IMG/VR virus record: IMGVR_UViG_3300028364_000013 | Direction: 5' to 3' (one strand) | From: a virus | Taxonomy: Duplodnaviria; Caudoviricetes | DNA: 64,000 bases | In this document: positions 1 to 64,000 of the stretch, one piece after another | Layout: every line of letters begins with the position of its first letter | Numbering within the stretch: position 1 is the stretch's first letter | The notes under the pieces: model-generated | What the model saw: only the letters and a program-made list of their open reading frames with translations | Told to the model about the DNA's origin: nothing | Databases searched by the model: none | Program-made: the position numbers and the translations under genes

Positions 1-2
1 AC

Positions 3-2126
3 CCAAGTCTTCACGAAGGTGTAACTTATGAATTTGAAGGTGGATGGATTGAGCATGCTCGTTTTGGAAAACAGATGAACTCTAAAGCTGTATATGAAGT
101 TCCACCAAACACTAAAGAAGGCCTTAAGGCATATCTTGCGTCAAGTTTCTTTCCAGGAATTGGTCCAGTTATCGCAAATCGAATAATCAAGCATTTTAAA
201 AATGATGATGTCATAAGAGTGTTTAACGAAGACATCGAACTGCTTCTTGATGTTCCTGGAGTTTCTAAAAAGAAGTTAGAAGCAATCAAGGAGTCATGGG
301 AGGCAAACAACGAAATAAATGAAATAATGATGTTCCTTCAGCAATTTGGTATTACCACTGTATATGCTGCAAAGATTTATAAGCATTATGGAAAAGGTTG
401 TGTTGCTCAAATCAAAGAGAGACCTTATGAGATTGCAAGAGATATTAAAGGAATAGGATTCAAGTATGCAGATAAAATTGCTCTTGAAGTTGGTGTTGAG
501 CCTGATAGCGAAGAGAGAATAAAAGCCTGCATTATGCACATCCTTGAATCTGGTAGTCTTGATGGTCATTGCTATTTATTAAGAGAGCAAATTACTATTA
601 AGTCAACCGAATTACTTGGAGTTGACATTAGACCCCAAGTTGAGAACATCTTAAAGTATATGATTCAAGAAAAAGATATTTTAACAATATATCTTGATGA
701 TGAAGAAAACGAAACAAGGTACTATTCTAAAAAGCTTTATTATAATGAAAAAAAATGTGCCAACAGAATTGGAGAACTTTTATTAAATCACAAAAACATT
801 GAAATATCTGAAACAATAATTGAAACTGGCAAATTAAGTAATGAACAAAAAGAATCAGTTTTTGGAGTTATATCTAAAGGGGTTTCAATATTAACTGGAG
901 GCCCTGGTTGTGGAAAAACATATACAACAAAAACTATTGTTGAAGTATTGTTGAAATTAGGTAAAAACTTAGCGGTTTGTGCTCCTACAGGAAAAGCTGC
1001 ATTACGTAGCACATCAGTTATTGGATTTGAAGCTTCAACTATTCATAGACTTCTTGGTTGGGACCCAGAGAGTTTTGGATTTATGCATAATGAAAATAAT
1101 CCATTACCATTTGATTTTATAATAACAGAAGAAGCTTCGATGATTGATATAAATTTAATGTCATCATTTTTAAAAGCAATACCTGACGAATGTCAGATAT
1201 TATTTGTTGGAGACCACAATCAATTACCCCCTGTAAATGCTGGAGCACCATTTAGAGATATGATAGAAAGCGAAATTGTTCCAACATTTAAACTTACTGA
1301 AATTTTTAGACAAGCTAAAAACTCTGAAATCATAACTTCAGCACATGATATAAATAATGGAATAATGCCTGTAATCAAAAATCCTTTAATAAATCCAGAG
1401 ATTTGGAAAGATGGAACAGATTGTATGTTTATTGACTCTGGAGTTGGTGAATATGGAAGGCCGAATAGTGAATATCCAGAGCGGTCTTCTCTTAGATATG
1501 GTATGGATGTGGTGGATATGATTAAAAACATTTACACTAAAACTATAAAAAAGTACTATAACACAGATGATATTCAAATATTAATCCCAATGAAAGTATC
1601 TGATTTAGGAACTATTAAAATAAACTCAATTATTCAAGAAACAATAAATCCACTAAAAAGAGGAGATGAAGAAATAAAAATAGGTGATAAAAAATTTAGA
1701 AAAAACGATAAAGTAATCCATATACAGAATAATTATGACCTTGAGGTTTTTAATGGAGAAATAGGAAAGATAATATTAATTGATTCCATTTCTGGTTTTT
1801 GTGAAGTAGAATTTGATGGGGGTAAAATAATTAAATATAAAAAATCAAATATGATTGAACTTGAACTTTCGTTTGCCGTTTCAATACATAAATACCAAGG
1901 CAGTGAATGTTCTTGCATAATATTACCAATAATGCCAACATACAACAGAATGCTTGAGAGAACTTTAATCTATACTGGAATCACTCGTGCAAAAAAATTG
2001 TGTATTTTTATTGGCAAAAGAGAATCGTTGCAAAAAGCTGTTAATACAGTTAATTCATCTAAAAGACAAACTTCTCTTAAAGAACTTTTAATTGAGTCTG
2101 ATATGGTAAATTCACTTATCCCTTAA
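3..2126 (+). CDS. recD2: RecD2/TraA-like SF1 helicase (5' end outside window)
   Basis: HhH N-terminus (FPGIGPVIA), Walker A GGPGCGKT, TIHRLL, VGDHNQLPP, SIHKYQGSE, YTGITRAK. The frame is open from base 3 (PSLHEGVTYEFEGGWIEHARFGKQ), so the ATG at 75 is not the true start. Confidence 0.92.
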   Translation, partial: PSLHEGVTYEFEGGWIEHARFGKQMNSKAVYEVPPNTKEGLKAYLASSFFPGIGPVIANRIIKHFKNDDVIRVFNEDIELLLDVPGVSKKKLEAIKESWEANNEINEIMMFLQQFGITTVYAAKIYKHYGKGCVAQIKERPYEIARDIKGIGFKYADKIALEVGVEPDSEERIKACIMHILESGSLDGHCYLLREQITIKSTELLGVDIRPQVENILKYMIQEKDILTIYLDDEENETRYYSKKLYYNEKKCANRIGELLLNHKNIEISETIIETGKLSNEQKESVFGVISKGVSILTGGPGCGKTYTTKTIVEVLLKLGKNLAVCAPTGKAALRSTSVIGFEASTIHRLLGWDPESFGFMHNENNPLPFDFIITEEASMIDINLMSSFLKAIPDECQILFVGDHNQLPPVNAGAPFRDMIESEIVPTFKLTEIFRQAKNSEIITSAHDINNGIMPVIKNPLINPEIWKDGTDCMFIDSGVGEYGRPNSEYPERSSLRYGMDVVDMIKNIYTKTIKKYYNTDDIQILIPMKVSDLGTIKINSIIQETINPLKRGDEEIKIGDKKFRKNDKVIHIQNNYDLEVFNGEIGKIILIDSISGFCEVEFDGGKIIKYKKSNMIELELSFAVSIHKYQGSECSCIILPIMPTYNRMLERTLIYTGITRAKKLCIFIGKRESLQKAVNTVNSSKRQTSLKELLIESDMVNSLIP

Positions 2127-3092
2127 TGTTCTATATTTATAAAACTCTTGTGATTCTAATTGTTTAAAATTTAATAAATTTAAAACTATTTCAGGAGAAT
2201 TGTTATACAAATCCACAAAATAAATCTCTTTATCAATTTTCCATAAAATTATTAATCCAATATTATTTTCTTTACAATATTTTTCTTTTATTTTATCTCT
2301 TTTCTGTGTCTCTTTTAATTTTTCGATTCCACCGAAATATTCAACAGATTCAAAATGTTGATTTCCATGATATTCTATACACACATTTTGTTTTGGCAAA
2401 TAAAAATCAAATTTTAAATGCAAAATATATTTACAATCATTAAATTTTTTCTCACCTTCCAACTTTACCATGTTTTCTTTTAAAATTTTATAAATCATTT
2501 TTTCTCCATTTGAAAACTTGCACTTAGGACACCCATCGCCTCTTTTATGTGCGTTAGGGGTTTGCTTAAAATCACCATGATTTGAACATATGATAGATAC
2601 TTTTTTCATACAATTATCATAATTAACTTTTGAGTAATCATATTTATCTCCATGAACTAATTTAGAATCAGATATAAACTCTTTCAATGTCAATCTTGAT
2701 TTATTTGCATTTAATTTAATTCCACACTTTATACAACCATATTTTAAATGATTTTTAGGAGTTTGTTTAAACTCTCCATGTTCTGGACAAATAATTTTTA
2801 CTGCTTTTAAAGAATTGTTGTATTGAACTAGAGAGTAATCGTATTTATTTGTATGTATATTCCTCACCTTTTTAATAAATTCTTCAGTCGTTATATTTTT
2901 GTTAACACATTTTGGACACCCCTGTCCTCTAAAATGTTTTTCTGCAGATTGTTCAAAAATACCATGTTCTGAACAAATAATTTCAACCTTCAATTTACTC
3001 CCTAAATATTCAACAAGTGAATAATCATATTTGTATTCATGAATTTTATTTGACCTTTCTGTAAACTCTTCTGTTGTTAGTTTTACTGACAT
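2112..3092 (-). CDS. Free-standing homing endonuclease: Cys/His repeats (CxxHGxFxQ...GC.KC) plus C-terminal PD-(D/E)XK/Vsr-like nuclease
   Basis: Three YDYS.V.Y...IICxxHGxF repeats, then KFDFYLPKQNVCIEYHGNQH; overlaps the recD2 3' end convergently. Confidence 0.8.
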   Translation of the reverse strand: MSVKLTTEEFTERSNKIHEYKYDYSLVEYLGSKLKVEIICSEHGIFEQSAEKHFRGQGCPKCVNKNITTEEFIKKVRNIHTNKYDYSLVQYNNSLKAVKIICPEHGEFKQTPKNHLKYGCIKCGIKLNANKSRLTLKEFISDSKLVHGDKYDYSKVNYDNCMKKVSIICSNHGDFKQTPNAHKRGDGCPKCKFSNGEKMIYKILKENMVKLEGEKKFNDCKYILHLKFDFYLPKQNVCIEYHGNQHFESVEYFGGIEKLKETQKRDKIKEKYCKENNIGLIILWKIDKEIYFVDLYNNSPEIVLNLLNFKQLESQEFYKYRTLRDK

Positions 3093-3093
3093 C

Positions 3094-3246
3094 TTAAACT
3101 CCTTTTTCTAAAGACTCTCTAATAACCTCTGATACTTTAACTATTCTCTTTTCTTCATTACTACGCTTAATAGCCTTTTCTACGTATTTCTGGTATAACT
3201 CATAACTCAGTCTAACGCTCAAGTGTTTATCAATTGTTTTTTTCAT
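3094..3246 (-). CDS. Ribbon-helix-helix (CopG/Arc-like) protein, 50 aa, absent from ORF track
   Basis: Manual translation MKKTIDKHLSVRLSYELYQKYVEKAIKRSNEEKRIVKVSEVIRESLEKGV; stop 1 nt before the HEG ATG; TATTTATA motif upstream (3274-3281). Confidence 0.65.
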   Translation of the reverse strand: MKKTIDKHLSVRLSYELYQKYVEKAIKRSNEEKRIVKVSEVIRESLEKGV

Positions 3247-3303
3247 TGTAATATTGTATATTTGTGTTACAATTATAAATAGTAATAAAAATAAAAATCA
3301 TAT

Positions 3304-3492
3304 ATGAATAGAAAACCACTTGGATATTGGACAAAAGAATTATATCATGAAACAGCTCTAAAGTGTGATTCAAGAAGTGAGTTTCAAAAAAAATATAGTG
3401 GAGCTTATCAAGCTGCTTATAGCAATGGTTGGCTCGATGAAATTTGTCCCCATATGAGACGATACAAACCTGCGTTATCATTCCAATCATGA
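3304..3492 (+). pseudogene. Remnant of HEG-associated DNA-binding repeat
   Basis: KPLGYWTKE...SRSEFQKKYSGAYQAAYSNGWLDEICPHM, a repeat typical of phage endonucleases; no nuclease domain; runs into the recD2 remnant. Confidence 0.5.
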
Positions 3493-3704
3493 CTCAATAC
3501 TCAAGAATGCTTTATAGAAATTTATTGTACACAGGACTTACAAGAGCAAAGAAGTTGGCTGTATTTGTTGGACAACGTAAGGCGTTTAATATGGCGATTG
3601 ATAATGTTGACCCAAGAGCAAGACAAACCTCCTTAAAAGAGCTGTTAATTGAGACTGGGATTATAAAAAAAGGAGTTAATCTTTTACGACAACTCCTTCT
3701 TTAA
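3471..3704 (+). pseudogene. recD2: Orphan displaced C-terminus of recD2
   Basis: CVIIPIMTQYSRMLYRNLLYTGLTRAKKLAVFVGQRKAF...RQTSLKELLIE aligns with the intact gene end CIILPIMPTYNRMLERTLIYTGITRAKKLCIFIGKRESL...RQTSLKELLIE. Confidence 0.85.
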
Positions 3705-4056
3705 TATCTTTAATGTACTGTTCCTTTGTGCCTTCAAGTTCATTATATTCCTCTTCTGATACAAAATCGCAATCTACAAATTCAAGCTCAATCTTTTTTA
3801 ATATCGCCTGCCTGGCTTTCATCTTAGCGAAAAAAGCTGCCCTGGCTGGTATAAACATCTCATACTCTTTATGACTCTCTTGTGGGTTTAAAGGGTCGTT
3901 AACCTTTATAGTAAACTTTACAAAGTACATCCTGTTCTTTAAAGCTCTCTCTTTACGAACTTTCTTTTTCTTATATGTACCAAGCTTCCACTTCCTAAAG
4001 AGGTCGAAGAATTTTAAAATAAACTTAGGTAAATTTGAAGGTTCGTTTTTTGTCAT
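3676..4056 (-). CDS. Hypothetical protein
   Basis: 126-aa ORF in the minus-strand gene run. Confidence 0.6.
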   Translation of the reverse strand: MTKNEPSNLPKFILKFFDLFRKWKLGTYKKKKVRKERALKNRMYFVKFTIKVNDPLNPQESHKEYEMFIPARAAFFAKMKARQAILKKIELEFVDCDFVSEEEYNELEGTKEQYIKDIKEGVVVKD

Positions 4057-4059
4057 TTG

Positions 4060-4458
4060 TTATTTTGCTAAAAAACCTTCAAAATTAGATTTTATATTAT
4101 TTAATTGAGCACTGTCTTTTATGTAATCAAGAACCTCACCGTCTTCAATGTTGTATGGTATTGCAAACAAGTCAAAAACTCCATCTTCAAATGAAAATAT
4201 TGCAACATAATCATTATTAATGTCTCCACCTTTAGGGAAATCAAGAGATAAATACACTCTTTTAGCGCCATTGTTTTTGTATTCTGCAAACCTCCTATAA
4301 CAAGAAGCAACATCACCACCTAATGCTAATGCGTTTATTTCAAACTTATTATCTTTTGTTTCTACAAAAAGTTGAAATGGGTAATGACCATAACAATTGC
4401 TATTTTCAATGAAATCTATTTTCACCATTGATTCTACAAATTCTTCTACTGTATTCAT
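4060..4458 (-). CDS. Hypothetical protein
   Basis: 132-aa ORF, tight packing. Confidence 0.65.
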   Translation of the reverse strand: MNTVEEFVESMVKIDFIENSNCYGHYPFQLFVETKDNKFEINALALGGDVASCYRRFAEYKNNGAKRVYLSLDFPKGGDINNDYVAIFSFEDGVFDLFAIPYNIEDGEVLDYIKDSAQLNNIKSNFEGFLAK

Positions 4459-4475
4459 TTTTATAAATTTAATTT

Positions 4476-4766
4476 TTAAACAAAATTTGCTCCTCCTTTA
4501 TAGAAAATATAATGAGATTTACAAGGTAATTGATAATTCCCAACACTTGGTTGCATACTTATATTATCATTTGAATCTAATTGGTAACTCCACTCTCCTT
4601 TTCCCAATGGCATAACCGTCTTACTACCGCATCCACACATACATTTATGAATAGATACGCTGTAAATGTCAGAAATGTAAATTACATTATCTTCAAATTC
4701 ATTAAAATCAGGCATGGTTTCCACTTTTTTATATGTTACCTCTATCCTGTTTTTAGTTTTTTTCAT
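4476..4766 (-). CDS. DUF6527-like Cys/His protein
   Basis: HKCMCGCGSKTVMPL, SMQPSVGNYQLPCKSHY motifs. Confidence 0.6.
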   Translation of the reverse strand: MKKTKNRIEVTYKKVETMPDFNEFEDNVIYISDIYSVSIHKCMCGCGSKTVMPLGKGEWSYQLDSNDNISMQPSVGNYQLPCKSHYIFYKGGANFV

Positions 4767-5035
4767 TTATTCTTTATAAATTCAATTAAAGCTTTTTTGC
4801 TTAGTATGATTGTATCTTCAAGTGATGCTGCTAAAAGATTGTCGGGAGTATTTTCTTGCAAATATCCAAGGCCAGTTACAAGCCACATGGCTCCATCATC
4901 AACTTTTACTTCCGCAGCGTTTCCACCTTGTGTTTTTTTTAATGTTCCAATAAGCTTGTGTACGTTTTCGTCTAAGACCAAATTGTCATATTGCAAGCCT
5001 TCAAGTTCTTTGTCTTTCATAATTTCTCTTTGCAA
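4763..5035 (-). CDS. Hypothetical protein
   Basis: 90-aa ORF downstream of an ECF-type promoter (5078-5105). Confidence 0.6.
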   Translation of the reverse strand: MQREIMKDKELEGLQYDNLVLDENVHKLIGTLKKTQGGNAAEVKVDDGAMWLVTGLGYLQENTPDNLLAASLEDTIILSKKALIEFIKNK

Positions 5036-5103
5036 AAAAATACAAAGAAAAATTATGAAAGTAAAGAACTTATCCCATTATACGAAAAAAAAATAAAAAT
5101 GTT

Positions 5104-5673
5104 TTATTCTACTCCTAAATCATTTCTCTCTCTATCGAAAAAGTAGTCTCTCGCAACCTGTGAGATGTATTTATTAATCTCCTTTGGCTCAAGTCCAGCG
5201 TCAGCAATAACATCAAGCTCTTCCTTCATAACGTCATTAATTACCATTCTAAGGTAATCACCAAGCTTCGCTCTGTCAACATGCCCTCCGTTGATTAAAT
5301 CAAATGTTTCTGAAAGCATTTGTTCTAAACGCCAATTTGGAGTAACCTTATTTACAGTCTCATGAATTTTATTAAGCTTCTCATTATCAACAACCTTAAG
5401 TGTTTTTACTTTTGACGCACCAGCATGCTTTTCACCTTTGGATTTAAAAATATGTCTTGACCCATCTTCCATTAGACAGGAAAAGACAATCCCTTCACCA
5501 ATCCCTATTTCTTCAAATTCTTTTGCAACAGGACATTCATTTTCAACTTCAAGAGTCATATTAATTATATCATTCTGCACAATATCTGGTCTATTGAAGT
5601 CAATATCCACTTCGTAGGTCTTGAAGTCTTCAATATTATAAATTTTATTTTCTGGTGAACTTAAATTTTTCAT
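5104..5673 (-). CDS. RNA ligase (Rnl2-like), C-terminal part of split gene
   Basis: Nucleotidyltransferase motif IV GEGIVF and motif V FKSKGEKH; continues the 6629-7246 fragment. Confidence 0.75.
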   Translation of the reverse strand: MKNLSSPENKIYNIEDFKTYEVDIDFNRPDIVQNDIINMTLEVENECPVAKEFEEIGIGEGIVFSCLMEDGSRHIFKSKGEKHAGASKVKTLKVVDNEKLNKIHETVNKVTPNWRLEQMLSETFDLINGGHVDRAKLGDYLRMVINDVMKEELDVIADAGLEPKEINKYISQVARDYFFDRERNDLGVE

Positions 5674-5680
5674 GTTTATT

Positions 5681-6577
5681 TTATTTTGTTTTTTTACAAT
5701 ACCAGCCAGTATATTTTAACAAGCCTTTTTTTTCTAACCTTTTTTTGTTTGACCCTAAATTATTATAAATAGGCTCTCCTTTTTCTCTATATGACTTCTT
5801 AAACGCTCCATATGGTAAGTTATTTTTTTTGCAAAATTCTGTAAAATTTTCATTTAAAATGTGATACTTTTTCACATGATTATTATCATATATAAAATAC
5901 TCACTTTTATTAAAATTAACCCCCTTTGTATATCCAACTAACTCTCCAGAAACATATCTTTTATCATCTACTCTAACTTTTAAAACATTACCATTTTTAT
6001 CTCTCACTGTAGCAATTCCAACATTAACTGACATTAGATTGTCGTCATTTGCATATTCTTCTTTACTAACTCTTTTTTTCTCTCCAGTTACATTGTCAAT
6101 AACACTAACTAATCCATTTTTTTCAAAAGTCCTTGTTAGTTGTCCATTTTTAATTCTTTCATCATCATTATTGACTTGAAATGTATTTCCATCTTTATCA
6201 AAAACAGCTATTTTATTTTTTGCAACTCCAAATAAAGAATCATCTTTATCAAAATCTTCTTTTTTTATTTGCCTTCCATTTAAAGAAACATAACCTTTTC
6301 TAAAACCTCCATGACCACCTAACTTTAAATTATAAGTATCATCTCTTTTTATAAAATCTTCATTAACAATTTTTGATTCCATCAATTTCATTTCATCTTC
6401 ACTTTCACAAAAATGTAAAATCCTTTTTTCAAAATTATCAATACCATATTTATTAATAACACGTTTTATATAAAGTCCAGACCCCATATAACCATCATCA
6501 ATATTTATTGTCTTGTGATACCCAACATAAACCATGTTGTTAATCTTATTTTTTATTTCATAAATTGTGTAAAACAT
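5681..6577 (-). CDS. GIY-YIG homing endonuclease
   Basis: [31 protein letters not shown]; own TATTTATA motif (6589-6596). Confidence 0.85.
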
Positions 6578-6628
6578 ATTCTTTTTATTATAAATATCAA
6601 TAAAAAACAGAATACTTACACCAGGCCA

Positions 6629-7246
6629 TTAATTAATTTTTGTCACTACCCAATATGAAGATACTTCCTCATTAAATGGATATACTTTAGCATGGCTAAA
6701 TATAAAAGAGCTTTTCTCTAAATTAGAAATTCCAACATTTTTTTGAATTCCCTTTCCAACCCATTCCATGCATAGCATTATTGTATTTTCTTTTAAATCA
6801 ATATCATTATGTATAGCAAGAGATTTAATCAAATCTATAAAAACTTCTTTTTTTGATTCTGCGAACCAAGCAAAACCTGCATTGTCATTTGTTTCTAATT
6901 TTTTAATTCCCAATATATTTTTTGAAAATTTAGTTTTTTCTCCCTCGTCTTCAACTGTAATATTTGTTTTATCATCAAAAGAAATTTTATATAAAACCTC
7001 TGGAACTGGTGTAATTATTTCATTTTTAGATTGATACCATACCCCTGAAATATCATTATAACAAACTGCTGCAAATGTACCATGTAATTTTATGGTTCCT
7101 TTAAATTTAAGATTAGGTTTTTTAATAGAAGGGTCATATATTGCCTTTCCATTATCATCAAGCCCAGTAAATCCTGCTCTATCGCAAACGCTTTTTACAA
7201 CATTTCTATATTGACCTATTGATGCTGCTGATATAAATTTTTTCAT
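6629..7246 (-). CDS. RNA ligase (Rnl2-like), N-terminal part of split gene
   Basis: Motif I-like KLHGT, QSK, DNAGFA, motif III EWVGKGIQK. Confidence 0.75.
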   Translation of the reverse strand: MKKFISAASIGQYRNVVKSVCDRAGFTGLDDNGKAIYDPSIKKPNLKFKGTIKLHGTFAAVCYNDISGVWYQSKNEIITPVPEVLYKISFDDKTNITVEDEGEKTKFSKNILGIKKLETNDNAGFAWFAESKKEVFIDLIKSLAIHNDIDLKENTIMLCMEWVGKGIQKNVGISNLEKSSFIFSHAKVYPFNEEVSSYWVVTKIN

Positions 7247-7806
7247 AATTTTATTCTTTTATTTGTTGAAAGCCAAAGCTTTGGCTCTGTGTTTCTAATT
7301 AATTCATTTAATTCTTCAACCTTGTTTGCAATATCTGGATGGAAGTCTGAAAGAGACTGGTCTTCAGTGCAATACTCTTCATTAAGCTCGTCAATGTTTA
7401 TTTCAGATATGTGAACTTGCTTTTCGCAATGCATAAGCTCTAATTTTTTGATGTCCACTTCATTTTCTTCACAATATTCAACAACATCTTCCATGTCTGA
7501 GAAGAATTTATCATCATGTCTCAAGCACATCATTGACTCTCCATCCCATTCAACTTCTTCTAATTTTAGAAAATTTTCATGAGAAGACTTGGATACGCAG
7601 AAGTCACATTTAGTGCGAGTCTTTTTTATAACAGCTCCACAATCACATTTTGTATGAGTGCTATTTGCATACCTTGCTCTTCTTTCTCCTGCTTCACCTT
7701 TTCCATGATAAAGCCCGTCTGGACCAGTCCAACCTTCAAGGTTTGTTCTGTACTCTACCAAATTAGGGTCGTCATACATTCTTATTTCATCTTTTACTTC
7801 ATCCAT
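7243..7806 (-). CDS. Conserved-looking phage hypothetical protein with Cys cluster
   Basis: 187-aa ORF, THTKCDCG...CDFC. Confidence 0.6.
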   Translation of the reverse strand: MDEVKDEIRMYDDPNLVEYRTNLEGWTGPDGLYHGKGEAGERRARYANSTHTKCDCGAVIKKTRTKCDFCVSKSSHENFLKLEEVEWDGESMMCLRHDDKFFSDMEDVVEYCEENEVDIKKLELMHCEKQVHISEINIDELNEEYCTEDQSLSDFHPDIANKVEELNELIRNTEPKLWLSTNKRIKL

Positions 7807-8477
7807 GGCTTCTTAATTTCGTATTCTCTTCTAATTACTAAAAGCGTATCAAGACAATCTTGAACTGCTTTGTGCGTCACAATCTTTGGAACTCCTGCTC
7901 TCTGAAGACAATCTCCAAGCCCTGGAGGGGTGTCATCATTATACCAATCAACATACATACTTGTAGGGTCGATTGTTCTGTGGCGCAAGTTTATATACTG
8001 ACTCCACTTGGGAATAATGTCAATAAACTTTCTATCGAAAGCATCAAAATTCTTTCCAGCTGGAGTAATCACAAATGGAGCCTGACTATATTTGTTTGCT
8101 TCAGATATAGCTTTTTCAAAATCACTCCCTTCAATTTTACCAAAGTGAGGATATAGGAAATCAAAGAAATCTTTAGCTAAATCCTTCAGAGAGATGATTC
8201 CATGATGCTTGTCATACGCATCTTGTTCTTCACCTCTTCTGTATGTTTCACGCTTAGCAAGAATTTCAAATATCCTCGCATTCATGTTGATGGCAAATGC
8301 TCCTCCAGTGTATTGCTCGTGTCTGATGATTCTATTATACTGAGGAAGGTCTTCCATCGCCAATATATTGTTTGTATCTTCAATTACAGCTCCGAACTCA
8401 ATTATTTGAAGCTCTTCTACAGTTCCGTTTTTTCCTGGGACTCCAGTTGTTTCTATGTCTATCACAGTATAAATCAT
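7794..8477 (-). CDS. DEDD 3'-5' exonuclease (DnaQ-like)
   Basis: VIDIETTG, AGKNFDAFD, HKAVQD. Confidence 0.8.
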   Translation of the reverse strand: MIYTVIDIETTGVPGKNGTVEELQIIEFGAVIEDTNNILAMEDLPQYNRIIRHEQYTGGAFAINMNARIFEILAKRETYRRGEEQDAYDKHHGIISLKDLAKDFFDFLYPHFGKIEGSDFEKAISEANKYSQAPFVITPAGKNFDAFDRKFIDIIPKWSQYINLRHRTIDPTSMYVDWYNDDTPPGLGDCLQRAGVPKIVTHKAVQDCLDTLLVIRREYEIKKPWMK

Positions 8478-8482
8478 GATTT

Positions 8483-9223
8483 CTAATTTTTAATTATTTT
8501 ATATTGTCTCTTATGTATTTCTACTTTATCAAGCACAAATTTAGTACTAATTGCTTGAACAAACAAATTAAAAGCATCATCTTTATCAATAACAATAATT
8601 TCAACTGGTTTAACATTACCATCAACCCATTGAATCTTTTTCCATTGCTCATTAGAATAAGTCCCATCAGTTTTGGGCATCTCACCTTTACACACTTTCA
8701 AAGTGAAGTCACTCTTAATTTCAATAAATCTATCTCCAAAGTCAAAATCTGGAATGTATTGTCCATGAGGTGTTTTAAATTTTTTTCTATTTGGTTTTGG
8801 CAAATCAACTCCGTCATTAATTAACCTCTGAAGATATGCTACCTCATAAGAACCAAGAACCTTTCCAGCTTTTGTATTAAAAGTTCTTGACTTACCTATA
8901 ACTGGAAGTCTATCTTCTTTGTCCCAAGCTTCAATTCCACTTTTAGAAATCTGTTCTTTCGACTTTTTAGAATGTTTCCTTCCAGTAAATCCTTTAGTTG
9001 GACCATATACTTCTCTGTTTTTTTTGCAAAGGTCACTCTTGCTAATTTTTGGAACTTTCCATTTATCAAGCCAATATGTTATTGAAAAATCACTTCTATC
9101 AAACAGATTTCCTATATATTTTGCCCCCCTATGCTCTTTTGAATAAAGTTGTATGATTTCTTTTTTTTCTTCTGTAGAAGGCTCTCCCTTTCTTTTATAG
9201 TAAACTCTCTTTCTAACTTGCAG
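8483..9223 (-). CDS. HEG-like protein: HTH + NUMOD3-like + PD-(D/E)XK; no ATG/GTG/TTG start upstream of 8803
   Basis: Frame is open far upstream of the called ORF: PSTEEKKEIIQLY...FTGRKHSKKSKEQIS...GSYEVAYL...YIPDFDFGDRFIEIKS. Confidence 0.65.
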   Translation of the reverse strand: MQVRKRVYYKRKGEPSTEEKKEIIQLYSKEHRGAKYIGNLFDRSDFSITYWLDKWKVPKISKSDLCKKNREVYGPTKGFTGRKHSKKSKEQISKSGIEAWDKEDRLPVIGKSRTFNTKAGKVLGSYEVAYLQRLINDGVDLPKPNRKKFKTPHGQYIPDFDFGDRFIEIKSDFTLKVCKGEMPKTDGTYSNEQWKKIQWVDGNVKPVEIIVIDKDDAFNLFVQAISTKFVLDKVEIHKRQYKIIKN

Positions 9224-9295
9224 CCACTTTGGGCAACCACAAGAAAGATAGATGGAGTTATTTATGAAGGGAACATTAATAAAGGAGAAGATTAA
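9200..9295 (+). pseudogene. C-terminal remnant of an HNH-type endonuclease
   Basis: Manual translation VNSLSNLQPLWATTRKIDGVIYEGNINKGED*, resembling the NLQPLW...N..K end of phage HNH proteins. Confidence 0.5.
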
Positions 9296-9669
9296 TCTAA
9301 AATTATAATAGAATCTATTTGTTTTCTGGTCATATTGACTCTTGAAACTTGAATTAAAACCTCATCTCCAAGCCTATAGCTATCTCCATTATTAAAATCG
9401 TTTATACAATAGTTTTCTTCATCAACAAATAGATTATTGGATTTTAGCCAATCTTCTGAAACCATTGTATCACATCCATTTTCTATTATTTCTATAAAAA
9501 CACCAAACGAATTTACACTGGAAATAATTCCTTTAAATTTCTCTCCAATTTTACTCTTCAGAAACTCGCACTGCTTGTACTTAATGGATTCTCTCTGTGC
9601 TTTAGCAGCTTTTTGTTCTTGTTCACTTAGATGTTCGCACATTTGTGATAATTGTGATTTATTATACAT
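9292..9669 (-). CDS. rnr: RNase R C-terminal part (end of RNB domain + S1 domain)
   Basis: CEHLSEQEQKAAKAQRESIKYKQCEFLKSKIGEKFKGIISSVNSFGVFIE; ATG overlaps the integrase stop (TAATG). Confidence 0.85.
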   Translation of the reverse strand: MYNKSQLSQMCEHLSEQEQKAAKAQRESIKYKQCEFLKSKIGEKFKGIISSVNSFGVFIEIIENGCDTMVSEDWLKSNNLFVDEENYCINDFNNGDSYRLGDEVLIQVSRVNMTRKQIDSIIILD

Positions 9670-10472
9670 TATATAGGTAAATTTACTTTATTTAACATTT
9701 TATTTGAGACATGGGTATATATCTCAGTGGTTTTAGATGATGAGTGACCCGCTATCTTCTGAATAATTCTAAGGTCTGTGCCGCTTTCCAATAGATTTGT
9801 GAAAGAAGAATGGCGTAGTGTGTGAATTGAAGAGTTGTTGTCAATATACTTCTTATATATTTTCTGACAACTACCAACTGAATACTGGTCATAATTTTGA
9901 CCATTAAACAAATAAGTTTTTGGCCTATATTCTTTCCAATAATACCTCAACAACTGCAGCACATAGTTCGATAATGGTACAACCCTATCTTTTCTTCCCT
10001 TAGCATTTTTAATATAAATCAACATTCTGATGGAGTCAATATCTTCTATTTTTAAATTAACAACTTCTGATACACGAAGACCAACTGAATACGTTAAAGT
10101 CAATATTGCTTTATGTTTTAAATTTTCAATCTTTGATAACTTATCTTTAATCAATTCTCCATCTATAACTTTTGGTAACTTCTTTTCTTTCTTTGGCCTC
10201 TTAAAAGATACTTTATCATACTTTTTATTGAGCCCAAACTTATAAAGAAATCTAATTGCGTTAATAACTTGATTTTGTTTTGATATAGAAGTGAAATTAT
10301 AATTATTAAGATATAACTGAAAATCTTTTGAATTGAGGTGAATTATTCTTTTATCACCGCACCAAGTAATAAATTGCTTGATGTAATGGGTATAAATGTC
10401 CTTGGTTCTTTCAGAGTAGTTTAAATATATAAACTTTTGTTCACAAATCTTTACAATTTTTTGATTTAACAT
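9669..10472 (-). CDS. Tyrosine recombinase (XerD/IntI-like, SAM-like N-terminus)
   Basis: Intact catalytic set: GLRVSE (R), AKGRKDR (K), HTLRH (HxxR), AGH, TEIYTH (Y). Confidence 0.92.
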   Translation of the reverse strand: MLNQKIVKICEQKFIYLNYSERTKDIYTHYIKQFITWCGDKRIIHLNSKDFQLYLNNYNFTSISKQNQVINAIRFLYKFGLNKKYDKVSFKRPKKEKKLPKVIDGELIKDKLSKIENLKHKAILTLTYSVGLRVSEVVNLKIEDIDSIRMLIYIKNAKGRKDRVVPLSNYVLQLLRYYWKEYRPKTYLFNGQNYDQYSVGSCQKIYKKYIDNNSSIHTLRHSSFTNLLESGTDLRIIQKIAGHSSSKTTEIYTHVSNKMLNKVNLPI

Positions 10473-10489
10473 CTTATATCAATTTAATA

Positions 10490-10531
10490 ATCAATGATTT
10501 ATAAAAAGGTGTTTATATATAGTCGTTATGT
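10490..10531 (+). other. attI-like half site next to the integrase 5' end
   Basis: gtttatatatagtcGTTATGT: R' core with an attC-like arm but no complementary partner arm. Confidence 0.55.
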
Positions 10532-10693
10532 GGCATTATACCACCACATCTTTTTTGTGATTTTGTGTTTTTTAACTAATTCCTTCGTATGTTCTTTAAT
10601 ATCTTCGTAATCTTTTGAAACTTCATTCAATTTTTCACAAAAAGATACGTAACAATCGTATTCATCATCAATTCTACTTATACTACTTCCCAT
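10526..10693 (-). CDS. Cassette 1 ORF, 55 aa (absent from ORF track)
   Basis: MGSSISRIDDEYDCYVSF...KMWWYNAT*; stop lies in the GTTA core. Confidence 0.55.
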   Translation of the reverse strand: MGSSISRIDDEYDCYVSFCEKLNEVSKDYEDIKEHTKELVKKHKITKKMWWYNAT

Positions 10694-10704
10694 AATTTAA
10701 CGCC

Positions 10705-10825
10705 ACATAACAACGTATATAAAACATTGCTTTAGTGGTCTTTTATTTAGTTTATTAATAATTCAAAATTTGTTGTTTATCTGTTAAGTTTCGGTTGGCA
10801 ACGTTTCATATACAAAACGTTGTGG
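10705..10825 (+). repeat. attC-like site 1
   Basis: ACATAAC..gtatataaaacattgc / gcaacgtttcatatac..GTTGTGG. Confidence 0.8.
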
Positions 10826-10830
10826 TGCAT

Positions 10831-11139
10831 TTAGAAAGAAAGTGCTTCACCTGCAACAACACCAGGGTCGCCATATTTACCTTCATCTTCTTCATCAAAG
10901 TTTTGTATAATTTGAAGAGCCTTTTTATACTTCATAAGGCGTTCAGTTAATGTCTGTTTTGCAAGTTCAATCCATTCACCATTTGGCGAGTGCTTGCAAC
11001 ATAAAATTCCGTTAATCACTTTTTCTTGATAATACATAGTTAAAAAACGCACCACAACAATGTATAACAGCAATAGCGGGTTGTAGTGCTTAATTTTAAC
11101 ACCATTGCTTCTAATTAATATTCTGTTTAATTCAATCAT
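10831..11139 (-). CDS. Cassette 2 hypothetical protein
   Basis: Bounded by GTTGTGGTGC / GCACCACAAC. Confidence 0.6.
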   Translation of the reverse strand: MIELNRILIRSNGVKIKHYNPLLLLYIVVVRFLTMYYQEKVINGILCCKHSPNGEWIELAKQTLTERLMKYKKALQIIQNFDEEDEGKYGDPGVVAGEALSF

Positions 11140-11183
11140 TTGTGCTTTCTAATCCGCTACTGCGGTTATACTCAGCGTTATAA
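11052..11183 (+). repeat. attC-like site 2
   Basis: CCACAAC..gtataacagcaatagcgg / ccgctactgcggttatac..GTTATAA. Confidence 0.8.
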
Positions 11184-11387
11184 GTCATTTAGAACTTCAA
11201 TTCTATGTGGTTCATAATCAATAGGAGTTATATAATACAAACAAGGTATGTTTTTACTCAAACCTCTCATTCCAATCATTACGTCAGAATCATTTTTATA
11301 ATCTACTTTGTCAGATAAAAAACGACTTATAACATCAGCTATATGTAACACCTTTCCATCTTTATCAAATATTTCTAATTTATCCAT
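11178..11387 (-). CDS. Cassette 3 hypothetical protein
   Basis: Bounded by GTTATAAGTC / GACTTATAAC; starts in the attC3 loop, stops in the core. Confidence 0.6.
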   Translation of the reverse strand: MDKLEIFDKDGKVLHIADVISRFLSDKVDYKNDSDVMIGMRGLSKNIPCLYYITPIDYEPHRIEVLNDL

Positions 11388-11457
11388 TGTTTCAGTATTT
11401 TAAGTTAGTATAGTAATCTATCAAGGTCGGCACTACACATAGCCCAAGCGGTTAGGT
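11327..11457 (+). repeat. attC-like site 3
   Basis: TTATAAC..gctatatgta / tacacatagc..GTTAGGT. Confidence 0.75.
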
Positions 11458-12057
11458 TTAATATTCACTAAGTTTAATGCTACCTTCAATCTCATTTCCC
11501 CAAGCATCCCATCCTTGTCTAATATTTCTGGAGAACAATTCTAATTTATTTCCTTTAGATACTTTTTCAATAAGTTCATAAAAGAAGTCTGGTTTTTTTG
11601 AATGGCAAGGGTAGCCGTTTACATATTGTCTTTTTTCTTCAAACCAAGTTCCGTTTATTTTTTCATTTACCAATTCATTAACCTTGCCTTTGGTTGCAAA
11701 AATTAAGTATTCAGTAGACACTTTAAAAGTTCCACCCATTCCGCTACCTATTGGTTTTTTACACCATACAAGGGTTGTAGAGTATTTAAAACCCCAAGCC
11801 TTTACAACTTCTTCCGCTTTCATTAAATACTTATTTGTAACCCACAAATACAAATGACAATTATCAGCAGTCAAGTTTTTAATAGGCAGGTTTACTATGT
11901 CTTCAAATTTCATTGTGTTATAAGGCAAGTCTGCAGACTTATCGCTTTTTGGATTAAACACTTGTACCCCATTTTCTTTTTTGTAACCACCGCTTAATGG
12001 TCTCCCTGCTTTTTGCTCCCAAGCTGGGTCTGCATATATTATATTGTATTTATTCAT
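11458..12057 (-). CDS. Cassette 4: MT-A70 family methyltransferase
   Basis: IIYADPAW, CHLYLWVT, WGFKY, HSKKP, LELFSR, GWDAWGNE. Confidence 0.88.
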   Translation of the reverse strand: MNKYNIIYADPAWEQKAGRPLSGGYKKENGVQVFNPKSDKSADLPYNTMKFEDIVNLPIKNLTADNCHLYLWVTNKYLMKAEEVVKAWGFKYSTTLVWCKKPIGSGMGGTFKVSTEYLIFATKGKVNELVNEKINGTWFEEKRQYVNGYPCHSKKPDFFYELIEKVSKGNKLELFSRNIRQGWDAWGNEIEGSIKLSEY

Positions 12058-12087
12058 ATTTATTCTTTAAAATCCGTTCATACTAAA

Positions 12088-12141
12088 ACCTAACAATGTG
12101 TAAAACGGCATTAAAACGACCGTTTACACTAGGCGTTGTAA
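12088..12141 (+). repeat. attC-like site 4 (54 bp)
   Basis: ACCTAAC..gtgtaaaacgg / ccgtttacac..GTTGTAA, one extrahelical A. Confidence 0.8.
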
Positions 12142-12156
12142 GTAATTGGTTTTTAC

Positions 12157-12381
12157 CTACTGCGTATCTGCATAAGCACATTCATTACATTTTCTTTCCA
12201 CATATACAGCAGTGTTTTCGCAACTATCACAAACCAACTCCGTACAACACCGTGTATAAATAATAGCTTGCTTATTTCTGTCTTTTAAGATTACGTAAGC
12301 TTCATCGCTTATTTTGTTATCTTGGTGCAACCTATCAAGTGTAAATCCTGTTTGGATAAGTTGGTTATTTGTTTCGTTCAT
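12157..12381 (-). CDS. Cassette 5 hypothetical protein (Cys-rich C-terminus)
   Basis: Starts inside the attC5 loop. Confidence 0.55.
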   Translation of the reverse strand: MNETNNQLIQTGFTLDRLHQDNKISDEAYVILKDRNKQAIIYTRCCTELVCDSCENTAVYVERKCNECAYADTQ

Positions 12382-12437
12382 TTTTATAAAATTTAGTTGT
12401 TATTAATCGCTACTATTCATACACAAATCAGTTGTAG
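12242..12437 (+). repeat. attC-like site 5
   Basis: GTACAAC..gtgtataaataatagc / gctactattcatacac..GTTGTAG. Confidence 0.75.
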
Positions 12438-12443
12438 TGAATG

Positions 12444-12635
12444 CTACAATCCTACCTTTGATTTAAGTTCAGATATTGACATCCAGCTTTTAATTGATTT
12501 TGGTTGAACCCAATCGCTTTCCATGTCTGCTTTGAACATTCCATCTTTGTAATAGGCAAATTCAAGTACTCCACTAATATGTTCAACCAACACCCTTGTC
12601 ATATTTTCGGGTAATTCTAAATCTGTATTTTTCAT
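12444..12635 (-). CDS. Cassette 6 hypothetical protein
   Basis: Bounded by GTTGTAGTGAATGC / GCACTCACTACAAC (13/14 complementary). Confidence 0.6.
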   Translation of the reverse strand: MKNTDLELPENMTRVLVEHISGVLEFAYYKDGMFKADMESDWVQPKSIKSWMSISELKSKVGL

Positions 12636-12670
12636 TTCAATTATACATTTAAGTTAATAATCCGCACTCA

Positions 12671-12735
12671 CTACAACACTTTGTATAGTGCATAGCTCGT
12701 GCCTCACTACGACACCATACAAGATGCCGTTGTAG
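12671..12735 (+). repeat. attC-like site 6 (65 bp)
   Basis: CTACAAC..ttgtatagtg / caccatacaa..GTTGTAG. Confidence 0.78.
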
Positions 12736-12747
12736 GTAATAAATTTA

Positions 12748-12930
12748 CTACTCTTGTGGTTCAAGAATGTCATAAGCATCTCTTATACATCCTTTTAATG
12801 TTGTGGCAACTGTTTGCATCCTAAAAGCACCGTTGTAATCTTCGGCTTTTATCTTATCATCAATTAAGCCTTGTAAATGTTGCCACTTGGTTTGCCATTC
12901 TTCAATCTGTTGTTTCAATTTATCTTCCAT
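12748..12930 (-). CDS. Cassette 7 hypothetical protein
   Basis: Bounded by GTTGTAGGT / ACCTACAAC. Confidence 0.6.
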   Translation of the reverse strand: MEDKLKQQIEEWQTKWQHLQGLIDDKIKAEDYNGAFRMQTVATTLKGCIRDAYDILEPQE

Positions 12931-12972
12931 TATATTTTTAAGTTTAGTGTTTCAATTCTGCAGGATTACTAC

Positions 12973-13028
12973 CTACAACAAAGGCTATAAAGCCATACAA
13001 GTACAGGCTCATAGCCTAGACATTATAT
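12973..13028 (+). repeat. attC-like site 7 (core variant ATT)
   Basis: CTACAAC..ggctataaagcc / ggctcatagcc..ATTATAT. Confidence 0.7.
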
Positions 13029-13038
13029 GCAATAAAAA

Positions 13039-13314
13039 TTACTTACGTCTTGGGTCTTCATCACACCATAGTTTATAACAATTAACTTTTCGCTTTATTA
13101 ACCGTGCTTTGTCTTGGATTTCTTCAAGGTTGGTAGCTGTTAATATAGCATCTAATGACACACTTCCACCACTACTGTCATCTAAATATCTTCCAAGCCA
13201 AACACTACCTTCGTCCGCTAATTCGTGCATTTTTGCATAATCAGGGAAACATTCTTTTACTTCTTTAATTAATTTTTGTGAGTACATAATCGTAATTTTA
13301 AAAGCATATAACAA
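13039..13314 (-). CDS. Cassette 8 hypothetical protein
   Basis: Bounded by (A)TTATATGC / GCATATAAC; true start may be internal (MYSQKLIK). Confidence 0.6.
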   Translation of the reverse strand: MLYAFKITIMYSQKLIKEVKECFPDYAKMHELADEGSVWLGRYLDDSSGGSVSLDAILTATNLEEIQDKARLIKRKVNCYKLWCDEDPRRK

Positions 13315-13434
13315 CGTGTATATTTTATTGCTACATACCGCCTATCTAAAGGCTTGTTAATATTTATTCAGTTCTGTTCTTATTTAAAGTTTATTGATAC
13401 CTATACGCAACAAAGCATACACAAACCGTTACCA
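13306..13434 (+). repeat. attC-like site 8
   Basis: ATATAAC..gtgtatattttattgc / gcaacaaagcatacac..GTTACCA. Confidence 0.75.
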
Positions 13435-13438
13435 AACA

Positions 13439-13729
13439 TTAAATAACTTGGTACATCATTCCTGCAACTTGTGGCCCGTGTGTGTCATACGCTTTATCAT
13501 AAGCATCATTACTATCTTCTGCCTCTATTTCAAACGTCCATCCGTCTTTCCCTTCTGATTCAAACCAGAATAAATAACGTTTGGTAACACTATCTATAGG
13601 TAATGTCTGCCCTAGCTTTAGTGCTTGTAAGCGAAATTCAAATTCGTTTAAGAACTCTTGGTCTGTTGGTGTTCCTCCGATACCCTCCATTCCTTTTACT
13701 ATGTCAATTACTTTTTCTGATATATTCAT
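13439..13729 (-). CDS. Cassette 9 hypothetical protein
   Basis: Bounded by GTTACCAAAC / GTTTGGTAAC; N-terminal half encoded in the attC9 loop. Confidence 0.6.
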   Translation of the reverse strand: MNISEKVIDIVKGMEGIGGTPTDQEFLNEFEFRLQALKLGQTLPIDSVTKRYLFWFESEGKDGWTFEIEAEDSNDAYDKAYDTHGPQVAGMMYQVI

Positions 13730-13786
13730 GATTAATTTTTAGTTATTTAAGTCGGGCAAAAAATACCCATAGATTTAACGTTAGCA
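13582..13786 (+). repeat. attC-like site 9 (205 bp)
   Basis: TGGTAAC..tctataggta / tacccataga..GTTAGCA. Confidence 0.7.
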
Positions 13787-13787
13787 T

Positions 13788-14036
13788 TCATAGTATTTGC
13801 CTTTCATCTATTGGTTTTTGGCATTCAATACAGTAAGGCGTACCATTTTCATCATTATCTCTACCTTTAGCCTGTGAGCATCGGCAAAATAACGAAATGC
13901 TAACATCAGGTATGGAGCAGTTTTTTACTCGCTCCTGGTCACATTCATTCCACACCTTCAACAGTGCTTGTTGTACGCTTGTACTATTGGGATAAGCTGT
14001 TTCAGCCTGTATCTCTTTTATTCTTTCAGTTGTCAT
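13788..14036 (-). CDS. Cassette 10 hypothetical protein (Zn-finger-like C-terminus)
   Basis: Bounded by GTTAGCATT / AATGCTAAC; CRC...CIEC. Confidence 0.6.
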   Translation of the reverse strand: MTTERIKEIQAETAYPNSTSVQQALLKVWNECDQERVKNCSIPDVSISLFCRCSQAKGRDNDENGTPYCIECQKPIDERQIL

Positions 14037-14096
14037 ACAATAAAGTTTAGTGTTTCAAATCCGTAAAAAATCCGCTCCATACCCCTAGCGTTATAT
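13898..14096 (+). repeat. attC-like site 10
   Basis: TGCTAAC..ggtatggagc / gctccatacc..GTTATAT. Confidence 0.8.
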
Positions 14097-14161
14097 GCAA
14101 TGCTACGTTATCACTTCGTATTAAGTTTCATCATAACATTCCCTTTGTTTTTCCACCGAAC

Positions 14162-14725
14162 TTATAATTCTAAATCCATATTAAATGGTTTAAAATTATT
14201 ATCTTCAATCATTTTCCTAACTCTTGGATGAAATTTATAAAATATTGAATTTGGTAAATCAATATCCCAATCCATCACGTCTATTAATTTGTTAATAATT
14301 CTACCTTGGAATATTTCATCTACATTTTCTATAAATAATTCATCAAAAGGAAAATGGACATTTCCAAATGTTGAATACATTTCAACCCAATCTAATATTT
14401 CTTTTTCTAATCTACTGTAATCATATCTAACTAAATCTTTTACTAATAGTTCGTTTTCACTATGTGCTATTATCTGACCACCATAGTCTAATAATTCTTT
14501 TCTATAAAGTTTCTTATGATTATCAGATATTTCTTTATACATTTTCTCAGGCATCTCACTACCATTTTCTATGTTTTTATTAACAAATGTTAAAAACTCT
14601 TTATCATCCCATAAATCATCTGAACTTGGTTCATAATTCATATCCTTTAAATTGCCATCTTGGTCAATATATGCTTCATTCAAATATTCACGTATAGTCG
14701 TTGCTATAAATTTTCTTAATTCCAT
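14162..14725 (-). CDS. Cassette 11 hypothetical protein with own TATTTATA motif
   Basis: MELRKFIATTIREYLNE N-terminus; cassette bounded by GTTATATGC / GCATATAAC. Confidence 0.7.
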   Translation of the reverse strand: MELRKFIATTIREYLNEAYIDQDGNLKDMNYEPSSDDLWDDKEFLTFVNKNIENGSEMPEKMYKEISDNHKKLYRKELLDYGGQIIAHSENELLVKDLVRYDYSRLEKEILDWVEMYSTFGNVHFPFDELFIENVDEIFQGRIINKLIDVMDWDIDLPNSIFYKFHPRVRKMIEDNNFKPFNMDLEL

Positions 14726-14841
14726 AATAATAAATAGTTTAATCTATATATAAATAATCACTTTTTAATATTCCACCCACAAAAATAAAACAAAAAGGCT
14801 TCGTTCTTCGTATCAGCATTTGTGGTTAAAATCCGCACAGC

Positions 14842-14859
14842 ATATAACAAGTGTTAGTT
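14842..14859 (+). repeat. Collapsed attC-like site 11
   Basis: ATATAAC-aagt-GTTAGTT: both cores present, stem and loop missing. Confidence 0.6.
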
Positions 14860-15111
14860 GCAATGCTGTGGGTTTTTGCAACCTTCGTAGTGTTCCATAT
14901 CGCTTCCGTAACCGTTATACCACAAAACATATTCGCAATTTCTAACTTTTACTATTTGTAAGTCTGCCTTCCATTTAGGGTTGCTTATGTACATTTCTCT
15001 GTTATCTTTTTCTTGCTCAATATTTTCTTTGGTTTCATCTCCACAAGAAGAAAGCACAGCAACTAACACAAAATATAGCGTATAACTTAATTTCGTTCTT
15101 AAATTTTTCAT
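14854..15111 (-). CDS. Cassette 12 putative lipoprotein
   Basis: Hydrophobic signal ending VAVLSS-C; bounded by GTTAGTTGC / GCAACTAAC. Confidence 0.6.
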   Translation of the reverse strand: MKNLRTKLSYTLYFVLVAVLSSCGDETKENIEQEKDNREMYISNPKWKADLQIVKVRNCEYVLWYNGYGSDMEHYEGCKNPQHCN

Positions 15112-15192
15112 CTGTTCTGTTTTTAAAGTTTATTAATTATTAAAAGTTTTGTGCTGTTTTTGTCGTTACACACCATATTCAACACGTTATCG
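15061..15192 (+). repeat. attC-like site 12
   Basis: AACTAAC..aatatagcgtataac / gttacacaccatatt..GTTATCG. Confidence 0.7.
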
Positions 15193-15204
15193 GCAAATGC
15201 TACA

Positions 15205-15378
15205 TTACTTCTTCGTATCAATATTTACGTTAGAAGTTTTTATTTTTTGCCCACGCTCTTTGATTAACTTACGTATTTCAGTTTCACATAAGTTTTTACG
15301 ACTTCTACCATCTTCTTTAGCAATAGCATCAAGAATATCAGTTTCATCTCTATCTAAATGTATTTCTATTCTTACCAT
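15205..15378 (-). CDS. Cassette 13 RHH/Arc-like protein, 57 aa (absent from ORF track)
   Basis: MVRIEIHLDRDETDILDAIAKEDGRSRKNLCETEIRKLIKE; TAATG coupling to the upstream ORF. Confidence 0.65.
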   Translation of the reverse strand: MVRIEIHLDRDETDILDAIAKEDGRSRKNLCETEIRKLIKERGQKIKTSNVNIDTKK

Positions 15379-15695
15379 TAATCAATCATTTTAATTGATG
15401 AGTATGCAATGTTCCAAACCTCTCCATTTTCTCTTTTACATTTAACTTTCTTTGGATTTAGTTTTAAAACTTCCCAAATTTCACCTTTAAATTTATCACT
15501 AGCAACGGAAACTATGTCTCCTACTTTCAAATCGGTTTTTGATTTTTCTTTCCGTTCCAATTTAATTTGATATTCTTGTTCACGAATAAGTCTATTTGCA
15601 TCAGCAATTACTTTGTTCAATTCATCTAATGATAATCCAGTCAAGTCTATTTTACTTTCAGTATTTATCGTTGCCAGTTCTTGTAGTAAATTCAT
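15378..15695 (-). CDS. Cassette 13 hypothetical protein (coiled-coil + SH3/KOW-like)
   Basis: DLKVGDIVSV...IWEVLKLNPKKVKC; own TAAGTTTG promoter at 15731-15738. Confidence 0.6.
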   Translation of the reverse strand: MNLLQELATINTESKIDLTGLSLDELNKVIADANRLIREQEYQIKLERKEKSKTDLKVGDIVSVASDKFKGEIWEVLKLNPKKVKCKRENGEVWNIAYSSIKMID

Positions 15696-15851
15696 CTTAT
15701 TTTGTTTTAGTGTTATAGTTAATCATACGACAAACTTACGATAAAGTTTCGTATAAACCAAATCTTTTTCAATTATTTTTCTTCCGACCCTAAAAAATAA
15801 AAACTTATTTAGTGCTTCGTATTGAAATTAAGATAGATAATCCGCATCAGC

Positions 15852-15916
15852 CGATAACATTTTGTATATTTCAGTTTGCGAAAAGCAAACCGATAACATA
15901 CAATTTGCCGTTACCC
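15852..15916 (+). repeat. attC-like site 13 (65 bp)
   Basis: CGATAAC..ttgtatatttcagtttgc / gcaaaccgataacatacaa..GTTACCC. Confidence 0.78.
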
Positions 15917-15922
15917 TTAATA

Positions 15923-16420
15923 CTAGACATCTGTTTTCATAAAAGACATCCAATGCGTATTTGAGCGTTTACCTGATTTGTGTCCAAATAATGGTTGATG
16001 GCCAATGGCATTTAATATTTGAGTAACTGTAATTTGGGTTTCGTTCCATTTGAATATTAAAGTCCCATAAGGCTCTAAAACTCGCATACATTCATTAAAT
16101 CCAGTTTTTATATCTAATTCCCAAGTAGGTAATAAAACACCATACTTTTTAGCCATCCAACTGTCTTTTCCTAACTTATTTAAGTGTGGTGGGTCAAATA
16201 CTACCATTTTGAAAGTATTGTCTTTAAATGGCATATCTCTAAAATCAACCTCAATATCAGGTTTAACCTCTATTGTTCTAATTCCAGTATTTACGCTACT
16301 ATCTTTTACTTCTACGGTTTCCGTTCTTATGTCAGCAAATAAAACATTAGGGTTTGTTTTGTCAAACCAGAACATTCTACTTCCGCAACAAGCATCTAAT
16401 ATTTTTTTATCTGTATTCAT
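15923..16420 (-). CDS. Cassette 14: class I SAM-dependent (putative DNA) methyltransferase
   Basis: ILDACCGSRMFWF, VVFDPPHL, GTLIFKW. Confidence 0.85.
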   Translation of the reverse strand: MNTDKKILDACCGSRMFWFDKTNPNVLFADIRTETVEVKDSSVNTGIRTIEVKPDIEVDFRDMPFKDNTFKMVVFDPPHLNKLGKDSWMAKKYGVLLPTWELDIKTGFNECMRVLEPYGTLIFKWNETQITVTQILNAIGHQPLFGHKSGKRSNTHWMSFMKTDV

Positions 16421-16454
16421 TATTCAAATTTCGTTTTTAATCAACCCGTACTAA

Positions 16455-16521
16455 GGGTAACAATTTGTATAATGCATAATTTGTAAAAACAAATTCCGAC
16501 ACCATACAATAGCCGTTAGCG
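16455..16521 (+). repeat. attC-like site 14 (67 bp)
   Basis: GGGTAAC..ttgtataatg / caccatacaa..GTTAGCG. Confidence 0.78.
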
Positions 16522-16528
16522 GTAATGG

Positions 16529-16759
16529 TCAGACGTTGTATCTAACAGCAGATGCCATTGCTATCAACAATAGTATTCCTGTTATAATAGCACCATCTGT
16601 TCCGAACATTTGTCCTATACAAAACATTACACCACCTGCCAATATTGTTGATACAAACATATACCATCCAGTTCCACTTTTAGGCTTTAATAAACCACTA
16701 CCGCTAACAAAGGGTTTATTAAATGGCTCAGTTTCGTTTTTCAAATTATCTTTTTCCAT
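16529..16759 (-). CDS. Cassette 15 two-TM membrane protein
   Basis: Bounded by GTTAGCGGTAATGG / CCACTACCGCTAAC (16695-16708); its attC lacks a right arm. Confidence 0.6.
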   Translation of the reverse strand: MEKDNLKNETEPFNKPFVSGSGLLKPKSGTGWYMFVSTILAGGVMFCIGQMFGTDGAIITGILLLIAMASAVRYNV

Positions 16760-16859
16760 ATTTTAAAGTTTTATGATTCTAATTAATTTTTGTGCGTAAA
16801 GTAACATTAAGTTAATTATCATAAAATATGATGAAAGTATATCTAAAAAAATAAATAAG

Positions 16860-18422
16860 CTATTGTCCGCCATTCATATAATACCACAATAATCTATGAC
16901 TCAAAATATCGCTGTATCTTCTTATTGGTGATGTAAAGTGACTATAGTGCTTGAATCCGAGTCCATAGTGACCAATTATTTGAGTTGAATAAACTGCTTT
17001 CGACATTGAGCGAATAGCTAACGTTGAAATCATTGCTTCCTCACCACTTCCAGACGCTTTCTTCAACATCTCGTTGAGAGATGCTTTGGTAGCTTCCATG
17101 CTTCCTGAAGTATTAAAGTGATAACCGAACTGAGATACGAATAAACTTAACTCATGCAGTTTCTCTTCACTTGGAAGGTCGTGTGTTCTATATACGAATG
17201 GCTTGGTAAGTCCGTGTGCATAAGTTGCAACATACTTGTTAGCCAATAACATGTACTCTTCAATAAGTTGATGAGCATCTGCAGATTCATGAAAGAAAAC
17301 ATCTATTGGAACATTGTCCTCATCAAGAACAAAGTTTGGCTCTCTTCTGTTGAAGGTGACCGCTCCATCTTTAAATCTTTTCTTTCTAACTTTCTTTGCA
17401 ATGCCATTCAATATTTTCACACAATCGAATACTCCCATCCCTGGTGGAACGCTTTCTATTCTGTCGGCAGTTCCTTCTATAATCTCTTGCGCTTCTTCAT
17501 ACGTCAATCTACAATCAGAGTTGATTACAGTCTTCTTGAAATTGTGCTTAACAACTTCTCCATCTGGAGACATCTGAAAGATAACCGAGAATGTCAGTTT
17601 TTCTTCATTTGGTCGTAAGCTACAGATTCCATTAGAAAGCCTCTCTGGGAGCATTGGAATACATCTATCAACAAGATAAACTGAAGTCGCTCTTCTAAAT
17701 GCTTCCTTATCCAATTCACTTCCTGGTCTAACATAATGTGTTACATCAGCAATGTGAACTCCAATCTCGTAATTCCCATTATCCAATTTCTTGAATGATA
17801 TTGCATCATCAAAATCTTTTGCACTGTCTGGGTCAATGGTGATTGTCAAATCTCCACGCATATCTCTACGCTTAAGAATCTCCTTTTCAGAAATCTCAAC
17901 TGGAATGTCTTCAGCTTCTTTCATAACTGCATCAGAGAAATCATAATCAATATTATGCTTAAACATAATGCTGTTCATTTCAGTCTCGTGAGTTTCAGCT
18001 GCGCCAATCACTTTTGTGACAATACCTTTTGGGCTTTTGTCCTTCTTGTGCCATCGGTGCAATTTAACAACCACAACCTCTCCATCCTTAGCGCCATTTA
18101 GGTGCTCCATTGGAACATAGAAATCTACTGGCATCTTACCTCCAGAAGTTCTAACAAAAGCAAATCCCTTTTCTTCATTGATGTCAATTACACCAGAGAA
18201 TTCAGTTTTGCTTCTATCTTCAACTCTTTCTACTATACCTTGTTCTCCAGTACCTTTTCCGCTTTCGTCTTTAACAATTGACACTGTGACCTTATCTCCA
18301 TGAAGAGCTTGGCCTGTATTTTTTTTGTGAATGAACAAATCATCATTGCCTTCTAATATTAAGTAAGCATGACCGTTTCTTATAAACTCTATTGTTCCTT
18401 CAGTTTGTTTTAATTTTTTCAT
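16860..18422 (-). CDS. rnr: RNase R N-terminal part (cold-shock domains + RNB catalytic domain)
   Basis: ALHGDKV, TIDPDSAKDFDDAIS (catalytic Asp), HIADV, IEEYMLLAN, HFTSPIRRY; stops at YYMNGGQ* before the S1 domain. Confidence 0.92.
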   Translation of the reverse strand: MKKLKQTEGTIEFIRNGHAYLILEGNDDLFIHKKNTGQALHGDKVTVSIVKDESGKGTGEQGIVERVEDRSKTEFSGVIDINEEKGFAFVRTSGGKMPVDFYVPMEHLNGAKDGEVVVVKLHRWHKKDKSPKGIVTKVIGAAETHETEMNSIMFKHNIDYDFSDAVMKEAEDIPVEISEKEILKRRDMRGDLTITIDPDSAKDFDDAISFKKLDNGNYEIGVHIADVTHYVRPGSELDKEAFRRATSVYLVDRCIPMLPERLSNGICSLRPNEEKLTFSVIFQMSPDGEVVKHNFKKTVINSDCRLTYEEAQEIIEGTADRIESVPPGMGVFDCVKILNGIAKKVRKKRFKDGAVTFNRREPNFVLDEDNVPIDVFFHESADAHQLIEEYMLLANKYVATYAHGLTKPFVYRTHDLPSEEKLHELSLFVSQFGYHFNTSGSMEATKASLNEMLKKASGSGEEAMISTLAIRSMSKAVYSTQIIGHYGLGFKHYSHFTSPIRRYSDILSHRLLWYYMNGGQ

Positions 18423-18425
18423 GTT

Positions 18426-18686
18426 TTATTTTCTATTTCTACAGTCAACTTCTGTTGCTGTTATCACTTGATGCATAGAAACCCATACATCATTTCCCGC
18501 CTCGTCATTACCTCTTATGTAACCATCATGCACGCTTCCTCCATAAACCCACATTGCACTTCCATCCACAAGTTGGACATCAAGCCTTGTTTTACAGTCA
18601 TAAGAGTTTGTTGTTTTACCGACACCCTCACAAGAATTTAATACAAATGTAAGCAATGCAAAGCAGATAATAAGTAAATTTTTCAT
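18426..18686 (-). CDS. Putative lipoprotein
   Basis: Signal ending FVLNS-C. Confidence 0.6.
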   Translation of the reverse strand: MKNLLIICFALLTFVLNSCEGVGKTTNSYDCKTRLDVQLVDGSAMWVYGGSVHDGYIRGNDEAGNDVWVSMHQVITATEVDCRNRK

Positions 18687-18708
18687 TTTTTATTTTTTGA
18701 TTCTTTTG

Positions 18709-18737
18709 TTTATACGTTTTTTATGGAAGAATGTTCC
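18709..18737 (-). promoter_or_regulatory. ECF-type promoter upstream of lipoprotein-rnr-cassette run
   Basis: GGAAC-N16-CGTATAA on the minus strand. Confidence 0.65.
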
Positions 18738-18745
18738 TAAAACCT

Positions 18746-20317
18746 TTAATAATTTATATTCTCTGGTCTCATTTGAGGGAAAAATAACACATCTTGAATT
18801 GATTTTTGTTCAGTTAAAATCATTACCAATCTATCAATTCCAATACCAAGACCTGCAGTAGGAGGCATCCCATATTCCAATGCTCTCAAGAAATCTTCAT
18901 CCATACCCATAGCTTCATCATCACCTGCTCCAGCAAGACGAAGTTGCTCTTCAAACCTTTCTCTCTGGTCAATTGGGTCATTAAGCTCACTATAAGCATT
19001 AGCAACTTCTTTACCATTGATTACAAGTTCAAATCTTTCAACTATGCCAGCGTCTGTTCTATGCTTTTTAGCAAGCGGAGACATCTCAACTGGATAATCG
19101 TATACAAACGTTGGTTGAATCAATTTAGGCTCAACAAACTCTCCGAAAATTTCATCAAGAAGCTTCGCTCTACCCATAGAGTTATCAACATGGATTTCAT
19201 GACCAGCAAGAAATACTCTAAGCTCATTATCTGTCATGCTCATTGCTTGACATCCAGAATATCTTTCAATCGCATCAAAGAACTTTATTTTTTCGAATTC
19301 TCCAAAGAAGCTAATTTTATTCTCTCCGAACACAGCTTCAACATCATCAACAATTGAGAATGCTGCTTTTTTTACAATCTGCTCACAAAAGTCCATCATC
19401 CACATATAATCTCTATTGGCTGCGTACAACTCAACTTGAGTAAACTCTGGATTATGGAACCTGCTCATTCCTTCGTTTCTGAAATCTTTAGCAAATTCAT
19501 ACACTCTTTCGAATCCTCCAACAATCAACCTCTTAAGATATAGCTCATTGGCAATTCTCAAATAAAGAGGAATGTCCAATTTATTGTGATGTGTCATAAA
19601 AGGCTTTGCGGTTGCACCACCATGAATTGGCTGTAAAACTGGAGTCTCAACTTCCATGAAAAATTCTTCATCCAATACTTCACGTATTGTTCGAATTATT
19701 CGTGTTCTATCTCTAAATACTTTTTTTGAATCTGGGTTTACCACAAGGTCAACATATCTTTGACGATACTTCATCTCTTGGTTCTCAAAAGAATCGTGAA
19801 CATTTCCTTCCTCATCTTTCTTAACAGTAGGAAGAGGTTTTAAAGACTTAGAAAGTATTGTAAACTTTGTTGCACGAATAGTTAGTTCACCAGTTTGAGT
19901 GACAAACATTTTACCTTCAACACCAACAAAGTCACCAAGGTCAACCAGTTTCTTAAAAACTGTATTGTACATTGTTTTGTCTTCGTCTGGACAAAGCTCG
20001 TCTCTTGAGATGAACACTTGCATTCTTCTTTCTGAATCATCTTGTAATTTAAAGAAAGATGCTTTTCCCATTATGTTCTTACTCATTAGCCTTCCAGACA
20101 ACTTAACAGTCCTTCCCATGTGCTCAATTTGAAGTTCTGTCGAAAAATGTTGAAGCGTATCAAACATTTCCCAAACACTTGTACAATCATATCTTATACG
20201 AGCTCCATTCTCAACATCATTGATAAACGGCTCAGCTGGATAAGGATTAATACCCAGGTCAATCATCGCTTGAAGATGCTCTCGTCTTACTATTTCTTGT
20301 TCTGATAATTTACGCAT
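18746..20317 (-). CDS. lysS: Lysyl-tRNA synthetase (class II)
   Basis: OB anticodon domain, YRQRYVDL, FMEVETPVL, YLRIANELYLKRL, FRNEG, GLGIGIDRL. Confidence 0.96.
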   Translation of the reverse strand: MRKLSEQEIVRREHLQAMIDLGINPYPAEPFINDVENGARIRYDCTSVWEMFDTLQHFSTELQIEHMGRTVKLSGRLMSKNIMGKASFFKLQDDSERRMQVFISRDELCPDEDKTMYNTVFKKLVDLGDFVGVEGKMFVTQTGELTIRATKFTILSKSLKPLPTVKKDEEGNVHDSFENQEMKYRQRYVDLVVNPDSKKVFRDRTRIIRTIREVLDEEFFMEVETPVLQPIHGGATAKPFMTHHNKLDIPLYLRIANELYLKRLIVGGFERVYEFAKDFRNEGMSRFHNPEFTQVELYAANRDYMWMMDFCEQIVKKAAFSIVDDVEAVFGENKISFFGEFEKIKFFDAIERYSGCQAMSMTDNELRVFLAGHEIHVDNSMGRAKLLDEIFGEFVEPKLIQPTFVYDYPVEMSPLAKKHRTDAGIVERFELVINGKEVANAYSELNDPIDQRERFEEQLRLAGAGDDEAMGMDEDFLRALEYGMPPTAGLGIGIDRLVMILTEQKSIQDVLFFPQMRPENINY

Positions 20318-20318
20318 T

Positions 20319-20513
20319 TTAATCTTTTTTATTTAGATTTGACAATCTAAGGTTTTCAAGTTTAAGTTTTTTAATCTCTTCAAACTGCTCTTCAATTTGC
20401 TCTTCAGCAACATCAAGTGCTTGGTATACAAATTTTACAGTCTGATATGGCAATCGCATCTCAGGCTTCAATAACTTTCTTGAATTAATAGTTTCGTCCA
20501 TAATTACATTCAT
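20319..20513 (-). CDS. Hypothetical protein
   Basis: 64-aa ORF in operon-like run. Confidence 0.5.
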   Translation of the reverse strand: MNVIMDETINSRKLLKPEMRLPYQTVKFVYQALDVAEEQIEEQFEEIKKLKLENLRLSNLNKKD

Positions 20514-20516
20514 AAC

Positions 20517-21383
20517 TTATTCTTTTAATTGACCTTGCATTGCTGCGTAATACTCTAAACAATTTTGACCTGGAGAAAGTCCAGATACTTGTCCATCTCC
20601 AGTTTCAATAATCATCCACATGCCGTTTTCCATCTCAGCTATGTCAATCGTGAAGAAGTTGCTATCAATTTCGCAAGCTATCTCTTCAACAAAATCAATT
20701 GTTTCATCATTTGGAGTGCTGTGTTCTACTTTAACGTTAGAGTTTTGAGAACTTGAGATTAATCGTCTGTCATAAAAGAATAATCTATATTCATTTACAT
20801 TTTCTCCATATTTTTTCAAGTCAACAAACTCTTTAAAAACAAGACCTTCACTAAACAACTCTCCTCTATGTTCAACAAACTCCTCTACTTTCTTGAAGAG
20901 GTCTTCTCCACTGATTCCAGTATTCATTCTGAACAAGCCTGGGACTCCTTTTGCAGACTTAACAAAATCTTTCATTAAGAAGTCTTTATCTCCAAAAAAT
21001 TCAGAAATGTCTTGAAGAATGTCAGCATCCCACTCTTTAATGAAAATAGCTTTTGACGTGTGGTCTTTTGTATAATCATAAGACTCTGGGAAGTGATGAC
21101 AATTTTTGTATTGTTCTGGTGTATTCACAAGAACGTAGCCCAGTTCTTCAAGAGTTTTATATAACTCTTCGTACTGAGTTAGGTTTAACATCCAACTCCT
21201 TAATACAAGAGATGTTTTATCATCTATTTGAAATATGTTAGATTTAAACTCTCCTCTAACAAACTCATCATGACTAAACAAAAAACAATCATGACCCTGC
21301 AGTTTTGCAGCGTGATGTTCCTCTATGTAACAGTCATCAACTTTTTTATTGTCAAGTTCATGACATGGGAATAATATCTTCAT
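20517..21383 (-). CDS. ATP-grasp domain protein (DUF4343/R2K-like)
   Basis: MKDFVKSAK, EYRLFF, FFTIDIAE, IIETGDGQVSG. Confidence 0.75.
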   Translation of the reverse strand: MKILFPCHELDNKKVDDCYIEEHHAAKLQGHDCFLFSHDEFVRGEFKSNIFQIDDKTSLVLRSWMLNLTQYEELYKTLEELGYVLVNTPEQYKNCHHFPESYDYTKDHTSKAIFIKEWDADILQDISEFFGDKDFLMKDFVKSAKGVPGLFRMNTGISGEDLFKKVEEFVEHRGELFSEGLVFKEFVDLKKYGENVNEYRLFFYDRRLISSSQNSNVKVEHSTPNDETIDFVEEIACEIDSNFFTIDIAEMENGMWMIIETGDGQVSGLSPGQNCLEYYAAMQGQLKE

Positions 21384-21429
21384 AAGTCCAGGATTTTATA
21401 AGTTATACGCAAAAATAAGAAATTTGTTC

Positions 21430-21687
21430 TTAAACTTTATCGAAAATTCTTGCTTCTAGGTGAGATAGTTGTCTTTTGAATCCGTCATAGCAAAACGTTT
21501 TATCTTTTGCATGTTTTTTAAGAGTTTCAAAATTGATGTACATGTCTCCGTTTGGAAGTGACTTGTCCCACTTTGTGGCAACATAGTTTCTTCTTTTAAG
21601 AATCTCTGGAACATCTTGCGAGAATTCCACATTATTTGTAACTCTATCAGCAAGTCCAGGATACTCGTAAATAAGCGTGTGGTCCAT
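21430..21687 (-). CDS. Hypothetical protein
   Basis: 85-aa ORF. Confidence 0.55.
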   Translation of the reverse strand: MDHTLIYEYPGLADRVTNNVEFSQDVPEILKRRNYVATKWDKSLPNGDMYINFETLKKHAKDKTFCYDGFKRQLSHLEARIFDKV

Positions 21688-21725
21688 CTTTATAGGATGA
21701 ATAAAAAAAAAGAAAAAACAGAAGT

Positions 21726-21771
21726 TAAGTTAAATTTATTTTATATATTTGCATATAATAAATTTAACTTA
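21726..21771. repeat. Perfect 15-bp inverted repeat, 16-nt spacer
   Basis: TAAGTTAAATTTATT...AATAAATTTAACTTA. Confidence 0.8.
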
Positions 21772-22238
21772 GGGGAAGTTGCTTTCCTCCCAACCACGAC
21801 AAGTCGATGATTGGGTTTCCGCAACTGTTTTATGAAACTTGGTGCTCCTCCAGAGTGAGAATCCATTGTAGGGAAGTATAACCAATTGTAGTGAAATGGC
21901 TCGTACTCAAAAGTTATTGGTTGTGAGTCCATTTCTTCATTTCCATCAAATATGCACAATACGAAGCTCCACCCTTTATAATGAGTTTCAAAGAAATTAA
22001 TCAACTCTCCATCAATTTCTGGACCAAGAGCTCCAAGTCTTTCTACAATCTCTCTAACATCTTCTGAAATTAAGACATCATACATTCCAAGATTAAATCT
22101 ATCAAAACTTTTTGACTTCATGCTAAACCCTCTTGAGCGAATTCCATGGCTTTCATCATATTCAAGATGAGCTTGGTTCTCTATGTCTTTTAAGAACTTG
22201 CTGTAATCAGTCGTATCCATGAACCACTCTTTTTTCAA
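21741..22238 (-). CDS. Hypothetical protein
   Basis: 165-aa ORF. Confidence 0.6.
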   Translation of the reverse strand: MKKEWFMDTTDYSKFLKDIENQAHLEYDESHGIRSRGFSMKSKSFDRFNLGMYDVLISEDVREIVERLGALGPEIDGELINFFETHYKGWSFVLCIFDGNEEMDSQPITFEYEPFHYNWLYFPTMDSHSGGAPSFIKQLRKPNHRLVVVGRKATSPKLNLLYANI

Positions 22239-22289
22239 CTTACCTGGGATTGCCAGTTATGAATTGTATTTTTCTTCTTTCTTCCCACT

Positions 22290-22925
22290 TTATTTTGCAA
22301 CGTCAACTTCTTTGTATAAAAGTTTCATTTTTTCTTGCACTTTATCTTTCTCTTTTACCAGATTGATAACTTTATCCTTCAAAATACCTCTTGCTTTTGA
22401 ATAATTTGATTTAGATGTTCCCTCAGCTATTTCAAGTTTATTTGCAATATCCTTATGAGTCATATCTTCAAACAACTTCATATTGAATACAGCTCTATAA
22501 CAAGGCGACAGCTCTTGAATTAGTCCTAAATATTCTTCTGGCGTTATTTCAGAAGTGTTGATGCCTTCTATTTCGAAACCATCTCCTTCTGGCTGTGTAA
22601 CTAATGATTCGTGGTCTACCACATTTGAATCTTCTAAGAAGAATGTTTTTTTATTTCTTCTTATAGCATCTATGGCTGTGTTTGCAACTATTTTTCTTAT
22701 CCAACCTTCAATGCTTCCACTCTTTTCAAAGTTGTTTATTTTTGCAAAAACTTTTACGAAAGCATCACTTAATACGTCTTGAGCAGCATCTGCATCTTTT
22801 ATGTATCTCATGACAACTACTTTCATTTTTCCATGAAACTCTTTGAACAAAAGTTCTTGGCAATTTCTTTTTCCAGAAATACAACCATCTATAATTTGTT
22901 CTATACTCTTTTCTCTTTTGAACAT
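22290..22925 (-). CDS. ECF sigma factor
   Basis: Region 2 (AQDVLSDAFVKVF...GSIEGWIRKIVANTAID) and region 4 (YRAVFNM...THKDIANKLEIAEGTSKSN). Confidence 0.9.
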   Translation of the reverse strand: MFKREKSIEQIIDGCISGKRNCQELLFKEFHGKMKVVVMRYIKDADAAQDVLSDAFVKVFAKINNFEKSGSIEGWIRKIVANTAIDAIRRNKKTFFLEDSNVVDHESLVTQPEGDGFEIEGINTSEITPEEYLGLIQELSPCYRAVFNMKLFEDMTHKDIANKLEIAEGTSKSNYSKARGILKDKVINLVKEKDKVQEKMKLLYKEVDVAK

Positions 22926-22927
22926 CT

Positions 22928-23152
22928 TTATTTCCCTTCCTTTTTAGGATTCGATTTCATCTTACTTCTGATGATTTCTCCAAGAATGAAGAAAATAACA
23001 CCCCAAGCAAAAAAGAAAAAGTGACCTGCAAACACCAACAAAATCATCCAAGGGTTACCCATCCATGACTTTCTGTGTCTGAAGTAATACGCTCCAGTTA
23101 TTACAACTGCAATTGCTAATACAATCCAAATTGATAATCCTGATACAATCAT
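22928..23152 (-). CDS. Small two-TM membrane protein
   Basis: Two hydrophobic segments; directly upstream of the ECF gene. Confidence 0.6.
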   Translation of the reverse strand: MIVSGLSIWIVLAIAVVITGAYYFRHRKSWMGNPWMILLVFAGHFFFFAWGVIFFILGEIIRSKMKSNPKKEGK

Positions 23153-23183
23153 TGTTTTAAATTATTAGTTAATAGATATTTAG

Positions 23184-23211
23184 TTATACGTTAAAAACAT
23201 AATAATGTTCT
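23184..23211 (-). promoter_or_regulatory. ECF-type promoter upstream of the ECF sigma operon
   Basis: AGAAC-N16-CGTATAA. Confidence 0.65.
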
Positions 23212-23219
23212 AAAACATA

Positions 23220-23969
23220 TTATCCTGGAGTCACATCAGCCCTTCCAGCGTCAGTAGAATGACTTCCAGAAGACATTTTTGCTCCCTCATTAGAAACAGC
23301 GCTCGAACCTATGGAACCGTTTTTAATTCTTTCAAGAAGAACTCCCATCATTTCTTGTCTGGCAACTAATTCTTTAAAATCAGTTAAAAAACTTATTTCC
23401 TCTTGAGCTGCAGTTTCATAACCATCGTCAAATGATTCATCACCAGATTTTTCCTCAATCCCAGTTTTAAGTTTCTTCATTCTTGCATTAAGCAACGAAA
23501 AAACTTCTGCAAACTCTTTAGATATAGACTCTTCATCTTCTTCTTCTGAATCTTCAAAAATATTTACCGTTTCAATGTTAACTGGAGTATTGAAGTCGTA
23601 TTCTTTTACAATCTTCTTATAGTTCTTGCAAGCTTGGCTTCTAAGCCCATTTTCTTTAGACCAAACATCATTCTCAATTGATTCAATGACTTGCTCTTTT
23701 AAACCTGGACTTTCAAGTAAATCATACCCAGAGTGCATGCAAATTGCTCCAAGAATTTGATAGCCGATATTCATATCTTCTTCATCTTCAATCCCAACAG
23801 TGTCAATCATCTCTCTGATTTTCGACATGTTTTTAGCCAAGTTCTTGCTTGTGATAGCTTTTGGCTTATCATTTCTTCCATACTCCTTTGTCTTGCAAAG
23901 TTCGTAAATATTTTCTTTCCATTCAAGAGGAGCATCTCCTCCATAAATACTTTCATTCCACCAACCCAA
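23220..23969 (-). CDS. Hypothetical protein
   Basis: 249-aa acidic ORF starting MGWWNESIYGGDAP. Confidence 0.65.
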   Translation of the reverse strand: MGWWNESIYGGDAPLEWKENIYELCKTKEYGRNDKPKAITSKNLAKNMSKIREMIDTVGIEDEEDMNIGYQILGAICMHSGYDLLESPGLKEQVIESIENDVWSKENGLRSQACKNYKKIVKEYDFNTPVNIETVNIFEDSEEEDEESISKEFAEVFSLLNARMKKLKTGIEEKSGDESFDDGYETAAQEEISFLTDFKELVARQEMMGVLLERIKNGSIGSSAVSNEGAKMSSGSHSTDAGRADVTPG

Positions 23970-23997
23970 AATTTCTAAGTTTTAATTAATAATTTAT

Positions 23998-24615
23998 TTA
24001 ATATTTCCAAACAAAACCCCCAGCAGTTTTTGCTCTATTGCACAATACATTTGATATTGAATTTGAGTGGATTTTCAAAGATTCTGAAGCTATCTTGCTT
24101 GAATTCCATTCTTTTACAAATTCCATTTCTTTGGTATATTGCTTTACCTTCTTATTATTATATTCTATAGATGCTTGTATAGCTTGAGGCGCTGGCTTAG
24201 TACCTTTATTCGCCAAAGAGATTCTTTTTTTTGTGTCCTCTGTTTGACTATGACCTGTTGAGCCATATCCACCATTTGAGGTGTTGACTAAATCAAAACC
24301 CCAACCTCTAAATTGAGCTATCCAATTAATTTCGAATAATTCCCAATTTTCTCTATACTCTTCAGATAAAAAATTAATTTCAGGCCTTAACCCTCTTTTA
24401 GTTAAATTATTTATCCATCTATAAAGCTTACTTGGCTTTCTCTTGGTTAATCTACCTTCAAATTTTGTTACAGCTCTTTTTGCCTCACAAACATGACCAT
24501 TAAGCCTTTTAGATAGTGTTATCCATGTTTTTCCAATGTATTTTATTTCTTTTGTTTCTGGGTCAGATAAAGTATAAAAAAATACTTTATCTTTTTGTGG
24601 AGTAATTCTTTTCAT
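23998..24615 (-). CDS. GIY-YIG homing endonuclease with NUMOD3/NUMOD1-like domains
   Basis: FYTLSDP...YIGKT, EINWIA, GHSQTEDTKKRIS, KTAGGFVWKY; likely start 24615 just after TATTTATA (24619-24626). Confidence 0.85.
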   Translation of the reverse strand: MKRITPQKDKVFFYTLSDPETKEIKYIGKTWITLSKRLNGHVCEAKRAVTKFEGRLTKRKPSKLYRWINNLTKRGLRPEINFLSEEYRENWELFEINWIAQFRGWGFDLVNTSNGGYGSTGHSQTEDTKKRISLANKGTKPAPQAIQASIEYNNKKVKQYTKEMEFVKEWNSSKIASESLKIHSNSISNVLCNRAKTAGGFVWKY

Positions 24616-24664
24616 ATCTATAAATAGATACAAAAATTAGAACTTTATTCCACCAACCCATAAT

Positions 24665-24937
24665 TCATAATTCAATCAAATCTTTTTGTAATCTTTTAAT
24701 TACCTTTTCAATGCTCTTTTTGTCATTTTTTATATTTATAAACAAATTCTCCTTTTTAGCATTTGGACTTCCGATGTTTCTAATTGTATTTTCTTCAAAA
24801 TACTGAAAACATATATTTAAAAAATCGTTTGTAACATCTTCTTTATCTCCAATCCACATGCCTTTTTTTCGGTCCTGTCTTCCTAAGTAAACTTTTTCTG
24901 TTAAAGGAGAATAGCCTATCCCTTTTCTTGTGCTCAT
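24665..24937 (-). CDS. Hypothetical protein
   Basis: 90-aa ORF with TAGATTTG promoter at 24964-24971. Confidence 0.6.
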   Translation of the reverse strand: MSTRKGIGYSPLTEKVYLGRQDRKKGMWIGDKEDVTNDFLNICFQYFEENTIRNIGSPNAKKENLFINIKNDKKSIEKVIKRLQKDLIEL

Positions 24938-25214
24938 AGCAATTGTCTTTTTTAAGTTCAGGACAAATCTAATGAAAATTTATTAAACTGAAAAACTTTA
25001 TCTACCATAATCGCTAAAATCATCATAACTATTCTCCTTCATCCTTTTAAATGCAGAGCTTATTACAGTTTCGTCATGACGATTTAAAACAAAACCTACA
25101 CAAAGTCCAACGATAATTATGAACAATATAATCATTGTGGTTCTGACACTTCCATTTGAAGGTTCTGCTGTTAAATAATCAAAGTCAGCGAACTCCTTCC
25201 TTTCAAATCCAGAT

Positions 25215-25318
25215 TTACAGGGACTGACAGTTAAAAATCAGGACGAACTGCCAACATTGGTTGGAGTGATGACTCCTGAAGCCCATCCCATCGGCTTTGC
25301 CGTGGGTGGGTAGTTCAC
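25215..25318 (+). mobile_element. IS200/IS605 right-end remnant (tnpB tail / omegaRNA 3' scaffold)
   Basis: Encodes KNQDELPTLVGVMTPEAHPIGFAVGG*; hairpin CCCATCCCATCGGC-TTT-GCCGTGGGTGGG; ends in TTCAC. Confidence 0.7.
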
Positions 25319-25345
25319 ATTCAGTTCTTTCATAATAAGCCTCTT

Positions 25346-25756
25346 TTACAGAAGCTCATCGAATTTTTTTAACCAGCCAGGCTTGGTTGTATCTACTGAG
25401 CTTCCTTGTGTAAATTTATTAATCAACTCTCTATCTCTGAAGTCGTCATCCAAGTGAATATCTATTTCAAGATTAAGAATGATTTTGTATTTCATTTCTC
25501 TATTAGTAAATAGAATTTTTTCTTTAGGAAGCACTATGTTTAATTCTTCAAGAAGGCTGTAAACCTTTTGGTGCTCATTCTTTAGGCCTTTTGTAGAATG
25601 TTCTGGACCATATCTTCTTGTAATCAAATACAAGTCAACATCATCATCTTCTGATAACTTCTTAAACAGTTTTTGGACCTCTTCTTTGTGTGGATTTTTA
25701 CCACCATCAAAATGGTCATCAAGATTACCATCGTAATCAAAAGATATTTTTTTCAT
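25346..25756 (-). CDS. HAD-superfamily-like protein
   Basis: ISFDYDGNL, LITRR, HLDDD. Confidence 0.65.
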   Translation of the reverse strand: MKKISFDYDGNLDDHFDGGKNPHKEEVQKLFKKLSEDDDVDLYLITRRYGPEHSTKGLKNEHQKVYSLLEELNIVLPKEKILFTNREMKYKIILNLEIDIHLDDDFRDRELINKFTQGSSVDTTKPGWLKKFDELL

Positions 25757-25816
25757 AGTACAAGTTTAACATTTATTGATTATAAATGCAACATAAAAAT
25801 AAAACTTACTTTTTAA

Positions 25817-25985
25817 TTACACATCTTTGTATTTAAAAATATACCCTTTTTTTGATGGTTCTCCAGATTCTAACAATTTTCTAAATTCTTTATTTATTAG
25901 ACCAGAAAATCTATAAGCTTCTGTAGTTGTTTTACATTCTTTTATTATATTTTTATTTATATCATAAATATCAATTGGCTTAGCT
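25817..25985 (-). pseudogene. NUMOD1-like HEG C-terminal remnant
   Basis: KPIDIYDINKNIIKECKTTTEAY...KKGYIFKYK; the called ORF's upstream part runs through divergent promoters. Confidence 0.45.
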
Positions 25986-26109
25986 CTTTTATAAATAAAA
26001 ATAGAAACATTTTTTATTTTTTTACGTATAACTAAATGAAATACTATTTCTACCCTCACAAAGAACTTGAAGAGCTTGTGTTTCCAAATACCTTACCAGA
26101 AAACAGATA

Positions 26110-26547
26110 ATGAAAGATAAAGAAAATAACGAAGATGTAATATACACATTAAGTGAACTTGCAGATTCATATGTCAACAAAGACATTGAGACAATGGATG
26201 AGTGGATGGCTATGATGAGCGATGAAGAATTAGCTGTATTTCATAGAATGTGCAACAAAGAACCTCTTAGCAGAAGTGAAGAAGAAAACTATGAAATAAG
26301 CAAATTTTCTCTCATTCTCTATTGTAGAGAGCTTGGCTTAAAAGAATTAGCTGTAACTCCTGAATTAATGGGAAAAATTACTGGACACTTTGGTATCAAC
26401 ATAATTGTTGAATCACTTAGAAGGAAAGGATTGGCTGAAACTGAAGGTCCATTGTTGCTATATAAAGAAACTAAAATTACTCTCACTGGAAAGGGCAAAG
26501 AGTACCTTGAGGACAATACTTCAGAAGAAAGTGATGAAGAAAATTAA
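26110..26547 (+). CDS. Hypothetical protein
   Basis: 145-aa ORF after an ECF-type promoter (26004-26031). Confidence 0.65.
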   Translation: MKDKENNEDVIYTLSELADSYVNKDIETMDEWMAMMSDEELAVFHRMCNKEPLSRSEEENYEISKFSLILYCRELGLKELAVTPELMGKITGHFGINIIVESLRRKGLAETEGPLLLYKETKITLTGKGKEYLEDNTSEESDEEN

Positions 26548-26602
26548 TAAAAACAGAACATTCTTACTGGATGTTACGTATAACAAGTGCTAAAATTATA
26601 TT

Positions 26603-26911
26603 ATGGCTGAAAAAGAAACACCTATAAACCCTAAAATTAGAGTTAAACTCCAAGAGTTAATAGAATCAAACACTATTAGGTCTGGTGCCGCCTTTCATAT
26701 AGATGAACTTGATGAGGATGGTTTTAGCTATGCTCTTAATAAAGGTTTTAAACTAACTCCAAGAGAAGCTGGCGCAAATTGCGAAAATGCTCTTAAAGAG
26801 GTTATTAAGAAATCTACAAAGAAAATCAGAGGAATGATTGACTCAAAAGAGTTAAAACAAAACATTTTTCTTAAAAGATTTAATGAAACATTTGAAATAG
26901 AGACATTATGA
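26603..26911 (+). CDS. Hypothetical protein
   Basis: 102-aa ORF after an ECF-type promoter (26556-26583). Confidence 0.6.
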   Translation: MAEKETPINPKIRVKLQELIESNTIRSGAAFHIDELDEDGFSYALNKGFKLTPREAGANCENALKEVIKKSTKKIRGMIDSKELKQNIFLKRFNETFEIETL

Positions 26912-27198
26912 AATCAAGAGAAGAACAAATTAAGTTTATCATAGAGCAGATGGACTTTGATAAAATTAACAAAGTAATGGATTTCCTTGGATGGACTTGG
27001 AGGTGCGATGCCGAAGGGAGAAGAACTCCAACAGCAAAAGAGCTTAAGATTGCTGCTGTGCATTGTATCAATCAAGCTTGGGATTCTGAAGACAAAATCT
27101 ATAACTCTGGAGGTTTTGAGTGCGAAGTAATCAATGGAATAATTGAGTTGAAATTCGTAATCGAAAGAGTAAATCCTCTATCTGAAATATTTGGCTAA
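26908..27198 (+). CDS. Hypothetical phage protein
   Basis: ATGA-coupled; MDFDKINKVMDFLGWTW. Confidence 0.6.
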   Translation: MKSREEQIKFIIEQMDFDKINKVMDFLGWTWRCDAEGRRTPTAKELKIAAVHCINQAWDSEDKIYNSGGFECEVINGIIELKFVIERVNPLSEIFG

Positions 27199-27553
27199 AC
27201 ATATGGACTTTTTAGAAAAACATAAAACTGAGGTAGATATATTATTTCAAATTACCAAAAAATACATTAAAGATAAATTTGATGTAGAAATTGTTGATTT
27301 AGAATCTATCAAGAATAAATCGAGAAAAAGACCTCTTGTATATTCCAGAAAAATAATTATGGTAATTTTAATGGAGGTGTATAATAACCAAAAATACACC
27401 CAGGAGCAAATTGCCGAAGTTGTTGGCTTGGACAGAACTTCTTTAATACATCACTGTAAAACACATCTAAATGATTATAGCATTCTCAAAGGCTATAAAG
27501 AAGAGTATGATGTTATGAGAGATGAATTCCTTGAAAAAATAAAAGAATGTTAG
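27191..27553 (+). CDS. DnaA domain IV-like HTH protein
   Basis: IKNKSRKRPLVYSRKIIM...TQEQIAEVVGLDRTSLIH. Confidence 0.6.
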   Translation: MAKHMDFLEKHKTEVDILFQITKKYIKDKFDVEIVDLESIKNKSRKRPLVYSRKIIMVILMEVYNNQKYTQEQIAEVVGLDRTSLIHHCKTHLNDYSILKGYKEEYDVMRDEFLEKIKEC

Positions 27554-27834
27554 AAGATTATAGGTCAATAATGAAAGAGAACTGGCAATCAAATTTTGCT
27601 GGGATTATGTTGCCAATATACATTGTTTCAATGGTATTATCACTAATATTTAGAGAAAGCATAGTTGTTTCCATTATTGTTGGCGCAGCATCTCTTTTAT
27701 TTGCTGTTTCTTTGTGGCTCGTTATTAAGGTTAGGCATAAAGAAAAAATGGCAGAACTCGACAAGTGCAGAAATTCATTTGTTTCAAGATATGGTGAAGA
27801 ACCAAAGACTTTTAAAGAAATGAGAAAAGACTAA
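27547..27834 (+). CDS. Membrane protein
   Basis: Two hydrophobic segments. Confidence 0.6.
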   Translation: MLEDYRSIMKENWQSNFAGIMLPIYIVSMVLSLIFRESIVVSIIVGAASLLFAVSLWLVIKVRHKEKMAELDKCRNSFVSRYGEEPKTFKEMRKD

Positions 27835-28147
27835 CCTTGTTTATTAACTGGAAAGTTTTCTACTTTATTATTCGCATCAATTACAAGTATTGGAATCTCT
27901 CCAAAACCTAATTCTATTGCAGCATAAGCTCTATGCCTTCCATCGTGGTCAATTACCACATCTCCATCAACATATAGAGTTGGTGGGTCGATTTCTTTTC
28001 CAGATTTCATGTGAATTTTCAAATCTTCTATGTTTTCAATAGTTTCTTCATCCATTTTAAGCTCTGGAACTAATCTTAAAAAAATCATTGGGACTTTTAT
28101 AGAAAATCTTTCCACCTCTTTTTTTTATAATCTGAATCACCATACAT
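27831..28147 (-). CDS. ParB-N/sulfiredoxin-like protein, 5' end apparently frameshifted
   Basis: IDPPTL...DHDGRHRAYAA; ATG at 28147 follows TATTTATA (28165-28172) but needs two homopolymer corrections to reach the called frame. Confidence 0.6.
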
Positions 28148-28178
28148 TGGTGGGTCAGATAATGTATAAATAATAACC

Positions 28179-29081
28179 TTATTCATTTATACGCAAATCT
28201 TTCTCGATTAATTTCCTGATATAATCAGACACGTTTGTGTTTCCAATTTTATCAATCATCTTATCATATATATCTTTCTTAATCCTAAGATTTAATCTAT
28301 AAGACTCTGGTTTACTTTTATCAACAAAAAGCCCATGTAATTCAACATCAATAGCATCTTTGCTCCCAAGTGTTTTACACATACTATCATACCATTCTTT
28401 GTTGTTGTAGTTTGGGTTATCGGTATAGTCAAAGCTAAGGTGAGAAAAATCTACTTCTTCTCTAATAGACTGAAACCAAACATCATAAAAGAAGTTAATG
28501 CCATTTGTAGATGAGTAAATAATTATTTTTGGGTTATTCGTAAAATCACTAATTAATGTGGTCCAAATTTCTTTTGCTTCTTTCATAAAAGCTACCTCAT
28601 CCATAATAACCATATCAAATCTATACCCTCTAAGTGCGGATGGACTTGCAGGAAGAGCTTTTATATAGCTACCATTATCCAGTCTTATCTCATCTTTATT
28701 ATCTTTAACAAAATTATCTTCCCAGTGAAATATATCGTTTGAATAGCTCTGTAGTATTATTCTTACAAGCTCTATAAATCTAACAGCCTGGTCTTTTTTT
28801 GGGCATATTATAGCTATGGATTTATCAAAAGAGAAGATAAGCTTCCAGGCGCAGTATGCAGCTGAAAGAGATGTCATGTGCATTTGCCTTGACTTCTTTG
28901 TTACACTTAAGTTGTTTTCATGTATGTGTCTTAGGAACTTTTCTTCAAAGTCCATCATCTCAAGATATTCACACTTCCAGGTTTTATTGTTTATACCCAA
29001 CCTGTTCTCTTTAATGAATTTAATTGGGTCTTCTGAGTACTCTCTGTGTTTAATTATTTCTGCTTCTTTCATAATTGTCAT
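28179..29081 (-). CDS. Terminase large-subunit ATPase-like domain fused to C-terminal RHH, no nuclease domain
   Basis: KKSRQMHMT (Walker A-like), LDNGSYI, LRGY, VIMDEVAF (Walker B), SSTNG; ends YRLNLRIKKDIYDKM...NVSDYIRKLIEKDL. Confidence 0.7.
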   Translation of the reverse strand: MTIMKEAEIIKHREYSEDPIKFIKENRLGINNKTWKCEYLEMMDFEEKFLRHIHENNLSVTKKSRQMHMTSLSAAYCAWKLIFSFDKSIAIICPKKDQAVRFIELVRIILQSYSNDIFHWEDNFVKDNKDEIRLDNGSYIKALPASPSALRGYRFDMVIMDEVAFMKEAKEIWTTLISDFTNNPKIIIYSSTNGINFFYDVWFQSIREEVDFSHLSFDYTDNPNYNNKEWYDSMCKTLGSKDAIDVELHGLFVDKSKPESYRLNLRIKKDIYDKMIDKIGNTNVSDYIRKLIEKDLRINE

Positions 29082-29131
29082 ACAAGCTTTTTTTTACTTG
29101 TCATACATAAATAGTTTTAGAATTTATAAAC

Positions 29132-29250
29132 GAAACATTTAGACTTTAAATTCGTATAACAAAAGCAATTTTATTTCCTTAATTTTGAGTTATTAACATG
29201 TTGATAACTTTTTGAAACAAAATAAAACATTTTTAATTTCAAAACGTATA
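29132..29250 (+). promoter_or_regulatory. Two tandem ECF-type promoters upstream of the RpoD-like gene
   Basis: GAAAC-N16-CGTATAA (29132-29159) and AAAC-N16-CGTATA (29225-29250). Confidence 0.6.
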
Positions 29251-29281
29251 GTAGTCAGACAAAACAAAATCTAAATAGAAT

Positions 29282-30220
29282 ATGAGACAACTGAAAATTA
29301 CAAAATCAATCACAAATCGTGATTCAGAATCATTTAACAAATATCTTGCAGAAGTAAGTAACATTGGAGACGTTATCTCTCCAGAAGAAGAAATAGAACT
29401 CGCTAAGAGAGTTAGAGCTGGTGATGAAAAAGCTGCAGAAAAATTAATTAAAGCCAATCTTAGATTCGTTGTATCAGTTGCTAAGCAATACAGTGGAAAA
29501 GCTCCTCTTTCAGATTTAATTCAAGAAGGAAACATTGGAATGATTAAAGCTGCTCACAAATTTGATGAGACAAGAGGTTTTAAATTTATATCATATGCTG
29601 TATGGTGGATTCGTCAATCTATATTGCAATCAATTGCTGATGATGGAAGGATGATTAGATTGCCTTTAAATAAGCTCGGTAATCTTAATAAAATTAAAGC
29701 TGCGATTTCTGATTTGAATCAACACCTGGAGAGACAGCCTACCGAAGAAGAGATTTCTGAATTCCTTATAAAACAGGAGTTAGAAAAGGGTGTTCACACA
29801 TCTGGTCCAAGCAAGGGTCAACCAAAAGGAGATGTTTCAAGGTTTACTGTTGAAAAGATTAGGTATGCGCAAGATGAAGGTCAAACAATGAGCTCTATTG
29901 ATGCTCCTATGACAACTGATTCAGACTCAGGAACAATGAGCGACTTAATAGAGGGAGAAGATGAGCATGACATTAATAAAGTTCTTAAAAACTCTGACCT
30001 ACAAGTTGAACTTAAGAGAATAATGCAAAGCCTTACTTATAGAGAAAAAGATGTCTTAATATTATATTTCGGATTATTCGGAACAGCTCCAATAAGTCTT
30101 GAAGAGATTGGTATTAAGTATGACCTTACAAGAGAGAGAGTTAGACAAATTAAAGAAAAAGGAGTTAGGAGATTAAAGAGTAGAATTAGAAATACTTCTC
30201 TAAAAGAGTATGCTCGTTAG
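29282..30220 (+). CDS. RpoD/SigA-like sigma-70 factor, Bacteroidota type
   Basis: MRQLKITKSITNR, ANLRFVVSVAKQY, DLIQEGNIG, FKFISYAVWWIRQSI, LTRERVRQI. Confidence 0.93.
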   Translation: MRQLKITKSITNRDSESFNKYLAEVSNIGDVISPEEEIELAKRVRAGDEKAAEKLIKANLRFVVSVAKQYSGKAPLSDLIQEGNIGMIKAAHKFDETRGFKFISYAVWWIRQSILQSIADDGRMIRLPLNKLGNLNKIKAAISDLNQHLERQPTEEEISEFLIKQELEKGVHTSGPSKGQPKGDVSRFTVEKIRYAQDEGQTMSSIDAPMTTDSDSGTMSDLIEGEDEHDINKVLKNSDLQVELKRIMQSLTYREKDVLILYFGLFGTAPISLEEIGIKYDLTRERVRQIKEKGVRRLKSRIRNTSLKEYAR

Positions 30221-30264
30221 AACATTTTTATTACATTTGTGTATAACCTAATAATAGTTATTTT

Positions 30265-30666
30265 ATGAATGAAGGCAAAAGAGTAATGAAAATTGGTCTG
30301 GACATCCATGGTGTCTGTGATGCAAACCCAGAATTTTTTGTTGAGCTGTCAAAATTATTTGTCAACTCAGGACATGAGGTGATTATAATCACTGGAAGAA
30401 TGAAATCTCATGGAGCTATAGAAGAAATTGAAGAAATTGGAATATCATATACCAAATTTTATTCCATAGTTGATTATCATATTGAAATGGGTACAGAAGT
30501 GATATACGATGAAAAAGGAAACCCGTGGATTGATGATGACTTATGGAATCGTACAAAAGCAGAGATTTGTGAAAAAGAAAATATAGATTTTCATATTGAT
30601 GATTCTCCAATTTATGGTCAATATTTTAAAACTTCATATGCACAAATTATTATAAAAAAAGACTAA
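30265..30666 (+). CDS. HAD-superfamily (5'-nucleotidase-like) protein
   Basis: IGLDIHGV, IITGR, FHIDDS. Confidence 0.65.
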   Translation: MNEGKRVMKIGLDIHGVCDANPEFFVELSKLFVNSGHEVIIITGRMKSHGAIEEIEEIGISYTKFYSIVDYHIEMGTEVIYDEKGNPWIDDDLWNRTKAEICEKENIDFHIDDSPIYGQYFKTSYAQIIIKKD

Positions 30667-30752
30667 CTTTTATATTTCCACACATATTTGTATGCCGTTT
30701 TCCTTTCACGCCTACAAACCTTTGCTATAACATTTATTTATAAATTTAGAAT

Positions 30753-31454
30753 ATGAAAAAAGAGGACTTCACAGAACTTCTAACCGACTTGTATTTAGCA
30801 TATAATCCAGACTTTATTAAGTATGTACCACAGTTAGTTGAAAAATATAATAGAATTGAATTTGATGCAGTTCACAACGTTCTCATGAAATATAATCATG
30901 AGTCATACAATTACTACGATGCCTCTAAATCAACTGATGACTATATCCACTCTCTAATAAAAGATTATAGCGAAGGTAACAAATCGTTAAAAGGATTTAC
31001 TGTAGAAATGCAGATTTTAAGAAATAAAGAAGAAGAAGCTGGAAAGTCTGAAGAACAAAAGAAACTTGAGGAGGCTGCCAACAAAAAAGCTCAAGAAGAA
31101 CTTTCTGGAATTAAAAGTCAAATAGGAGAATCTGAAAAAAAGATAATAGACGCTCAAGAAAAATTGGATGCAAGATTAAAAGAAATAAATCAGCAACTTG
31201 AAAACACTGAGCCATTAGTTCAAAAAGCTTCTATATATGATGATGTAGAAATTTCTATTAAATCTAACTATACAGACTCAGAACTTGAACTCCCGAACAA
31301 AGAGGTTCTTGCTGGGCTTGGAAAAGGTACCAGACTAATTGTTCCAGATAAAAACGGAAAGATGGTTGGACTTATAGTTGAGGAGATTCTTTATGATTGT
31401 ATTTCCCATCCAATGGGAACTCCTATTGTAGAAATTATAATCAATAAACATTAA
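30753..31454 (+). CDS. Coiled-coil hypothetical protein
   Basis: 233 aa, central K/E-rich helix. Confidence 0.65.
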   Translation: MKKEDFTELLTDLYLAYNPDFIKYVPQLVEKYNRIEFDAVHNVLMKYNHESYNYYDASKSTDDYIHSLIKDYSEGNKSLKGFTVEMQILRNKEEEAGKSEEQKKLEEAANKKAQEELSGIKSQIGESEKKIIDAQEKLDARLKEINQQLENTEPLVQKASIYDDVEISIKSNYTDSELELPNKEVLAGLGKGTRLIVPDKNGKMVGLIVEEILYDCISHPMGTPIVEIIINKH

Positions 31455-32272
31455 TGGCCAAGGATGGTAAAATAGAATATGTAGAAGTTGAAGGTATTAA
31501 GTGTGAAATTAAGAACCCTAAGAGAAAGGCAATCTCTCAATATTATCAAGAAAGTCTTCGTGGAGAAATTGATAACTATATAGGCTCAATAGACCGTTGG
31601 TCTGAAAGCTCAAGAGCATATAGAGACAGTCTCAAAATAAATGTTATAATTGCACCTTTTGTTTTGGGATGGCTAAGAAAACCAGAAGACGAAGATGAAT
31701 ATCTTGTAATAAAAGGATACATGACTTTGGAAGAGCTTCAAAAAAAGAGAGACAAGGCTTCAGGAAAAAAAGTAACGAGAAAAAGAAAGCCAGCAGTTAA
31801 AAAAGCTGAAGAGACTATAATAGCAAAGAAACCTGTTGCTCCTAAAAAACCAACTGTAGCATCAATAGCTAAAAAACCAGCAACTAAAGGGCTCACAAAG
31901 GGGCCAGTTAAAGCTGAAGAAAAAGCTAAACCAGCTATTAAAAAGACTGTAACTACCAGAAAATCAGCAATTAAGAATGGGGCCACAAAAGGGCCAGTAA
32001 AGGGCTCAGCTAAACCAACTGCTGCAAAGCCAGTAGCAAAAAAACCAACTGTTGCAAAGAAGGTTGTTGCAAAGAAGCAGGATTCACCTATTAAAAAAGC
32101 AGCATCACCCAAGATTGTAACTACCAGAAAACCAGCTGTTAAAAAAGTTGTAGAAGCGAAAAAGTCAGTTATCACAAAGAAACCAGTTGTTAAAAAGCAG
32201 GATTCTCCAGTAAAAAAAACAGTCATAAAAAAAGCCGCCCCTAAGGCAGCTTCTAAAACTTCTAAGAAGTAA
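31454..32272 (+). CDS. Protein with histone H1-like K/A/P-rich tail
   Basis: About 170 residues of KKP(A/V)xK repeats after a globular N-terminus. Confidence 0.75.
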   Translation: MAKDGKIEYVEVEGIKCEIKNPKRKAISQYYQESLRGEIDNYIGSIDRWSESSRAYRDSLKINVIIAPFVLGWLRKPEDEDEYLVIKGYMTLEELQKKRDKASGKKVTRKRKPAVKKAEETIIAKKPVAPKKPTVASIAKKPATKGLTKGPVKAEEKAKPAIKKTVTTRKSAIKNGATKGPVKGSAKPTAAKPVAKKPTVAKKVVAKKQDSPIKKAASPKIVTTRKPAVKKVVEAKKSVITKKPVVKKQDSPVKKTVIKKAAPKAASKTSKK

Positions 32273-32464
32273 TTATTTTTTAGAATGTTTCTCTAACAAG
32301 TGAGCATTCAAAAGCATGACTGCTGAGCTATCATCTTCTGCAACTACTGTCCATGTTGGAGTTTTTACTGTAAATGGGTCCAATAGTTTTGGATTGCTGT
32401 TTACAGATTCTTCTTTAGTGAAAAGTATATCCCCATTTCCACCTTCATATAAAACGTATTTCAT
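32273..32464 (-). CDS. Hypothetical protein
   Basis: 63 aa with TATTTATA motif at 32480-32487. Confidence 0.55.
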   Translation of the reverse strand: MKYVLYEGGNGDILFTKEESVNSNPKLLDPFTVKTPTWTVVAEDDSSAVMLLNAHLLEKHSKK

Positions 32465-32498
32465 AGCTATTGATTTGTATATAAATAGATAATAAAAT

Positions 32499-32861
32499 TT
32501 ACCTTATAAAGAACTTCTGAGTATATAAACCTATTTTTAGGACATATATACCTTGTGGCAATCCTTCTGTGTAAACAACGTCTTCGTTTCCGTTTCTAAC
32601 AATCTGCCCCATCATATTATACAGTTCGAAGTTAGAAGGACTTGATAGATAAATGTTATTGTCACCACTCTTAGAATATGTGTAAAATATTTGACTCTCA
32701 TTTTGAATTGCTATCACGTCAAAAGTTTCTTTTTCTCCATCATAATCCACTTGAGAAAGTCTATAATAAGTGTATGATATAAATGGCTTCACATCTGTGT
32801 ATTCATACCTAATTGTTGATGCGCTGTTTCCTGCGCCTTTAACAGTAGATAATGTATTCAT
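32499..32861 (-). CDS. T9SS type-A C-terminal-domain protein (likely N-truncated)
   Basis: GAGNS..YEYTD..TYYRLSQVDYDG and LYNMMGQIV..LPQGIYVLKI..KFFI; no signal peptide. Confidence 0.7.
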   Translation of the reverse strand: MNTLSTVKGAGNSASTIRYEYTDVKPFISYTYYRLSQVDYDGEKETFDVIAIQNESQIFYTYSKSGDNNIYLSSPSNFELYNMMGQIVRNGNEDVVYTEGLPQGIYVLKIGLYTQKFFIR

Positions 32862-32866
32862 TATTC

Positions 32867-33136
32867 TTAATTATGTTCGTGATTGTGTTGACACTTCTTG
32901 TGGTGTCTATAGTCTTTGATTCCTATTACTAAAGTAAGTATCCCAATTACACCCCAAACTAAAGCAAAGAAAGGGCTGTGCATCACCTTTTCAATCCAAC
33001 TACTATGGTCGTGCTCATGAACGTGTTCTGTAGAGTAAGCAACCAAAAGCATTGATTGAATGAATTGAATTATATGAAACATTCCATGAAGAAAGTTTAA
33101 CACACCAACAGATATTAATATTAAAGAGCGTTTCAT
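32867..33136 (-). CDS. His-rich two-TM membrane protein
   Basis: HVHEHDH loop, HHKKCQHNHEHN tail. Confidence 0.6.
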   Translation of the reverse strand: MKRSLILISVGVLNFLHGMFHIIQFIQSMLLVAYSTEHVHEHDHSSWIEKVMHSPFFALVWGVIGILTLVIGIKDYRHHKKCQHNHEHN

Positions 33137-33549
33137 TACTTAGTTTTTAAGGCGTTTTCTTGAATTATACCCATCAACAAAGAATTGTACAACTCTAATT
33201 CCTCATTCTTCTTAATCAATTTTACATTTACATCTATAATTGAATCACGAGCGTTCTCTGTAGTTTTTATGATTCCATCTCTGCTATCAGTAAATTCAAA
33301 TATAGAAAGAAGCGTATCTCCTACCTCATGCTTGTAGTTTGTGTAATAAAATACACTTCCAGAGTTAGTCTTTAACTTAACTCTATAAGGATAAATACTT
33401 TGCAGACAATCTGAACAATTTGATGACTCTACTGTCTTTTCAACTTGCTCAACCACAAGACTGTTCTCAATTGAAGCTTCTCCTTCTGGGCCACAAGATG
33501 TAAATAATATAGCCACTAATAATACTGATAATAATTTAAACTGTTTCAT
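33136..33549 (-). CDS. Putative lipoprotein
   Basis: Signal ending AILFTS-C. Confidence 0.6.
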   Translation of the reverse strand: MKQFKLLSVLLVAILFTSCGPEGEASIENSLVVEQVEKTVESSNCSDCLQSIYPYRVKLKTNSGSVFYYTNYKHEVGDTLLSIFEFTDSRDGIIKTTENARDSIIDVNVKLIKKNEELELYNSLLMGIIQENALKTK

Positions 33550-33611
33550 TTTCTGTTTTTAATATTGGCTCAGCATCTTCAAAGACTACCTCTACCTTGT
33601 TTATAATTGTG

Positions 33612-34538
33612 TTAATTAAAATCTTCTTGCAATTTCCATAGAGGACCAAAAGGGGTTGGAATTCTACTATAAGTAAACTCTTTATCTTTAGTAAATATTG
33701 GCGGAGCTATTATTGACCAACGACTTCTAATTACTTTACCAGATGGTCTTTTGTTTTCTGGAATATTTTTCAAGTCAATTATAGCTTCATAATTTTCTCT
33801 ACAAATAAACCCACCCCTTTTAAACCTTACTGGGTAATCATTCCAATTAACCCCTTTTTGAGTCATCATCATATCTTGCATTTCATTTGTAGATTTTTTG
33901 TGAAGCTCTTTGTGAGAAAATAATGACTGTGCTGCCATTGAAATTGAATTCCTTGTAGCGTCTTGTTGCCTCCAAACAAAACAATTATGAACTTCATATG
34001 GGTCAGAAAAACACATAACTCTTGCATCAAAAAATGCAAGATTTGAATTAATTGGCATATAATTTATAAACGAAGAAATATCATCTCTTACAACTTCTAA
34101 ATTTGTTCCAACTTCATAATGCTCTCCAATAGTTTTATCATTTTCCTGTACTATATTTGTTTCAGGACCACAAAAATATCTAAACATTCTAAGTTGATTA
34201 AACTTAGCTGAAGCCATAGAAGCAGAAATAGATACTATTTTTTGAACTTGATTTTTAAATAATGGTTGAGCACTATCAGAACCAACAGTAGTTATAAAAA
34301 TAGAAATTTCATCAGATTGAACGTAAGCAAACTTAGCGCCCTGAAGATTCTCACACAAAAACCTTGCTGTCTCATCCATATCAGATGAAAATGCCTCATC
34401 AAATGGCCTTTTTAAACCTTTAGTGTAAGTGTGAAATGCCTTTCCATCTAGTCGAATTACTAAATAACTCCTAGGTCCCAAATAAGACCTGCTACTAAAC
34501 TCATAATTTTTCATTCTATCCCCTAAATCATCTTTCAT
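33612..34538 (-). CDS. tRNA(His) guanylyltransferase Thg1
   Basis: DRMKNYE, IRLDGKAFH, AYVQSDEIS, FFDAR, WRQQDATRNSI. Confidence 0.92.
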   Translation of the reverse strand: MKDDLGDRMKNYEFSSRSYLGPRSYLVIRLDGKAFHTYTKGLKRPFDEAFSSDMDETARFLCENLQGAKFAYVQSDEISIFITTVGSDSAQPLFKNQVQKIVSISASMASAKFNQLRMFRYFCGPETNIVQENDKTIGEHYEVGTNLEVVRDDISSFINYMPINSNLAFFDARVMCFSDPYEVHNCFVWRQQDATRNSISMAAQSLFSHKELHKKSTNEMQDMMMTQKGVNWNDYPVRFKRGGFICRENYEAIIDLKNIPENKRPSGKVIRSRWSIIAPPIFTKDKEFTYSRIPTPFGPLWKLQEDFN

Positions 34539-34648
34539 ATTTTATGTTTTTTTAATATTATACGTAAATTAAAAATAAATGTTTCAACTTCATTGTAGAG
34601 AAAATGATGTATTTATAAAATTTTACATATTTATATAAAAACAAAAAT

Positions 34649-35452
34649 ATGAAACAATTAGAAGATGGTATTGAAAATCAGATAATAAAATTATACAAAG
34701 AAGGTATGAGTAATAAAAATCTATCAATTAAATTTAATTTACATAGAACTACGATTCAAAGATTGTTAAAAAAAGAAAAAATAAAATTACATAAAAGAAA
34801 AAGCGATTTAGTATGTAATAAAAGTTTCTTCATGTCTTATACAAAAGAAAGCTGTTACTGGGCTGGGTTTATATTAGCCGATGGATATATTAGAAAAAAC
34901 AGCAGTAATCTACACATTAAACTACATAAAAGAGATTCTAATCATCTAATTAATTTTTTGAGATGTTTGGATATATTGGAATCAGATATTTTAAACATGG
35001 TTAAATACAGAGAAAATGATAAAGAAAACTATTGTTATATAGATTTACATATTGATGAATTTATTATTGGATTGAGAGATTTGTTTTCAATAGTTAATAA
35101 AAAATCTTTAACTGCTAAAATAGATAATAAAATTCCAGAAAATATGCTAAAACATTTTATTAGAGGTTACTTTGATGGAGATGGGAGTATAAGTTCTGTG
35201 AGAAAAATATATCCTGTAATATCTTTTACTGGAACTCTGGAAGTTTTAAATAGTATTATTGATTTTTGTTCTAAAAACAAATTAAAAGAAAACCATAAAC
35301 CTAAAATTTATATTAGGTATCACAATATAGTGGGTTCATTCGCTTACTATGGTAAGGATTTTATAAAAAAATATTATAATTTATTATATGAAGATTCTAA
35401 TGAAAAAATTGAATTAAAAAGGAAAAAGGAAAAAATAATATCTTTTTTATAA
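34649..35452 (+). CDS. Free-standing LAGLIDADG homing endonuclease with N-terminal HTH
   Basis: YWAGFILADG and HFIRGYFDGDG; TATTTATA motifs at 34610 and 34628. Confidence 0.88.
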   Translation: MKQLEDGIENQIIKLYKEGMSNKNLSIKFNLHRTTIQRLLKKEKIKLHKRKSDLVCNKSFFMSYTKESCYWAGFILADGYIRKNSSNLHIKLHKRDSNHLINFLRCLDILESDILNMVKYRENDKENYCYIDLHIDEFIIGLRDLFSIVNKKSLTAKIDNKIPENMLKHFIRGYFDGDGSISSVRKIYPVISFTGTLEVLNSIIDFCSKNKLKENHKPKIYIRYHNIVGSFAYYGKDFIKKYYNLLYEDSNEKIELKRKKEKIISFL

Positions 35453-35548
35453 TAATAATTTACACCAATCACCCATTGTTTCAAATTTCATATTAATTCT
35501 TATTTTGTATAGTCAATTTGTTATACGCAATAAAAACAAAAATGTTCT

Positions 35549-35585
35549 AAAAAAAACGCCCTCATTTCTGAAAGCGTTTTTATTT
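35549..35585. terminator. Putative intrinsic terminator
   Basis: AAAAAACGC...GCGTTTTT hairpin with A and T tracts. Confidence 0.5.
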
Positions 35586-35652
35586 TTATTAAAATTAAGT
35601 AATTTATGTAGATGAATCAGCAATAACGCTTCCAGCTCCAAGATTAACAGAA

Positions 35653-36231
35653 TTAATATTTCCTTCTTGTTGCAGTAACAATTATTTCACCAAAAACTTT
35701 AGATAAATAATCACTTGAATTGTTGTTAACTAATTCTATATAAGCATTAAAAACAGCAGCAGCCTTTGTATCAAACGCATCTTTACCAATTCTTTTAGAA
35801 TCATATGCAGACTTTAATCCAGCTATTGTATCTGTTGCTTTTTCTGCCAAAGCATTAATACCATCAATATAACCTTTTATCTCGATATCTTGAAGGATGG
35901 TGTCATAAGAATCAGCAGCCTCTTTAGAGAGTTCTAAAATAGCATCTTTAGACACACTCTTTACTTCTGCAAAAGTAGCGTTTGTAGTTGTGTTAAACCC
36001 ACTTCTAATAAAGGCAACCTTTTCTCCAAATGGAGGCGTACTTCTCCATAGTGAAGCATATACTTCTCCTCCAGAGTTTAAAACTTCTTGTTTGTTTAGA
36101 ACTAAGTTTGGATTATTTATATCTTCTATAACAGTCCATACTCCAGGTTCTATGTTTAAGATTATATTTTCTCCTTTTTTATTAAGAGTTGAAATCTTCG
36201 ATATTCTTCTTGTTTTTATAGCTACTAACAT
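35653..36231 (-). CDS. Hypothetical protein
   Basis: 192 aa with TATTTATA motif at 36245-36252. Confidence 0.65.
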   Translation of the reverse strand: MLVAIKTRRISKISTLNKKGENIILNIEPGVWTVIEDINNPNLVLNKQEVLNSGGEVYASLWRSTPPFGEKVAFIRSGFNTTTNATFAEVKSVSKDAILELSKEAADSYDTILQDIEIKGYIDGINALAEKATDTIAGLKSAYDSKRIGKDAFDTKAAAVFNAYIELVNNNSSDYLSKVFGEIIVTATRRKY

Positions 36232-36265
36232 GATTTGTTTTTATTATAAATAAAAAACAAATTAA

Positions 36266-38182
36266 TTAAACTCTAACTATTACTAAACAAACATCATCAA
36301 CTTGTTCGTTCACCCCCATCCAAGCATCAAAGTTTTTTTCTAAAATTTCCTTTTGAACTTCTACTGGCTGGTCAATGTTTTTTTGTATTTCTTTTTTTAA
36401 GTTTGCTGTTTTATACTTCTTGTTTTTATCTCCACCAAACTGGTCAACATAACCATCACTCATAATATAAATACAATCACCCTCTTCTAATTGAAGTTTA
36501 TGGTTAGTATAGACAGAATCAATGTCTCCAATATAATTTTTATCAGACTTAACTTCTATTAAATCTCCACTTTTCTTAAAAAGATATAAAGAGTTAAATG
36601 CTCCAGAGTATTCTAACTCTTTTGTTTCTAAGTCAAGAGAACAAAGAGCTATGTCCATACCATTCTTTGTATCGTTGTCAGAGAATGCATCATAAACATA
36701 CTTGCTTAAGTGGTCTAAAATTTCAGAAGGTTTTGTCATCCCTTTGACTTTAACAGAATCATTTAGAGAATTGTTTCCAATCATACTCATCATTGCTCCT
36801 GGAACTCCGTGACCAGTACAATCTGCTGCAGTAAATAAAAATTTGTTTTCATTTTTATGGAACCAATAGAAATCTCCAGACACAATATCTTTTGGCTTAA
36901 ACAAAATGCTTGAGTTTTCATAAACATCTTTAATAGTCTCCTTTTTTCCAAAAATAGAATCCTGTATTATTTTAGCATAATTAATGCTATCTGTAATTTC
37001 TACTTGTTGGTGAGTTATTTCTTCTGTAAGTCTAATCTGCTTTTTTCTTGAACGCTGTACTAAAAACAACATCGAAAGGACTATAGCAGCAATAATTGCT
37101 GTTAAGAATATTGCAATGTTTCTTTTCTTAATTTCAGACTCCTTCAAAAGGTTTTCGGTATTAAGAATTTGAATCTCTTTTTCCTTTTCGTTTGTTCTAA
37201 ATTTAGTTTCTGCTTCCAGTATATCCTGGTCATTACCCTGCTTGTTTAAAGAGTCTGAAATAACCTGATACTTTTCAAAGAACTCTAAAGACTTTTTATA
37301 GTCTCCAGTTTTCTTATATAAATCATGAGCGTTATCAAATAAGTTTTGAGATAAAATAATATAATTAGCCTCCTTCTCTTTAGCTAAAGCAAGAGTTAAA
37401 TACTTTTCAGACTTACTGTAATCTTCAGTTAAATTATAGAAGTCTGAAAGCTCCATTTCTATATATGCAATTAACAAGAAGTATTCAATTTCTTTCGCCA
37501 ACTCATACGCTTTGAAAAAGTGTTTCTCAGCATTTTTATAGTCTTTTTTATTTTGATATACGAGACCTATATTATTGAAGATTTGAGCAGAAACTTTTTT
37601 GTTATCAGTTTTGTTCGACTTTTCTAAAGCTAAATAATAATTCTCAAGAGCCAATTCTAATTCTTCAATTTCAAGATACACATTTGCTAAAAATCTTAAC
37701 GAAGAACAAATCAACTCATCATCTCCCATGTTGTTAGAAATATCTAAAGAGTACTTTGCATAGTCAAGAGCTTTTACAAAATCTCCTTTGTGCTGAAATG
37801 TAATAGACAAAGAAATAAATAAATCATGCTTTTCTCTCTCTACATTTACTTCATTCTTAAGCAAATCTTGCGAGCTCATATATAACTCAACAGCTTTATC
37901 ATAAAGACCTAAGTCACTTTGTAGGTCAGCAAATTTATTTATAACACAAACTTCATCTTTTTTGTTACCACTGTTCTGAGCTAATTTAACCCCTAACTCG
38001 AAATATTCATAACCTAAATCAATATCTTTTTTAGAATAGGCAAAGTCTAAAATGCTCTTAACATTCTCAATCTTCTGAGAATAAGTAGTAGAACTATTCA
38101 AATCAGACTTCATTTCTTCTAAACCCTTTGAAAAGGTGATTATAGAAATAAAAACAAGCATTAATGTTAATAGAGTTTTCAT
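36266..38182 (-). CDS. TPR-sensor / SpoIIE (PP2C, RsbU-like) membrane phosphatase
   Basis: Signal peptide, TPRs, TM helix, then PKDIVSGDFY, ADCTGHGVPGA, GMDIA, SDGYVDQFGG, QVDDV. Confidence 0.9.
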   Translation of the reverse strand: MKTLLTLMLVFISIITFSKGLEEMKSDLNSSTTYSQKIENVKSILDFAYSKKDIDLGYEYFELGVKLAQNSGNKKDEVCVINKFADLQSDLGLYDKAVELYMSSQDLLKNEVNVEREKHDLFISLSITFQHKGDFVKALDYAKYSLDISNNMGDDELICSSLRFLANVYLEIEELELALENYYLALEKSNKTDNKKVSAQIFNNIGLVYQNKKDYKNAEKHFFKAYELAKEIEYFLLIAYIEMELSDFYNLTEDYSKSEKYLTLALAKEKEANYIILSQNLFDNAHDLYKKTGDYKKSLEFFEKYQVISDSLNKQGNDQDILEAETKFRTNEKEKEIQILNTENLLKESEIKKRNIAIFLTAIIAAIVLSMLFLVQRSRKKQIRLTEEITHQQVEITDSINYAKIIQDSIFGKKETIKDVYENSSILFKPKDIVSGDFYWFHKNENKFLFTAADCTGHGVPGAMMSMIGNNSLNDSVKVKGMTKPSEILDHLSKYVYDAFSDNDTKNGMDIALCSLDLETKELEYSGAFNSLYLFKKSGDLIEVKSDKNYIGDIDSVYTNHKLQLEEGDCIYIMSDGYVDQFGGDKNKKYKTANLKKEIQKNIDQPVEVQKEILEKNFDAWMGVNEQVDDVCLVIVRV

Positions 38183-38253
38183 ATTATAAATTTATTGGTT
38201 CTATCTTGTTATACGCAATAAATTCAAAAATGTTCTATATAATCATAAATATC

Positions 38254-38850
38254 TTATTGAGCTACAATGAAATTTAATTCAAAATTCTCCTTCTCTACAT
38301 TGAATTTCTCAAGTTCAAATAATCTAAATCCGTTGATGCGGATGTCAGTAGGAAAGAAGCACTTCCAACCTTGACTCATACCTTTATGAATATAATAGAA
38401 GAACGCAATTTCTCTTTTTCCTTCCTCATTCTTATATCTAATTGCAGCAGTATCATTTGTCATGAAAACATGCTCACTAAATTTAAAGCCTGGCTTTTTA
38501 CCAATTGATTCAGTTGCTTTTTCTCTAAAGTTATCAATATCTAAAACATCATCAACTACATTCCATGTTTGACCAGTTATCTTGATTATCTCGAAACATC
38601 TAAATCCAAATATGTGATTATCTGTAGGAAAAAAATATTTCCAGTAATCCTCATCATATTAAAATAGAGCCAGAGCATCTTTTGTGCTTGTTTTATTGAA
38701 CCTTACAAAAGCTGAATGGTCAGACAGAGCATATCTACTTTTTATCGTGAAATCTTCTCCATTCACATTTCCTACTCTATTCTTTTTAGAGAAATTCTCA
38801 GCTACCTTCTGAATTCTCTTATCTAAATCTGTTGCTAATTTTTTCTGCAT
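38254..38850 (-). pseudogene. Single gene with an internal in-frame TAA (38659-38661) and an internal domain duplication
   Basis: The frame continues ALALF*YDEDYWKYFFPTDNHIFGF into the 38254-38463 ORF, which repeats IAFFYY...WKCFFPTDIRINGF. Confidence 0.7.
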
Positions 38851-38851
38851 A

Positions 38852-39823
38852 TTACGTTAGTGGCAATTCTCTTCTTGCTCTTTTTATATTGTTTTTAATC
38901 ATAGGGACTCCAGACTGAACTGCTTCAAAGAAAGTTTCCTTATCTTCCAATACTGGCATAATTACATTATTGTAAATTGCTGCCTCTGCATTGAAAAACC
39001 AATATACACTCATAAGTGGAGATACGAATACATCCGCTTTCTTTTCATCTGGAAACATATGGTAATCACCAAACTCTCCTTCAGCTGCAGGAATTATTCT
39101 TGTTTGAACGTGAGACTTTCTATGTCCTGGTTGATTCCAGACATGTTCACAAGCCTGCTTGTACTGTTGGAAGCAATCCATGAAAGAAACAAGACTACAG
39201 CTTCCATAGAAACCTCCTTGCTTTGTTATCTGTGCCATATTCTCAAGAGCAAGATAATGACTTAACTTTTCTTCAGTCTCAGTTCCAAACCCAACACAAG
39301 ATAAAATCTTTGTTGGTACGTCAGCATTCTTAACAGCAGCTAACGTTAATGTATCTTCTAACATTGTTCCACTTCCATCTTCATTCCCTTTCATTATAGA
39401 ACTCATACCCGCTTCAACAAGAAGTATAGCATCTATCTCAAGATGCTTTATAAGCATATTAAGTGAATTAGAATATTCTTTCACACTCTGGTCTCTCTTA
39501 AACATCCATATTGGAACGTCTTGATTTCTTGCATCTCTAAACCAACTTGAAAGATATGCTTCTGGTAAATTTTCAGAAGGAGTTTTTAAATTCCCACTAA
39601 CTCCTACACAACCAAGTGCTATAGGAATTGTTTCAACATGTTGATTTATTTCCACCCAATTGGATTGGGTATAATTTGCCAAATGTAATCCCATTTTCAT
39701 TTTTTCAAGAGTAAAATAGATTGGAAGACTTGAAAACACATCAACTCCTCCTCCAGCTCCAAGTATTAATATATTTTTAGACTTTTGTAACTGCATCACT
39801 ACAGGAATAGGTAAATTCAACAT
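38852..39823 (-). CDS. DUF1152 family protein
   Basis: GAGGGVDVFS, GFGTE, HVQTRI, VSPLMSVYWFF. Confidence 0.75.
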   Translation of the reverse strand: MLNLPIPVVMQLQKSKNILILGAGGGVDVFSSLPIYFTLEKMKMGLHLANYTQSNWVEINQHVETIPIALGCVGVSGNLKTPSENLPEAYLSSWFRDARNQDVPIWMFKRDQSVKEYSNSLNMLIKHLEIDAILLVEAGMSSIMKGNEDGSGTMLEDTLTLAAVKNADVPTKILSCVGFGTETEEKLSHYLALENMAQITKQGGFYGSCSLVSFMDCFQQYKQACEHVWNQPGHRKSHVQTRIIPAAEGEFGDYHMFPDEKKADVFVSPLMSVYWFFNAEAAIYNNVIMPVLEDKETFFEAVQSGVPMIKNNIKRARRELPLT

Positions 39824-39907
39824 AATAATTTATTTTATACAAAAATATTGATTTAATATCAATTTTCAAAATTTTAACATATTTATATATGTATTAAAAT
39901 ATGTATT

Positions 39908-40138
39908 ATGAAAAAAAGAAAACTAATATCTATAACTCTTGATGAGTCTACTATTAATATTTTAGAAATTTTATCAAAAAAAGAAAATATTAATAAGTCA
40001 AGATTTATAGAAAATCTGATTTTAAATAAAACGTCTTCTGATGAAAATTACATTTACGCTTCAAATTCTGCGGGGCCAATAGCAATTCCAATATCAGAAA
40101 TTATTAGCAAAGTAAAAAAGGCAATGAAAGATGAATAA
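39908..40138 (+). CDS. RHH/CopG-like protein
   Basis: KLISITLDESTINILEILSKKENINKSRFIENLI; TATTTATA at 39880-39887. Confidence 0.7.
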   Translation: MKKRKLISITLDESTINILEILSKKENINKSRFIENLILNKTSSDENYIYASNSAGPIAIPISEIISKVKKAMKDE

Positions 40139-41255
40139 TTTTAAAAAAACAATAAAAGAAAAGATAGATTCTGGAAATCACCGATTTTTAACTAAAGAGA
40201 TTCAAAGAGATAATGAATTTTTAAAATTTATAAATTTAGAAACAAAGTTTTTAGATGAAAAATTATCTTATACTCCAACAATACAACAAAGAGTATGGCA
40301 TGTATATAATAATTCAACAAATATAAACACTTGTAGAGAGTGTGAAGGTGAAGTTAATTTTATAAAACTGTCAAGAGGATATTCATTAACATGTTCAATA
40401 ATTTGTAAAAATGGTCCAAAAACTCAAGAAAATATTAAAAATTCATTAATTGAAAAATATGGATTTGAAAATGTTGGGCAAATTCCAAAAGTGAAAGAGA
40501 AGATAAAAAACACATTAAACGAAAAATATGGAGTTAATAATGTTATGGATATTAATGATGTTAAAATTTCTCATAAAAAATCAATAAACAAATCAATATC
40601 AGAACGTGGAGAATCAATAATAAATAAGAGAATAGAAACAGTTATGTCTGAATTTGGAGTTGATAATATTTCAAAACTAAAATTAATTAAAAATAAAAAA
40701 TCAGATACTTGTTTTAAAAATTTTGGTGTTAATAATCCTATGCAAAATATAGATATTAAAAATAAGGTAAAATTAACTAATCAAGATAGATATGGAGGTA
40801 ATTCTCCAATGTGTAGCGATTTTGTTAAGAACAAATCAATTAAAACAAGTTTAGAAAAATATGGAGTTCCATATCCAATGCAAAATGAGCATGTTTTCAT
40901 GAATAATCAAAAAAGTAGATTCAAGAAAAAAGAGTACATATTTCCCTCTGGAAGAATTGAATTAATTCAAGGATATGAAAATAAATCTTTAGATTTATTG
41001 ATTTGCGAATATGAAGAAGAAGATATTGTTGTTAATGATTTAAAAATTATGAATTTAATAGGAGAAATATGGTATACAGATTCACTTGGAATTAATCGAA
41101 GATATTTTCCAGATATATACATCATATCTGAAAATAAAATAATAGAAGTTAAAAGCAGTTGGACTTACAAGATAGATGAAGAAATAAATAAACTAAAAAT
41201 GCAAGCAGTAATTGATGCCTGCATTAATTTTGAATTTAATATATTTGAGTCCTAA
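40131..41255 (+). CDS. HEG-like endonuclease with (E/D)KYGVxN repeats and C-terminal PD-(D/E)XK domain
   Basis: Repeats EKYGFENVGQ, EKYGVNNVM, EKYGVPYPMQ; RRYFPDIY...IIEVKS. Confidence 0.75.
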   Translation: MNNFKKTIKEKIDSGNHRFLTKEIQRDNEFLKFINLETKFLDEKLSYTPTIQQRVWHVYNNSTNINTCRECEGEVNFIKLSRGYSLTCSIICKNGPKTQENIKNSLIEKYGFENVGQIPKVKEKIKNTLNEKYGVNNVMDINDVKISHKKSINKSISERGESIINKRIETVMSEFGVDNISKLKLIKNKKSDTCFKNFGVNNPMQNIDIKNKVKLTNQDRYGGNSPMCSDFVKNKSIKTSLEKYGVPYPMQNEHVFMNNQKSRFKKKEYIFPSGRIELIQGYENKSLDLLICEYEEEDIVVNDLKIMNLIGEIWYTDSLGINRRYFPDIYIISENKIIEVKSSWTYKIDEEINKLKMQAVIDACINFEFNIFES

Positions 41256-41282
41256 TGTTTATTTAGGTATCTGATTTTAAAT

Positions 41283-41675
41283 TTATAGACTAGCCTCATA
41301 ATTGATGTAATCTGAATTATTTTCAATTATTATAAGCTCAAATTGCAATCCATCAAATTCATTAATTAAATCATTTTCTAATTTAATAAATGCATCATTT
41401 AAAATTAAATACGAATCTTTATCATAACCCTCTGGAAGTGGTATTTTTACATATCCAGACAAAATTGTTTCAGACTCTGTAATTCTACAACAAGGAATTG
41501 TTATGTATTTTATTGGAAATACCTCTTTAATAAAAAATTCTATTTCATCAATATTATATCCATTTGAATTTTTAATACTAATACCAAAATTACCTTCAAA
41601 CATTGGCGAATATGCATTCACATTATTTTTACAGTAAACTATATTTTTAAATTCTTCTAAAGTTAATTGTTTCAT
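41283..41675 (-). CDS. Hypothetical protein
   Basis: 130 aa. Confidence 0.55.
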   Translation of the reverse strand: MKQLTLEEFKNIVYCKNNVNAYSPMFEGNFGISIKNSNGYNIDEIEFFIKEVFPIKYITIPCCRITESETILSGYVKIPLPEGYDKDSYLILNDAFIKLENDLINEFDGLQFELIIIENNSDYINYEASL

Positions 41676-41701
41676 ACATTTTAATTTAAATTCATGATTT
41701 T

Positions 41702-43189
41702 TTAATAAAATTCTTTTGATTCTATCATTTCAATTTTATATCCAAGAGTATCTTCTATTTTTTTTGATATAAACTTACTTCCTTCATTAAATTCAGGTGC
41801 TACTATACAACCTTCTTTTTCATCTAAAGCTATTAAATAAGTTAATAGCTGACTCACATCGTGTGGTGTACATCTTTGGTTTTTTAATTCCCAAGGACTC
41901 CCATCAACAAGGAAATCGACTTTTACACCTAATTTTTCTATAACAAACTCCTTTTCGATTTTCTTATTTCTATACAAAGATGTTGGAGAAGTCAATCTCT
42001 TTTCAACTACGTCTTGCAAAGTTTTTTCATTAACAAGATTTGATATATTTTTTTTCAAATAATCATTTCTCATTAAATTACTTTTGTATGGGTTTTTATA
42101 CTTATCTTCTTTTGAACTAATTACATCCCTACTACCATCTCCATTAGTTAAAAATAATATTATTTGTTTAATAATTTCACTAAAATCATCATTCTTTATA
42201 ATATCATTTTTTGTAGAAGTAGTTTTAAACCCTTCAAGCAAAACTAATTCACCCCTAATTTGATTATACCATGATTCACGGGTTCCATATAACCCAATTT
42301 CATCCAATTGATGGAATTTAATAATCCTATCATTCATTATTAAATCCAGGCCCGCTGACCTACTTGAAAATGCATAAACTTCATTAACAGTGTTTCCTCC
42401 TGACTTTATTTCATAATCTGATTTAATTAAACCTATCCTTTGGAATTCATCCTCTGTTTTTGGAGAATATCCAAAAACAAGTTCTACAATAGATTTATTA
42501 ACTCGAAATTTATGACGAACCAAAGGTTCGTTTATACCACCTCTCCATGGATTACAATAAAAAGGTCTAACTGATTCTGTATTTATTGAATTTATTATTT
42601 CTCCATCTAATATTGTATTTATTTTAATATTTAAACAATTCTTGTCAATCCATCTCCTATATCTTGACCCAAGTTGTTTAGATAATCTCTTCGTTTTTGC
42701 AAGGTGATTCCTTTTTGATATGTCTACAAAGTTATTATTTTCAACATTAATACAAATTTCAGTTCCACTATTAAATGTTTTATTTTCTAAATTATATACT
42801 GATAAATTAAAGCTGAAATCACAAATTCTAAATCCATTTTCACTTAAATGTTTGCTATCAAAATATTCCAACTCACCAAGGGTTGATATAGATTGTTTGA
42901 ATCCTAATCCATGTTCATTTAAACTGGATTTGGTTTGCTTTCCAGCTGGATTAAAACAAATTGGAATACTACTATATTTTATACCAGAAGCATCATCTTT
43001 AATGATAAGTTTATCACATTTTTCTGTATTATTATTAATAAAAAATAAAATTTCAACATTTACCCTATCATTTAATCTTGCTGCAATTGAATTATCTATA
43101 AGCTCTGAAAGGGCTTCATCAAATGAATATGTATTATTTCCAAGTTCTTGAAATATATTATCTGATGGAATTATTTGTATAGTTTCCAT
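41702..43189 (-). CDS. MORC-like GHKL ATPase with C-terminal PD-(D/E)XK nuclease
   Basis: ELIDNS, IKDDASGI, HGLGFK, GTEI; C-terminus VDFLV..ELK...QLLTY. Confidence 0.75.
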   Translation of the reverse strand: METIQIIPSDNIFQELGNNTYSFDEALSELIDNSIAARLNDRVNVEILFFINNNTEKCDKLIIKDDASGIKYSSIPICFNPAGKQTKSSLNEHGLGFKQSISTLGELEYFDSKHLSENGFRICDFSFNLSVYNLENKTFNSGTEICINVENNNFVDISKRNHLAKTKRLSKQLGSRYRRWIDKNCLNIKINTILDGEIINSINTESVRPFYCNPWRGGINEPLVRHKFRVNKSIVELVFGYSPKTEDEFQRIGLIKSDYEIKSGGNTVNEVYAFSSRSAGLDLIMNDRIIKFHQLDEIGLYGTRESWYNQIRGELVLLEGFKTTSTKNDIIKNDDFSEIIKQIILFLTNGDGSRDVISSKEDKYKNPYKSNLMRNDYLKKNISNLVNEKTLQDVVEKRLTSPTSLYRNKKIEKEFVIEKLGVKVDFLVDGSPWELKNQRCTPHDVSQLLTYLIALDEKEGCIVAPEFNEGSKFISKKIEDTLGYKIEMIESKEFY

Positions 43190-43197
43190 ATAATAAT

Positions 43198-43815
43198 TTA
43201 AGATTTTAACATTATTTTTCTATCCTTCAATTCGAAGAAAGACCTTGCACAAGCTTTAACATCCGCAAGAGCATCGTGAGCTCCATCAAACCCTTCATCA
43301 AACAATTTGTTGTGAAGTTCATCAAGAGAAGGCCATTTATATGTCCCGTATCTAAAAGGTTTCATTTTGCAATAATTTGTTGACTCTTGCATTGTACACA
43401 TTTTTCTTGGCTCTTCCTTAAACTTAAGGTTTGTTCTAACCATCTCACATCCAATAATCATTTCATCAAATTTCATGTTGTGAGCAATCAGATAATCGCT
43501 ATTATCAACTTCTTTTACAAAATCCTTAATAAGCTTTTTTAACTCAACCCCTTCTTTCTCACATCTCTCAGTTGACATATTATTTTCAACAAAGAAATTA
43601 GGATTCTTGTTACCTTCTTTTGTAAGCTCTTCTACAGTAGGAATGGTCCAACCGTCTGGTTTAATTAGCTCGCATCGTTCGCTAATCATTTTACCTTTCT
43701 TATCGTATACCTGCCAAGCAAGTTGCGTTATTCTTGGCCAATTGTCTGTGTCTGTAACTGGAGCCTTCCAGTTTTTCGGGAGACCTGTTGTCTCTGTGTC
43801 AAAAAAAATGTACAT
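43198..43815 (-). CDS. DNA polymerase III epsilon-like DEDDh exonuclease
   Basis: FFDTETTGLP, IAHNMKFD, AHDALADV. Confidence 0.9.
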   Translation of the reverse strand: MYIFFDTETTGLPKNWKAPVTDTDNWPRITQLAWQVYDKKGKMISERCELIKPDGWTIPTVEELTKEGNKNPNFFVENNMSTERCEKEGVELKKLIKDFVKEVDNSDYLIAHNMKFDEMIIGCEMVRTNLKFKEEPRKMCTMQESTNYCKMKPFRYGTYKWPSLDELHNKLFDEGFDGAHDALADVKACARSFFELKDRKIMLKS

Positions 43816-43817
43816 AA

Positions 43818-44450
43818 TTATTGTTTTAGTTGTTCTCTTATTTTTATCGCTTCTTCGTAGTCTTCATTCACAAGCGCTTTCTCAAGCAGCTCATTAAGAT
43901 TTATCACTTCACTAACCACTGTTGGTTGTGAAAAACCTTTTCTTATTTCCAGATAATTTACGACCTCTTCAATCATTTCATTATCAAATCCAGTTAAGTC
44001 ATGCTGAACTAAATAGTCTGCATTCTTTTTTACCCATGAATTGAATTGTTCAGTTGACTCTGATTTTTCATCAGAATCTTTATCTTTAGATTTCTGCCAC
44101 CATTCTTTTTCAGATATATTATATCTATTTGGCTTGCTTTCTTTTTGATATATTTCTGAATAATAACCTGTTTTAGAATAAACACTTTCTAAGAAAGAAT
44201 GAATAAACTTAAAACCTCCATTTCCACCATACTTATCTACAACCTTGAATTCTGGGAAAAATGTTGCATTATAATTATCAAGCAAGAATTTCATTTCGTA
44301 TTCTTGCTCGTCTACGGTCATGACTATTTCTATTAAATCTTTTTTGTTATAATGACTCTTTTTGATACCAAGTATTCTGAATGAGACCTTTTTTCTATTT
44401 TCAGCCTCTTTAAACTTTCTTCTTTGTCCATGTTTTTGTATATTTGTCAT
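43818..44450 (-). CDS. Hypothetical protein with C-terminal UVR (UvrB/C) motif
   Basis: LEKALVNEDYEEAIKIREQL. Confidence 0.65.
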   Translation of the reverse strand: MTNIQKHGQRRKFKEAENRKKVSFRILGIKKSHYNKKDLIEIVMTVDEQEYEMKFLLDNYNATFFPEFKVVDKYGGNGGFKFIHSFLESVYSKTGYYSEIYQKESKPNRYNISEKEWWQKSKDKDSDEKSESTEQFNSWVKKNADYLVQHDLTGFDNEMIEEVVNYLEIRKGFSQPTVVSEVINLNELLEKALVNEDYEEAIKIREQLKQ

Positions 44451-44535
44451 ATCTCTTAATGCAAATGTAAAAAAAATTTATGGATTAGACAACATTTTAT
44501 TTTAAATTACGTATAAAAACTGCTAACACATATAT

Positions 44536-45114
44536 ATGAATCAGAATAACAACACACAACAAAGCGCTACACCAAACTTGGATAAATATGCCAGGAACTT
44601 AGTGAGAATGGCAAAAAATGGAAAACTTGACCCTATTATAGGTCGTGATGATGAGATTAGACGGATACTTCAAATACTTTCTCGAAGAACAAAGAACAAC
44701 CCTATTATTACAGGTGAATCTGGAGTAGGTAAGACAGCGGTTGTTGAAGGTATTGCTCATAGAATTGTCAGAGGCGACATTCCAGAGAACTTAAAGGACA
44801 TCATTATATATTAACTTGACCTTGGAGCTGTAATGGCTGGAGCAATGCACAAAGGAGAGTTTGAGCAAAGACTTAAAGGTGTAATCACAGAAGTTTCAAA
44901 TTCAAATGGAAGGTTCGTACTTTTCATTGATGAAATCCACACAATGGTTTCAGCTGGAGCTGGAGGCGGTGCTGTTGGAGCAGCTGACCTTGTTAAGCCA
45001 GCCCTTGCAAGAGGAGAGATGAGAACGATTGGAGCAACAACTCTTAATGAGTATCAGAAGTATATTGAGAACGATAAAGCTCTTGAGAGACGTTTTCCAA
45101 GAGTAATTTACTGA
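44536..45114 (+). pseudogene. clpB: ClpB/ClpC AAA1 fragment with internal TAA, truncated
   Basis: [54 protein letters not shown] then stop. Confidence 0.85.
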
Positions 45115-45251
45115 GACACACAGAAGAACATAATTACTCTCCTGACATCAACAAGAAATCCATCACTATCTGGAAGGTTTAGGTTAAACATATCCTCTGG
45201 TACTGGGAATCTGTTTCTTTGTCCTGTATCGAAAAAATTACTGGTCTCCAT
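45108..45251 (-). CDS. Small ORF, 47 aa, possibly truncated
   Basis: [22 protein letters not shown]...; TAATG coupling to 45251-45778. Confidence 0.35.
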
Positions 45252-45778
45252 TATTTCAATTTATAACCTTCGTACACCAAGAAAGAGTATTCAGTGTCGT
45301 CAACAAAAAGACCTTCGAATTCGTTTAGAAAATCCATATTTTCTTCACTTGCTTCAAAATTGTTTCCTTTTAAAAACTCTTCTGCTTCTTCTTCGTCACA
45401 ACCATAACCTGACACAAGACACAATAAATCATACTCTAAATCACTTATGTTTCCACTACTATGATTTCCACCATAGTCTTCAGTGCTTAATTGTAAACCC
45501 CAACTACCTTTGCAGACTTTTAATTTATCTAACGCAGCAGTAACAAGTGGTAAAAATGGATTCTTGGCTTTGATTGTTTCTACGTGTTTGGTGTTACCAT
45601 CAGCATCGCCAATCATGTAATAAACAGTAAATCTATAACTCCTCTTTACTACTTTTTTCTTTGGCACTTTAATAAGACCTAACGCTTTTTTATCGTCTTC
45701 CGTTAGCTTGGCCATCGCAGAATCAATAGCTGCTTGTTTTTCTTTTGTTGTCATAACTTTTTCTTTTTTATTCCCCAT
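45251..45778 (-). CDS. Hypothetical protein
   Basis: 175 aa. Confidence 0.65.
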   Translation of the reverse strand: MGNKKEKVMTTKEKQAAIDSAMAKLTEDDKKALGLIKVPKKKVVKRSYRFTVYYMIGDADGNTKHVETIKAKNPFLPLVTAALDKLKVCKGSWGLQLSTEDYGGNHSSGNISDLEYDLLCLVSGYGCDEEEAEEFLKGNNFEASEENMDFLNEFEGLFVDDTEYSFLVYEGYKLK

Positions 45779-45832
45779 TTATTATCATAAGGCGAAGTTA
45801 CAAAATTTTCTTCTATTTATAATAAAAAATAC

Positions 45833-46762
45833 ATGAAAAAATTAACAAAAAAAGAATTTATATCCAGAAGCAATGAAATACACAACAAATTTTATGACTA
45901 CCCTCTTATTGAATATAAAAACCAAAATACAAAAGTGATAATTATTTGCCCAGAACATGGAGAATTTGAACAGCGTCCAGACCATCACTTAGCAGGAAGG
46001 GGTTGTAAATTTTGCGCACAAAGCAATAAAAAAAATGATGATACCAGAAAACAACATGCTTCTAATTTTATAAAAAGAGCCACCAAAAAGTGGAATGGTA
46101 AATATGACTATTCCAAAATTGATTATACAACAGCAAGAAATAAAATAATAATTATTTGTCCAGAACATGGAGAACTCCTTCAATCTCCAGACACACACCT
46201 TAAACATGAATGCTTAAAGTGTTCTATAAAAAATCACCCAAACCATCAGAAAAGAACTACTGAAGAATTTATTATCAAAGCCAAAAATATTCATGGAGAT
46301 AGATATGATTATTCCAAAGTAGACTATAAAGGAAATAGAGATAAAGTAGAAATAATTTGCAAAGAGCATGGTTCATGGTGGCAGACTCCTTATAACCATT
46401 TACAAAATAGAGGCTGTAGATGTTGCACCAATAGGTCTAAAGGTGAAATAAAAGTAGAATCACTCCTGAAAGAAAGTGGTATAAATTTTATTAGAGAGAA
46501 AACTTTTGATGATTGTAGAAATCCAAAATCTGGAGCCAAGTTAAAATTCGACTTCTACATTCCAGAAAAAAACTTATGCATTGAATATGATGGTCGCCAA
46601 CATTTTGTCCCAGTTGAAATATGGGGTGGAGAATTAGCTTTAAAAGAAACTAAAAAACGTGATAAAATAAAAAATGGATATTGTCGCAAAAACAATATCC
46701 ATCTCATAAGAATATTCTACAAAGATAATATATCAAAGAAATTATTTTCCCTGTTCTCTTAG
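45833..46762 (+). CDS. Free-standing HEG, paralog of 2112-3092
   Basis: CPEHGEF repeats; KFDFYIPEKNLCIEYDGRQH; TATTTATA at 45814-45821. Confidence 0.82.
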   Translation: MKKLTKKEFISRSNEIHNKFYDYPLIEYKNQNTKVIIICPEHGEFEQRPDHHLAGRGCKFCAQSNKKNDDTRKQHASNFIKRATKKWNGKYDYSKIDYTTARNKIIIICPEHGELLQSPDTHLKHECLKCSIKNHPNHQKRTTEEFIIKAKNIHGDRYDYSKVDYKGNRDKVEIICKEHGSWWQTPYNHLQNRGCRCCTNRSKGEIKVESLLKESGINFIREKTFDDCRNPKSGAKLKFDFYIPEKNLCIEYDGRQHFVPVEIWGGELALKETKKRDKIKNGYCRKNNIHLIRIFYKDNISKKLFSLFS

Positions 46763-47236
46763 GTCGTTTCTTACTTTAGTAAGAACTTCTCCTAACCAAT
46801 TATCCCCTTGCCAATTAGCTTTGTCTTGAATCAATGGATTATCCGCTGACATACCTACACCCCACCGTTTATCATATGGACTCGCTTCGCAAAGCTCTTT
46901 ATCTCCAGTTGCCATAAGCTCTTCTTTCATCTCAGGGTTCTGAGAGAACTTTGCTACGTTAGCATCATAAACTACTTCTTTACACACAGCTACCCACTTG
47001 GTATCATCATAAGGAGTTACCTCTCTACCTAATTTCTTTTGCACTCTTGGATGGTCAGCTTTCATAATCTTTTCAGCAGTAACCTGGTCACCAAAAAGCA
47101 TAGCTTTCTTGTACATCATGTATTGTTCACAGTGCGTGAAGGTTATTCCATCAATAACGAACTTTGACTTAGCCCAATTTGACATTGTACCGCCCCAAAA
47201 GAAAGCGAACTCTTCTTTGTTTGTTTTTGTTTCCAT
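46742..47236 (-). CDS. NADAR (YbiA/DUF1768) family hydrolase
   Basis: EQYMMYKKA, KKLGREV, AKFSQN, EASPYDKRWGVG, GDNWLGEVL. Confidence 0.9.
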   Translation of the reverse strand: METKTNKEEFAFFWGGTMSNWAKSKFVIDGITFTHCEQYMMYKKAMLFGDQVTAEKIMKADHPRVQKKLGREVTPYDDTKWVAVCKEVVYDANVAKFSQNPEMKEELMATGDKELCEASPYDKRWGVGMSADNPLIQDKANWQGDNWLGEVLTKVRNDLREQGK

Positions 47237-47322
47237 AATAAATATTTTATTTACAAATATAGATTTTTTAATTAAATTAAAAAAACTTTCATCTATTTAT
47301 TAGTATAACAAATGCTATACAA

Positions 47323-47469
47323 ATGAAAAATAAAGAAAAAGACGTAGTTTGGCCAATTAGAATGAAGCAAACTTTAAAAGATAAATTTAAAGCTCATTGT
47401 GACAAAAAAGGATACTCAATGAATAAAAGAATGAAGGTGTTAATTGAAAATGATATAAAAGATGCCTAA
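47323..47469 (+). CDS. RHH/Arc-like protein, 48 aa (absent from ORF track)
   Basis: MKNKEKDVVWPIRMKQTLKDKFKAHCDKKGYSMNKRMKVLIENDIKDA; overlaps the HEG start. Confidence 0.7.
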   Translation: MKNKEKDVVWPIRMKQTLKDKFKAHCDKKGYSMNKRMKVLIENDIKDA

Positions 47470-47920
47470 AAAATTAACAACTAAATCTTTTATAAAAAAG
47501 GCTAATAAAATTCATGGAGATAAATATGACTACTCATTAGTTAATTATATTACAAACAAACTAAAGGTTATAATTATTTGTCCAGAGCATGGAGAATTCG
47601 AACAACCTCCACATGGTCACTTAAAAGGATATGGATGCTATGAGTGTGGTAAGAAAATTAGCCGAAAAGTAACAACTTATGAATTTATTGAGAGGTCTAA
47701 AGAGATTCATAACAATAAATTTGATTATTCTTTAACTGAGCTCAATGGTGTTATGAATAAAGTTAAAATAATTTGTCCAAAACATGGAGTTTTTAATCAA
47801 GCTGCTTATGGACACCTCTCTGGTAGAGGTTGTAATACTTGTAAAAGTTCAAACGGAGAAGAAACAAAAAAATATGGATTAAAAAGAAAGATAGATAAAT
47901 TTTATAAAATTATTGAATGA
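47462..47920 (+). pseudogene. Truncated HEG (repeats only, nuclease domain lost)
   Basis: Two CPxHG repeats; diverges after TCKSSNGE, where paralogs begin the nuclease domain. Confidence 0.7.
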
Positions 47921-48611
47921 TTTTCAAATTCTTATTTTCATCAACCTCAAAAACAAATGGCTTATTTGTCATTTTATATCTATGATTTAAAACTGATACA
48001 TTAAAATAATGAATTTCATCTACAAGCTCATGTCCATATGCCTCGTGAATATGACCTGAAACAAAGCATATTGGCTTAATTTCTCTAACTTTTTCAAGTA
48101 GGTCGCTACAACCAGGAGTTGACCCATCCATGCACCTATCTAAAACACCTTGAACTGGGCCATGCGATATTATAATATCTGTCTCAGGCTCAATAAGTTC
48201 CCAATGTTTTTTAATATCTTCTCCACGCTCAGCATTGAATGCCCAATTATAAAAGAGGGGGGTCCAAGGGCTACCAAAAATCTTCAACCCTTCAATAATT
48301 ACTGTTTCGTCTTCAATATAAATTAACTCTTTTTCTTTGCTCAATGTCTTTGCATCTACTAATCCAGCCTCAATAGAAGTGCAGTGATTTCCTGCAATCC
48401 AAATTTTGTGCTTTATATTTGGAACTGATGCGTACCAATCAATAAAATTCAAAACACTCCGAATATTTTGGTGTGGGTTTTTATATGTACCTGCATCTCC
48501 AGCAAATATTGCTATGTCTATACCATCACTTGGTAATGTTAATTCCTGCTCTTTTCCGTGAGTGTCAGAAAATAACACAATCTTAATTGTTTTTTTTATC
48601 CCATTTTCCAT
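47910..48611 (-). CDS. Metallophosphoesterase (calcineurin-like)
   Basis: SDTHG, AGD, AGNH, ISHGP, SGHIHE. Confidence 0.88.
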   Translation of the reverse strand: MENGIKKTIKIVLFSDTHGKEQELTLPSDGIDIAIFAGDAGTYKNPHQNIRSVLNFIDWYASVPNIKHKIWIAGNHCTSIEAGLVDAKTLSKEKELIYIEDETVIIEGLKIFGSPWTPLFYNWAFNAERGEDIKKHWELIEPETDIIISHGPVQGVLDRCMDGSTPGCSDLLEKVREIKPICFVSGHIHEAYGHELVDEIHYFNVSVLNHRYKMTNKPFVFEVDENKNLKIIQ

Positions 48612-48661
48612 TAAACAAATTTACGATTTTTATTTGATAATTAAAAATTTTTATACTATTT

Positions 48662-49750
48662 ATGAATATAAAAATAATCAAAATGAGTAAACGTAAGAAA
48701 AACCTTCATAATATTTATATTTATACACTCAAAGAAAAAGGTGTAGATAAAATAAGGTATATAGGAAAAACTAATAATATAAAAAGAAGACTTCGTGAAC
48801 ACCTAATTGAATCTGTTAAATTAAATAAATCTCACAAACATAAGTGGATTAATTCTGTCTTAAAAAATAGTGGAGAAATAGAAATTAATGTTATTGAGAT
48901 TGTTAATTATAAAAATTGGGAAGAAAGAGAAGTCTATTGGATAAACAAAATTGGTATTTCTAATCTGACAAATTATATTATTGGAGGAAGTGGTGGCAGA
49001 CCTGTTATTGACTATATATCATATGATGATGCTAAAAAGTGGATTTTAGACAACAAAAAAGATGTTGATAAAAAATATAAATGGGATTATTTTTGTAAAG
49101 AAAATGAATTCCCTTATTTTTTACCAAAATGTCCAGAAAAAGTATATAAACAAGAATGGAAGGGGTATGGAGATTTTCTTGGAACTGGAAACAAATCAAA
49201 TAAAGCTATTTCTGAAAATTTTTTAGATTTCAAATCTTCTAAAAAAATAGTATCTAAATTTAATATCAACAATCAAAAAGAATGGATTGTTTTTTGTGCA
49301 TCTGGTAAAAAACCAAAAAACATACCTTCTAATCCTCAGAAAATATATAAAAAAGAATGGAGTGGCTATAAAAACTGGCTCTCAAGTGATAAGTTTTCAA
49401 ATAGAAATAAAATAACTTATGAAGAAGCTAAAAAAATTGCTCATTCTTTAAGATTAAATACATACAAAGAATGGGTGGAATATTTTAAAAACAATAAATT
49501 AGAAAAAATACCTTTTAATCCGCAAAGAACATATAAAGAAAATTGGGAAGGTTGGAAGGTTTGGCTTGGCTCAAAAAGTAGATATATGGATTATGAAAAA
49601 GCAAAAAATATATCACAAAAAATTAATTTAAAAAATAGAGAAGAATGGTTTAAGTATTTTGATGATAATAAATTAATAGACATCCCAAAACATCCACAGT
49701 CAGTTTATTTTGATAAATGGATTAGTTGGAAGGATTGGCTTGGAAAATGA
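48662..49750 (+). CDS. GIY-YIG endonuclease with tandem P..Y..EW.GW repeats
   Basis: YIYTL...YIGKT, EREVYWI; repeated PSNPQKIYKKEW. Confidence 0.82.
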   Translation: MNIKIIKMSKRKKNLHNIYIYTLKEKGVDKIRYIGKTNNIKRRLREHLIESVKLNKSHKHKWINSVLKNSGEIEINVIEIVNYKNWEEREVYWINKIGISNLTNYIIGGSGGRPVIDYISYDDAKKWILDNKKDVDKKYKWDYFCKENEFPYFLPKCPEKVYKQEWKGYGDFLGTGNKSNKAISENFLDFKSSKKIVSKFNINNQKEWIVFCASGKKPKNIPSNPQKIYKKEWSGYKNWLSSDKFSNRNKITYEEAKKIAHSLRLNTYKEWVEYFKNNKLEKIPFNPQRTYKENWEGWKVWLGSKSRYMDYEKAKNISQKINLKNREEWFKYFDDNKLIDIPKHPQSVYFDKWISWKDWLGK

Positions 49751-49756
49751 TTAATT

Positions 49757-50227
49757 TTATGCTAAAAGATAATGCCCAGCTCCTGGTTTTATTTTCTCCA
49801 ATTGTCTATAGGCACTTGATGAAATGTGAATATACATTGGGTCACATGGAATCATTATTATATTCATTTCAGGAAACTGGTCCCAACAGAAATGACTGCT
49901 ATTATATTCATAATCGAAATCATGCCCATTTCTAAGGCCACGAATAACAACAACTCTTTTGCCAGTTTCTTCCATTTTTTCCCTGACATATTCTGTCAAG
50001 AAACCTTCATAACCCTCCACCGTTGCAGATGGCAATTGATTCCTTACAGTTTCAACTCTGCTATATTTATTAACATCTAAATAATTAGGTGTTTTATCTG
50101 GATTGACTCCAATAGCAATAATTACATTGCCTTCTCCAAAAATTCTCTCAGCTTTTTCTAAGATATTTTGATGCCCCACCGTAAATGGATTAAAGCTTCC
50201 TGGATATATTGCTATTGTGCCCTCCAT
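49757..50227 (-). CDS. coaD: Phosphopantetheine adenylyltransferase-like (HxGH)
   Basis: AIYPGSFNPFTVGH, IRGLRN..DF.YE, ISSS; start moved to MEGTI (50227). Confidence 0.8.
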   Translation of the reverse strand: MEGTIAIYPGSFNPFTVGHQNILEKAERIFGEGNVIIAIGVNPDKTPNYLDVNKYSRVETVRNQLPSATVEGYEGFLTEYVREKMEETGKRVVVIRGLRNGHDFDYEYNSSHFCWDQFPEMNIIMIPCDPMYIHISSSAYRQLEKIKPGAGHYLLA

Positions 50228-50228
50228 C

Positions 50229-50978
50229 TTATTTCTTGTTCTTATTCTTTCCATAAAGAATTCCATCACAACAACCATAAGTTTTAGCTTCTTTGGCAGT
50301 CATCCAATGGTCACGGTCACAATCAGCATAAACTTTGTCATACTTTTGACCTGTGTGGTGAGCAATGATTTCATAAAGCTCAACTTTAAGCTTTTGAATT
50401 TCTCTTGCAGTGATTTCAATGTCAGAAGCTTGTCCTGATGCTCCACCAAGCGGTTGGTGCTGCATGAATCTTGCGTGAGGAAGTGAATATCTCTTTCCAG
50501 GTTCTCCAGCACACGCAAGAACGTAAGCCATTGAAGCTGCGATTCCAGTATTAACTGTTACGATGTCTGGTTCAACAAAATTCATTACATCATAAATCCC
50601 AAGACCAGCATACACGCTTCCTCCTGGAGAGTTTACATAAATTGTAATATCTTTTCTTGCATCAACTGATTCTAAGAACAATAGTTGAGCATTGATAATG
50701 TTAGCTACCATGTCATCAATTCCTGTTCCTAAGAAGATGATTCTGTCCATCATTAACCTTGAGAATACATCCATTGCTACAGCGTTCATTTGACGTTCCT
50801 CAATAATGTTAGGAGTCATGCTGGTAGGCATAATAATCCCACCTGGGAGGTTTGTAGCTTTAGAAGTAATTTCCAAAGGGTTCTTGTTAATGATTGTTGT
50901 GTACTTGTCAAAAGTAGTGCTTGATACACCATGGTCTCTTGCAAATAACTTAAAGTCTTTTAAATCTTTTTCGTTCAT
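50229..50978 (-). CDS. clpP: ATP-dependent Clp protease proteolytic subunit
   Basis: DVFSRL..DRIIFL, YVNSPGG, AASMA (Ser), HQPLGG (His), DRD. Confidence 0.95.
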   Translation of the reverse strand: MNEKDLKDFKLFARDHGVSSTTFDKYTTIINKNPLEITSKATNLPGGIIMPTSMTPNIIEERQMNAVAMDVFSRLMMDRIIFLGTGIDDMVANIINAQLLFLESVDARKDITIYVNSPGGSVYAGLGIYDVMNFVEPDIVTVNTGIAASMAYVLACAGEPGKRYSLPHARFMQHQPLGGASGQASDIEITAREIQKLKVELYEIIAHHTGQKYDKVYADCDRDHWMTAKEAKTYGCCDGILYGKNKNKK

Positions 50979-51052
50979 TTTGTCTATTTATTAATTATCT
51001 CTATGCAAATGTATCATTATTCAATGACACTTACAAATTTATTTATTAAAAA

Positions 51053-51775
51053 TTAAATTTTAGTAAAATTAGGTTCAGTATATCCAATTGACTTCATAAC
51101 TTTATTATCTTTATCTCTTTTAATAATCCAATATTCTCCTACTTTCTCATAATAGCAATCTATTACGCTACCCATCTTATTGGGATGTGTTCCAAGAATA
51201 TATGCCTCAACAGAATCTTTAGCTTCTTGCTCTGTTTTACAAAACTTTGAGAAATTTGAGTTCATTACTTCTTCAAAGTCTTCGTTAAACTTTTCTTTAA
51301 TTCCAGCAAAGTGAATTAAGTTTCCCATAACGACTCTCATATCAGCACACGCATCTCTAAACTCATCTAAGTCGCCTTCTTCTTTTTTGTTATCACTATT
51401 TTTAAGATTTAAAAGCGCTTCCTGAAATGTTTTTACTGATGTCGTTAAAAACTCTTTGAAGTCTATATATGAAGCAGCCTCTGCCGCTTCAGTCAACTCT
51501 TCTAAAACTAAACCAAGTGCAAGCTGTAACTTATCACTATCTGGAAATTGTGGTTTTTCAGGAGATTCTACCCCAGCCAATGTAAGCCAGTCTGAAATTC
51601 TTTTTTGTTCATTCATCTTCTTTTTTTTATAAATTTCTACTAATTCTGGGTCTAATTTAAACTCATTCCCTTCTAGCTCCACTATCAACATTCCATCTTG
51701 TTTTATGCTGACAACTTTAACACCCATAGATTGGTCACCAATATCACAAACCCAGTCTCCTTTTTTAAATTTCAT
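51053..51775 (-). CDS. MazG-like/PRA-PH nucleotide pyrophosphohydrolase with SH3-like N-terminus
   Basis: LEELTEA, DACAD, EVMNSNFSK, KVMKS. Confidence 0.7.
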   Translation of the reverse strand: MKFKKGDWVCDIGDQSMGVKVVSIKQDGMLIVELEGNEFKLDPELVEIYKKKKMNEQKRISDWLTLAGVESPEKPQFPDSDKLQLALGLVLEELTEAAEAASYIDFKEFLTTSVKTFQEALLNLKNSDNKKEEGDLDEFRDACADMRVVMGNLIHFAGIKEKFNEDFEEVMNSNFSKFCKTEQEAKDSVEAYILGTHPNKMGSVIDCYYEKVGEYWIIKRDKDNKVMKSIGYTEPNFTKI

Positions 51776-52040
51776 TTTTTTCTAAATTGTAATTATTATG
51801 TTTTACATGAAACTTTGCTGCTTCATATTTCTTTAATTCGAGCCATTGGTCAAATGGAATTTTCAAAGTCTTAATCTTGCCTATGTCATTTCTATAGTCA
51901 TTCTTAAACATCATTTGAGCAACTCTCATGTCAACAAGAAAATCTAACTGAATGAAATTAAATGGCTCACTTTCTTTTTCAATTTTTTCTTTCCATTTTT
52001 CAACCTCTTTGTTGACTGGATTCATTTTCATATTTATCAT
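51765..52040 (-). CDS. Hypothetical protein
   Basis: 91 aa. Confidence 0.55.
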   Translation of the reverse strand: MINMKMNPVNKEVEKWKEKIEKESEPFNFIQLDFLVDMRVAQMMFKNDYRNDIGKIKTLKIPFDQWLELKKYEAAKFHVKHNNYNLEKNEI

Positions 52041-52876
52041 ACTCCCATTTTTTCTTCTATTACAAAACTTGTCCCTTGAATTATCAAAGAAGTAGATGCC
52101 ATAGTTGGATTCATTTGATTGATTCTCTCAATTGTATCTTGACCATGATGATAAGTATACAAATTACTAAACTTATCTAACACTGGAACCAGCAAGTCGA
52201 AATGTGTATGTGGATTTTGCTCATGAACCAAAGATGTCATATCGTGAAATATAAACACATTTTCTGGTTTATCATAAACAAAAGAATAATCCTCTGGGCT
52301 CATTAGATTTATAATCGGAATGTTTATATCTCCACTATAAATTAAAACAGCATAATCATCTCCAGTAGAAAAATGAAAAAGCAGCCCTGAGTTAGGAAAA
52401 TTATCAACTGGCCAGTGGTTATTTGAAGTATCTATCTTTGTGATGCTAATAGCTTCATCTTCAATATAAACATTGTCTACATTAATTGTATACTGCTCTT
52501 CTGGGTGTCCAGTTATCTTAAGATATTGCTTTAAATAAACAGCAACAGCTGGAGAACACTCGATTGCTGTAACAAGATTATGAACATAATACCTATCATA
52601 AATTAATGTTGACAACCCTGAAATATGGTCAGAATGTGTATGAGTAATAAACACTCTATCTATCTCTTTGGTCATTTTCTTTTTTTTCAAATACACATAG
52701 GAAGTATATCCACAATCAATTAAAAATATTTTACCTAATTGTGTTTCAAAAATAGCGCTTGACTCACCTTCTTCTACATCAAAAGCTCCTCCAATTCCAA
52801 GGAACTTTATATCTAAAAGCTTCTTTCCTTTCGTTTTGTTTAAATAATAATCAGTTCCTTTTTTAATATCAAACAT
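52037..52876 (-). CDS. Metallo-beta-lactamase-fold hydrolase (RNase Z-like)
   Basis: FLGIGGAF, LIDCG, THTHSDH, YSGD, HTHF. Confidence 0.8.
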   Translation of the reverse strand: MFDIKKGTDYYLNKTKGKKLLDIKFLGIGGAFDVEEGESSAIFETQLGKIFLIDCGYTSYVYLKKKKMTKEIDRVFITHTHSDHISGLSTLIYDRYYVHNLVTAIECSPAVAVYLKQYLKITGHPEEQYTINVDNVYIEDEAISITKIDTSNNHWPVDNFPNSGLLFHFSTGDDYAVLIYSGDINIPIINLMSPEDYSFVYDKPENVFIFHDMTSLVHEQNPHTHFDLLVPVLDKFSNLYTYHHGQDTIERINQMNPTMASTSLIIQGTSFVIEEKMGV

Positions 52877-52969
52877 TTGTTTTTTTTTAATTCATAGCAA
52901 ATTTAATAATTAATTATTGATTTTGCAAAAAATTTTATATTTATTAATATACTCACGAAAACCATATAA

Positions 52970-53881
52970 ATGAAAACCTTACAAACCAATATTACTTATA
53001 TATATAACCTATCAAGCTCTGATGAGCCAAATAATGTTAGATACATAGGGAAATCAGATACTCCAAATATAAGAATAAAAAAACATATACAAGAATCAAA
53101 GAGACTTAATTCAACCCACAAACACAGGTGGATTAATAAAAAGATTTCACAAGGATATGAAATTAAGATTAATATTTTAAAAATAGTAAACAAAATGTTT
53201 TGGAAAAATGCTGAAATATTTTTCATAAATTCATTTCAAGATTATGATTTAACAAACTTTGCAAAAGGAGGAAATGGTGGATGTCCAAGCAAGTACACCT
53301 ACTCATATAGTGATACTAAAAATTGGATTAAAAAAAATATAAACGCAAATAGCAGTAGAGAATGGTTTAAATTAACTAAAGAAAATAAAATACCCGACTT
53401 TATTCCAAATGCACCACAAGATGTTTACAATAAAGAGTGGATTAGTTGGAATGACTTTTTAGACTCTAATAACAAGAAACCATCAGATTATAAATATATT
53501 ACATTAAATGAATCTAAAAAATATGTTAATGAAAATTTTAAAGTTAAATCTAAATTAGAATGGAGAGACTTAGTTTTGAGTGGAAAAATACCAGAATCAA
53601 TACCAAGCAGACCAGAAAGATATTACAAAAATAGAGGTTGGACATCTTGGGGTGATTTTTTTGGAACTGATAATAAAGGAACTCATAACGTAGAATATCT
53701 AAATTATAATGATGCAAAAAAATATGTTCAAAACAATTTTAAAAATATAAAAACAGAAAAGCTTTGGAGAGAATTAGTCAAAAACAAATTAATACCAAGT
53801 TTTATCCCAGGAACACCGCAGAGATATTACAATAAAAAGGGGTGGATTAATTGGTATGATTGGTTTGGAAAATCATTCTGA
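52970..53881 (+). CDS. GIY-YIG endonuclease, paralog of 48662-49750
   Basis: YIYNL...YIGKS; repeated P..P..YY...GW..W.DF. Confidence 0.82.
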   Translation: MKTLQTNITYIYNLSSSDEPNNVRYIGKSDTPNIRIKKHIQESKRLNSTHKHRWINKKISQGYEIKINILKIVNKMFWKNAEIFFINSFQDYDLTNFAKGGNGGCPSKYTYSYSDTKNWIKKNINANSSREWFKLTKENKIPDFIPNAPQDVYNKEWISWNDFLDSNNKKPSDYKYITLNESKKYVNENFKVKSKLEWRDLVLSGKIPESIPSRPERYYKNRGWTSWGDFFGTDNKGTHNVEYLNYNDAKKYVQNNFKNIKTEKLWRELVKNKLIPSFIPGTPQRYYNKKGWINWYDWFGKSF

Positions 53882-54025
53882 CCACCATTTTATTTTTGGC
53901 CTTATGTGTAATCTATGATGATTAATAGAGCTCAAAACTCTTATGAAATGACTAAGTTTATATTTTGGATTACCACTATATTTAACTTTATACTCTTCAT
54001 ATAAATCTGAAAGACTTTTTTTCAT
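53873..54025 (-). CDS. Small ORF, 50 aa
   Basis: MKKSLSDLYEEYKVKYSGNPKYKLSHF..., directly after argS. Confidence 0.4.
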   Translation of the reverse strand: MKKSLSDLYEEYKVKYSGNPKYKLSHFIRVLSSINHHRLHIRPKIKWWSE

Positions 54026-54029
54026 AATA

Positions 54030-55244
54030 TTATACCTTATCTACCAAAAACAACCCAAGTTTCTTCATCCCCAACTCTAAATCCTCTTTCAAAGTGCTGA
54101 ACATCACTTCGTTTTCTGGATTTCCTTTAATTGTATGTTTAGAATACAAGCTATTAATAAATTTACAATGGTCAACAAGACCTAAGAACAAAATATTAGG
54201 CTGAAGGTTAATCATTGATTTCATATACTTAAACTGAAGGTCAGTACTGTTAAATGTGTCTGTCTTCATTCCTCGAACTCCTGCAGAAGTTAATCGTGCA
54301 AGTGTGTATGATAAATAAAGCCCTGGAGAATTCTTTGGATTATCAAGCATCTTCATGTTAATATTCTTATCCTTGGTTGGGTCAATTTTAATAATAAACC
54401 CAGCAAGCACATTGTACACAAGCTCCCAATCATTATTAAACTTCTCAAGACAATCTTCTATGATGTCTGAAAAATAAATAACATTCCCATCTCGACTGGA
54501 CATTTTTGCTCCAGTAACTTTAACAAGACCAAGACCAATGTGATTTGTGGTTGGATGAAACTTCTTAAGAGTTCCAAAATGATTATTTTGCTCATGACCA
54601 GTTAAATACAAAGTAGGGGCATTAAGCTTTTTGGCCAATGCCATATCTTGATAGAAGTAACTTGTTGAGCCATCGCTCTTAACTCCTACAATCTTTTCCT
54701 CTCCAGTATCAAATACCTTGGTTCCTTCATATTTACCTTCTCCGCCCTTCAATAGGTCTCCAGTATATTTCATGTTAGATGCATAGAATACATCGCTTAC
54801 ATCAAGACCAAATGTCTCACAGTACGTTTCATACATATTATACGCTTCATGCTTCTCAACTTTACCTTCAAGCGTATCTCCAAGAATAGAAATAAACTTC
54901 TCGCCAACTTCCATATTTTGAAATGTCTTAGCAAGAATAAAATTGGACATGTGACCAACGTGAAGATGTTTATTTAGATTTGGACTGAATCCATCAACGT
55001 ATTTATATTGACTAAATTTCTCAAAGCATTCTGAAATATCAAAGTTCTTTGGCACCAGAATGTTTGTGTAAGGTTTTGAGTCCTCCAATCGAAAACCCCA
55101 AGAATTAGCCCATTCAACTATTTCTTGACTTGCTTCTCCATATACACATAATCCAAATGAACCATCTTTGGATGGAGTAGTTCGAATATCATTTATGTTA
55201 ATCTTTTTCATATTATTTATCTCTTTCGTGAATTGGTATTTCAC
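54030..55244 (-). CDS. argS: Compact arginyl-tRNA synthetase-like protein
   Basis: SPNLNKHLHVGH (HIGH), KSDGS..Y, KMSSRDGN (KMSKS), LYLSYTLARL. Confidence 0.8.
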   Translation of the reverse strand: MKYQFTKEINNMKKININDIRTTPSKDGSFGLCVYGEASQEIVEWANSWGFRLEDSKPYTNILVPKNFDISECFEKFSQYKYVDGFSPNLNKHLHVGHMSNFILAKTFQNMEVGEKFISILGDTLEGKVEKHEAYNMYETYCETFGLDVSDVFYASNMKYTGDLLKGGEGKYEGTKVFDTGEEKIVGVKSDGSTSYFYQDMALAKKLNAPTLYLTGHEQNNHFGTLKKFHPTTNHIGLGLVKVTGAKMSSRDGNVIYFSDIIEDCLEKFNNDWELVYNVLAGFIIKIDPTKDKNINMKMLDNPKNSPGLYLSYTLARLTSAGVRGMKTDTFNSTDLQFKYMKSMINLQPNILFLGLVDHCKFINSLYSKHTIKGNPENEVMFSTLKEDLELGMKKLGLFLVDKV

Positions 55245-55842
55245 CTAAATTTAACTTATCATTTTGAGCTAATTCTATTAAATACTTAGATTGCTCCTCA
55301 TACATTCCCATGCACTTGGTTCCATACTGCTTTGGGTATTCATAATCCTCTTCAAATCTTGGGTAGAAATTCAAAGCTGTTCCTATTGTCATGTGAAGAC
55401 CAAAGTAAGGCCTTGCATTCAATCCAAGCTCCTCTCTAATTGATTGCAACTCATCCCTATATTCATAAGGAACAGTTAGCCACCAGTTAAGATAGTCATG
55501 TTTTCTATTCTTAATTCCCAAGAATGGGTCAACGTGAACAACGACATCAATTCTTTTTCCATCCCACTTCTTCTTAACTTTCTCCCAGTCTCCATTCATA
55601 TCAGAAGCTCTATCATTTACAAAAGTGACATGAGCATCTCTTAAAGGGCTCTGAAGAGGAAGGTTGTAGCGTTTCTTGATGAACCAAGCGTAATAATCTG
55701 AAATACCTTTCTCATTCATACCAAGGTCTGGCTCAAGCATAACCATGGCAGTCTTCTTCCACTCACCTTGCCTTGATTGCTTGGATGTCATCTCCTTTGG
55801 GTCGAATAATATTGTACCTGTTATTTTAATTACGTTTTCCAT
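55213..55842 (-). CDS. Putative 2H phosphoesterase
   Basis: Two HxT motifs, AHVTF and LHMTIG, about 80 residues apart. Confidence 0.6.
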   Translation of the reverse strand: MENVIKITGTILFDPKEMTSKQSRQGEWKKTAMVMLEPDLGMNEKGISDYYAWFIKKRYNLPLQSPLRDAHVTFVNDRASDMNGDWEKVKKKWDGKRIDVVVHVDPFLGIKNRKHDYLNWWLTVPYEYRDELQSIREELGLNARPYFGLHMTIGTALNFYPRFEEDYEYPKQYGTKCMGMYEEQSKYLIELAQNDKLNLGEIPIHERDK

Positions 55843-55873
55843 TTCTGAAATATAAATATTTAATTTTTAAAAA

Positions 55874-55903
55874 CAAAAAAGGGCCCGATTTACGAGCCCT
55901 TTA
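55874..55903. terminator. Putative intrinsic terminator
   Basis: AAAGGGC...GCCCTTT hairpin. Confidence 0.45.
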
Positions 55904-55933
55904 TATACCTTGAATCCAGTGGGTAGAGATATG

Positions 55934-56425
55934 TTAGACTTTCTTGTGAATTGTCCAGATACCTCTACCTTCTGTATTAAAAGTGGTATAATCACTCTCA
56001 TATTTTAAAATTATTCCAGTTTTAAGAGTAAAGCTCATTGTGAAATCTTCTCCTGTTACTGTAAAAACAGCGCAATCAGCAACTGGAGCAACTTCTATGT
56101 TTTTTACAACTGTTGTGTCGCCATTGAATACCATTTCGCCTCCAATATATTCTGGAGTATCAAATATAATACAACTTAACCCAGCAATCTTCCTTCCATT
56201 AGAAAGGGTTACAGTTTCATCATCTGTACAAACCCTTGTTTCAATATCGTACCCTGAAATGTCGCAAGCCCCTACTAAGTAAGGTAGCGTTCCTTCTGAA
56301 GTATAAGTATCAGTACCAGTTGATTGATATACTGTCCAAGTTATTGTTGAATCTGTTTTAGATGCGCTTTGAGCATCAGTGTTTGCTGACATAATCAGCG
56401 CAAGCAATAGTAAAAGTGTTTTCAT
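55934..56425 (-). CDS. Secreted hypothetical protein
   Basis: Signal peptide MKTLLLLLALIMSANTDA. Confidence 0.6.
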   Translation of the reverse strand: MKTLLLLLALIMSANTDAQSASKTDSTITWTVYQSTGTDTYTSEGTLPYLVGACDISGYDIETRVCTDDETVTLSNGRKIAGLSCIIFDTPEYIGGEMVFNGDTTVVKNIEVAPVADCAVFTVTGEDFTMSFTLKTGIILKYESDYTTFNTEGRGIWTIHKKV

Positions 56426-56427
56426 AA

Positions 56428-56835
56428 TTATTTTGTTAGAATTGCGTCAGCCTTAGTTTTTACAACATTCATATCAGCGTTCAACCCTTTGAACCCTCCC
56501 ATGATTCTTCCGATGTGGTTTGCACCACCATCAACAAGTTCTTTAAGTTTCTCATCAATTTCAGCATCAGACATTTGCTTTGGCAAGATAGAATCAATGA
56601 AAGCAATCTCCACATCAGTAAGAGAAGGGTTTCCAGTCTTATCAATAGCTTCACTGTTCTTCTTAAGCATTTTTTTAAGCTCCTTAGATACCTCATCATC
56701 AGAAATATTCTTAGGGTCTTTCGACTCTCTTTCAATTTCACCTTTGATAGTTCCGATTACATTCTTCAAATCAAGCTCCTTAGCTTTGTAAGCGTCAGTG
56801 AATGCTGTTTTGACCTGTTCAATTAAAGTTGACAT
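56428..56835 (-). CDS. GatB/YqeY domain protein
   Basis: AYKAKE, IKGEI, LPKQMS, IGRIMG, ADM. Confidence 0.8.
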   Translation of the reverse strand: MSTLIEQVKTAFTDAYKAKELDLKNVIGTIKGEIERESKDPKNISDDEVSKELKKMLKKNSEAIDKTGNPSLTDVEIAFIDSILPKQMSDAEIDEKLKELVDGGANHIGRIMGGFKGLNADMNVVKTKADAILTK

Positions 56836-56899
56836 ATTTTTTATTATTTAAGGCGAAGTTAAAACAAAAATGTTAACCCGCAAAATTTATTTATAATTA
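56764..56899. repeat. Direct repeat copy 1 (yqeY promoter + 5' end)
   Basis: Matches 58186-58322, including the identical TCAATTAAAGTTGACATATTTTT stretch. Confidence 0.85.
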
Positions 56900-56901
56900 T
56901 T

Positions 56902-58005
56902 TTATTTAAGCTCTAAGGCTATGTTGGCAATCTTTCTAACTTGAGAGCTATTAAGACCATCAACTTCTTTTTTCAACCTTTTAATAAGGTCTGGATATTG
57001 ATGCTCCAGTTCTTCATAAGAAAGCTCACCCTCTGGATAAATCATTTCTGATATTGAATCCTCTTCTTCTTCCCAGACAGCAATGTCTCCATTACTTATG
57101 AACATAAGGTCTCTTTTGTCAAGTGGCTCATTCAAAATGTGCTTCTTAAAATACTTGAAGAACCTATCTCCAGATACAGCAAAAAGAGTGTCATACTTCT
57201 CTGAAAGTCCACCCATCTTAACATTGTAGTGTGTTTGAATCCTGGCTTCTTTAAGAGCTTTTCCTCCTTTCGATATTGTCGAGTTCTTAATAACTTTATA
57301 GTGAGTCATCATATCAATGCCTTCACTTTCAATTATATTTCCAACTGCAGTAAGCAAAATATTAACCCTACCAACAGCAAGCTTGTGGTCAGGTCGAAGC
57401 CTTACTATGAATTCATCATGACTAATGAAAACAAAATCATCCTCTTCAAAATCATGACCTTCAATTAACGCATCAACAATTTTTACAATGTTGCTATGCT
57501 GTCTTCTTTGAAGTCTCTTAGGATTTGTGTTTCCAAACACATATTGTCTAAATGACTTTGACTTAGAAAGAGTTGGATGCACGTCCATTTGCAAGCAAAA
57601 ATCTTCCCAAGAACTTCCAAGAACTCCAAAAGAGTCAAATGTTTTAAGGGCGCTGTAGTTTGCTGACTTGAAATCTATAGAAATCAAATATGTATCATCA
57701 TTATTTTTAATTACATCCTTTGTTCTTAATTTATCTGACATCTCCCAGTTCATAAGATTTTTATGAGGCTCAGAGTTGATGATGAAGTTTTTAAGAAGAG
57801 GCAAAGCATAGTCAAGCTTGTAAGACTTTGCGCTTTTATACCCAAGCTCTTCAACATCTCTCTCATATTGCTCAAACTCTTTTACAAGAAGACCAACCCC
57901 AGCATAAAAAGGAGATTTCATCATCGTATCTAAGTAATACTGATAATACTCCTCCACTGGGAAGTTAACTTTAAATAATTTCTGAAATTCTGCTATATCT
58001 TTCAT
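56902..58005 (-). CDS. Minimal family-A-polymerase-like palm protein
   Basis: LISIDFKSANY (motif A-like), RQYVFG, FISHDEFIV (motif C-like). Confidence 0.5.
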   Translation of the reverse strand: MKDIAEFQKLFKVNFPVEEYYQYYLDTMMKSPFYAGVGLLVKEFEQYERDVEELGYKSAKSYKLDYALPLLKNFIINSEPHKNLMNWEMSDKLRTKDVIKNNDDTYLISIDFKSANYSALKTFDSFGVLGSSWEDFCLQMDVHPTLSKSKSFRQYVFGNTNPKRLQRRQHSNIVKIVDALIEGHDFEEDDFVFISHDEFIVRLRPDHKLAVGRVNILLTAVGNIIESEGIDMMTHYKVIKNSTISKGGKALKEARIQTHYNVKMGGLSEKYDTLFAVSGDRFFKYFKKHILNEPLDKRDLMFISNGDIAVWEEEEDSISEMIYPEGELSYEELEHQYPDLIKRLKKEVDGLNSSQVRKIANIALELK

Positions 58006-58185
58006 TATGCGTCTATTGCTTCTTTTGCTCCTTCTGGAACATTGTTTTCAATCTCAACAACTATCTTTCTAAATAAAGCTGAGTCATGGTCTCTACTTGA
58101 CTCAATATCTTTAGATTCTATAATTCTGTTTTGCCCACCGAACCATTGGAAAATTGTATTCTCTTCAGTTCCATAACAATCCAAT

Positions 58186-58322
58186 CCTTAACTCAAGATT
58201 CTTTGCCTTGTAGGCATCAGTAAATGCTGTTTTGATTTTTTCAATTAAAGTTGACATATTTTTATTATTTAGTAGCGAAGTTAAAACAAAATTGTTAACT
58301 TGCAAAATTTATTTTTAATTCT
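58186..58322. repeat. Direct repeat copy 2: truncated yqeY 5' end (MSTLIEKIKTAFTDAYKAKNLEL...*) fused to an unrelated C-terminal remnant
   Basis: Manual translation; diverged duplicate of 56764-56899. Confidence 0.8.
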
Positions 58323-58328
58323 GAATTT

Positions 58329-59858
58329 TTATAAATTTTTTAATAAAAATTCTTTTTTAGAAAGCTTTGCATTTATTTCACTCTCAATCTCTGCCTCAAG
58401 GTTCTCAATAAGTTCTCCAATATTAGGAATCTTAATTTTTATATCATTCAATCCATTCAACTCTTCAACTTCTGGAATTCCATTTACTCTTGATGATGAA
58501 ATAATATCCTCTGATGGATTGAACCCGTAACTTCGAAGCTCTGTTATCAGCTGAGTCAAATTAACTCTATCATCTTCATTACTCTGAATTACATTTGGAA
58601 TAATTATATAAGCATATGGCTTATTGAATAGGTGTAAGTCATCTGGAGTTATAATTCCCTCCTGTAGTTTTTGTCTATCGTCTTTATCAAGGCGTGCGGC
58701 TCTACCAAAAGTTTGAAGGAACTTGCTTTTATTTAAAGTTCTTAATGGCATAATTCCAGTGAAGCCATTAATAGATATTCCTTCAGCCATTGTATCGTAA
58801 TGAAGAACAATTATTTTCTTTGATTTATTGTTTTCATCCTTCTTTAAATTCTTTAAAAAGGTTTGTCTCCTAAATTTTTCTCCATTAATATCATTTCCTA
58901 TTTCTTCGTGTGATGCAATGGAATAAATGTCAACCCCATCCTGTCTAAGCATTTTGTATTCTTTGCTTGCAATAAACTTTTTAATATCTCCAGTACCTTT
59001 CACAGAAATTAAAATCTTTGGACTTAATTTATCGCCAATAGCAGCTCCGTGTTGATTAAAAGACTCATAGATAATCTTGCTAATGCTTTTATCATAATCC
59101 ATGCTATTATAAACATCATCTGTCTTAACGATATGCAATCGAGGACGTATCATTTTTCCAAGCGCAATGGCCTCTCGTGGAATCATTTGATAAAGTATGT
59201 TTCCATACAATTTTGCATTATTCATACCACGACCACTATCAGAAGGGGTATTGATTAAAGTTGCTGTAAAGAAATAACAACGAGAAGAAGACATTGTGTG
59301 CAAAATATCATGAAACTGTTCCTGAACAAGGTAATGAGCCTCATCATTAAGGATAATTGATATTGGTTGCTTATAAAGCTGTTGTCTAGCCATTTCAATT
59401 TTATCAGCAGAATTATATGTCGAAAACATAATCAAGGGAAGTTCCTGTTCCTTGGATTTTTTCATCATATCCTTGATACCATCAACTGATGTTCCAGAGC
59501 CTATTTCTGAAAAAGGAATATCGTGACCATCAACATTAGCCTCCACTCTCATTGCTTCAAGTTCGGATTCTTCTGTCTTTCCACCTGAGTGTACAAAGGA
59601 ATATCTTGCTTCGATTCCATAGTGAACAAGAAATCCATACACCTCTTTAAGAAGTTGGTATGTTAAAAGAATTCTTGGCGCATTGATTACATACATTCTA
59701 AACTGGTCTGGGTTCATCGCAATGTCATTTGCAATAATTGCAGCCTGGCAAAATGTCTTTCCCGTGCCTGTCGGAAGACATATAATTCCCTTGTAATTGT
59801 AAAAAGTAGTTGTAACCGAATCCTTTTGGTAAGGATATAGCCTGTCTAATACATTCAT
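58329..59858 (-). CDS. SF2 (ResIII-like) helicase
   Basis: LPTGTGKT, DEAH, FTAT, EGIS, QTFGRAAR. Confidence 0.88.
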   Translation of the reverse strand: MNVLDRLYPYQKDSVTTTFYNYKGIICLPTGTGKTFCQAAIIANDIAMNPDQFRMYVINAPRILLTYQLLKEVYGFLVHYGIEARYSFVHSGGKTEESELEAMRVEANVDGHDIPFSEIGSGTSVDGIKDMMKKSKEQELPLIMFSTYNSADKIEMARQQLYKQPISIILNDEAHYLVQEQFHDILHTMSSSRCYFFTATLINTPSDSGRGMNNAKLYGNILYQMIPREAIALGKMIRPRLHIVKTDDVYNSMDYDKSISKIIYESFNQHGAAIGDKLSPKILISVKGTGDIKKFIASKEYKMLRQDGVDIYSIASHEEIGNDINGEKFRRQTFLKNLKKDENNKSKKIIVLHYDTMAEGISINGFTGIMPLRTLNKSKFLQTFGRAARLDKDDRQKLQEGIITPDDLHLFNKPYAYIIIPNVIQSNEDDRVNLTQLITELRSYGFNPSEDIISSSRVNGIPEVEELNGLNDIKIKIPNIGELIENLEAEIESEINAKLSKKEFLLKNL

Positions 59859-59863
59859 GATTT

Positions 59864-60451
59864 TTATATTTCTTTAACAATTTCTCTAACTTTATTCCAG
59901 AATGGCATATTATTATCTACCATTGACTTAAGTTGCTTATATCCAACACATCGAACTTTGCTCTTAAACATCTCCTGGTCTGTGTAAAAGTGAAGACCCT
60001 CAGCGGTTGTAAACACAAAGTGACGATAATTCTTTGGATTATCATTGTCTGATACAACGTTGTGTGCGAGCATTCCATCTGAGAATAGATTGGATAGGTG
60101 GTCAATGTTTGAGGTCAGCAGAGACTGTGTATTGGCTCTGAATTTAATTTGAACCACACATGGTTCCATCTTAATATTAACTCCAATTCCATCAACTCCA
60201 TTATCATTTGATTGAACTGGCGAATAGTTATATACTCCAAGTCTGCTATCAACTGGATGAAGTGCAAGAAGAAGTTCAATGAAAAATTCAAACCCATCTC
60301 CAAGGTACATATTTGATTCATATCTTGCTGGGTCAATTAAAGAATGCTCTTCAAGTCTTTTCATAAAAGCAGACATTCTATTGACACCTTCAAATAGGCC
60401 AGCAAGGTCGTGAGACTTTGTTTGGAATTGATGTTGCAGATTGATTTTCAT
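59864..60451 (-). CDS. Putative Mrr-like PD-(D/E)XK nuclease domain protein
   Basis: GDGFE, DNGVDGIG, VVQIKFR. Confidence 0.55.
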   Translation of the reverse strand: MKINLQHQFQTKSHDLAGLFEGVNRMSAFMKRLEEHSLIDPARYESNMYLGDGFEFFIELLLALHPVDSRLGVYNYSPVQSNDNGVDGIGVNIKMEPCVVQIKFRANTQSLLTSNIDHLSNLFSDGMLAHNVVSDNDNPKNYRHFVFTTAEGLHFYTDQEMFKSKVRCVGYKQLKSMVDNNMPFWNKVREIVKEI

Positions 60452-60501
60452 AATTTTCTTATTGGTTCTAACTTGTTATACGCAGATAATAAAAAAATGT
60501 T

Positions 60502-60714
60502 TCACACCCAGACAGGACTTTCAACTTCAAATCCTAATAATTCAATATCAAATGACTTCTGAGTTCTTTGCTCCAGCGGCAAACAGTTCCATTCTTTGAT
60601 TAAGTCTCTTGAGTGACAATATCTCTCAAAGTCTGTCATTGACATATATTCATGGTACGACAAGAAGTGTCCTGCCATCTCAATCATATCCTCTTGTGCC
60701 AATTTAATCTCCAT
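60502..60714 (-). CDS. Hypothetical protein
   Basis: 70 aa after an ECF-type promoter (60721-60748). Confidence 0.55.
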   Translation of the reverse strand: MEIKLAQEDMIEMAGHFLSYHEYMSMTDFERYCHSRDLIKEWNCLPLEQRTQKSFDIELLGFEVESPVWV

Positions 60715-60757
60715 AATTTATTATACGAAGAAATTAAATAAATGTTTCAAATATGCA

Positions 60758-60787
60758 AAAAAGTCAAACTGTGGAGCTTGACTTTTT
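60758..60787. terminator. Hairpin copy 1, AAAAAGTCAA-N10-TTGACTTTTT
   Basis: Perfect 10-bp stem; identical copy at 61923-61952. Confidence 0.65.
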
Positions 60788-60811
60788 GTTAAATTAAGAA
60801 TTTTGGACGGA

Positions 60812-61348
60812 TTATTTTTTTATCATAAGGACTTGATTATGTTCATATGAGGAGTCAAAGTTATCTGGGCCAAAAATATGGAAATTATCTTTAAAATTAT
60901 CAAATGCATTTGAATATAATTTCATTCTTCTTGGCTCTGCTGAAAACATTATCCTATCTTCATTGTGTTTTTCTGAGAAATAATTAATAAGCCAAACTAG
61001 GTGGGATAAAATAGCAAATTGTTCATGCACTCCAGTTATCTGACTAAAGGCTACGCTGTTGTTTGGATTCTCATCTGAACTATAAAAGTTTACTGCATAA
61101 AAACCTATTATGCCATCATCACTTAATGACTCCGCTGATGCCTCTATTACATCTTGATTTTTTGTTTTTACTTTTGTCTGCTTAAGGGATAAATAATATA
61201 CATTTCCATTTTCTGTTTTAAAACCATATTGAAATTCTGACCCCATATCAAATTCCTCAAAAAAAGGTGGTTCTGTTGCTGTGGTAACAGTTTCAGTGAA
61301 CAAGAGTTCACTTAATAATTTTCTCACTTCTTCTCTTATATTTTTCAT
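60812..61348 (-). CDS. Hypothetical protein
   Basis: 178 aa, N-terminus MKNIREEVRKLLSELLFTE. Confidence 0.65.
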   Translation of the reverse strand: MKNIREEVRKLLSELLFTETVTTATEPPFFEEFDMGSEFQYGFKTENGNVYYLSLKQTKVKTKNQDVIEASAESLSDDGIIGFYAVNFYSSDENPNNSVAFSQITGVHEQFAILSHLVWLINYFSEKHNEDRIMFSAEPRRMKLYSNAFDNFKDNFHIFGPDNFDSSYEHNQVLMIKK

Positions 61349-61351
61349 AAT

Positions 61352-61849
61352 TTACAAATTTAAAACTGATGTTGAACCTGTTTTTTGTGTTTTAAAACTT
61401 GAGCTCTCTTTTATAAAGTCTCTATTTTTTTTCCAAAAAGATAGATTATTCAATTTATCATTTGCTCCTCCCCAAATATAATCGTACTTATCTTTAAAAT
61501 ATCCTCTTTCAAATTGGATGAACTTTGACCCTAGTCCAATTCTCTGAAAGTCTGGGTGGATGCAGAATAAAGCGCCATGAAGACCTTTTTTTCCCTCATA
61601 ATAAGCAGCCTCATCCTCAAGCCATGCATGGCAAATATTAGACTCACAAAGAGAGTGAAAGCCAACTCTATTTCCGTCAACAAGCATAACAAGGTCATCT
61701 TCATCAAATCCGTGATTTAATATTGAATCAGCTACAAATTCTAAAGATAAAAAACTATCAAATGGTTTAAATGTTCTTAGAATTAATCTCGCAACTCCAA
61801 ACCTATCTTTGTTTGTTGCTTTTCTTATTGTATATTCAAATGGTTCCAT
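61352..61849 (-). CDS. GNAT acetyltransferase
   Basis: IHPDFQRIGLGS acetyl-CoA motif; TATTTATA at 61854-61861. Confidence 0.75.
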   Translation of the reverse strand: MEPFEYTIRKATNKDRFGVARLILRTFKPFDSFLSLEFVADSILNHGFDEDDLVMLVDGNRVGFHSLCESNICHAWLEDEAAYYEGKKGLHGALFCIHPDFQRIGLGSKFIQFERGYFKDKYDYIWGGANDKLNNLSFWKKNRDFIKESSSFKTQKTGSTSVLNL

Positions 61850-61922
61850 TGACTATAAATAGATTTATTTTAAAACTTTTTCTGAGTGTAAATTGGTGAG
61901 ATTTAAGATGGTGCTTAAAAAT

Positions 61923-61952
61923 AAAAAGTCAAACTGTGGAGCTTGACTTTTT
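61923..61952. terminator. Hairpin copy 2
   Basis: Identical to 60758-60787. Confidence 0.65.
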
Positions 61953-61982
61953 TAAATTAGAATTATGTTGTTTTATGAATTT

Positions 61983-62300
61983 TCAACCATTAAAAGAATA
62001 CAACTTACAATTATTTAAGTCTAATAAATCATTAGACTTATTTTTATCTCCATCAGTTCTGAAATATTTATTATCTACAAGAATAACCTCTGTTCCATCA
62101 CTTGTCATCATTTCAAATTCAACAGCATCTTTACTGTTTTTCAACTCATTAATTACATCAATAAGTTCTTGTTTTTCTCTAACTTTATAATGCATTTTAC
62201 CAGTTCCGTCTGATAAAACAGCGTTTTCATCATAAACTCCAATTTGTTCAATAATGCCATCTTCATTTAAGATTGTGCATTTAAAAATTAACCTTTCCAT
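61983..62300 (-). CDS. DUF3892-like protein
   Basis: KYFRTDGDKNKSNDLLDL; TACATTTG promoter at 62323-62330. Confidence 0.55.
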   Translation of the reverse strand: MERLIFKCTILNEDGIIEQIGVYDENAVLSDGTGKMHYKVREKQELIDVINELKNSKDAVEFEMMTSDGTEVILVDNKYFRTDGDKNKSNDLLDLNNCKLYSFNG

Positions 62301-62401
62301 GTTTTATATTTTTTTATATATGCAAATGTAAAGCTATTTTGTTTATCCTGCAATTAAATCATTAATTATTTTTTTAATGTCTTTATTTTTATAGGAAATT
62401 C

Positions 62402-63307
62402 TTAATAGTTGGATGTTCTAAACATATTATTCATATTAATCAAAGTTCTATTTGACTCAGGAAGAGTATCAAAATAATTTTTTATTTTTTTTGAATAATT
62501 ACATAAATCAATAATGAAAAAAGACATAATTATATTTGAAAATTCGAGGGCAAACCTTGTTATTTTATCATCGTCATTAGAAATATTATAAATATCTACA
62601 AATTGAATTGACGACAAATAAGTTGGATGAGTACATGTGGAGAGGTAAGTGTAAAATTTGCTAAGTCCAGAAAAATTAACACCAGACCTTTCAAATAATT
62701 CTTGCCATCCAACTTTTTTTGCTGAATCAGAATTTATTACAACTTTCCAGTTATTTTTATCAACATTTCTTAAAACATCTTGTGACTTTGTTGTTAATAA
62801 ATTAAAAAAACTGTTTAAGGTTATTTGTGATTTTATGTTTTCTATTTCCAACCTTTCCGTTTCCTTTTTTTCTATATTTTCTTGAGTTGTTGCTGAATAT
62901 GTTTGTCTATTTTTCAATCCAGACATTTTCCAAACAAGATATTTAAGCTCTTTTTCTTCTTCTGAATTTTGCTGAATCATAATGTTATTAAAATTACAAA
63001 AGGATTCAAATTGAGCTCTAACTAAACTCCAAGTAGAAAATGGGTCTGTCATTGTGAGTTTAGCATAATCACACTCGTAGTCAAAATTATTAGCTGAATT
63101 CATTATAGAAATTGATTTAAGGGTAGATATTTTAAAAGTATTAAACACATCTCTATCTAAATCGGAAAAATCATTATTATCAATACAATTAAAAATTGCA
63201 ATAGATGTGTTAGTTATCAACTTATTAGATTTTAGTTGCCTTTCTATTGTTTGTGGGTTTTGTAATTTTAATAGTTCATTTTGTGTTTTTAATGATGGAT
63301 TTTGCAT
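62402..63307 (-). CDS. Hypothetical protein (DUF5677/HEPN-like helical fold possible)
   Basis: VRAQFE...YTYLSTCTHP. Confidence 0.5.
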   Translation of the reverse strand: MQNPSLKTQNELLKLQNPQTIERQLKSNKLITNTSIAIFNCIDNNDFSDLDRDVFNTFKISTLKSISIMNSANNFDYECDYAKLTMTDPFSTWSLVRAQFESFCNFNNIMIQQNSEEEKELKYLVWKMSGLKNRQTYSATTQENIEKKETERLEIENIKSQITLNSFFNLLTTKSQDVLRNVDKNNWKVVINSDSAKKVGWQELFERSGVNFSGLSKFYTYLSTCTHPTYLSSIQFVDIYNISNDDDKITRFALEFSNIIMSFFIIDLCNYSKKIKNYFDTLPESNRTLINMNNMFRTSNY

Positions 63308-63562
63308 ATTCTAAATTTATAATTTTTTGTCTCAATTAAATATACGCAAATTTAACACTTTTGTTTCAAAAAAACCAAATCTTTTTTAAATAAAAAATTT
63401 CCAACACAAATTAATGCATTGGAAATAAGTGTTTTAAAGAATATTATTTTTCTTTAGTCTATGAATTGTTTGTTAAATCTGAAATCTATCATTTATTTTT
63501 AAAATTTTTGTAAAAACTTTCCATATTCAAATAAAGAGCATCAGTGAAAATATGAGGCTCTA

Positions 63563-64000
63563 TTAAAAATTTAGGTATTTTTTTTCTCTACAAGAACAGA
63601 ATTTATTTTTAATACATTCACCGATAAGCCATTTAATTAACTTAATTCTTATTTTAAAGTTCATTTCTTTTTTGTTAAAAATAACAATCGTAGAAAAATC
63701 AAAAGTGCTTTTGTCTTCTGTATTAATTGGCTTATTAAGTACAAGTGTAACCATTTTACCTTCTTCTCCTTTAAAAAACTGAGTAAATACTTTGAAGTAA
63801 TATTTATTATTAGAATATTTTATTCCATTTTTGTTGTTATCAGCATAATACCAAATAACTTTTGTTTTAGCATTCACTAAATCATCACCTTCAAATTCAT
63901 AGTCTCTTATTGATATTTTATTTGTTAAGTATTCAACAAGTTTAAAAAATAACCAACTAATCAACATAGGAAATAATATTTTTGCGATTAACCATTCAAA
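63563..64000 (-). CDS. Hypothetical protein, probably extending beyond the window
   Basis: Frame is open from 64000 into the called ORF (63563-63967). Confidence 0.5.
   Translation of the reverse strand, partial: FEWLIAKILFPMLISWLFFKLVEYLTNKISIRDYEFEGDDLVNAKTKVIWYYADNNKNGIKYSNNKYYFKVFTQFFKGEEGKMVTLVLNKPINTEDKSTFDFSTIVIFNKKEMNFKIRIKLIKWLIGECIKNKFCSCREKKYLNF

What the first reader, a model, noticed from the sequence alone, without database searches (positions are those of the whole stretch)
1890..3704. recD2 3' end replaced by an incoming HEG cassette, old tail left behind
Seen: a diverged second copy of the last ~70 codons of recD2 (3471-3704) lies beyond the RHH-HEG operon and begins right after the QGSE motif position; both copies keep RQTSLKELLIE. 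Established: fungal mitochondrial HEGs insert in-gene and carry a duplicate 3' end to repair the target. Inference: the same strategy in a phage, with the new tail probably resistant to cleavage. The distal part of recD2 also looks more AT-rich, suggesting a longer replaced tract.
Basis: partly seen in the sequence, partly recalled or inferred. Interest (0 to 1): 0.68.

Follow-up and report, generated by a model that had tools for sequence, protein, structure and literature searches.

The report
Nuclease cassette replaced phage helicase gene end
In a 364-kb lake-water phage, a selfish nuclease gene arrived together with a foreign copy of the last 60% of the RecD2 helicase gene, overwrote the native version and left the native last 65-70 codons stranded downstream. 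This design was known from yeast and fungal mitochondria, and related phages appear to have swapped the same gene module many times.

Summary
recD2 (3-2126) is followed by a Vsr-type homing endonuclease (2112-3092, minus strand), an RHH-like gene (3094-3246, minus strand) and a 62-aa endonuclease-module remnant (3304-3492). After these comes a second recD2 tail (3471-3704), 55% identical to the in-gene tail (E 3e-28).

Relatives have two allele classes. The orphan tail is 87-94% identical to class B, as is the gene's first ~318 codons. It runs colinearly into the native downstream genes of a nuclease-free relative (L030).

The in-gene part from nt ~779 onward is class A. The replaced tract is therefore ~1.35 kb of gene plus a 1.34-kb cassette, not 70 codons.

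Trees of the 5' and 3' parts conflict strongly (AU p 1e-27 to 1e-75). Ten other A/B sister pairs break at codons 264-320, so the module has moved repeatedly.

Best reading: endonuclease-linked gene conversion that swaps in a probably resistant 3' module, as in yeast WHO elements and fungal mitochondrial mORFs. Cleavage, resistance and the donor are untested. The tool that fetches relatives' contigs was closed.

This scan has noted the same design on other DNA, but I found no published phage case. New variant of a known kind; interest 0.62.

The parts
3..778 (+). Native (class B) 5' part of recD2. It covers residues 59 to ~317 of the 765-aa protein; the gene starts upstream of the window.
   Evidence: Pfam HHH_RecD2 and HHH_5. 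Residues 1 to ~320 of the protein are 89% identical to P0008, and the sister relationship has 100* support in the N-part tree. Window 147-778 is 80.4% identical in DNA to the nuclease-free relative L030. dN/dS against L030 is 0.046.
771..786 (.). Left recombination breakpoint, at the end of the conserved ...CANRIGELLL stretch.
   Evidence: DNA change-point against L030 at nt 779 (2-lnL interval 771-786): 80.4% identity to the left, 62.8% to the right, LLR 32.5. Protein change-point against P0008 at residue 320 (316-321), LLR 45. The first A/B diagnostic site is residue 314.
779..2126 (+). Imported (class A') 3' module of recD2: helicase motor domains, SH3 domain and the in-gene tail with its stop codon.
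   Evidence: Pfam AAA_30, AAA_19, SH3_13 and UvrD_C_2. It sits in a 100* clade with all class-A alleles in the C-part tree. Grouping it with its N-part clade is rejected, AU p 1.6e-27. Identity to L030 is 58% aa and dN is 0.36. GC is 29.7% and GC3 17%.
1887..1916 (+). Junction motif HKYQGSECSC in the in-gene allele. It is the candidate cleavage-resistant version of the conserved HKSQGSEFDC motif.
   Evidence: Only the window and P0015 among 119 relatives carry it; 90 have HKSQGSEFDC. The in-gene DNA differs from the class-B consensus at about 10 of 24 nt around QGSE-FDC. Resistance is inferred, not tested.
1914..2126 (+). In-gene 'new' tail: the part of the imported module that is duplicated by the orphan.
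   Evidence: 55% identical to the orphan. At most 77% identical to class-A tails and 56-61% to class B. It falls in a 97* clade with all ten class-A tails.
2112..3092 (-). Free-standing homing-endonuclease gene (326 aa). It has three Zn-knuckle DNA-binding repeats (DUF723/DUF4379, CapR-like) followed by a C-terminal Vsr-like PD-(D/E)xK nuclease domain. Its last 15 nt overlap the end of recD2.
   Evidence: Pfam DUF4379 and DUF723. phrog_559, E 3.6e-69. Three 101-nt internal repeats. AlphaFold model with pLDDT 93.6. Residues 193-315 match Vsr 1cw0 (Z 9.7, rmsd 2.9 A, 105 residues) and the I-Bth0305I catalytic domain 3r3p (Z 7.3, 87 of 97 residues). D229, E240, D266 and K269 are at least 90% conserved in the family alignment. 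GenBank relatives are annotated as EDxHD or VSR homing endonucleases.
3094..3246 (-). 50-aa ribbon-helix-helix-like gene, 1 nt upstream of the endonuclease gene. It is the probable regulator of the two-gene operon.
   Evidence: ORF. The sequence pattern is a beta-strand (HLSVRLS) followed by two helices. The protein-atlas neighbours are CopG/RHH_1, RHH_3, RHH_6, TraY and ParG clusters, but at scores of 0.85-0.89, which is lead-level only. There is no Pfam, NCBIfam or PHROG hit. The regulatory role is inferred.
3245..3273 (.). Palindrome ATTGTAA-N15-TTACAAT that overlaps promoter-like hexamers on both strands. It is a candidate divergent promoter and RHH operator.
   Evidence: Sequence. Promoter-like matches at 3246-3273 (+) and 3272-3245 (-). 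The scan found no more such sites in the region than in shuffled controls, so this is weak evidence.
3304..3492 (+). 62-aa ORF: a single copy of a repeat module found in GIY-YIG-type phage endonucleases. It is probably a remnant of an older endonuclease gene. Its last 7 codons are read out of frame from the orphan tail.
   Evidence: Residues 2-53 match positions 244-295 of the 302-position phrog_20046 profile, E 1.9e-13. tblastn hits fall inside annotated GIY-YIG nuclease genes of Rhizobium phages, and at up to 11 places per genome in large Vibrio phages. The ORF runs across the 3471 junction.
3471..3704 (+). Orphan native (class B) recD2 tail. Homology to recD2 covers 3471-3665; the last ~13 codons differ and overlap the end of the convergent gene 3676-4056.
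   Evidence: 87-94% aa identity to class-B tails, the nearest being P0011, P0013, P0014 and P0008, which is the same clade as the N part. 89% identity to P0008 by tblastn. Window 3475-4474 aligns colinearly with L030 1778-2782 at 78.7%. dN/dS against L030 is 0.068, with no stop or frameshift in 64 codons. The terminal branch in the tail tree is 0.016.
3676..5035 (-). Native downstream genes (126, 132, 96 and 90 aa) that anchor the orphan tail in the resident genome.
   Evidence: The 126-, 132- and 90-aa genes are syntenic with L030 (1997-3027), and the 126-, 96- and 90-aa genes have homologues in L025. Identity to L030 is 68% for the 126-aa gene and 83% for the 132-aa gene.

Best explanation
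The recD2 gene of this phage is a chimera made by endonuclease-linked gene conversion.

Starting point. The ancestor carried an ordinary class-B recD2, like P0008 or L030, directly followed by the convergent 126-aa gene.

The donor. A co-infecting relative carried a mobile unit with three parts:
- a diverged class-A' recD2 3' module (codons ~320-765);
- a convergent RHH plus Vsr-type homing-endonuclease operon;
- a remnant of an older endonuclease gene.

The event (inferred). The endonuclease cut the class-B allele. The best guess for the site is the conserved QGSE/FDC codons where the orphan begins. The break was repaired from the donor. To the left, A and B DNA are only ~62% identical, so conversion ran back about 1.1 kb to the first well-matched stretch (...CANRIGELLL, nt ~779). 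To the right, the recipient's own tail was kept, starting at codon 696.

The right-hand junction. I favour a WHO-like origin, in which the donor unit already ended in a class-B tail fragment that served as the right homology arm. The alternative is a one-off, one-sided repair with an illegitimate join.

The result. The phage now has a working hybrid helicase that presumably resists the nuclease, the nuclease cassette, and a stranded native tail.

What is shown: the chimera, both boundaries, the native origin of the orphan, the foreign origin of the 3' module, and repeated independent swaps of this module in related phages.

What is inferred: that this endonuclease made the break, where it cuts, that the new allele is resistant, and which of the two right-junction routes applied.
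For: - Duplicate tails at E 3e-28.
- Two allele classes exist among 119 relatives. The orphan belongs to B and the in-gene tail to A.
- Sliding identity and change-points place the switch at residue ~320 / nt 779 (LLR 45 and 32.5).
- In the N-part tree the window is sister to P0008 (100*). In the C-part tree it sits inside a 100* class-A clade.
- AU tests reject congruence of the two parts: p 2e-57, 3e-75 and 1.6e-27.
- The orphan plus downstream genes are colinear with the nuclease-free L030 at 78.7%, matching the 80.4% seen for the N part.
- The orphan still shows dN/dS 0.07 and a 0.016 terminal branch, so the event is recent.
- Ten other A/B sister pairs break at codons 264-320 with LLR 22-110. 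P0015 against P0048 is 98% identical to the left and 56% to the right. Class A needs at least 7 changes on the N-part tree.
- The endonuclease is intact, models with high confidence and has a Vsr/I-Bth0305I-like nuclease domain.
- The unusual HKYQGSECSC motif lies exactly at the junction.
- No intron or intein is present.
- The hybrid recD2, the endonuclease and the orphan ORF are each on record from 4 contigs.
- Published mechanisms of this kind: WHO elements (PMC7282813), fungal mORFs (PMC3630166), and one-sided illegitimate homing in T4 (Parker et al. 1999, as cited in PMC2988022).
Against: - No cleavage data exist and no donor genome is in hand.
Class A was absent from IMG/VR and from the loci that the JGI and GTDB scans returned. 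Whether class A is generally linked to an endonuclease or an orphan tail is therefore unknown.
- No called orphan-tail ORF sits on a contig whose length matches a class-A contig.
- This endonuclease family is abundant here: a second copy lies at 45833-46762. A same-family gene on P0015's contig therefore means little.
- Core class-A alleles keep the ordinary HKSQGSEFDC motif, so the odd motif may simply be shared ancestry of the window and P0015.
- In a two-sided model the boundaries mark the limits of homology, not the cut site, so the cut could lie anywhere between codons ~320 and 696.
- A tail-only AU test does not reject the two tails being sisters (p 0.146 on 64 columns).
Confidence: 0.8

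Rival explanations
1. The history is the same (foreign 3' module plus cassette, native tail stranded) but it arose de novo in this lineage by one-sided homing. The left end invaded the donor's recD2. Synthesis ran through the donor's gene end and cassette. The new strand was then joined illegitimately to the recipient's broken right end, so the start of the orphan marks the actual cut.
For: One-sided homing with microhomology junctions has been demonstrated in T4 (Parker, Belisle and Belfort 1999, cited in PMC2988022). No orphan tails could be tied to other class-A contigs. The orphan begins two codons after QGSE, a typical conserved-motif target.
Against: The junction cuts off the last ~7 residues of an old endonuclease-module ORF, which suggests an inherited junction rather than a fresh one. 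The same module has moved at least 7 times with left ends in the same zone, which is easier with two homology arms. Three other contigs carry 64-65-aa recD2 tail ORFs that start at the same Met (P0244, P0245, P0247). No microhomology can be assessed without the donor.
Confidence: 0.25
2. Ordinary modular recombination between co-infecting phages produced the hybrid. The endonuclease is a passenger or a later insertion and made no break.
For: The N and C modules of recD2 are shuffled across the whole clade, including a third allele class (P0023, P0040, P0042, P0046). The breakpoints sit at a domain linker, where hybrids are likely to be viable. The link between class A and an endonuclease is unproven outside this window.
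Against: Homologous exchange cannot create a partial duplication. The right junction lies inside recD2, directly beside the cassette. The endonuclease gene overlaps the imported tail by 15 nt, so the two are one physical unit. Endonuclease genes at boundaries of exchange are a documented pattern in phages (PMC10448857).
Confidence: 0.1
3. The tail was duplicated in place within this genome and the two copies then diverged.
For: The tail-only AU test does not formally reject the two tails as sisters (p 0.146).
Against: The tails are 55% identical to each other, while the orphan is 94% identical to P0011 and the in-gene tail 77% to class A. The in-gene tail is continuous with 376 further class-A codons. 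The orphan's branch is very short, at 0.016.
Confidence: 0.02
4. The arrangement is a metagenome assembly chimera that joins a class-A strain to a class-B strain.
For: The window comes from an assembled 364-kb contig. Mixed strains are common in such samples.
Against: The hybrid protein, the endonuclease and the orphan ORF are each recorded on 4 contigs. The cassette-to-orphan join has no shared sequence that could mislead an assembler. Independent assemblies show the same kind of hybrid, for example P0015/P0048.
Confidence: 0.03

Closest known systems
WHO elements at the aldolase gene FBA1 of Torulaspora and Lachancea yeasts (Coughlan et al. 2020, PMC7282813; Osborne et al. 2026 preprint, 10.64898/2026.08.13.744650)
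   Same: An endonuclease gene lies just downstream of an essential host gene. Each integration replaces the gene's 3' part with a diverged allele and pushes the old 3' end downstream as a fragment. The 5' and 3' parts of the gene give contradictory trees. The element's functional unit is the nuclease gene plus the resistant 3' region.
   Different: Here the nuclease is a Vsr/PD-(D/E)xK enzyme with Zn-knuckle repeats, not a LAGLIDADG intein-like protein. It is convergent with the host gene and preceded by an RHH gene. The host is a phage. The chimera boundary lies 1.1 kb upstream of the start of the fragment, not at the same point. Only one orphan is present, not a cluster. Cleavage is untested.
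Mobile endonuclease ORFs (mORFs) that make gene hybrids in fungal mitochondria: Allomyces macrogynus atp6 (Paquin et al. 1994) and Glomus atp6, atp9, cox2 and nad3 (Beaudet et al. 2013, PMC3630166)
   Same: A foreign C-terminus plus an endonuclease ORF is inserted in a gene. The native C-terminus is left downstream and is closer to relatives than the inserted one (91-98% against 64-81% there; 81-94% against 56% here).
   Different: mORFs are usually in phase with, or co-oriented to, the host gene and bring only the duplicated C-terminus. Here an extra 376 codons upstream of the duplicated part were also converted, and the nuclease family differs.
Intronless homing by free-standing T4-type endonucleases (SegF, SegG, MobE) with co-conversion of flanking genes (PMC2988022, PMC2790892), and one-sided illegitimate homing (Parker et al. 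1999)
   Same: A free-standing phage endonuclease gene lies next to an essential DNA-metabolism gene. Flanking gene sequence is co-converted over hundreds of bases or more. The setting is mixed infection.
   Different: In the reviews read here, T4-type cases are described with the endonuclease either between intact genes or splitting a gene in two, and no stranded duplicate gene end is mentioned.
I-Bth0305I / EDxHD homing endonuclease family (Taylor et al. 2011, PMC3239194; 'fractured genes', PMC2677866)
   Same: A Vsr-like catalytic domain (Z 7.3 to 3r3p, Z 9.7 to Vsr). The setting is a phage or environmental sample. The targets are DNA-metabolism genes.
   Different: I-Bth0305I is encoded in a group I intron. 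This enzyme is free-standing, carries three DUF723/CapR-type Zn modules, and its motif reads IEYHGNQH. Sequence searches give no significant PDB hit.

Membership tests
3'-end-replacing homing elements (WHO/mORF type), by way of working | An endonuclease gene lies immediately beside the full-length host gene. | tested here: met
   The 326-aa Vsr-type endonuclease gene at 2112-3092 overlaps the recD2 stop by 15 nt.
3'-end-replacing homing elements (WHO/mORF type), by way of working | The full-length host gene is a chimera of a native 5' part and a foreign 3' part. | tested here: met
   Change-point at nt 779 / residue 320. The N-part and C-part trees conflict, AU p 1.6e-27 to 3e-75.
3'-end-replacing homing elements (WHO/mORF type), by way of working | A displaced native 3' fragment lies beyond the endonuclease gene and is closer to element-free relatives than the in-gene 3' end. 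| tested here: met
   The orphan at 3471-3704 is 81-94% identical to class-B tails, against 56% for the in-gene tail. It is colinear with L030.
3'-end-replacing homing elements (WHO/mORF type), by way of working | The endonuclease cuts element-free alleles and spares the allele it travels with. | not testable with these tools
   Only a hint exists: HKYQGSECSC replaces the near-universal HKSQGSEFDC at the junction.
3'-end-replacing homing elements (WHO/mORF type), by way of working | The same element recurs with an orphan fragment in other genomes. | tested here: inconclusive
   The class-A module recurs in at least 7 lineages, but no class-A contig could be read. P0244, P0245 and P0247 are candidate orphans elsewhere.
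WHO family proper (by descent) | A LAGLIDADG intein-like endonuclease with a zinc finger, related to HO. | tested here: not met
   The nuclease domain is Vsr-like PD-(D/E)xK, with no LAGLIDADG or Hint Pfam hit. It works like a WHO element but is not a member of that family.
EDxHD / Vsr-like homing endonucleases (I-Bth0305I) | A Vsr-like catalytic fold. | tested here: met
   Z 9.7 to Vsr (rmsd 2.9 A, 105 residues) and Z 7.3 to 3r3p (87 of 97 residues), using a model with pLDDT 93.6. There is a weak DUF559 hit, E 0.014.
EDxHD / Vsr-like homing endonucleases (I-Bth0305I) | Conserved catalytic residues of the EDxHD motif. | tested here: inconclusive
   D229, E240, D266 and K269 are at least 90% conserved in 35 homologues. 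I did not map them residue by residue onto the I-Bth0305I motif.
EDxHD / Vsr-like homing endonucleases (I-Bth0305I) | Encoded inside a group I intron or between split-intein halves. | tested here: not met
   No Rfam intron at E<=1 in 1500-7500. No intein domains. The gene is on the opposite strand and is free-standing.
Group I/II intron or intein interrupting recD2 | A ribozyme core or Hint domain, with the host ORF restored only by splicing. | tested here: not met
   The in-gene ORF is full-length with its own stop and aligns end to end with relatives. No Rfam hit. Relatives do carry a true intein, but in the P-loop, after the residue matching P0001 position 365.
RecD2-type SF1B helicase (host gene) | An N-terminal HHH domain, a P-loop motor, an SH3 domain and a UvrD_C_2 tail. 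| tested here: met
   Pfam HHH_RecD2 1.8e-34, AAA_30 1.3e-36, SH3_13 5.7e-18 and UvrD_C_2 9.8e-14.

The most novel reading that the evidence does not exclude
Freshwater jumbo phages of this clade harbour a WHO-like 'third category' homing element. It consists of a Vsr-type endonuclease operon plus a 1.35-kb recoded helicase-motor module, bounded on the right by a class-B tail fragment that serves as the homology arm. The element spreads as a natural home-and-rescue drive and has converted recD2 independently in at least seven lineages. That would make the A/B allele dimorphism of an essential replication or repair helicase the product of a selfish element rather than of adaptation.
Probability: 0.5. 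Interest if true: 0.75.

Novelty: new variant of a known kind. Interest (0 to 1): 0.62.

Why it matters
Homing elements that neither splice nor split their host gene, but instead overwrite its end with a resistant copy, have been treated as a rare yeast and fungal-mitochondrial curiosity. As recently as 2026 they were described as 'a third category ... considerably more rare'.

Here the same logic appears in a phage, with three notable features:
- a different nuclease family;
- a converted tract that takes in a whole helicase motor;
- population-level evidence that the module has been exchanged again and again.

This offers a concrete mechanism for sharp allele dimorphism and domain-level mosaicism in essential phage genes. 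It also provides a freshly stranded tail that brackets where to look for the target site. Finally, it defines a simple, testable pair of substrates (class-B allele against in-gene allele) for a poorly characterised, very abundant Zn-knuckle/Vsr endonuclease family, which had about 8,000 hits among the candidates scored.

Tried and rejected
Searches that found nothing useful:
- DNA search of INPHARED phages found no close relative; only endonuclease-family matches at 66-75%. tblastn of recD2 gave at most 37% identity, and no phage record holds two tails.
- IMG/VR scans with the window's recD2, the class-A alignment, P0267 and P0245 found only class-B loci (L001, L002) or nothing.
- The single JGI metagenome scan, with P0245, did not return P0245's own contig. 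It did return L030, the key nuclease-free relative.
- The GTDB genome scan returned only bacterial RecD2 at 43% identity or less.
- No whole genome is held for this window.
As a result the contigs of P0015, P0002-P0012, P0244, P0245 and P0247 could not be read.

Leads that did not hold up:
- L025, which looked like a split recD2 (P0050 plus P0243), is a simple frameshift.
- Contig-length matching linked P0015 to a same-family endonuclease, P0179. I discount this because the family is multi-copy in this phage.

Weak or negative tests:
- phmmer of the endonuclease against PDB found nothing, and Foldseek E-values were weak. The structural alignment then gave a clear match.
- The RHH-like gene has no Pfam, PHROG, NCBIfam or phage tblastn hit.
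- Rfam shows no intron.
- The repeat finder does not see the two tails at DNA level, because they are only ~60% identical.
- The tail-only AU test lacks power (p 0.146).
- My first dN/dS run was mis-registered by one codon. I redid it with protein-guided codon alignment.

Full report
**Anatomy**

The plus strand carries recD2 from the window edge to 2126. The full protein, P0001, has 765 aa, and the window starts at residue 59. It has all RecD2 domains.

Convergent with it, and overlapping its last 15 nt, is a 326-aa ORF (2112-3092). One nt upstream of that lies a 50-aa ORF (3094-3246). A 57-nt spacer follows, containing the palindrome ATTGTAA-N15-TTACAAT. Next comes a 62-aa plus-strand ORF (3304-3492). 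From 3471 to 3704 lies a second copy of the recD2 tail.

The two tails align without gaps at 55% identity over 65-66 residues, E 3e-28. The orphan's homology starts at the Cys codon two codons after QGSE.

**Which tail is native**

A search of 5.8 billion proteins gave 119 relatives at 51-73% identity. Their tails fall into two classes:
- class A: PTYNRMLER...SLEKAVNT.NS.KRQTSLKELL
- class B: TQYSRMLYRNL...AFNMAIDNVDPR.RQTSLKELL

The in-gene tail is class A, with at most 77% identity to any class-A tail. The orphan is class B, 87-94% identical to class-B tails (P0011 94%, P0008 90%) and only ~56% to class A.

One JGI contig, L030, is a nuclease-free, syntenic class-B relative. Window 3475-4474 aligns colinearly with L030 1778-2782 at 78.7%, running from the orphan straight into the 126- and 132-aa downstream genes. 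The orphan is thus the resident gene's own end. It has no stop or frameshift over 64 codons, dN/dS against L030 of 0.068 (0.046 for the native N part), and a terminal branch of 0.016. The stranding is therefore recent.

**How much was replaced**

Sliding identity shows that P0001 residues 1 to ~300 are 80-98% identical to class-B P0008. From there on the protein is closest to class A, and at the very end to P0015.

Sites that distinguish A from B begin only at residue 314. The protein change-point against P0008 is residue 320 (316-321; 89% to the left, 59% to the right; LLR 45). The DNA change-point against L030 is nt 779 (771-786; 80.4% against 62.8%; LLR 32.5).

The imported DNA therefore runs from ~779 to ~3470. 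It comprises 1.35 kb of recD2 (the whole motor, the SH3 domain and the tail) plus a 1.34-kb cassette. Only the last 65-70 codons are duplicated. The 376 codons before them were overwritten.

Composition agrees with this. GC is 34.7% before the breakpoint and 29.7% after, with GC3 falling from 26% to 17%. The cassette is 26.3% and the orphan 35.0%. Three nuclease-free relatives show no such drop. However, 29.7% is not extreme for this genome.

**Phylogenetic tests**

In a tree of residues 1-295 the window is sister to P0008 (100*). The ten class-A proteins are scattered among class B: 9 changes are needed, at least 7 of them forced by starred branches, which is no better than shuffled labels.

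In a tree of residues 311-765, all class-A proteins plus the window and P0045 form one clade (100*).

AU tests gave these results:
- class A held as one clade on the N part is rejected, p 2e-57, or 3e-75 with the window included;
- the window's C part held with its N-part clade is rejected, p 1.6e-27;
- the tail-only tree puts the in-gene tail in a 97* class-A clade and the orphan next to P0014 and P0008, but with 64 columns it cannot formally reject the two tails as sisters (p 0.146).

**Recurrence**

Ten further pairs of a class-A protein and its N-part sister of class B all show one strong change-point between residues 264 and 320 (LLR 22-110). P0015 against P0048 is 98% identical before residue 318 and 56% after. 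Of the five B-B control pairs, three show no appreciable break (LLR 1.5-4.5) and two show N-terminal breaks near residues 82-123 (LLR 12-20). None breaks in the 264-320 zone.

The helicase-core module has therefore crossed between lineages many times, with differing left ends in the same homologous zone. Polarity (B overwritten by A) is shown only for this window, by its orphan. A third allele class (P0023, P0040, P0042, P0046) is shuffled in the same way.

**The cassette**

The 326-aa protein has three roughly 65-aa Zn-knuckle repeats (Pfam DUF723 and DUF4379; 101-nt DNA repeats). These are the CapR-like DNA-binding modules described in phage endonucleases (PMC10448857).

Its model (pLDDT 93.6) has a C-terminal domain that matches Vsr (Z 9.7) and the catalytic domain of the homing endonuclease I-Bth0305I (Z 7.3). 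Conserved acidic and lysine residues are present. Annotated relatives are called EDxHD or VSR homing endonucleases.

The 50-aa protein looks like a ribbon-helix-helix protein from its sequence pattern and from lead-level atlas neighbours, but it has no profile hit.

The 62-aa ORF is a single copy of a module that ends GIY-YIG-type endonucleases. It lacks the last ~7 profile positions and instead reads out of frame into the orphan. It therefore looks like debris of an earlier endonuclease that was truncated when the junction formed.

No intron or intein is present.

**Mechanism**

The layout matches two published designs:
- fungal mitochondrial mORFs.

I infer that the endonuclease cuts class-B recD2 and that repair copies the donor's class-A' module and cassette. 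Because A and B DNA are only ~62% identical across the motor, conversion extends to the first well-matched stretch, near codon 318.

The right junction has two possible origins. It may be inherited with the element, in a two-sided WHO-like event; I favour this at about 55%. Or it may have been made here by one-sided illegitimate repair of the kind shown in T4; about 25%.

The cut site is not established. The best guess is the QGSE/FDC codons. There, the window and P0015 alone among 119 relatives read HKYQGSECSC, and the DNA differs at ~10 of 24 positions from the class-B consensus. In a two-sided event, however, the boundaries reflect homology limits, not the break.

**Limits**

The same-family endonuclease on P0015's contig is weak evidence, because the family is multi-copy in this phage.

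Three small ORFs elsewhere (P0244, P0245, P0247) begin at the same Met as the orphan ORF. They may be further orphans or second exons. This is unresolved.

**Novelty**

Full-text searches found WHO elements, mORFs, T4 co-conversion, split genes and endonucleases at exchange boundaries. They found no description of a phage endonuclease cassette that replaces a gene's 3' part and strands the old end.

Earlier notes of this scan report the same design on other DNA: phage tail, spanin and folE genes, a giant virus and Asgard archaea. It is probably widespread but, as far as I could search, undescribed. I rate it a new variant of a known kind.

Noticed in passing
window 5104-7246 (-): An RNA-ligase-like gene, 355 aa and intact in L001, L002 and L025, is here in two ORFs: an N half at 6629-7246 (205 aa) and a C half at 5104-5673 (189 aa). 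A GIY-YIG endonuclease gene (5681-6577) lies between them. The N half looks more diverged and carries an extra segment. Already noted by the scan (e1-5402835).
   Followed up: partly
window 9292-10472 (-): A C-terminal fragment of an RNase R-like gene (125 aa) lies directly after a 267-aa XerC/D- or integron-integrase-like recombinase (NF040815, E 1e-49). Earlier notes describe an integron-like cassette array here.
   Followed up: no
relatives P0086, P0094, P0106, P0107, P0115, P0116: These recD2 homologues are 1098-1099 aa. In P0086, the one aligned here, a ~344-aa LAGLIDADG intein sits in the P-loop (GGPGVGK|C...HN|T), after the residue matching P0001 position 365. The others share the length and intein Pfam domains. 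recD2 of this phage group is thus a hot spot for several kinds of selfish element.
   Followed up: partly
P0244, P0245, P0247 (contigs of 3752, 10620 and 1506 bp; not retrievable): These 64-65-aa called ORFs are class-B recD2 tails that begin at the same Met (IPIM) as the window's orphan ORF P0241. That implies a disruption within the ~24 codons around QGSE in three other assemblies. They could be further orphan tails or intron-split genes.
   Followed up: partly
L025 1182-3438: recD2 in this JGI contig is broken into a 648-aa ORF and an overlapping ORF that holds the 106-aa called protein P0243, by a simple frameshift with no insertion.
   Followed up: yes
window 45833-46762 (+) and 47462-47920 (+): There is a second Vsr-type Zn-knuckle endonuclease (309 aa, 47% identical to the recD2-linked one) and a 152-aa protein made only of two Zn-knuckle modules. 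Just upstream, at 44536-45114, are two short ORFs that look like pieces of a Clp/AAA+ ATPase.
   Followed up: no
window ~1098-1115 (Walker B) and class-A relatives: Class-A recD2 alleles read IIVEESSM (the window reads IITEEASM) where class B has IIDESSM. The Walker B Asp-Glu is therefore Glu-Glu throughout class A. The Walker A motif also differs (GCGKTYTTK against GTGKSTMTK).
   Followed up: no
window 4476-4766 (-): A 96-aa Cys-rich ORF is present here and in L025 but absent from the otherwise syntenic L030. It is a small indel polymorphism in the native downstream block.
   Followed up: no
window 3666-3704: The orphan's last ~13 codons (IKKGVNLLRQLLL) do not match any recD2 end. They include a 21-nt stretch absent from L030 and overlap the longer C-terminus of the convergent 126-aa gene. 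It is unclear whether this predates the stranding.
   Followed up: partly

Follow-up and report, generated by a model that had tools for sequence, protein, structure and literature searches.

In a large phage from lake water, the RNase R gene (rnr) consists of two intact open reading frames (ORFs), presumably translated separately, which lie 7191 nt apart within the 64,000-nt stretch of viral DNA analysed here (the window). The case belongs to the known "genes in pieces", represented by nrdA/mobE of phage Aeh1, with an unusual second occupant. Most probably, a mobile endonuclease module split the gene, an integron-like cassette array later took over the gap, and expression of the downstream half became coupled to it. 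The sequences show the anatomy of the locus, a relic of the endonuclease gene, the distribution and mosaicism of the split, and selection on both halves; homing as the means of spread, physical re-assembly of the halves and translational coupling are inferred.

In this history, a mobile split module would have entered the variable linker that joins the RNB core to the final helix and the S1 domain. Originally, this module would have been a DUF723/PHROG559 homing-endonuclease-like gene (HEG) that stood free on the opposite strand and brought a stop and a short tail for the upstream half and an ATG and a MYN... head for the downstream half. Many rnr lineages of related large phages would then have received it horizontally, in a homing-like manner that involved short co-conversion tracts. 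The split seems to have outlasted the decay of the endonuclease, with two polypeptides presumably being translated separately and then re-assembled non-covalently. In the lineage of the window, a 7.1-kb integron-like platform (about 14 cassettes and a terminal Xer/IntI-like recombinase) would later have occupied the gap, with its left junction at a GTT and its right junction where the recombinase stop lies on the ATG of the downstream half. Its arrival would have deleted the endonuclease gene, except for the last 29 codons, together with the promoter-like region of that half.

Anatomy of the two-piece gene

The features of the locus are the following:

16860..18422, minus strand: rnr N-part, 520 aa, with two OB/cold-shock domains and the complete RNB catalytic domain
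16803..16892, plus strand: relic of a DUF723/PHROG559 homing-endonuclease-like gene (last 29 codons and stop), from the alignment with the endonuclease of locus L085
16801..16805, minus strand: left junction AAT/GTTAC, where homology to endonuclease-bearing alleles stops and the array starts at GTT (R'-box-like)
16529..16759, minus strand: first ORF of the array, 76 aa, membrane-like, with its hairpin at 16452-16523
10473..16802, minus strand: integron-like array of about 14 small-ORF cassettes, each with an imperfect attC-like hairpin (..AAC ... GTT..) behind it
9669..10472, minus strand: Xer/IntI-like tyrosine recombinase of 267 aa that closes the array, with Pfam Phage_integrase and Phage_int_SAM_4
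9667..9671, minus strand: TAATG, the recombinase TAA over the C-part ATG, right junction of the inserted platform; the same in L086, L087 and L088
9292..9669, minus strand: rnr C-part, 125 aa, with an N-terminal helix (residues 1-36) and the S1 domain

Pfam assigns OB_RNB, CSD2 and RNB (E 3e-110) to the N-part and S1 (E 3e-10) to the C-part. The N-part has the OB/cold-shock and RNB domains of the RNase R/RNB family, and its four catalytic Asp residues (D197, D203, D205 and D206) do not vary in the 18 split N-parts compared. The S1 domain, which in RNase R is on the same chain, is here a separate 125-aa ORF 7.2 kb away from the RNB polypeptide, and the N-part alone reaches 553 bits against the NCBIfam model RNase_R (TIGR02063), under its cut-off of 598. 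The two parts are complementary, since the N-part covers positions 64-578 of this model and the C-part positions 590-706. The N-part C-terminus reads ...HRLLWYYMNGGQ* (the asterisk being the stop), and the tail that closes it, ...RYSDILSHRLLWYYMNGGQ*, is split-specific, as is the head of the C-part, MYNKSQLSQMCEHL. In all this the first-pass annotation read the locus correctly: it had described two intact ORFs, the N-part with the motif DPDSAKDFDD and the C-part with S1, a gap of 7.2 kb, an integrase stop that overlaps the C-part ATG, and a C-part that looked more AT-rich (its GC is 29.1%, against 37.7% in the N-part).

When aligned to unsplit homologs of 650 aa, both halves are collinear with them and no residues are lost. 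In the syntenic unsplit homolog (L001:10001-11953; 650 aa, 72% identity), the linker has 20 residues, against 7+13 in the halves of the window. The split site corresponds to a variable-length loop in the solved RNase R structure 8cdu, which is the closest solved structure (E 3.6e-131, with an unsplit relative as query). Because the two parts sum to 645 aa (520+125) against 650 aa in the unsplit protein, there are no extra residues for protein splicing, and inteins or split inteins were rejected on length. A search with Rfam found no family, introns included, in the window, L083, L085 and L091. Taking Rfam, protein lengths and the contigs of four sequencing runs together, no intron, intein or DNA rearrangement that restores a single chain was found. 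A megablast search of window positions 9000-19000 against a phage collection gave no match.

A relic of an endonuclease gene

The relic beside the N-part runs antisense to it and covers its last 10 codons and stop. Aligned with the C-terminus of the 306-aa L085 endonuclease, which matches PHROG 559 (E 1.5e-75), the relic has identical residues at 20 of 29 positions, and the nucleotide alignment between the window and L085 continues across the N-part stop. The endonuclease gene is intact between the halves in five related loci (L082, L085, L091, L094 and L095, together with a 50-52-aa ORF) and broken in a sixth (L097). In the other split loci that have it in the gap, the gene is on the reverse strand. 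Family membership and distribution suggest that the DUF723 protein is an endonuclease with homing activity.

The relic bears on an idea of the first-pass annotation, namely that an intact rnr was split by the cassette array, from which the C-part would also take its start codon. The array does separate the halves in the window, and the recombinase stop does overlap the C-part ATG. Nevertheless, this origin is highly improbable, since the relic sits between the N-part and the array, and array-free alleles exist that have the same stop-bearing tail and MYN start. The start codon is not a gift of the element either: M1 and Y2 are invariant in 20 of 20 stand-alone C-parts, most of them without an integrase upstream.

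The same split in other phages

At least 10 other phage loci have the identical split, with a stop-bearing N tail and a MYN start. S1-less N-parts (508-534 aa) account for 18 of the first 58 rnr clusters, and there are 22 clusters of stand-alone C-parts (115-171 aa, mostly 124-125; 48-85% identity to the C-part of the window), which all start with MY(N/S/K) at the same position. Both ORFs are intact in split alleles down to about 50% identity. Besides the endonuclease-bearing loci, the gap holds an array in the window, L086+L089 and L087+L090, and two small ORFs in L096; it measures 50 nt, out of frame, in L083/L084, and 6 nt with two stops in L041. An alignment scan of viral contigs with the C-part returned only four loci, each already known or distant, while exact and degenerate junction patterns gave nothing in viral contigs, and either nothing or only a known 97-kb contig in metagenome contigs.

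These short gaps also bear on excision, which the first-pass annotation had offered as a way to restore rnr. Recombinase-bearing elements lie between gene parts in the sigK skin of B. subtilis, the nifD element of Anabaena and phage regulatory switches, and here, too, a tyrosine recombinase is found at one end of a 7-kb intragenic insert. An excisable element of the skin or nifD type, or an active-lysogeny-like switch, whose recombinase would rejoin rnr is, however, scarcely credible. Each rnr part forms a complete ORF, the upstream one with its own stop and the downstream one with its own start, and the N-part tail is unlike the unsplit linker. The alleles with a gap of 50 or 6 nt remain split, and since the stop, the ATG and the split-specific tails persist in such element-free alleles, excision cannot restore a whole gene as it does for skin and nifD. 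Those elements are flanked by direct repeats at both ends, whereas a search for a flanking direct repeat found none here. Among the Logan contigs of four lake or salt-lake runs, where a rejoined rnr was sought, none joins about 16860 to about 9669. For the 50-nt gap, ribosomal bypass of the T4 gene 60 type was rejected, because the ATG is invariant and no take-off codon matches a landing codon.

The junctions of split alleles are also unusually alike. N-part tails fall into several classes (GGQ*, ..FLNKGK* and ..GYLKK*), and among class-A split alleles identity over the final 20 aa of the N-part is 75-100%, against 50-55% to unsplit proteins, although overall identity among them is equal or lower. 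The C-part heads are similar in this respect: over their first 15 aa, split alleles have 53-100% identity with one another (67-100% if the most distant one, P0143, is left aside) and 40-47% with unsplit alleles. When the first ~400 aa of rnr are placed on a tree, the 11 split rows need 9 changes, with a mean of 10.3 after shuffling. This combination of a scattered distribution on the rnr tree and shared junction tails suggests that the split is carried by a mobile module. The scatter and the several tail classes would also be expected from many independent splits, in a linker that is repeatedly broken because it tolerates breakage. This is very unlikely, since every C-part starts at the same position, tails within a class are much more alike than the gene bodies, and at least three tail classes have an endonuclease gene of one family that runs in one orientation across the N-part stop.

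The integron-like array and its recombinase

The first-pass annotation had also placed a cassette array between the halves, and the attC-like hairpins, each of them after a small ORF, bear this out. The array resembles integrons, including those of phages (Qi et al. 2023, PMC9892861), in its cassettes of an ORF plus a hairpin, its AAC...GTT (R''/R') boxes and its self-complementary cassette ends, as the flank 3' of each GTT is complementary to the flank 5' of the next AAC. Its cargo includes an MT-A70 and one other methyltransferase. As in integrons, cassette content differs among close relatives: from about 16961 to 16540 the window is ~100% identical to two related phages, and beyond this point their arrays diverge. 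A covariance model of the attC-like sites, which detects short-loop hairpins only and misses those with loops of 100-350 nt, gave 114 matches in related loci, all on the recombinase strand; 106 of 111 matches lie upstream of the recombinase, across 47 loci. Other hairpin searches, with ungapped or simple gapped finders and with a loose regular expression, either missed most sites or produced excess noise.

The recombinase shares the SAM_4 domain with integron integrases. In contrast to them, it lacks the IntI-specific insert, the additional domain of IntI-type integrases, and stays below both integron-integrase cut-offs, with 153 bits in two stretches against integrase_gron (TIGR02249; cut-off 265) and 100 bits against PRK15417 (cut-off 435); against XerA_Arch it scores 169 bits (cut-off 220). 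It has more than 100 relatives, every one with a ..LPI* end. Whereas an integron has its integrase and attI at the promoter-proximal head, here the recombinase comes last, at the 3' end, downstream of the cassettes and co-oriented with them, and the platform is inside a two-piece gene.

In Logan contigs from runs X1 and X5, a joint connects 10901 to 9522 with 24 other letters, and loose contig ends at 9681 indicate that the recombinase gene also has another context in the same samples. Many joints within the array with short sides of 20-32 nt were left out, as they probably represent hairpin sequence common to other arrays.

Selection, re-assembly and expression

Both halves are under purifying selection, with dN/dS of 0.04-0.26, values that are affected by saturated dS in many pairs and by mosaicism, which blurs pairwise estimates. 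N-parts range from 0.07 to 0.26 (window-L089, 0.14 at dS 0.5) and C-parts from 0.04 to 0.15 in most pairs (L083-L091, 0.043 at dS 0.31). Together with ORFs that stay intact to about 50% identity and a predicted complex, these values uphold what the earlier reading had proposed about a split enzyme with both halves under selection; its element-made split, supplied start and excision are not supported.

In structure prediction, the N-part/C-part complex gave an ipSAE of 0.84, the best control giving 0.00; the mark applied is attained by 58 of 80 solved complexes and by 2 of 110 mismatched pairs. Contact agreement between runs is at least 95% and partner pLDDT at least 86. The predicted interface places C-part residues 1-36 on RNB residues 242-252, 475-480 and 502-514. 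This prediction may merely reflect likeness to the solved single-chain RNase R. Re-assembly, a model that homology to the single-chain enzyme would by itself lead one to expect, would most likely be non-covalent, with the first helix of the C-part docking on RNB.

Regarding expression, endonuclease-bearing and empty alleles have a promoter-like motif of the TAAATTTG type 25-60 nt upstream of the C-part ATG, a site that in the window is occupied by the recombinase ORF. Judging from the sequence, the array would give the C-part an upstream expression context only, in place of its own promoter-like region. Because this region is gone and the recombinase stop lies on the ATG, the C-part is probably expressed through translational coupling, as the final cistron on the transcript of array and recombinase.

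The absence of the promoter-like region found in other alleles could instead mean that the C-part is an unexpressed leftover in this lineage, the N-part (OB+RNB) working alone since the array deleted the C-part promoter. Truncated E. coli RNase R without S1 retains nuclease activity. The RNB core and OB domains may work without S1, and the C-part could then be dispensable here. Moreover, between the window and L086 the divergent 81 codons of the C-part have a dN/dS of 0.30, a weaker constraint than elsewhere. Nevertheless, this value is still below 1 and the first 44 codons are identical, array-bearing variants from different samples, at least three of them, keep the C-part ORF intact, and the exact TAATG abutment with the recombinase gene fits coupled translation, all of which makes the leftover reading unlikely.

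Relation to known systems and significance

Aeromonas phage Aeh1 (nrdA-a/mobE/nrdA-b; Friedrich et al. 2007; Crona et al. 2011, PMC3045599) has a phage enzyme gene with a free-standing homing endonuclease gene inserted in it; for rnr, five related loci have an intact gene of the homing-endonuclease-like family at this place, and the window has the relic. Both cases have two polypeptides from separate ORFs, no intron or intein, new terminal tails made by the insertion, and collinear pieces with nothing lost. They differ in that the target here is RNase R, cut between its catalytic core and its RNA-binding domain and not through the active site; that the endonuclease is of the DUF723/PHROG559 type, antisense and overlapping the N-part stop; and that the rnr split has reached many lineages and outlives its endonuclease, which in the window was replaced by the cassette array. 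Environmental phage-like DNA also contains fractured genes in which split inteins accompany a free-standing endonuclease (Dassa et al. 2009, PMC2677866). Those genes, too, are in two parts with an endonuclease gene between them, but rnr has no intein halves.

With RNase R and a DUF723-type endonuclease, a probable further case joins the very few documented ones where a mobile endonuclease has divided a phage enzyme gene into two pieces that work. In addition, the whole life cycle of such a module becomes visible, from invasion and decay to the loss of the endonuclease with the split kept, and finally a different mobile system in the gap. It also corrects a tempting misreading, in which the array is the splitter and excision the repair of the gene. 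Here the junction left when an integron-like platform reached a new site is dated and known at sequence level, which bears on how phage cassette arrays move. Perhaps the platform (array and terminal recombinase) is itself mobile, entered through a recombinase-type crossover at the GTT within the endonuclease gene, and is an "operon hostage", kept in place because the distal rnr half needs transcription and translation through it; we hold this possibility to be rather doubtful. If it were true, other mobile DNA in large phages would have landing pads in the gaps of genes split by endonucleases.

Organisation of the split rnr locus

The window is a piece of a large phage-like contig (364 kb for the longest contig with these proteins) that encodes a RecD2 helicase, a terminase ATPase, sigma factors, lysS and several homing-endonuclease-like genes. 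On the minus strand, lysS is followed by an 86-aa lipoprotein gene, a 520-aa ORF, about 14 small ORFs, a recombinase gene and a 125-aa ORF, of which three are central here:

16860-18422, minus strand: rnr N-part, the 520-aa ORF, with OB/CSD domains and a complete RNB domain
9669-10472, minus strand: tyrosine recombinase gene, 267 aa
9292-9669, minus strand: rnr C-part, the 125-aa ORF, with a helix and then an S1 domain

The two halves jointly cover the RNase_R profile (positions 64-578 by the N-part and 590-706 by the C-part), and the OB/CSD and RNB domains lie in one and the S1 domain in the other, which bears out the first-pass annotation's reading of an rnr gene split into two ORFs. The C-part ATG does overlap the recombinase stop, as TAATG, and the C-part is indeed the more AT-rich half (GC 29.1% vs 37.7%), as had been judged by eye.

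In the related viral contig L001, where the neighbouring genes match (a lipoprotein gene upstream, exonuclease and RNA ligase genes downstream), rnr is a single 650-aa ORF with 72% identity. Comparison with it places the break in the linker after ...HRLLW, where 20 residues of the unsplit gene are represented by 7 that end the N-part and 13 that start the C-part. This site maps to a variable-length loop of the solved RNase R structure 8cdu, between the RNB core and the helix preceding S1. Neither the window nor three related loci gave a match to any Rfam family, and thus no recognisable intron was found; an intein between the halves was ruled out, as no length is left for one.

Distribution and maintenance of the two halves

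Protein searches recovered N-parts that lack S1 (508-538 aa, identity down to 50%) and 22 clusters in which the C-part stands alone; these C-parts have 115-171 aa, mostly 124-125, and are 48-85% identical to that of the window. All C-parts share the start MY(N/S/K)..L..(M/I)CEHL, in which M1 and Y2 are invariant. Judging from these sequences, the rnr split is old and widespread. The gap between the halves is variously occupied in related phage loci:

L082, L085, L091, L094 and L095: a reverse-strand 274-306-aa protein and a 50-52-aa ORF
L097: a broken copy of the endonuclease gene
L096: two small ORFs
L083/L084: 50 nt left
L041: 6 nt left, with a double stop
Window and two close relatives (L086+L089, L087+L090), only these among the contexts compared: recombinase and array

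The 274-306-aa protein, which combines DUF723/DUF4379 zinc-finger repeats with a nuclease-like C-terminus, matches PHROG 559 (E 1.5e-75); further matching PHROGs are annotated as homing endonuclease. The 50-aa ORF beside it in L085 gives a weak RHH_1 match (E 0.016).

The proposal that the split enzyme is kept under selection is supported by pairwise dN/dS among split alleles, which is 0.07-0.26 for N-parts and 0.04-0.15 in most C-part pairs, although many other pairs are saturated. The cleanest N-part pair, window and L089, gives dN 0.071 and dS 0.50 (ratio 0.14), and the cleanest C-part pair, L083 and L091, has 98% amino-acid identity and dS 0.31 (ratio 0.043). The catalytic residues of the N-part are invariant. 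In addition, structure prediction with alignments yields an N-part/C-part complex with an ipSAE of 0.84 (best control 0.00). Among 80 solved complexes, 58 attain the mark used, as do 2 among 110 mismatched pairs. Contact agreement between runs is at least 95% and partner pLDDT at least 86, with C-part residues 1-36 placed on the RNB domain. Since structures of single-chain RNase R exist, this prediction may show mere likeness to them.

The array as a second arrival in the gap

About 55 nt just past the N-part stop are common to the window and the endonuclease-bearing alleles. The following feature still lies at this end of the gap:

16803-16892, plus strand: endonuclease relic, the last 29 codons and stop (20 of 29 residues identical to L085)

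The relic overlaps the final ten N-part codons, so that the N-part tail and the endonuclease's own end are encoded on opposite strands of the same DNA. At this left junction, homology ends at AAT|GTTAC (16806/16805), where the GTT resembles the crossover box of the array's hairpin sites. At the other junction, a TAAATTTG-type motif, which we take to resemble the Bacteroidota -7 promoter box, and an A-rich leader precede the C-part ATG in endonuclease-bearing and empty alleles. In the window, this region is taken up instead by the conserved 3′ end of the recombinase gene itself; the ending ..KVNLPI* is found in 80 of 80 relatives, in unrelated contexts. Thus, the platform (the array with its recombinase) has taken the place both of most of the endonuclease gene and of the region that lies upstream of the C-part in other alleles, and these junction sequences indicate that the array is the second arrival in the gap, after the endonuclease.

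That the array itself made the split is not supported, given the relic at the junction and the split alleles that carry no array. Nor does the element seem to supply the C-part start, as had been suggested: M1 and Y2 are invariant in C-parts, and the array would supply the expression context only. Because the C-part's upstream region is gone and its ATG overlaps the recombinase stop, its translation is most likely coupled to that of the recombinase. The alternative that excision restores rnr finds no support either, since alleles with a 50-nt or 6-nt gap are still split; no contig joining the two halves was found among the contigs of four sequencing runs.

Features of the array

Between its ORFs, the array has sequences that fold into imperfect hairpins (5′ base ..AAC, 3′ base GTT..). 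The sequence that follows each GTT is complementary to that preceding the next AAC, a hallmark of cassettes. The stems show compensatory changes. With a covariance model trained on five sites of the window, 114 sites are found in related viral loci, all on the recombinase strand; 106 of 111, in 47 loci, lie upstream of the recombinase gene. The recombinase is Xer/IntI-like, scores below both integron-integrase cut-offs and aligns to these models in two stretches, which is consistent with a recombinase devoid of the IntI insert.

In distant relatives, the array and recombinase gene are found beside rnr, not within it. In L041 (3403-5346, 6500-10810), the split rnr is followed by cassettes and then a recombinase gene. 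In L068/L069 (L068:8884-12823), array, recombinase gene and about 1.2 kb precede an rnr of 660 aa that is unsplit. The platform thus seems to settle repeatedly in the neighbourhood of rnr. In other phage contexts (L009, L036, L033), the next ORF starts on or just past the recombinase stop (TAATG or TAAATG), so the platform seems to end, on its right side, with this stop codon. Assembled Logan contigs of runs X1, X3 and X4 match the recombinase gene up to 12 nt before its stop (9681) and then continue into unrelated sequence, so these lake samples also contain a near-identical recombinase gene in a different context.

A repeated 17-nt motif, AGTTTAGTGTTTCAA.T as read on the plus strand, lies just upstream of several cassette ORFs (~12941-12957, 14044-14060, 16730-16746) and may serve as a promoter or leader specific to the phage. 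The second ORF of a two-gene cassette (15205-15378, minus strand, 57 aa) is ribbon-helix-helix-like by appearance.

Probable mobility of the split module

Overall, the window's rnr is 72-75% identical to the nearest split alleles (protein rows P0012, P0015, P0024) and 72-80% to unsplit ones. By contrast, its last 20 N-part residues are 75-90% identical to those of the same three split alleles and 50-55% to unsplit alleles. The first 15 C-part residues show the same split-specific likeness, but the remainder of the C-part does not. Longer divergent tracts, of 120-160 aa, occur in other split classes. In a quick tree of the first ~400 residues, built without the 100 residues nearest the junction and without seven split rows that lack the SPIRR motif, the 11 split rows require 9 changes (shuffled mean 10.3), and the sister of most split alleles is unsplit. 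These observations agree with horizontal spread of the split module with co-conversion, as in intronless homing, after which the endonuclease would decay; homing as the spreading process is what we infer.

Between the window and L086, L089 and L090, identity is 94-100% over the N-part 3′ end with the first cassette and over the recombinase gene with the first 132 nt of the C-part. In the flanking genes it is 75-90%, and cassettes past the first are unrelated. Thus, the platform ends have undergone recent exchange, and there is turnover of cassette content.

Other possibly divided genes and an endonuclease paralog in the window

An RNA ligase gene (5104-7246, minus strand) is apparently in pieces too; L001 and L082 have a single RNA ligase of 354-355 aa:

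6629-7246, minus strand: 205-aa N-part
5681-6577: GIY-YIG endonuclease gene
5104-5673, minus strand: 189-aa ORF

The terminase large-subunit ORF (28179-29081, minus strand, 300 aa) contains the ATPase domain alone; its nuclease half may be encoded separately, as another split gene. At 2112-3092 (minus strand) lies a full-length, 326-aa paralog of the DUF723/PHROG559 endonuclease, with 48% identity, so this family is still present in the window's genome.

Comparison with known systems

The closest precedent is nrdA of phage Aeh1, which is split by mobE into two polypeptides and whose insertion-derived tails are required for their assembly (PMC3045599). No report of a split phage RNase R was found in the literature searched. 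Canonical integron fragments and attC clusters have been described in phages (PMC9892861), though none within a two-piece gene. The secondary colonisation of the rnr gap by the array is noteworthy.

Follow-up and report, generated by a model that had tools for sequence, protein, structure and literature searches.

The 64,000-nt window analysed here is part of the 364-kb genome of a lake-water phage. A tyrosine recombinase gene is located at 9669..10472 (minus strand, 267 aa); beyond its 5' end come an attI-like site and then 15 cassettes. The earlier note had called the recombinase intact, and the alignment agrees: it shows every catalytic residue (R, K, HxxR, H and Y). Pfam detected Phage_integrase (1.7e-32) and SAM_4. 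The attI-like site (10473..10534, plus strand) has a conserved TATATA..GTC and then G|TTATGTGGC, with the G at 10525. An attI-like half site had been proposed at this position, and GTTATGTGGC was indeed found there next to the recombinase gene, 53 nt upstream of its ATG. It is preceded by TATATATAGTC; the motif is kept among relatives, in which it lies 45-60 nt upstream of the integrase ATG. This site would be the insertion point of the cassettes.

The whole platform lies inside a phage RNase R gene, which is thereby split into two ORFs, both intact and on the minus strand. The C-terminal fragment (9292..9669, 125 aa, S1 domain) covers positions 590-706 of the 711 in NCBIfam RNase_R and can be aligned with the end of the RNase R of locus L081, which is intact and has 650 aa. 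The N-terminal fragment (16860..18422, 520 aa) carries CSD1, CSD2 and RNB, covers positions 64-578 of 711, matches Pfam RNB at 3e-110 and shares 73% identity with the intact protein of L081. The integrase stop overlaps the ATG of the C-terminal fragment (TAATG), and translation of this ORF is probably coupled to that of the recombinase gene.

Fourteen sites with the order R''(..AAC)-3 nt-L''...L'-5/6 nt-R'(GTT..) were identified on the plus strand, one of them collapsed (14839-14862), and an additional last R'' is located at 16699-16708. The 14 palindromes of the earlier note, including the collapsed one, were recovered with lengths of 60-211 nt instead of 54-205 nt, and the proposed ..YAAC/GTT.. 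cores were found as described except that R' of site 7 (ATTATATGC) begins with A instead of G. R' and R'' of the same cassette matched at a mean of 6.47 of 7 variable bases, perfectly in 8 of 15 cassettes, whereas the 210 pairings between different cassettes had a mean of 2.50/7 and reached 6 in three cases. Cassette-specific pairing, also claimed before, agrees with these values, with the exception of cassette 5, where pairing is limited to 5/7. On the plus strand of the 64 kb there are 12 copies of the motif AAC-N2-5-GTRTA, nine of them within the array. Covariance model R2, built only from 14 sites in chromosomal arrays of Gaetbulibacter, Tamlana, Aquimarina and Maribacter, detected nine window sites at full length on the plus strand (10.7-15.2 kb, E 8e-14 to 2e-3) and gave zero matches at E<=0.01 in the remainder of the 64 kb. 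Sites reconstituted in the circular form and folded had an R stem of 9-10 bp, a 3x5 internal loop and an L stem, and compensatory changes were present in 8 of 10 stem pairs of the short-site family. Loops of up to about 190 nt containing coding sequence, however, may not fold in vivo.

On the plus strand, each cassette reads TT-core, antisense gene and R''-L''-loop-L'-spacer-G. The genes, all on the minus strand, are antisense to the site orientation and directed toward the recombinase gene, in the same direction as the surrounding phage genes. Many begin within the loop of their own hairpin, and ORFs overlap several R''/L'' boxes. Cassette 1 (10526..10819) contains an ORF of 55 aa (10526..10693) and site S1 (10702-10828; R2 E 1.1e-11), with cores GTTATGTGGC/GCCACATAAC matching at 7/7; four contigs of run X6 match S1 up to GTT (10821) and diverge thereafter. 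Cassette 2 (10820..11177; cores 7/7) has an ORF at 10831..11139, or with a shorter start at 11039, and S2 (11049-11186; R2 E 1.4e-8) with a 21-nt L stem. The ORF of cassette 3 (11178..11451; cores 7/7), of 69 aa (11178..11387), starts in the loop of S3 (11324-11460; R2 E 9e-5). Cassette 4 (11452..12135; cores 6/7) encodes an MT-A70 adenine methyltransferase (11458..12057; Pfam MT-A70 1.6e-28) and has a short site, S4 (12085-12144), whose loop, CATTAAAACGA, is conserved; S4 matched R1 at E 5.5e-9, being in the R1 training set, and R2 at E 3.5e-4. The N-terminal half of the 74-aa ORF (12157..12381) of cassette 5 (12136..12431) is inside the loop of S5 (12239-12440; R2 E 2.3e-8). Cassettes 6 (12432..12729; ORF 12444..12635, 63 aa; S6 12668-12738; R1 E 0.043, R2 E 3.7e-5) and 7 (12730..13022; ORF 12748..12930, 60 aa; S7 12970-13031; R2 E 1.7e-3) both have cores matching at 7/7.

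Cassette 8 (13023..13428) contains an ORF at 13039..13314 and S8 (13303-13437; R2 E 8.1e-14). In a contig of run X6, the cassette is present from TTATATGC on and is preceded by a foreign L'-spacer-G, and the junction is therefore at G|TT. In cassette 9 (13429..13780; cores 7/7; S9 13579-13789), the 96-aa ORF (13439..13729) spans R'' (13579-13588); its C-terminal half matches phrog_37256, and its N-terminal half is found alone in a contig of run X5. Cassette 10 (13781..14090) has an ORF of 82 aa (13788..14036) and S10 (13895-14099) with an 18-nt L stem. No family was assigned to the 187-aa ORF (14162..14725) of cassette 11 (14091..14853; cores 6/7), and its collapsed site consists of R'' GCATATAAC, 4 nt and R' GTTAGTTGC, a weak R1 match (E 2.3). 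A contig of run X6 joins this cassette at GTTATATGC (14090), coming from a foreign flank. Cassette 12 (14854..15186; cores 6/7) carries an ORF of 85 aa (14854..15111) and S13 (15058-15195; R2 E 4.6e-5). Cassette 13 (15187..15910; cores 6/7) carries overlapping ORFs, one at 15378..15695 and one encoding an RHH protein (15205..15378; Pfam RHH_1 1.5e-4), and S14 (15849-15919; R1 E 0.98). Cassette 14 (15911..16515; cores 7/7) encodes a DNA methyltransferase (15923..16420; phrog_954, 4.4e-76) before S15 (16452-16524; R1 E 0.2). Cassette 15 and the distal array end (16516..16859; cores 7/7) contain a membrane-protein ORF (16529..16759) and R'' TACCGCTAAC (16699-16708); no clear distal half-site was found ahead of the RNase R stop.

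The best NCBIfam match of the recombinase was XerA_Arch/integron integrase with 169.5 bits (cut-off 220). TIGR02249 matched in two pieces with 152.6 bits (cut-off 265), and the scores were under every curated cut-off, including those of TIGR02249 and NF040815. The Vibrio cholerae IntIA structure (PDB 2a3v) also gave a two-piece match with about 48 aa absent between the pieces, and the best solved structure was Pyrococcus XerA (4a8e). Both the alignment and the structure match indicated that the IntI-specific patch-III insertion of roughly 35-50 aa is absent. Classification as a classical IntI was rejected because of this absence and the scores under all curated cut-offs. The insertion is held to be essential for attC recombination (PMC4889954), and its absence, like the low scores, counts against the gene-capture reading of the earlier note. 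Since the phage enzyme does not have it, hairpin recognition must differ in detail from that of classical integrons. In a small tree in which the sole IntI was on a long branch, the recombinase grouped with IntI1 and apart from E. coli and flavobacterial XerC/D (support 100/99). Recombinases of jumbo and cultured phages formed their own clade (99/96), which included three bacterial-assembly contigs, two of them from MAGs. The enzyme is like XerC/XerD and XerA in size and domain layout, but it is tied to arrays and not to a single dif site.

A relative of the recombinase was encoded on 107 stretches of viral contigs, and 80 loci, 59-82% identical, were kept. More than 100 viral contigs combined related recombinases with the same one-sided arrays and unrelated cargo. 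The cassette order, which the earlier note proposed to compare, varies: essentially none of the window cargo was found in the 80 loci. R1 matches at E<=0.01 in 74 loci were on the strand opposite to the integrase in 116 of 116 cases, nearly all upstream, and a structural scan of that strand gave 0.64 sites per kb upstream versus 0.09 per kb downstream. Cassettes 96-100% identical were common to otherwise different arrays (L062/L076, L012/L050, L018/L067, L026/L077, L046/L059 and L050/L051). In most of them similarity begins at (C)GTTA, behind unlike sites, and in three pairs it stops directly after GTTA of the cassette's own distal site. Two cassettes adjacent in one of L012 and L024 are 1 kb apart in the other, and one of the two adjoins attI only in L024. 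Seven sets of near-identical phages (L047/48, L050/51, L052/53/55, L041/42, L067/68, L009/12 and L035/37) part exactly after the attI GTTA. Among cultured Polaribacter phages, Freya_8 differs from Freya_9 in having one more cassette at attI, 296 nt long and with the cores GTTAGCAAC/GTTGCTAAC.

Site architecture, pairing within cassettes, G|TT borders, divergence at attI and cassettes in differing arrays all come from the comparison of natural genomes, and on this basis the locus is very probably a phage-borne, integron-like gene-capture platform. The gene-capture reading of the earlier note is supported with four amendments: the enzyme is not a classical IntI, the genes are antisense, an RNase R gene is split, and Bacteroidota chromosomes have the same system. 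The recombinase would cleave and join at G|TT, and recombination of two adjacent sites would free a circular cassette. Within the circle, R' and R'' of the cassette would be the two arms of a single hairpin site, which would explain their complementarity. The circle would go back in at attI, beside the recombinase gene. The role of this recombinase as catalyst, folded single strands as the substrate and the existence of circles are inferred. The assembled contigs of other samples, in which several joints were ambiguous, showed neither circles nor empty sites nor excision junctions.

A purely regulatory role of the palindromes, as terminators, processing sites or promoter-hairpin units comparable to the PeSL elements of T4-type phages, is an unlikely alternative; cassettes would then be shuffled by homologous recombination from repeat to repeat, and the recombinase would have another function. 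In the L012/L024 group the sites are 98-100% identical 50-nt repeats, and the L'-R' spacer variant moves along with the right-hand cassette, as crossovers inside a repeat would give. A hairpin is directly upstream of each gene, and the conserved 11-nt loop CATTAAAACGA suggests an added sequence-specific role. However, shared cassettes have G|TT borders behind unlike sites, homologous recombination does not explain cassette-specific complementary cores, all 116 matches keep to one strand and one side of the recombinase gene, and divergence starts exactly at attI, which does not repeat the sites. Nor are the sites ordinary terminators, an explanation raised in the earlier note: three terminator-like sites were found versus 4.0 expected, none at a hairpin site. 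What speaks against the gene-capture reading is that some breakpoints are at R'' (AA|C) and not at R' (12244, 13588 and 16459) and that the spacer variant travels; both fit additional exchange routes, either homologous exchange in 98-100% identical sites or events on the top strand. The PeSL mobile regulatory cassettes of T4-type phages, reportedly described by Arbiol et al. in 2010, are likewise repeated promoter/stem-loop units that bound small accessory genes and are shuffled among related phages; their exchange is said to be homologous, and they differ from the phage platform in having no dedicated recombinase, attI or cassette-specific complementary cores.

Array-associated recombinases were also found on chromosomes of Gaetbulibacter, Tamlana, Aquimarina, Maribacter and Marinoscillum. 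These Bacteroidota arrays have the same site family and own-cassette core pairing as the phage, and their recombinases, 38-44% identical to the phage enzyme, likewise do not have the insertion; no classical IntI was found in these genomes. Their recombinase gene is divergent from the array (L125) or upstream of it in the same direction (L158). No description of these arrays as integrons was found in the literature, and the IntegronFinder papers report almost no integrons in Bacteroidetes (PMC9024848). Qi et al. 2023 (PMC9892861) described attC-type sites with small cassettes, often methyltransferases, in phages, including one Polaribacter phage, as host-type integrons with classical IntI in temperate phages or as clusters of 2-4 sites without integrase (CALIN). 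Integron captures were reported for Vibrio phages and attC clusters for virulent phages (PMC9892861). Given such captures and the site family shared with Flavobacteriaceae chromosomes, the locus could be a passively acquired fragment of a host integron with no role for the phage, which we consider very improbable: chromosomal array enzymes fall outside the phage clade, more than 100 viral contigs have recombinases that are 59-82% identical, the genes of phage cassettes run antisense to the site whereas those of bacterial cassettes are sense and precede it, none of the cargo recurs in the bacterial arrays sampled, and near-identical phages turn over their arrays at the phage's own attI. Unlike the phage integrons and CALIN of PMC9892861, the platform goes with a recombinase clade that is dedicated and specific to phages, has arrays that reach 15 cassettes and shows evidence of turnover at its own attI.

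Gene-interrupting elements are exemplified by skin in Bacillus. There is little chance that the 7.2-kb block is an integrative island moved mainly as a whole by the recombinase, with excision restoring the RNase R gene. In favour of it, the split is clean and keeps the length (NGGQ*/MYNKSQL aligns with KGKNGDVSKL of L081), L081 has the same neighbours with the block absent, and other samples join the integrase 3' end to non-rnr sequence from 9681 on. Against it, neither repeats nor an att-like pair were found at the block ends, a simple G|TT-type crossover failed to rebuild the junction in frame, ten relatives examined have apparently whole, varied genes and no gene fragments after the recombinase, and cassette-level turnover is left unexplained.

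No paper describing a phage platform of this kind was found. Classical integrons (IntI1/attI1/attC of class 1; IntIA of Vibrio cholerae) likewise combine a tyrosine recombinase gene, an adjacent attI and a cassette array. They also share the R''(..AAC)-L''...L'-R'(GTT..) order with a longer spacer on the R' side, crossover at G|TT, new cassettes differing at attI and a first core complementary to the inverse core of the cassette's own site. In contrast, the phage recombinase is about 48 aa shorter than IntIA in the insertion interval, complementary cores are 10 nt instead of 7, genes often start in the site loop, and the platform is borne by lytic-type jumbo phages and is located within a gene. 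Since the cassette genes are antisense and directed toward the recombinase gene, a Pc-type promoter at attI cannot drive them, and expression is therefore probably by read-through or cassette-internal signals. In the alignment, an SPLD-like C-terminal tail is shared with IntI1 only by the bacterial members of the recombinase group.

Sequence comparison indicated that the array is real and that it forms an integron-like platform of cassettes belonging to Bacteroidota phages themselves; the reading proposed in the earlier note was supported by sites of the attC plan, borders at G/TT (the proposed crossover) and divergence at attI. The attI-like site lay to the right of the integrase gene (9669..10472, minus strand), with its G/TT at position 10525 on the plus strand. 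Fourteen imperfect palindromes were found, all on the plus strand and one of them collapsed, with the plan R''(..AAC), 3 nt, L'', loop, L', 5-6 nt and R'(GTT..). When the 7 variable bases after GTT were compared with the reverse complement of those before AAC in the same cassette, the mean agreement was 6.47 of 7 and 8 of 15 cassettes matched perfectly, versus a mean of 2.50 of 7 for the other core pairings (n = 210). The half site, the palindromes and the cassette-specific complementary cores first described from the sequence were all recovered. The left half-site motif occurred 12 times on the plus strand of the 64 kb, and 9 of the 12 were inside the array. Sites rebuilt in the form expected of an excised circle folded into an R stem of 9-10 bp and an L stem with a 3x5 internal loop between them. 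The internal loop was asymmetric, with 3 nt versus 5/6 nt, and the minus (gene-sense) strand gave the more stable fold for 9 of the 14 reconstituted sites. Integron recombination uses the folded bottom strand, and its polarity is set by extrahelical bases. Past the last R'' (16709-16872), the search for a distal half-site returned only weak 11-nt pairing at chance level. No Rfam family matched anywhere in the window; the published attC covariance model is not part of Rfam.

The scan of viral contigs gave 107 stretches encoding a relative of the integrase, from which 80 loci were kept (59-82% identical, contigs up to 362 kb). In metagenomes, the relatives made up more than 120 clusters of proteins (about 80% identity), and the named ones were called XerD. 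One family of short sites had the plan AAC-AAA-10 bp stem-CATTAAAACGA-10 bp stem-TCRGAC-GTT, with compensatory changes in 8 of 10 stem pairs, a figure biased upward because the training sites were chosen by helix scan. R1, the covariance model of this short-site family, gave 116 matches at E ≤ 0.01 in 74 loci; none of the 116 was on the integrase strand, and nearly all were upstream. The simple helix scanner was noisy in the AT-rich window DNA and was therefore used solely for enrichment by strand and side. Structural scanning of the strand opposite the integrase gave 0.64 sites/kb upstream versus 0.09 sites/kb downstream. The 11-nt loop CATTAAAACGA was invariant in the short-site family (window 12085-12144). 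Hairpins of the form GTTA-N5-CATTAAAACGA-N5'-TAAC were located directly after attI in four viral loci (L011, L014, L018 and L048) and look like cassettes without a gene. At 18551-20588 of viral locus L028, four model matches formed a further cluster 8-10 kb downstream of the integrase, in the orientation of the upstream array, and this cluster is perhaps another array.

Bacteroidota genomes encoded recombinases 38-58% identical to the window enzyme. Several of these recombinases, in Gaetbulibacter, Tamlana, Aquimarina, Maribacter and Marinoscillum, adjoined arrays whose sites followed the window plan and whose cores showed own-cassette pairing, and no classical IntI was found in these five array genomes. 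R1 recognised only part of the varied window sites, with S6, S15 and S14 at E values of 0.04-1, and was therefore replaced by R2, a model trained on 14 sites from Flavobacteriaceae chromosomes only. R2 found nine window sites, all full-length, on the plus strand and inside 10.7-15.2 kb, with E values from 8e-14 to 2e-3; the rest of the 64 kb yielded nothing at E ≤ 0.01. Since a model built from bacterial sites finds the window sites, the phage sites belong to a site family of Flavobacteriaceae chromosomes, and this family also points to the host group. The chromosomal arrays of Flavobacteriaceae and Cytophagales (L158:8897-16813, L125:1-7300, L152, L102 and L161) had at least 8 cassettes, sites of 117-190 nt and sense genes. 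The recombinase adjoining them lacked the insertion; it and the array were divergently oriented in L125, and in L158 it preceded the array in the same orientation. The Chryseobacterium plasmid NZ_CP041688.1 (L173) encoded a 44% identical recombinase at 5743-6786, labelled by NCBI as site-specific tyrosine recombinase/integron integrase.

A fixed cassette order, which the earlier note had named as an argument against the platform, was not seen across relatives: the cargo of the window was essentially absent from the 80 phage loci and from about 90 loci of bacteria. In seven sets, near-identical phages had the integrase and a conserved attI motif (TATATA..ATA) in common and diverged right after GTTA. 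Cassettes 96-100% identical were present in otherwise different arrays, and the similarity mostly started at (C)GTTA behind unlike sites. For three pairs of shared cassettes, it stopped immediately past GTTA in the distal site belonging to the cassette. These borders suggest that the mobile unit is TT...gene...site...G, as in integrons. Two cassettes were common to the viral loci L012 and L024, whose backbones are 97% identical; they adjoined each other in one locus and were separated by 1 kb in the other, and only in L024 did one of them abut attI. Among contigs from other samples, window cassette 8 was found behind a foreign L'-spacer-G with a G/TT junction, and further contigs followed S1 up to its GTT and then diverged. 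In the cultured Polaribacter phages Freya_6, Freya_8 and Freya_9 (integrase 37% identical), divergence set in immediately past the GTT that lies about 50 nt upstream of the integrase, and Freya_8 equalled Freya_9 plus one cassette of 296 nt with cores GTTAGCAAC/GTTGCTAAC. Taken as sequence evidence, these borders indicate a crossover at G/TT with the cassette's own site at its attI-distal end, and the attI adjoining the integrase appears to be the preferred insertion point. Misfit breakpoints were located at AA/C of R'' at 12244, 13588 and 16459, and in the L012/L024 group the spacer variant went with the right-hand cassette. The G/TT route may be supplemented by homologous exchange within nearly identical sites or by sporadic events on the top strand. 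The joints 10723>15167, 13270>16503, 12447>12648 and 15254>15746, in contigs of four other runs, had sides of only 20-32 nt and were left out because real deletions and look-alike site halves were indistinguishable at that length.

Integrons are defined by IntI, and the IntegronFinder definition is IntI plus attC sites, which are imperfect palindromes (R''-L''...L'-R') with cores RYYYAAC/GTTRRRY in a one-stranded cluster. The window sites fitted this plan, with 14 sites on the plus strand, matches to the models R1 and R2 built in this analysis, and compensatory stem changes. The integrase, of 267 aa, contained Phage_integrase (PF00589, 1.7e-32) and SAM-like domains, and alignment with IntI1 and XerD showed the catalytic R, K, HxxR, H and Y all present, in agreement with the intact tyrosine recombinase initially described. 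Classical IntI proteins carry an insertion of about 35 aa near patch III (intI_Cterm profile). TIGR02249 (integron-integrase) matched the window enzyme in two pieces that skipped this insert, with 152.6 bits versus a cut-off of 265. The V. cholerae IntIA structure 2a3v also matched in two pieces; about 48 of the residues between these had no counterpart, and residues 175-259 of 2a3v corresponded to only 37 residues of the window integrase. About 32+10 extra residues were exclusive to IntI1 in the alignment and missing from all other aligned proteins. The Bacteroidota array enzymes likewise differed from classical IntI, with scores below the cut-off and a TIGR02249 match skipping the insert. 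The window recombinase therefore lacks the IntI-specific insertion. In a tree of 31 proteins, with IntI1 as the single IntI on a long branch, IntI1, the Bacteroidota enzymes and the phage enzymes were together, apart from the E. coli and flavobacterial XerC/D (support 100/99); a plasmid search for other IntI classes yielded only IntI1. The phage enzymes, including those of the phages Ingeline and Freya, formed a clade of their own (99/96). In this tree with its one IntI, the putative recombinase of the platform groups with IntI1 yet is without the hallmark insertion.

Cassettes of classical integrons are promoterless, in sense orientation and expressed from Pc at the attI end. Every ORF of the window cassettes, in contrast, ran toward the integrase, antisense to the site, and 44 loci had 300 ORFs on the integrase strand versus 57 on the other. 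Cassette genes of the Bacteroidota arrays were sense to the site. In cassettes 3, 5, 9, 10 and 12, the gene started in the loop of its own site and read through L'' and R''. The likeness to a classical integron implied by the earlier note was therefore upheld for the sites, attI and G/TT, and not for the IntI insertion or for sense cassettes with Pc.

T4-type PeSL, in which repeated units of promoter and stem-loop undergo homologous exchange without a known dedicated recombinase, would also place hairpins between genes. The window-type arrays differed from PeSL in having a linked recombinase in more than 70 loci, cassette-specific cores and borders behind unlike sites, and a scan for sigma-70-type promoters, which does not cover Bacteroidota promoters, gave no excess; this identity was rejected. 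A chromosome-dimer resolvase of the XerC, XerD or XerA type was likewise rejected: the best solved-structure relative of the integrase was Pyrococcus XerA, while all NCBIfam scores were below cut-off (XerD 145.7 bits versus 329.6, XerC 140.9 versus 335, and XerA_Arch 169.5 versus 220) and the enzyme was apart from XerC/D in the tree. Ordinary terminators, the explanation that the earlier note had set against its own, did not account for the palindromes, as 3 terminator-like structures were found versus 4.0 expected and none coincided with a site.

The cargo was phage-type as initially proposed, with two DNA methyltransferases, an RHH protein and its partner ORF, small membrane or secreted proteins, and orphans. 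Residues 52-96 of ORF 9 (13439-13729) matched the 59-aa family phrog_37256. Its N-terminal 47 codons lie in the S9 loop and occurred alone in a contig of another sample that broke at AA/C of R''; ORF 9 looks chimeric. The module AAT[GA]CTAC..(G)TGCTTCG[TA]AT, at the 3' end of the gene-sense unit, was present directly after R' in many cassettes (window 12431-12470, 14090-14130 and 15186-15230) and in many first cassettes of relatives. CTTCGTAT recurred at about 14808 and 15815.

Recombinases without the insert near attC sites were judged not to be IntI by Cury et al. 2016 (PMC4889954), and hardly any integrons were detected in Bacteroidetes with IntegronFinder 2.0 (PMC9024848). Qi et al. 2023, who covered 10,705 phage genomes, reported only host-type integrons in temperate phages and small integrase-less attC clusters (PMC9892861), and our literature search on phage integrons found nothing beyond such cases. 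Bartlau et al. interpreted the integrases of Freya and Ingeline as evidence of a temperate lifestyle, with no mention of integrons (PMC8776804). Tentatively, with a little less than even confidence, we propose an old insertion-less integron branch common to Bacteroidota chromosomes and phages. Its hairpins would be read without the I2 helix, and its single site family would allow cassettes to pass between virus and host. Phages, with inverted gene polarity, would turn over accessory and anti-defence genes during infection, and the many integrases of flavobacterial phages that are read as marks of lysogeny would be cassette recombinases. If the integron-like reading holds, a large insertion-less clade would be tied to turning-over arrays on more than 100 viral contigs, including jumbo phages, and on chromosomes of Flavobacteriaceae and other Bacteroidota (five here), widening the range of integron-type gene capture to viruses and a major phylum. 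It would also be asked anew how an enzyme that lacks the I2 helix can read hairpin sites, and calls in flavophage genomics that an integrase means temperate (PMC8776804) would need re-reading. The one-cassette difference between cultured Polaribacter phages makes the platform reading directly testable.

The window had a G+C content of about 30% and phage-like gene content, including besides the array a terminase large-subunit fragment, HNH and GIY-YIG homing endonucleases, RecD2, a sigma factor, Thg1 and aminoacyl-tRNA synthetases. A protein identical to the integrase was encoded on a 364-kb contig, and the DNA came from lake-water metagenomes. Megablast of the array region against GenBank phages gave no match. 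The minus strand carried every gene from 9.3 to 20.3 kb. The cassette block split the RNase R gene (rnr) of the phage, without loss of length, into an N-terminal fragment (16860..18422, minus strand, RNase_R model positions 64-578 of 711) and a C-terminal S1 fragment (9292..9669, minus strand, positions 590-706), and the ATG of the S1 ORF overlapped the stop codon of the integrase. An intact RNase R of 650 aa, flanked by the same neighbours, was encoded in viral locus L081. The search of viral contigs for RNase R relatives gave a single close locus. No in-frame solution was found for an uninterrupted rnr junction through a G/TT-type crossover, and the ends of the block had no repeats. In ten other loci, the gene after the integrase was apparently whole and varied in kind, so the rnr split is particular to the window phage. 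Contigs from three other lake samples matched the integrase from 9681 on and then continued into unrelated sequence rather than the rnr S1 fragment, indicating that a close relative of the integrase sits in another genomic context. Elsewhere, a 300-aa ORF (28179-29081) matched only the middle of terminase large-subunit profiles, e.g. positions 256-463 of 807, and this gene, too, is perhaps split or fragmentary. Within 5104-7246, a GIY-YIG endonuclease gene (5681..6577) was located between the ORFs 6629..7246 and 5104..5673. Two paralogous HNH homing endonucleases (phrog_559) and a second GIY-YIG endonuclease were encoded at 2112-3092, 45833-46762 and 48662-49750, and the window genome is rich in selfish endonucleases.
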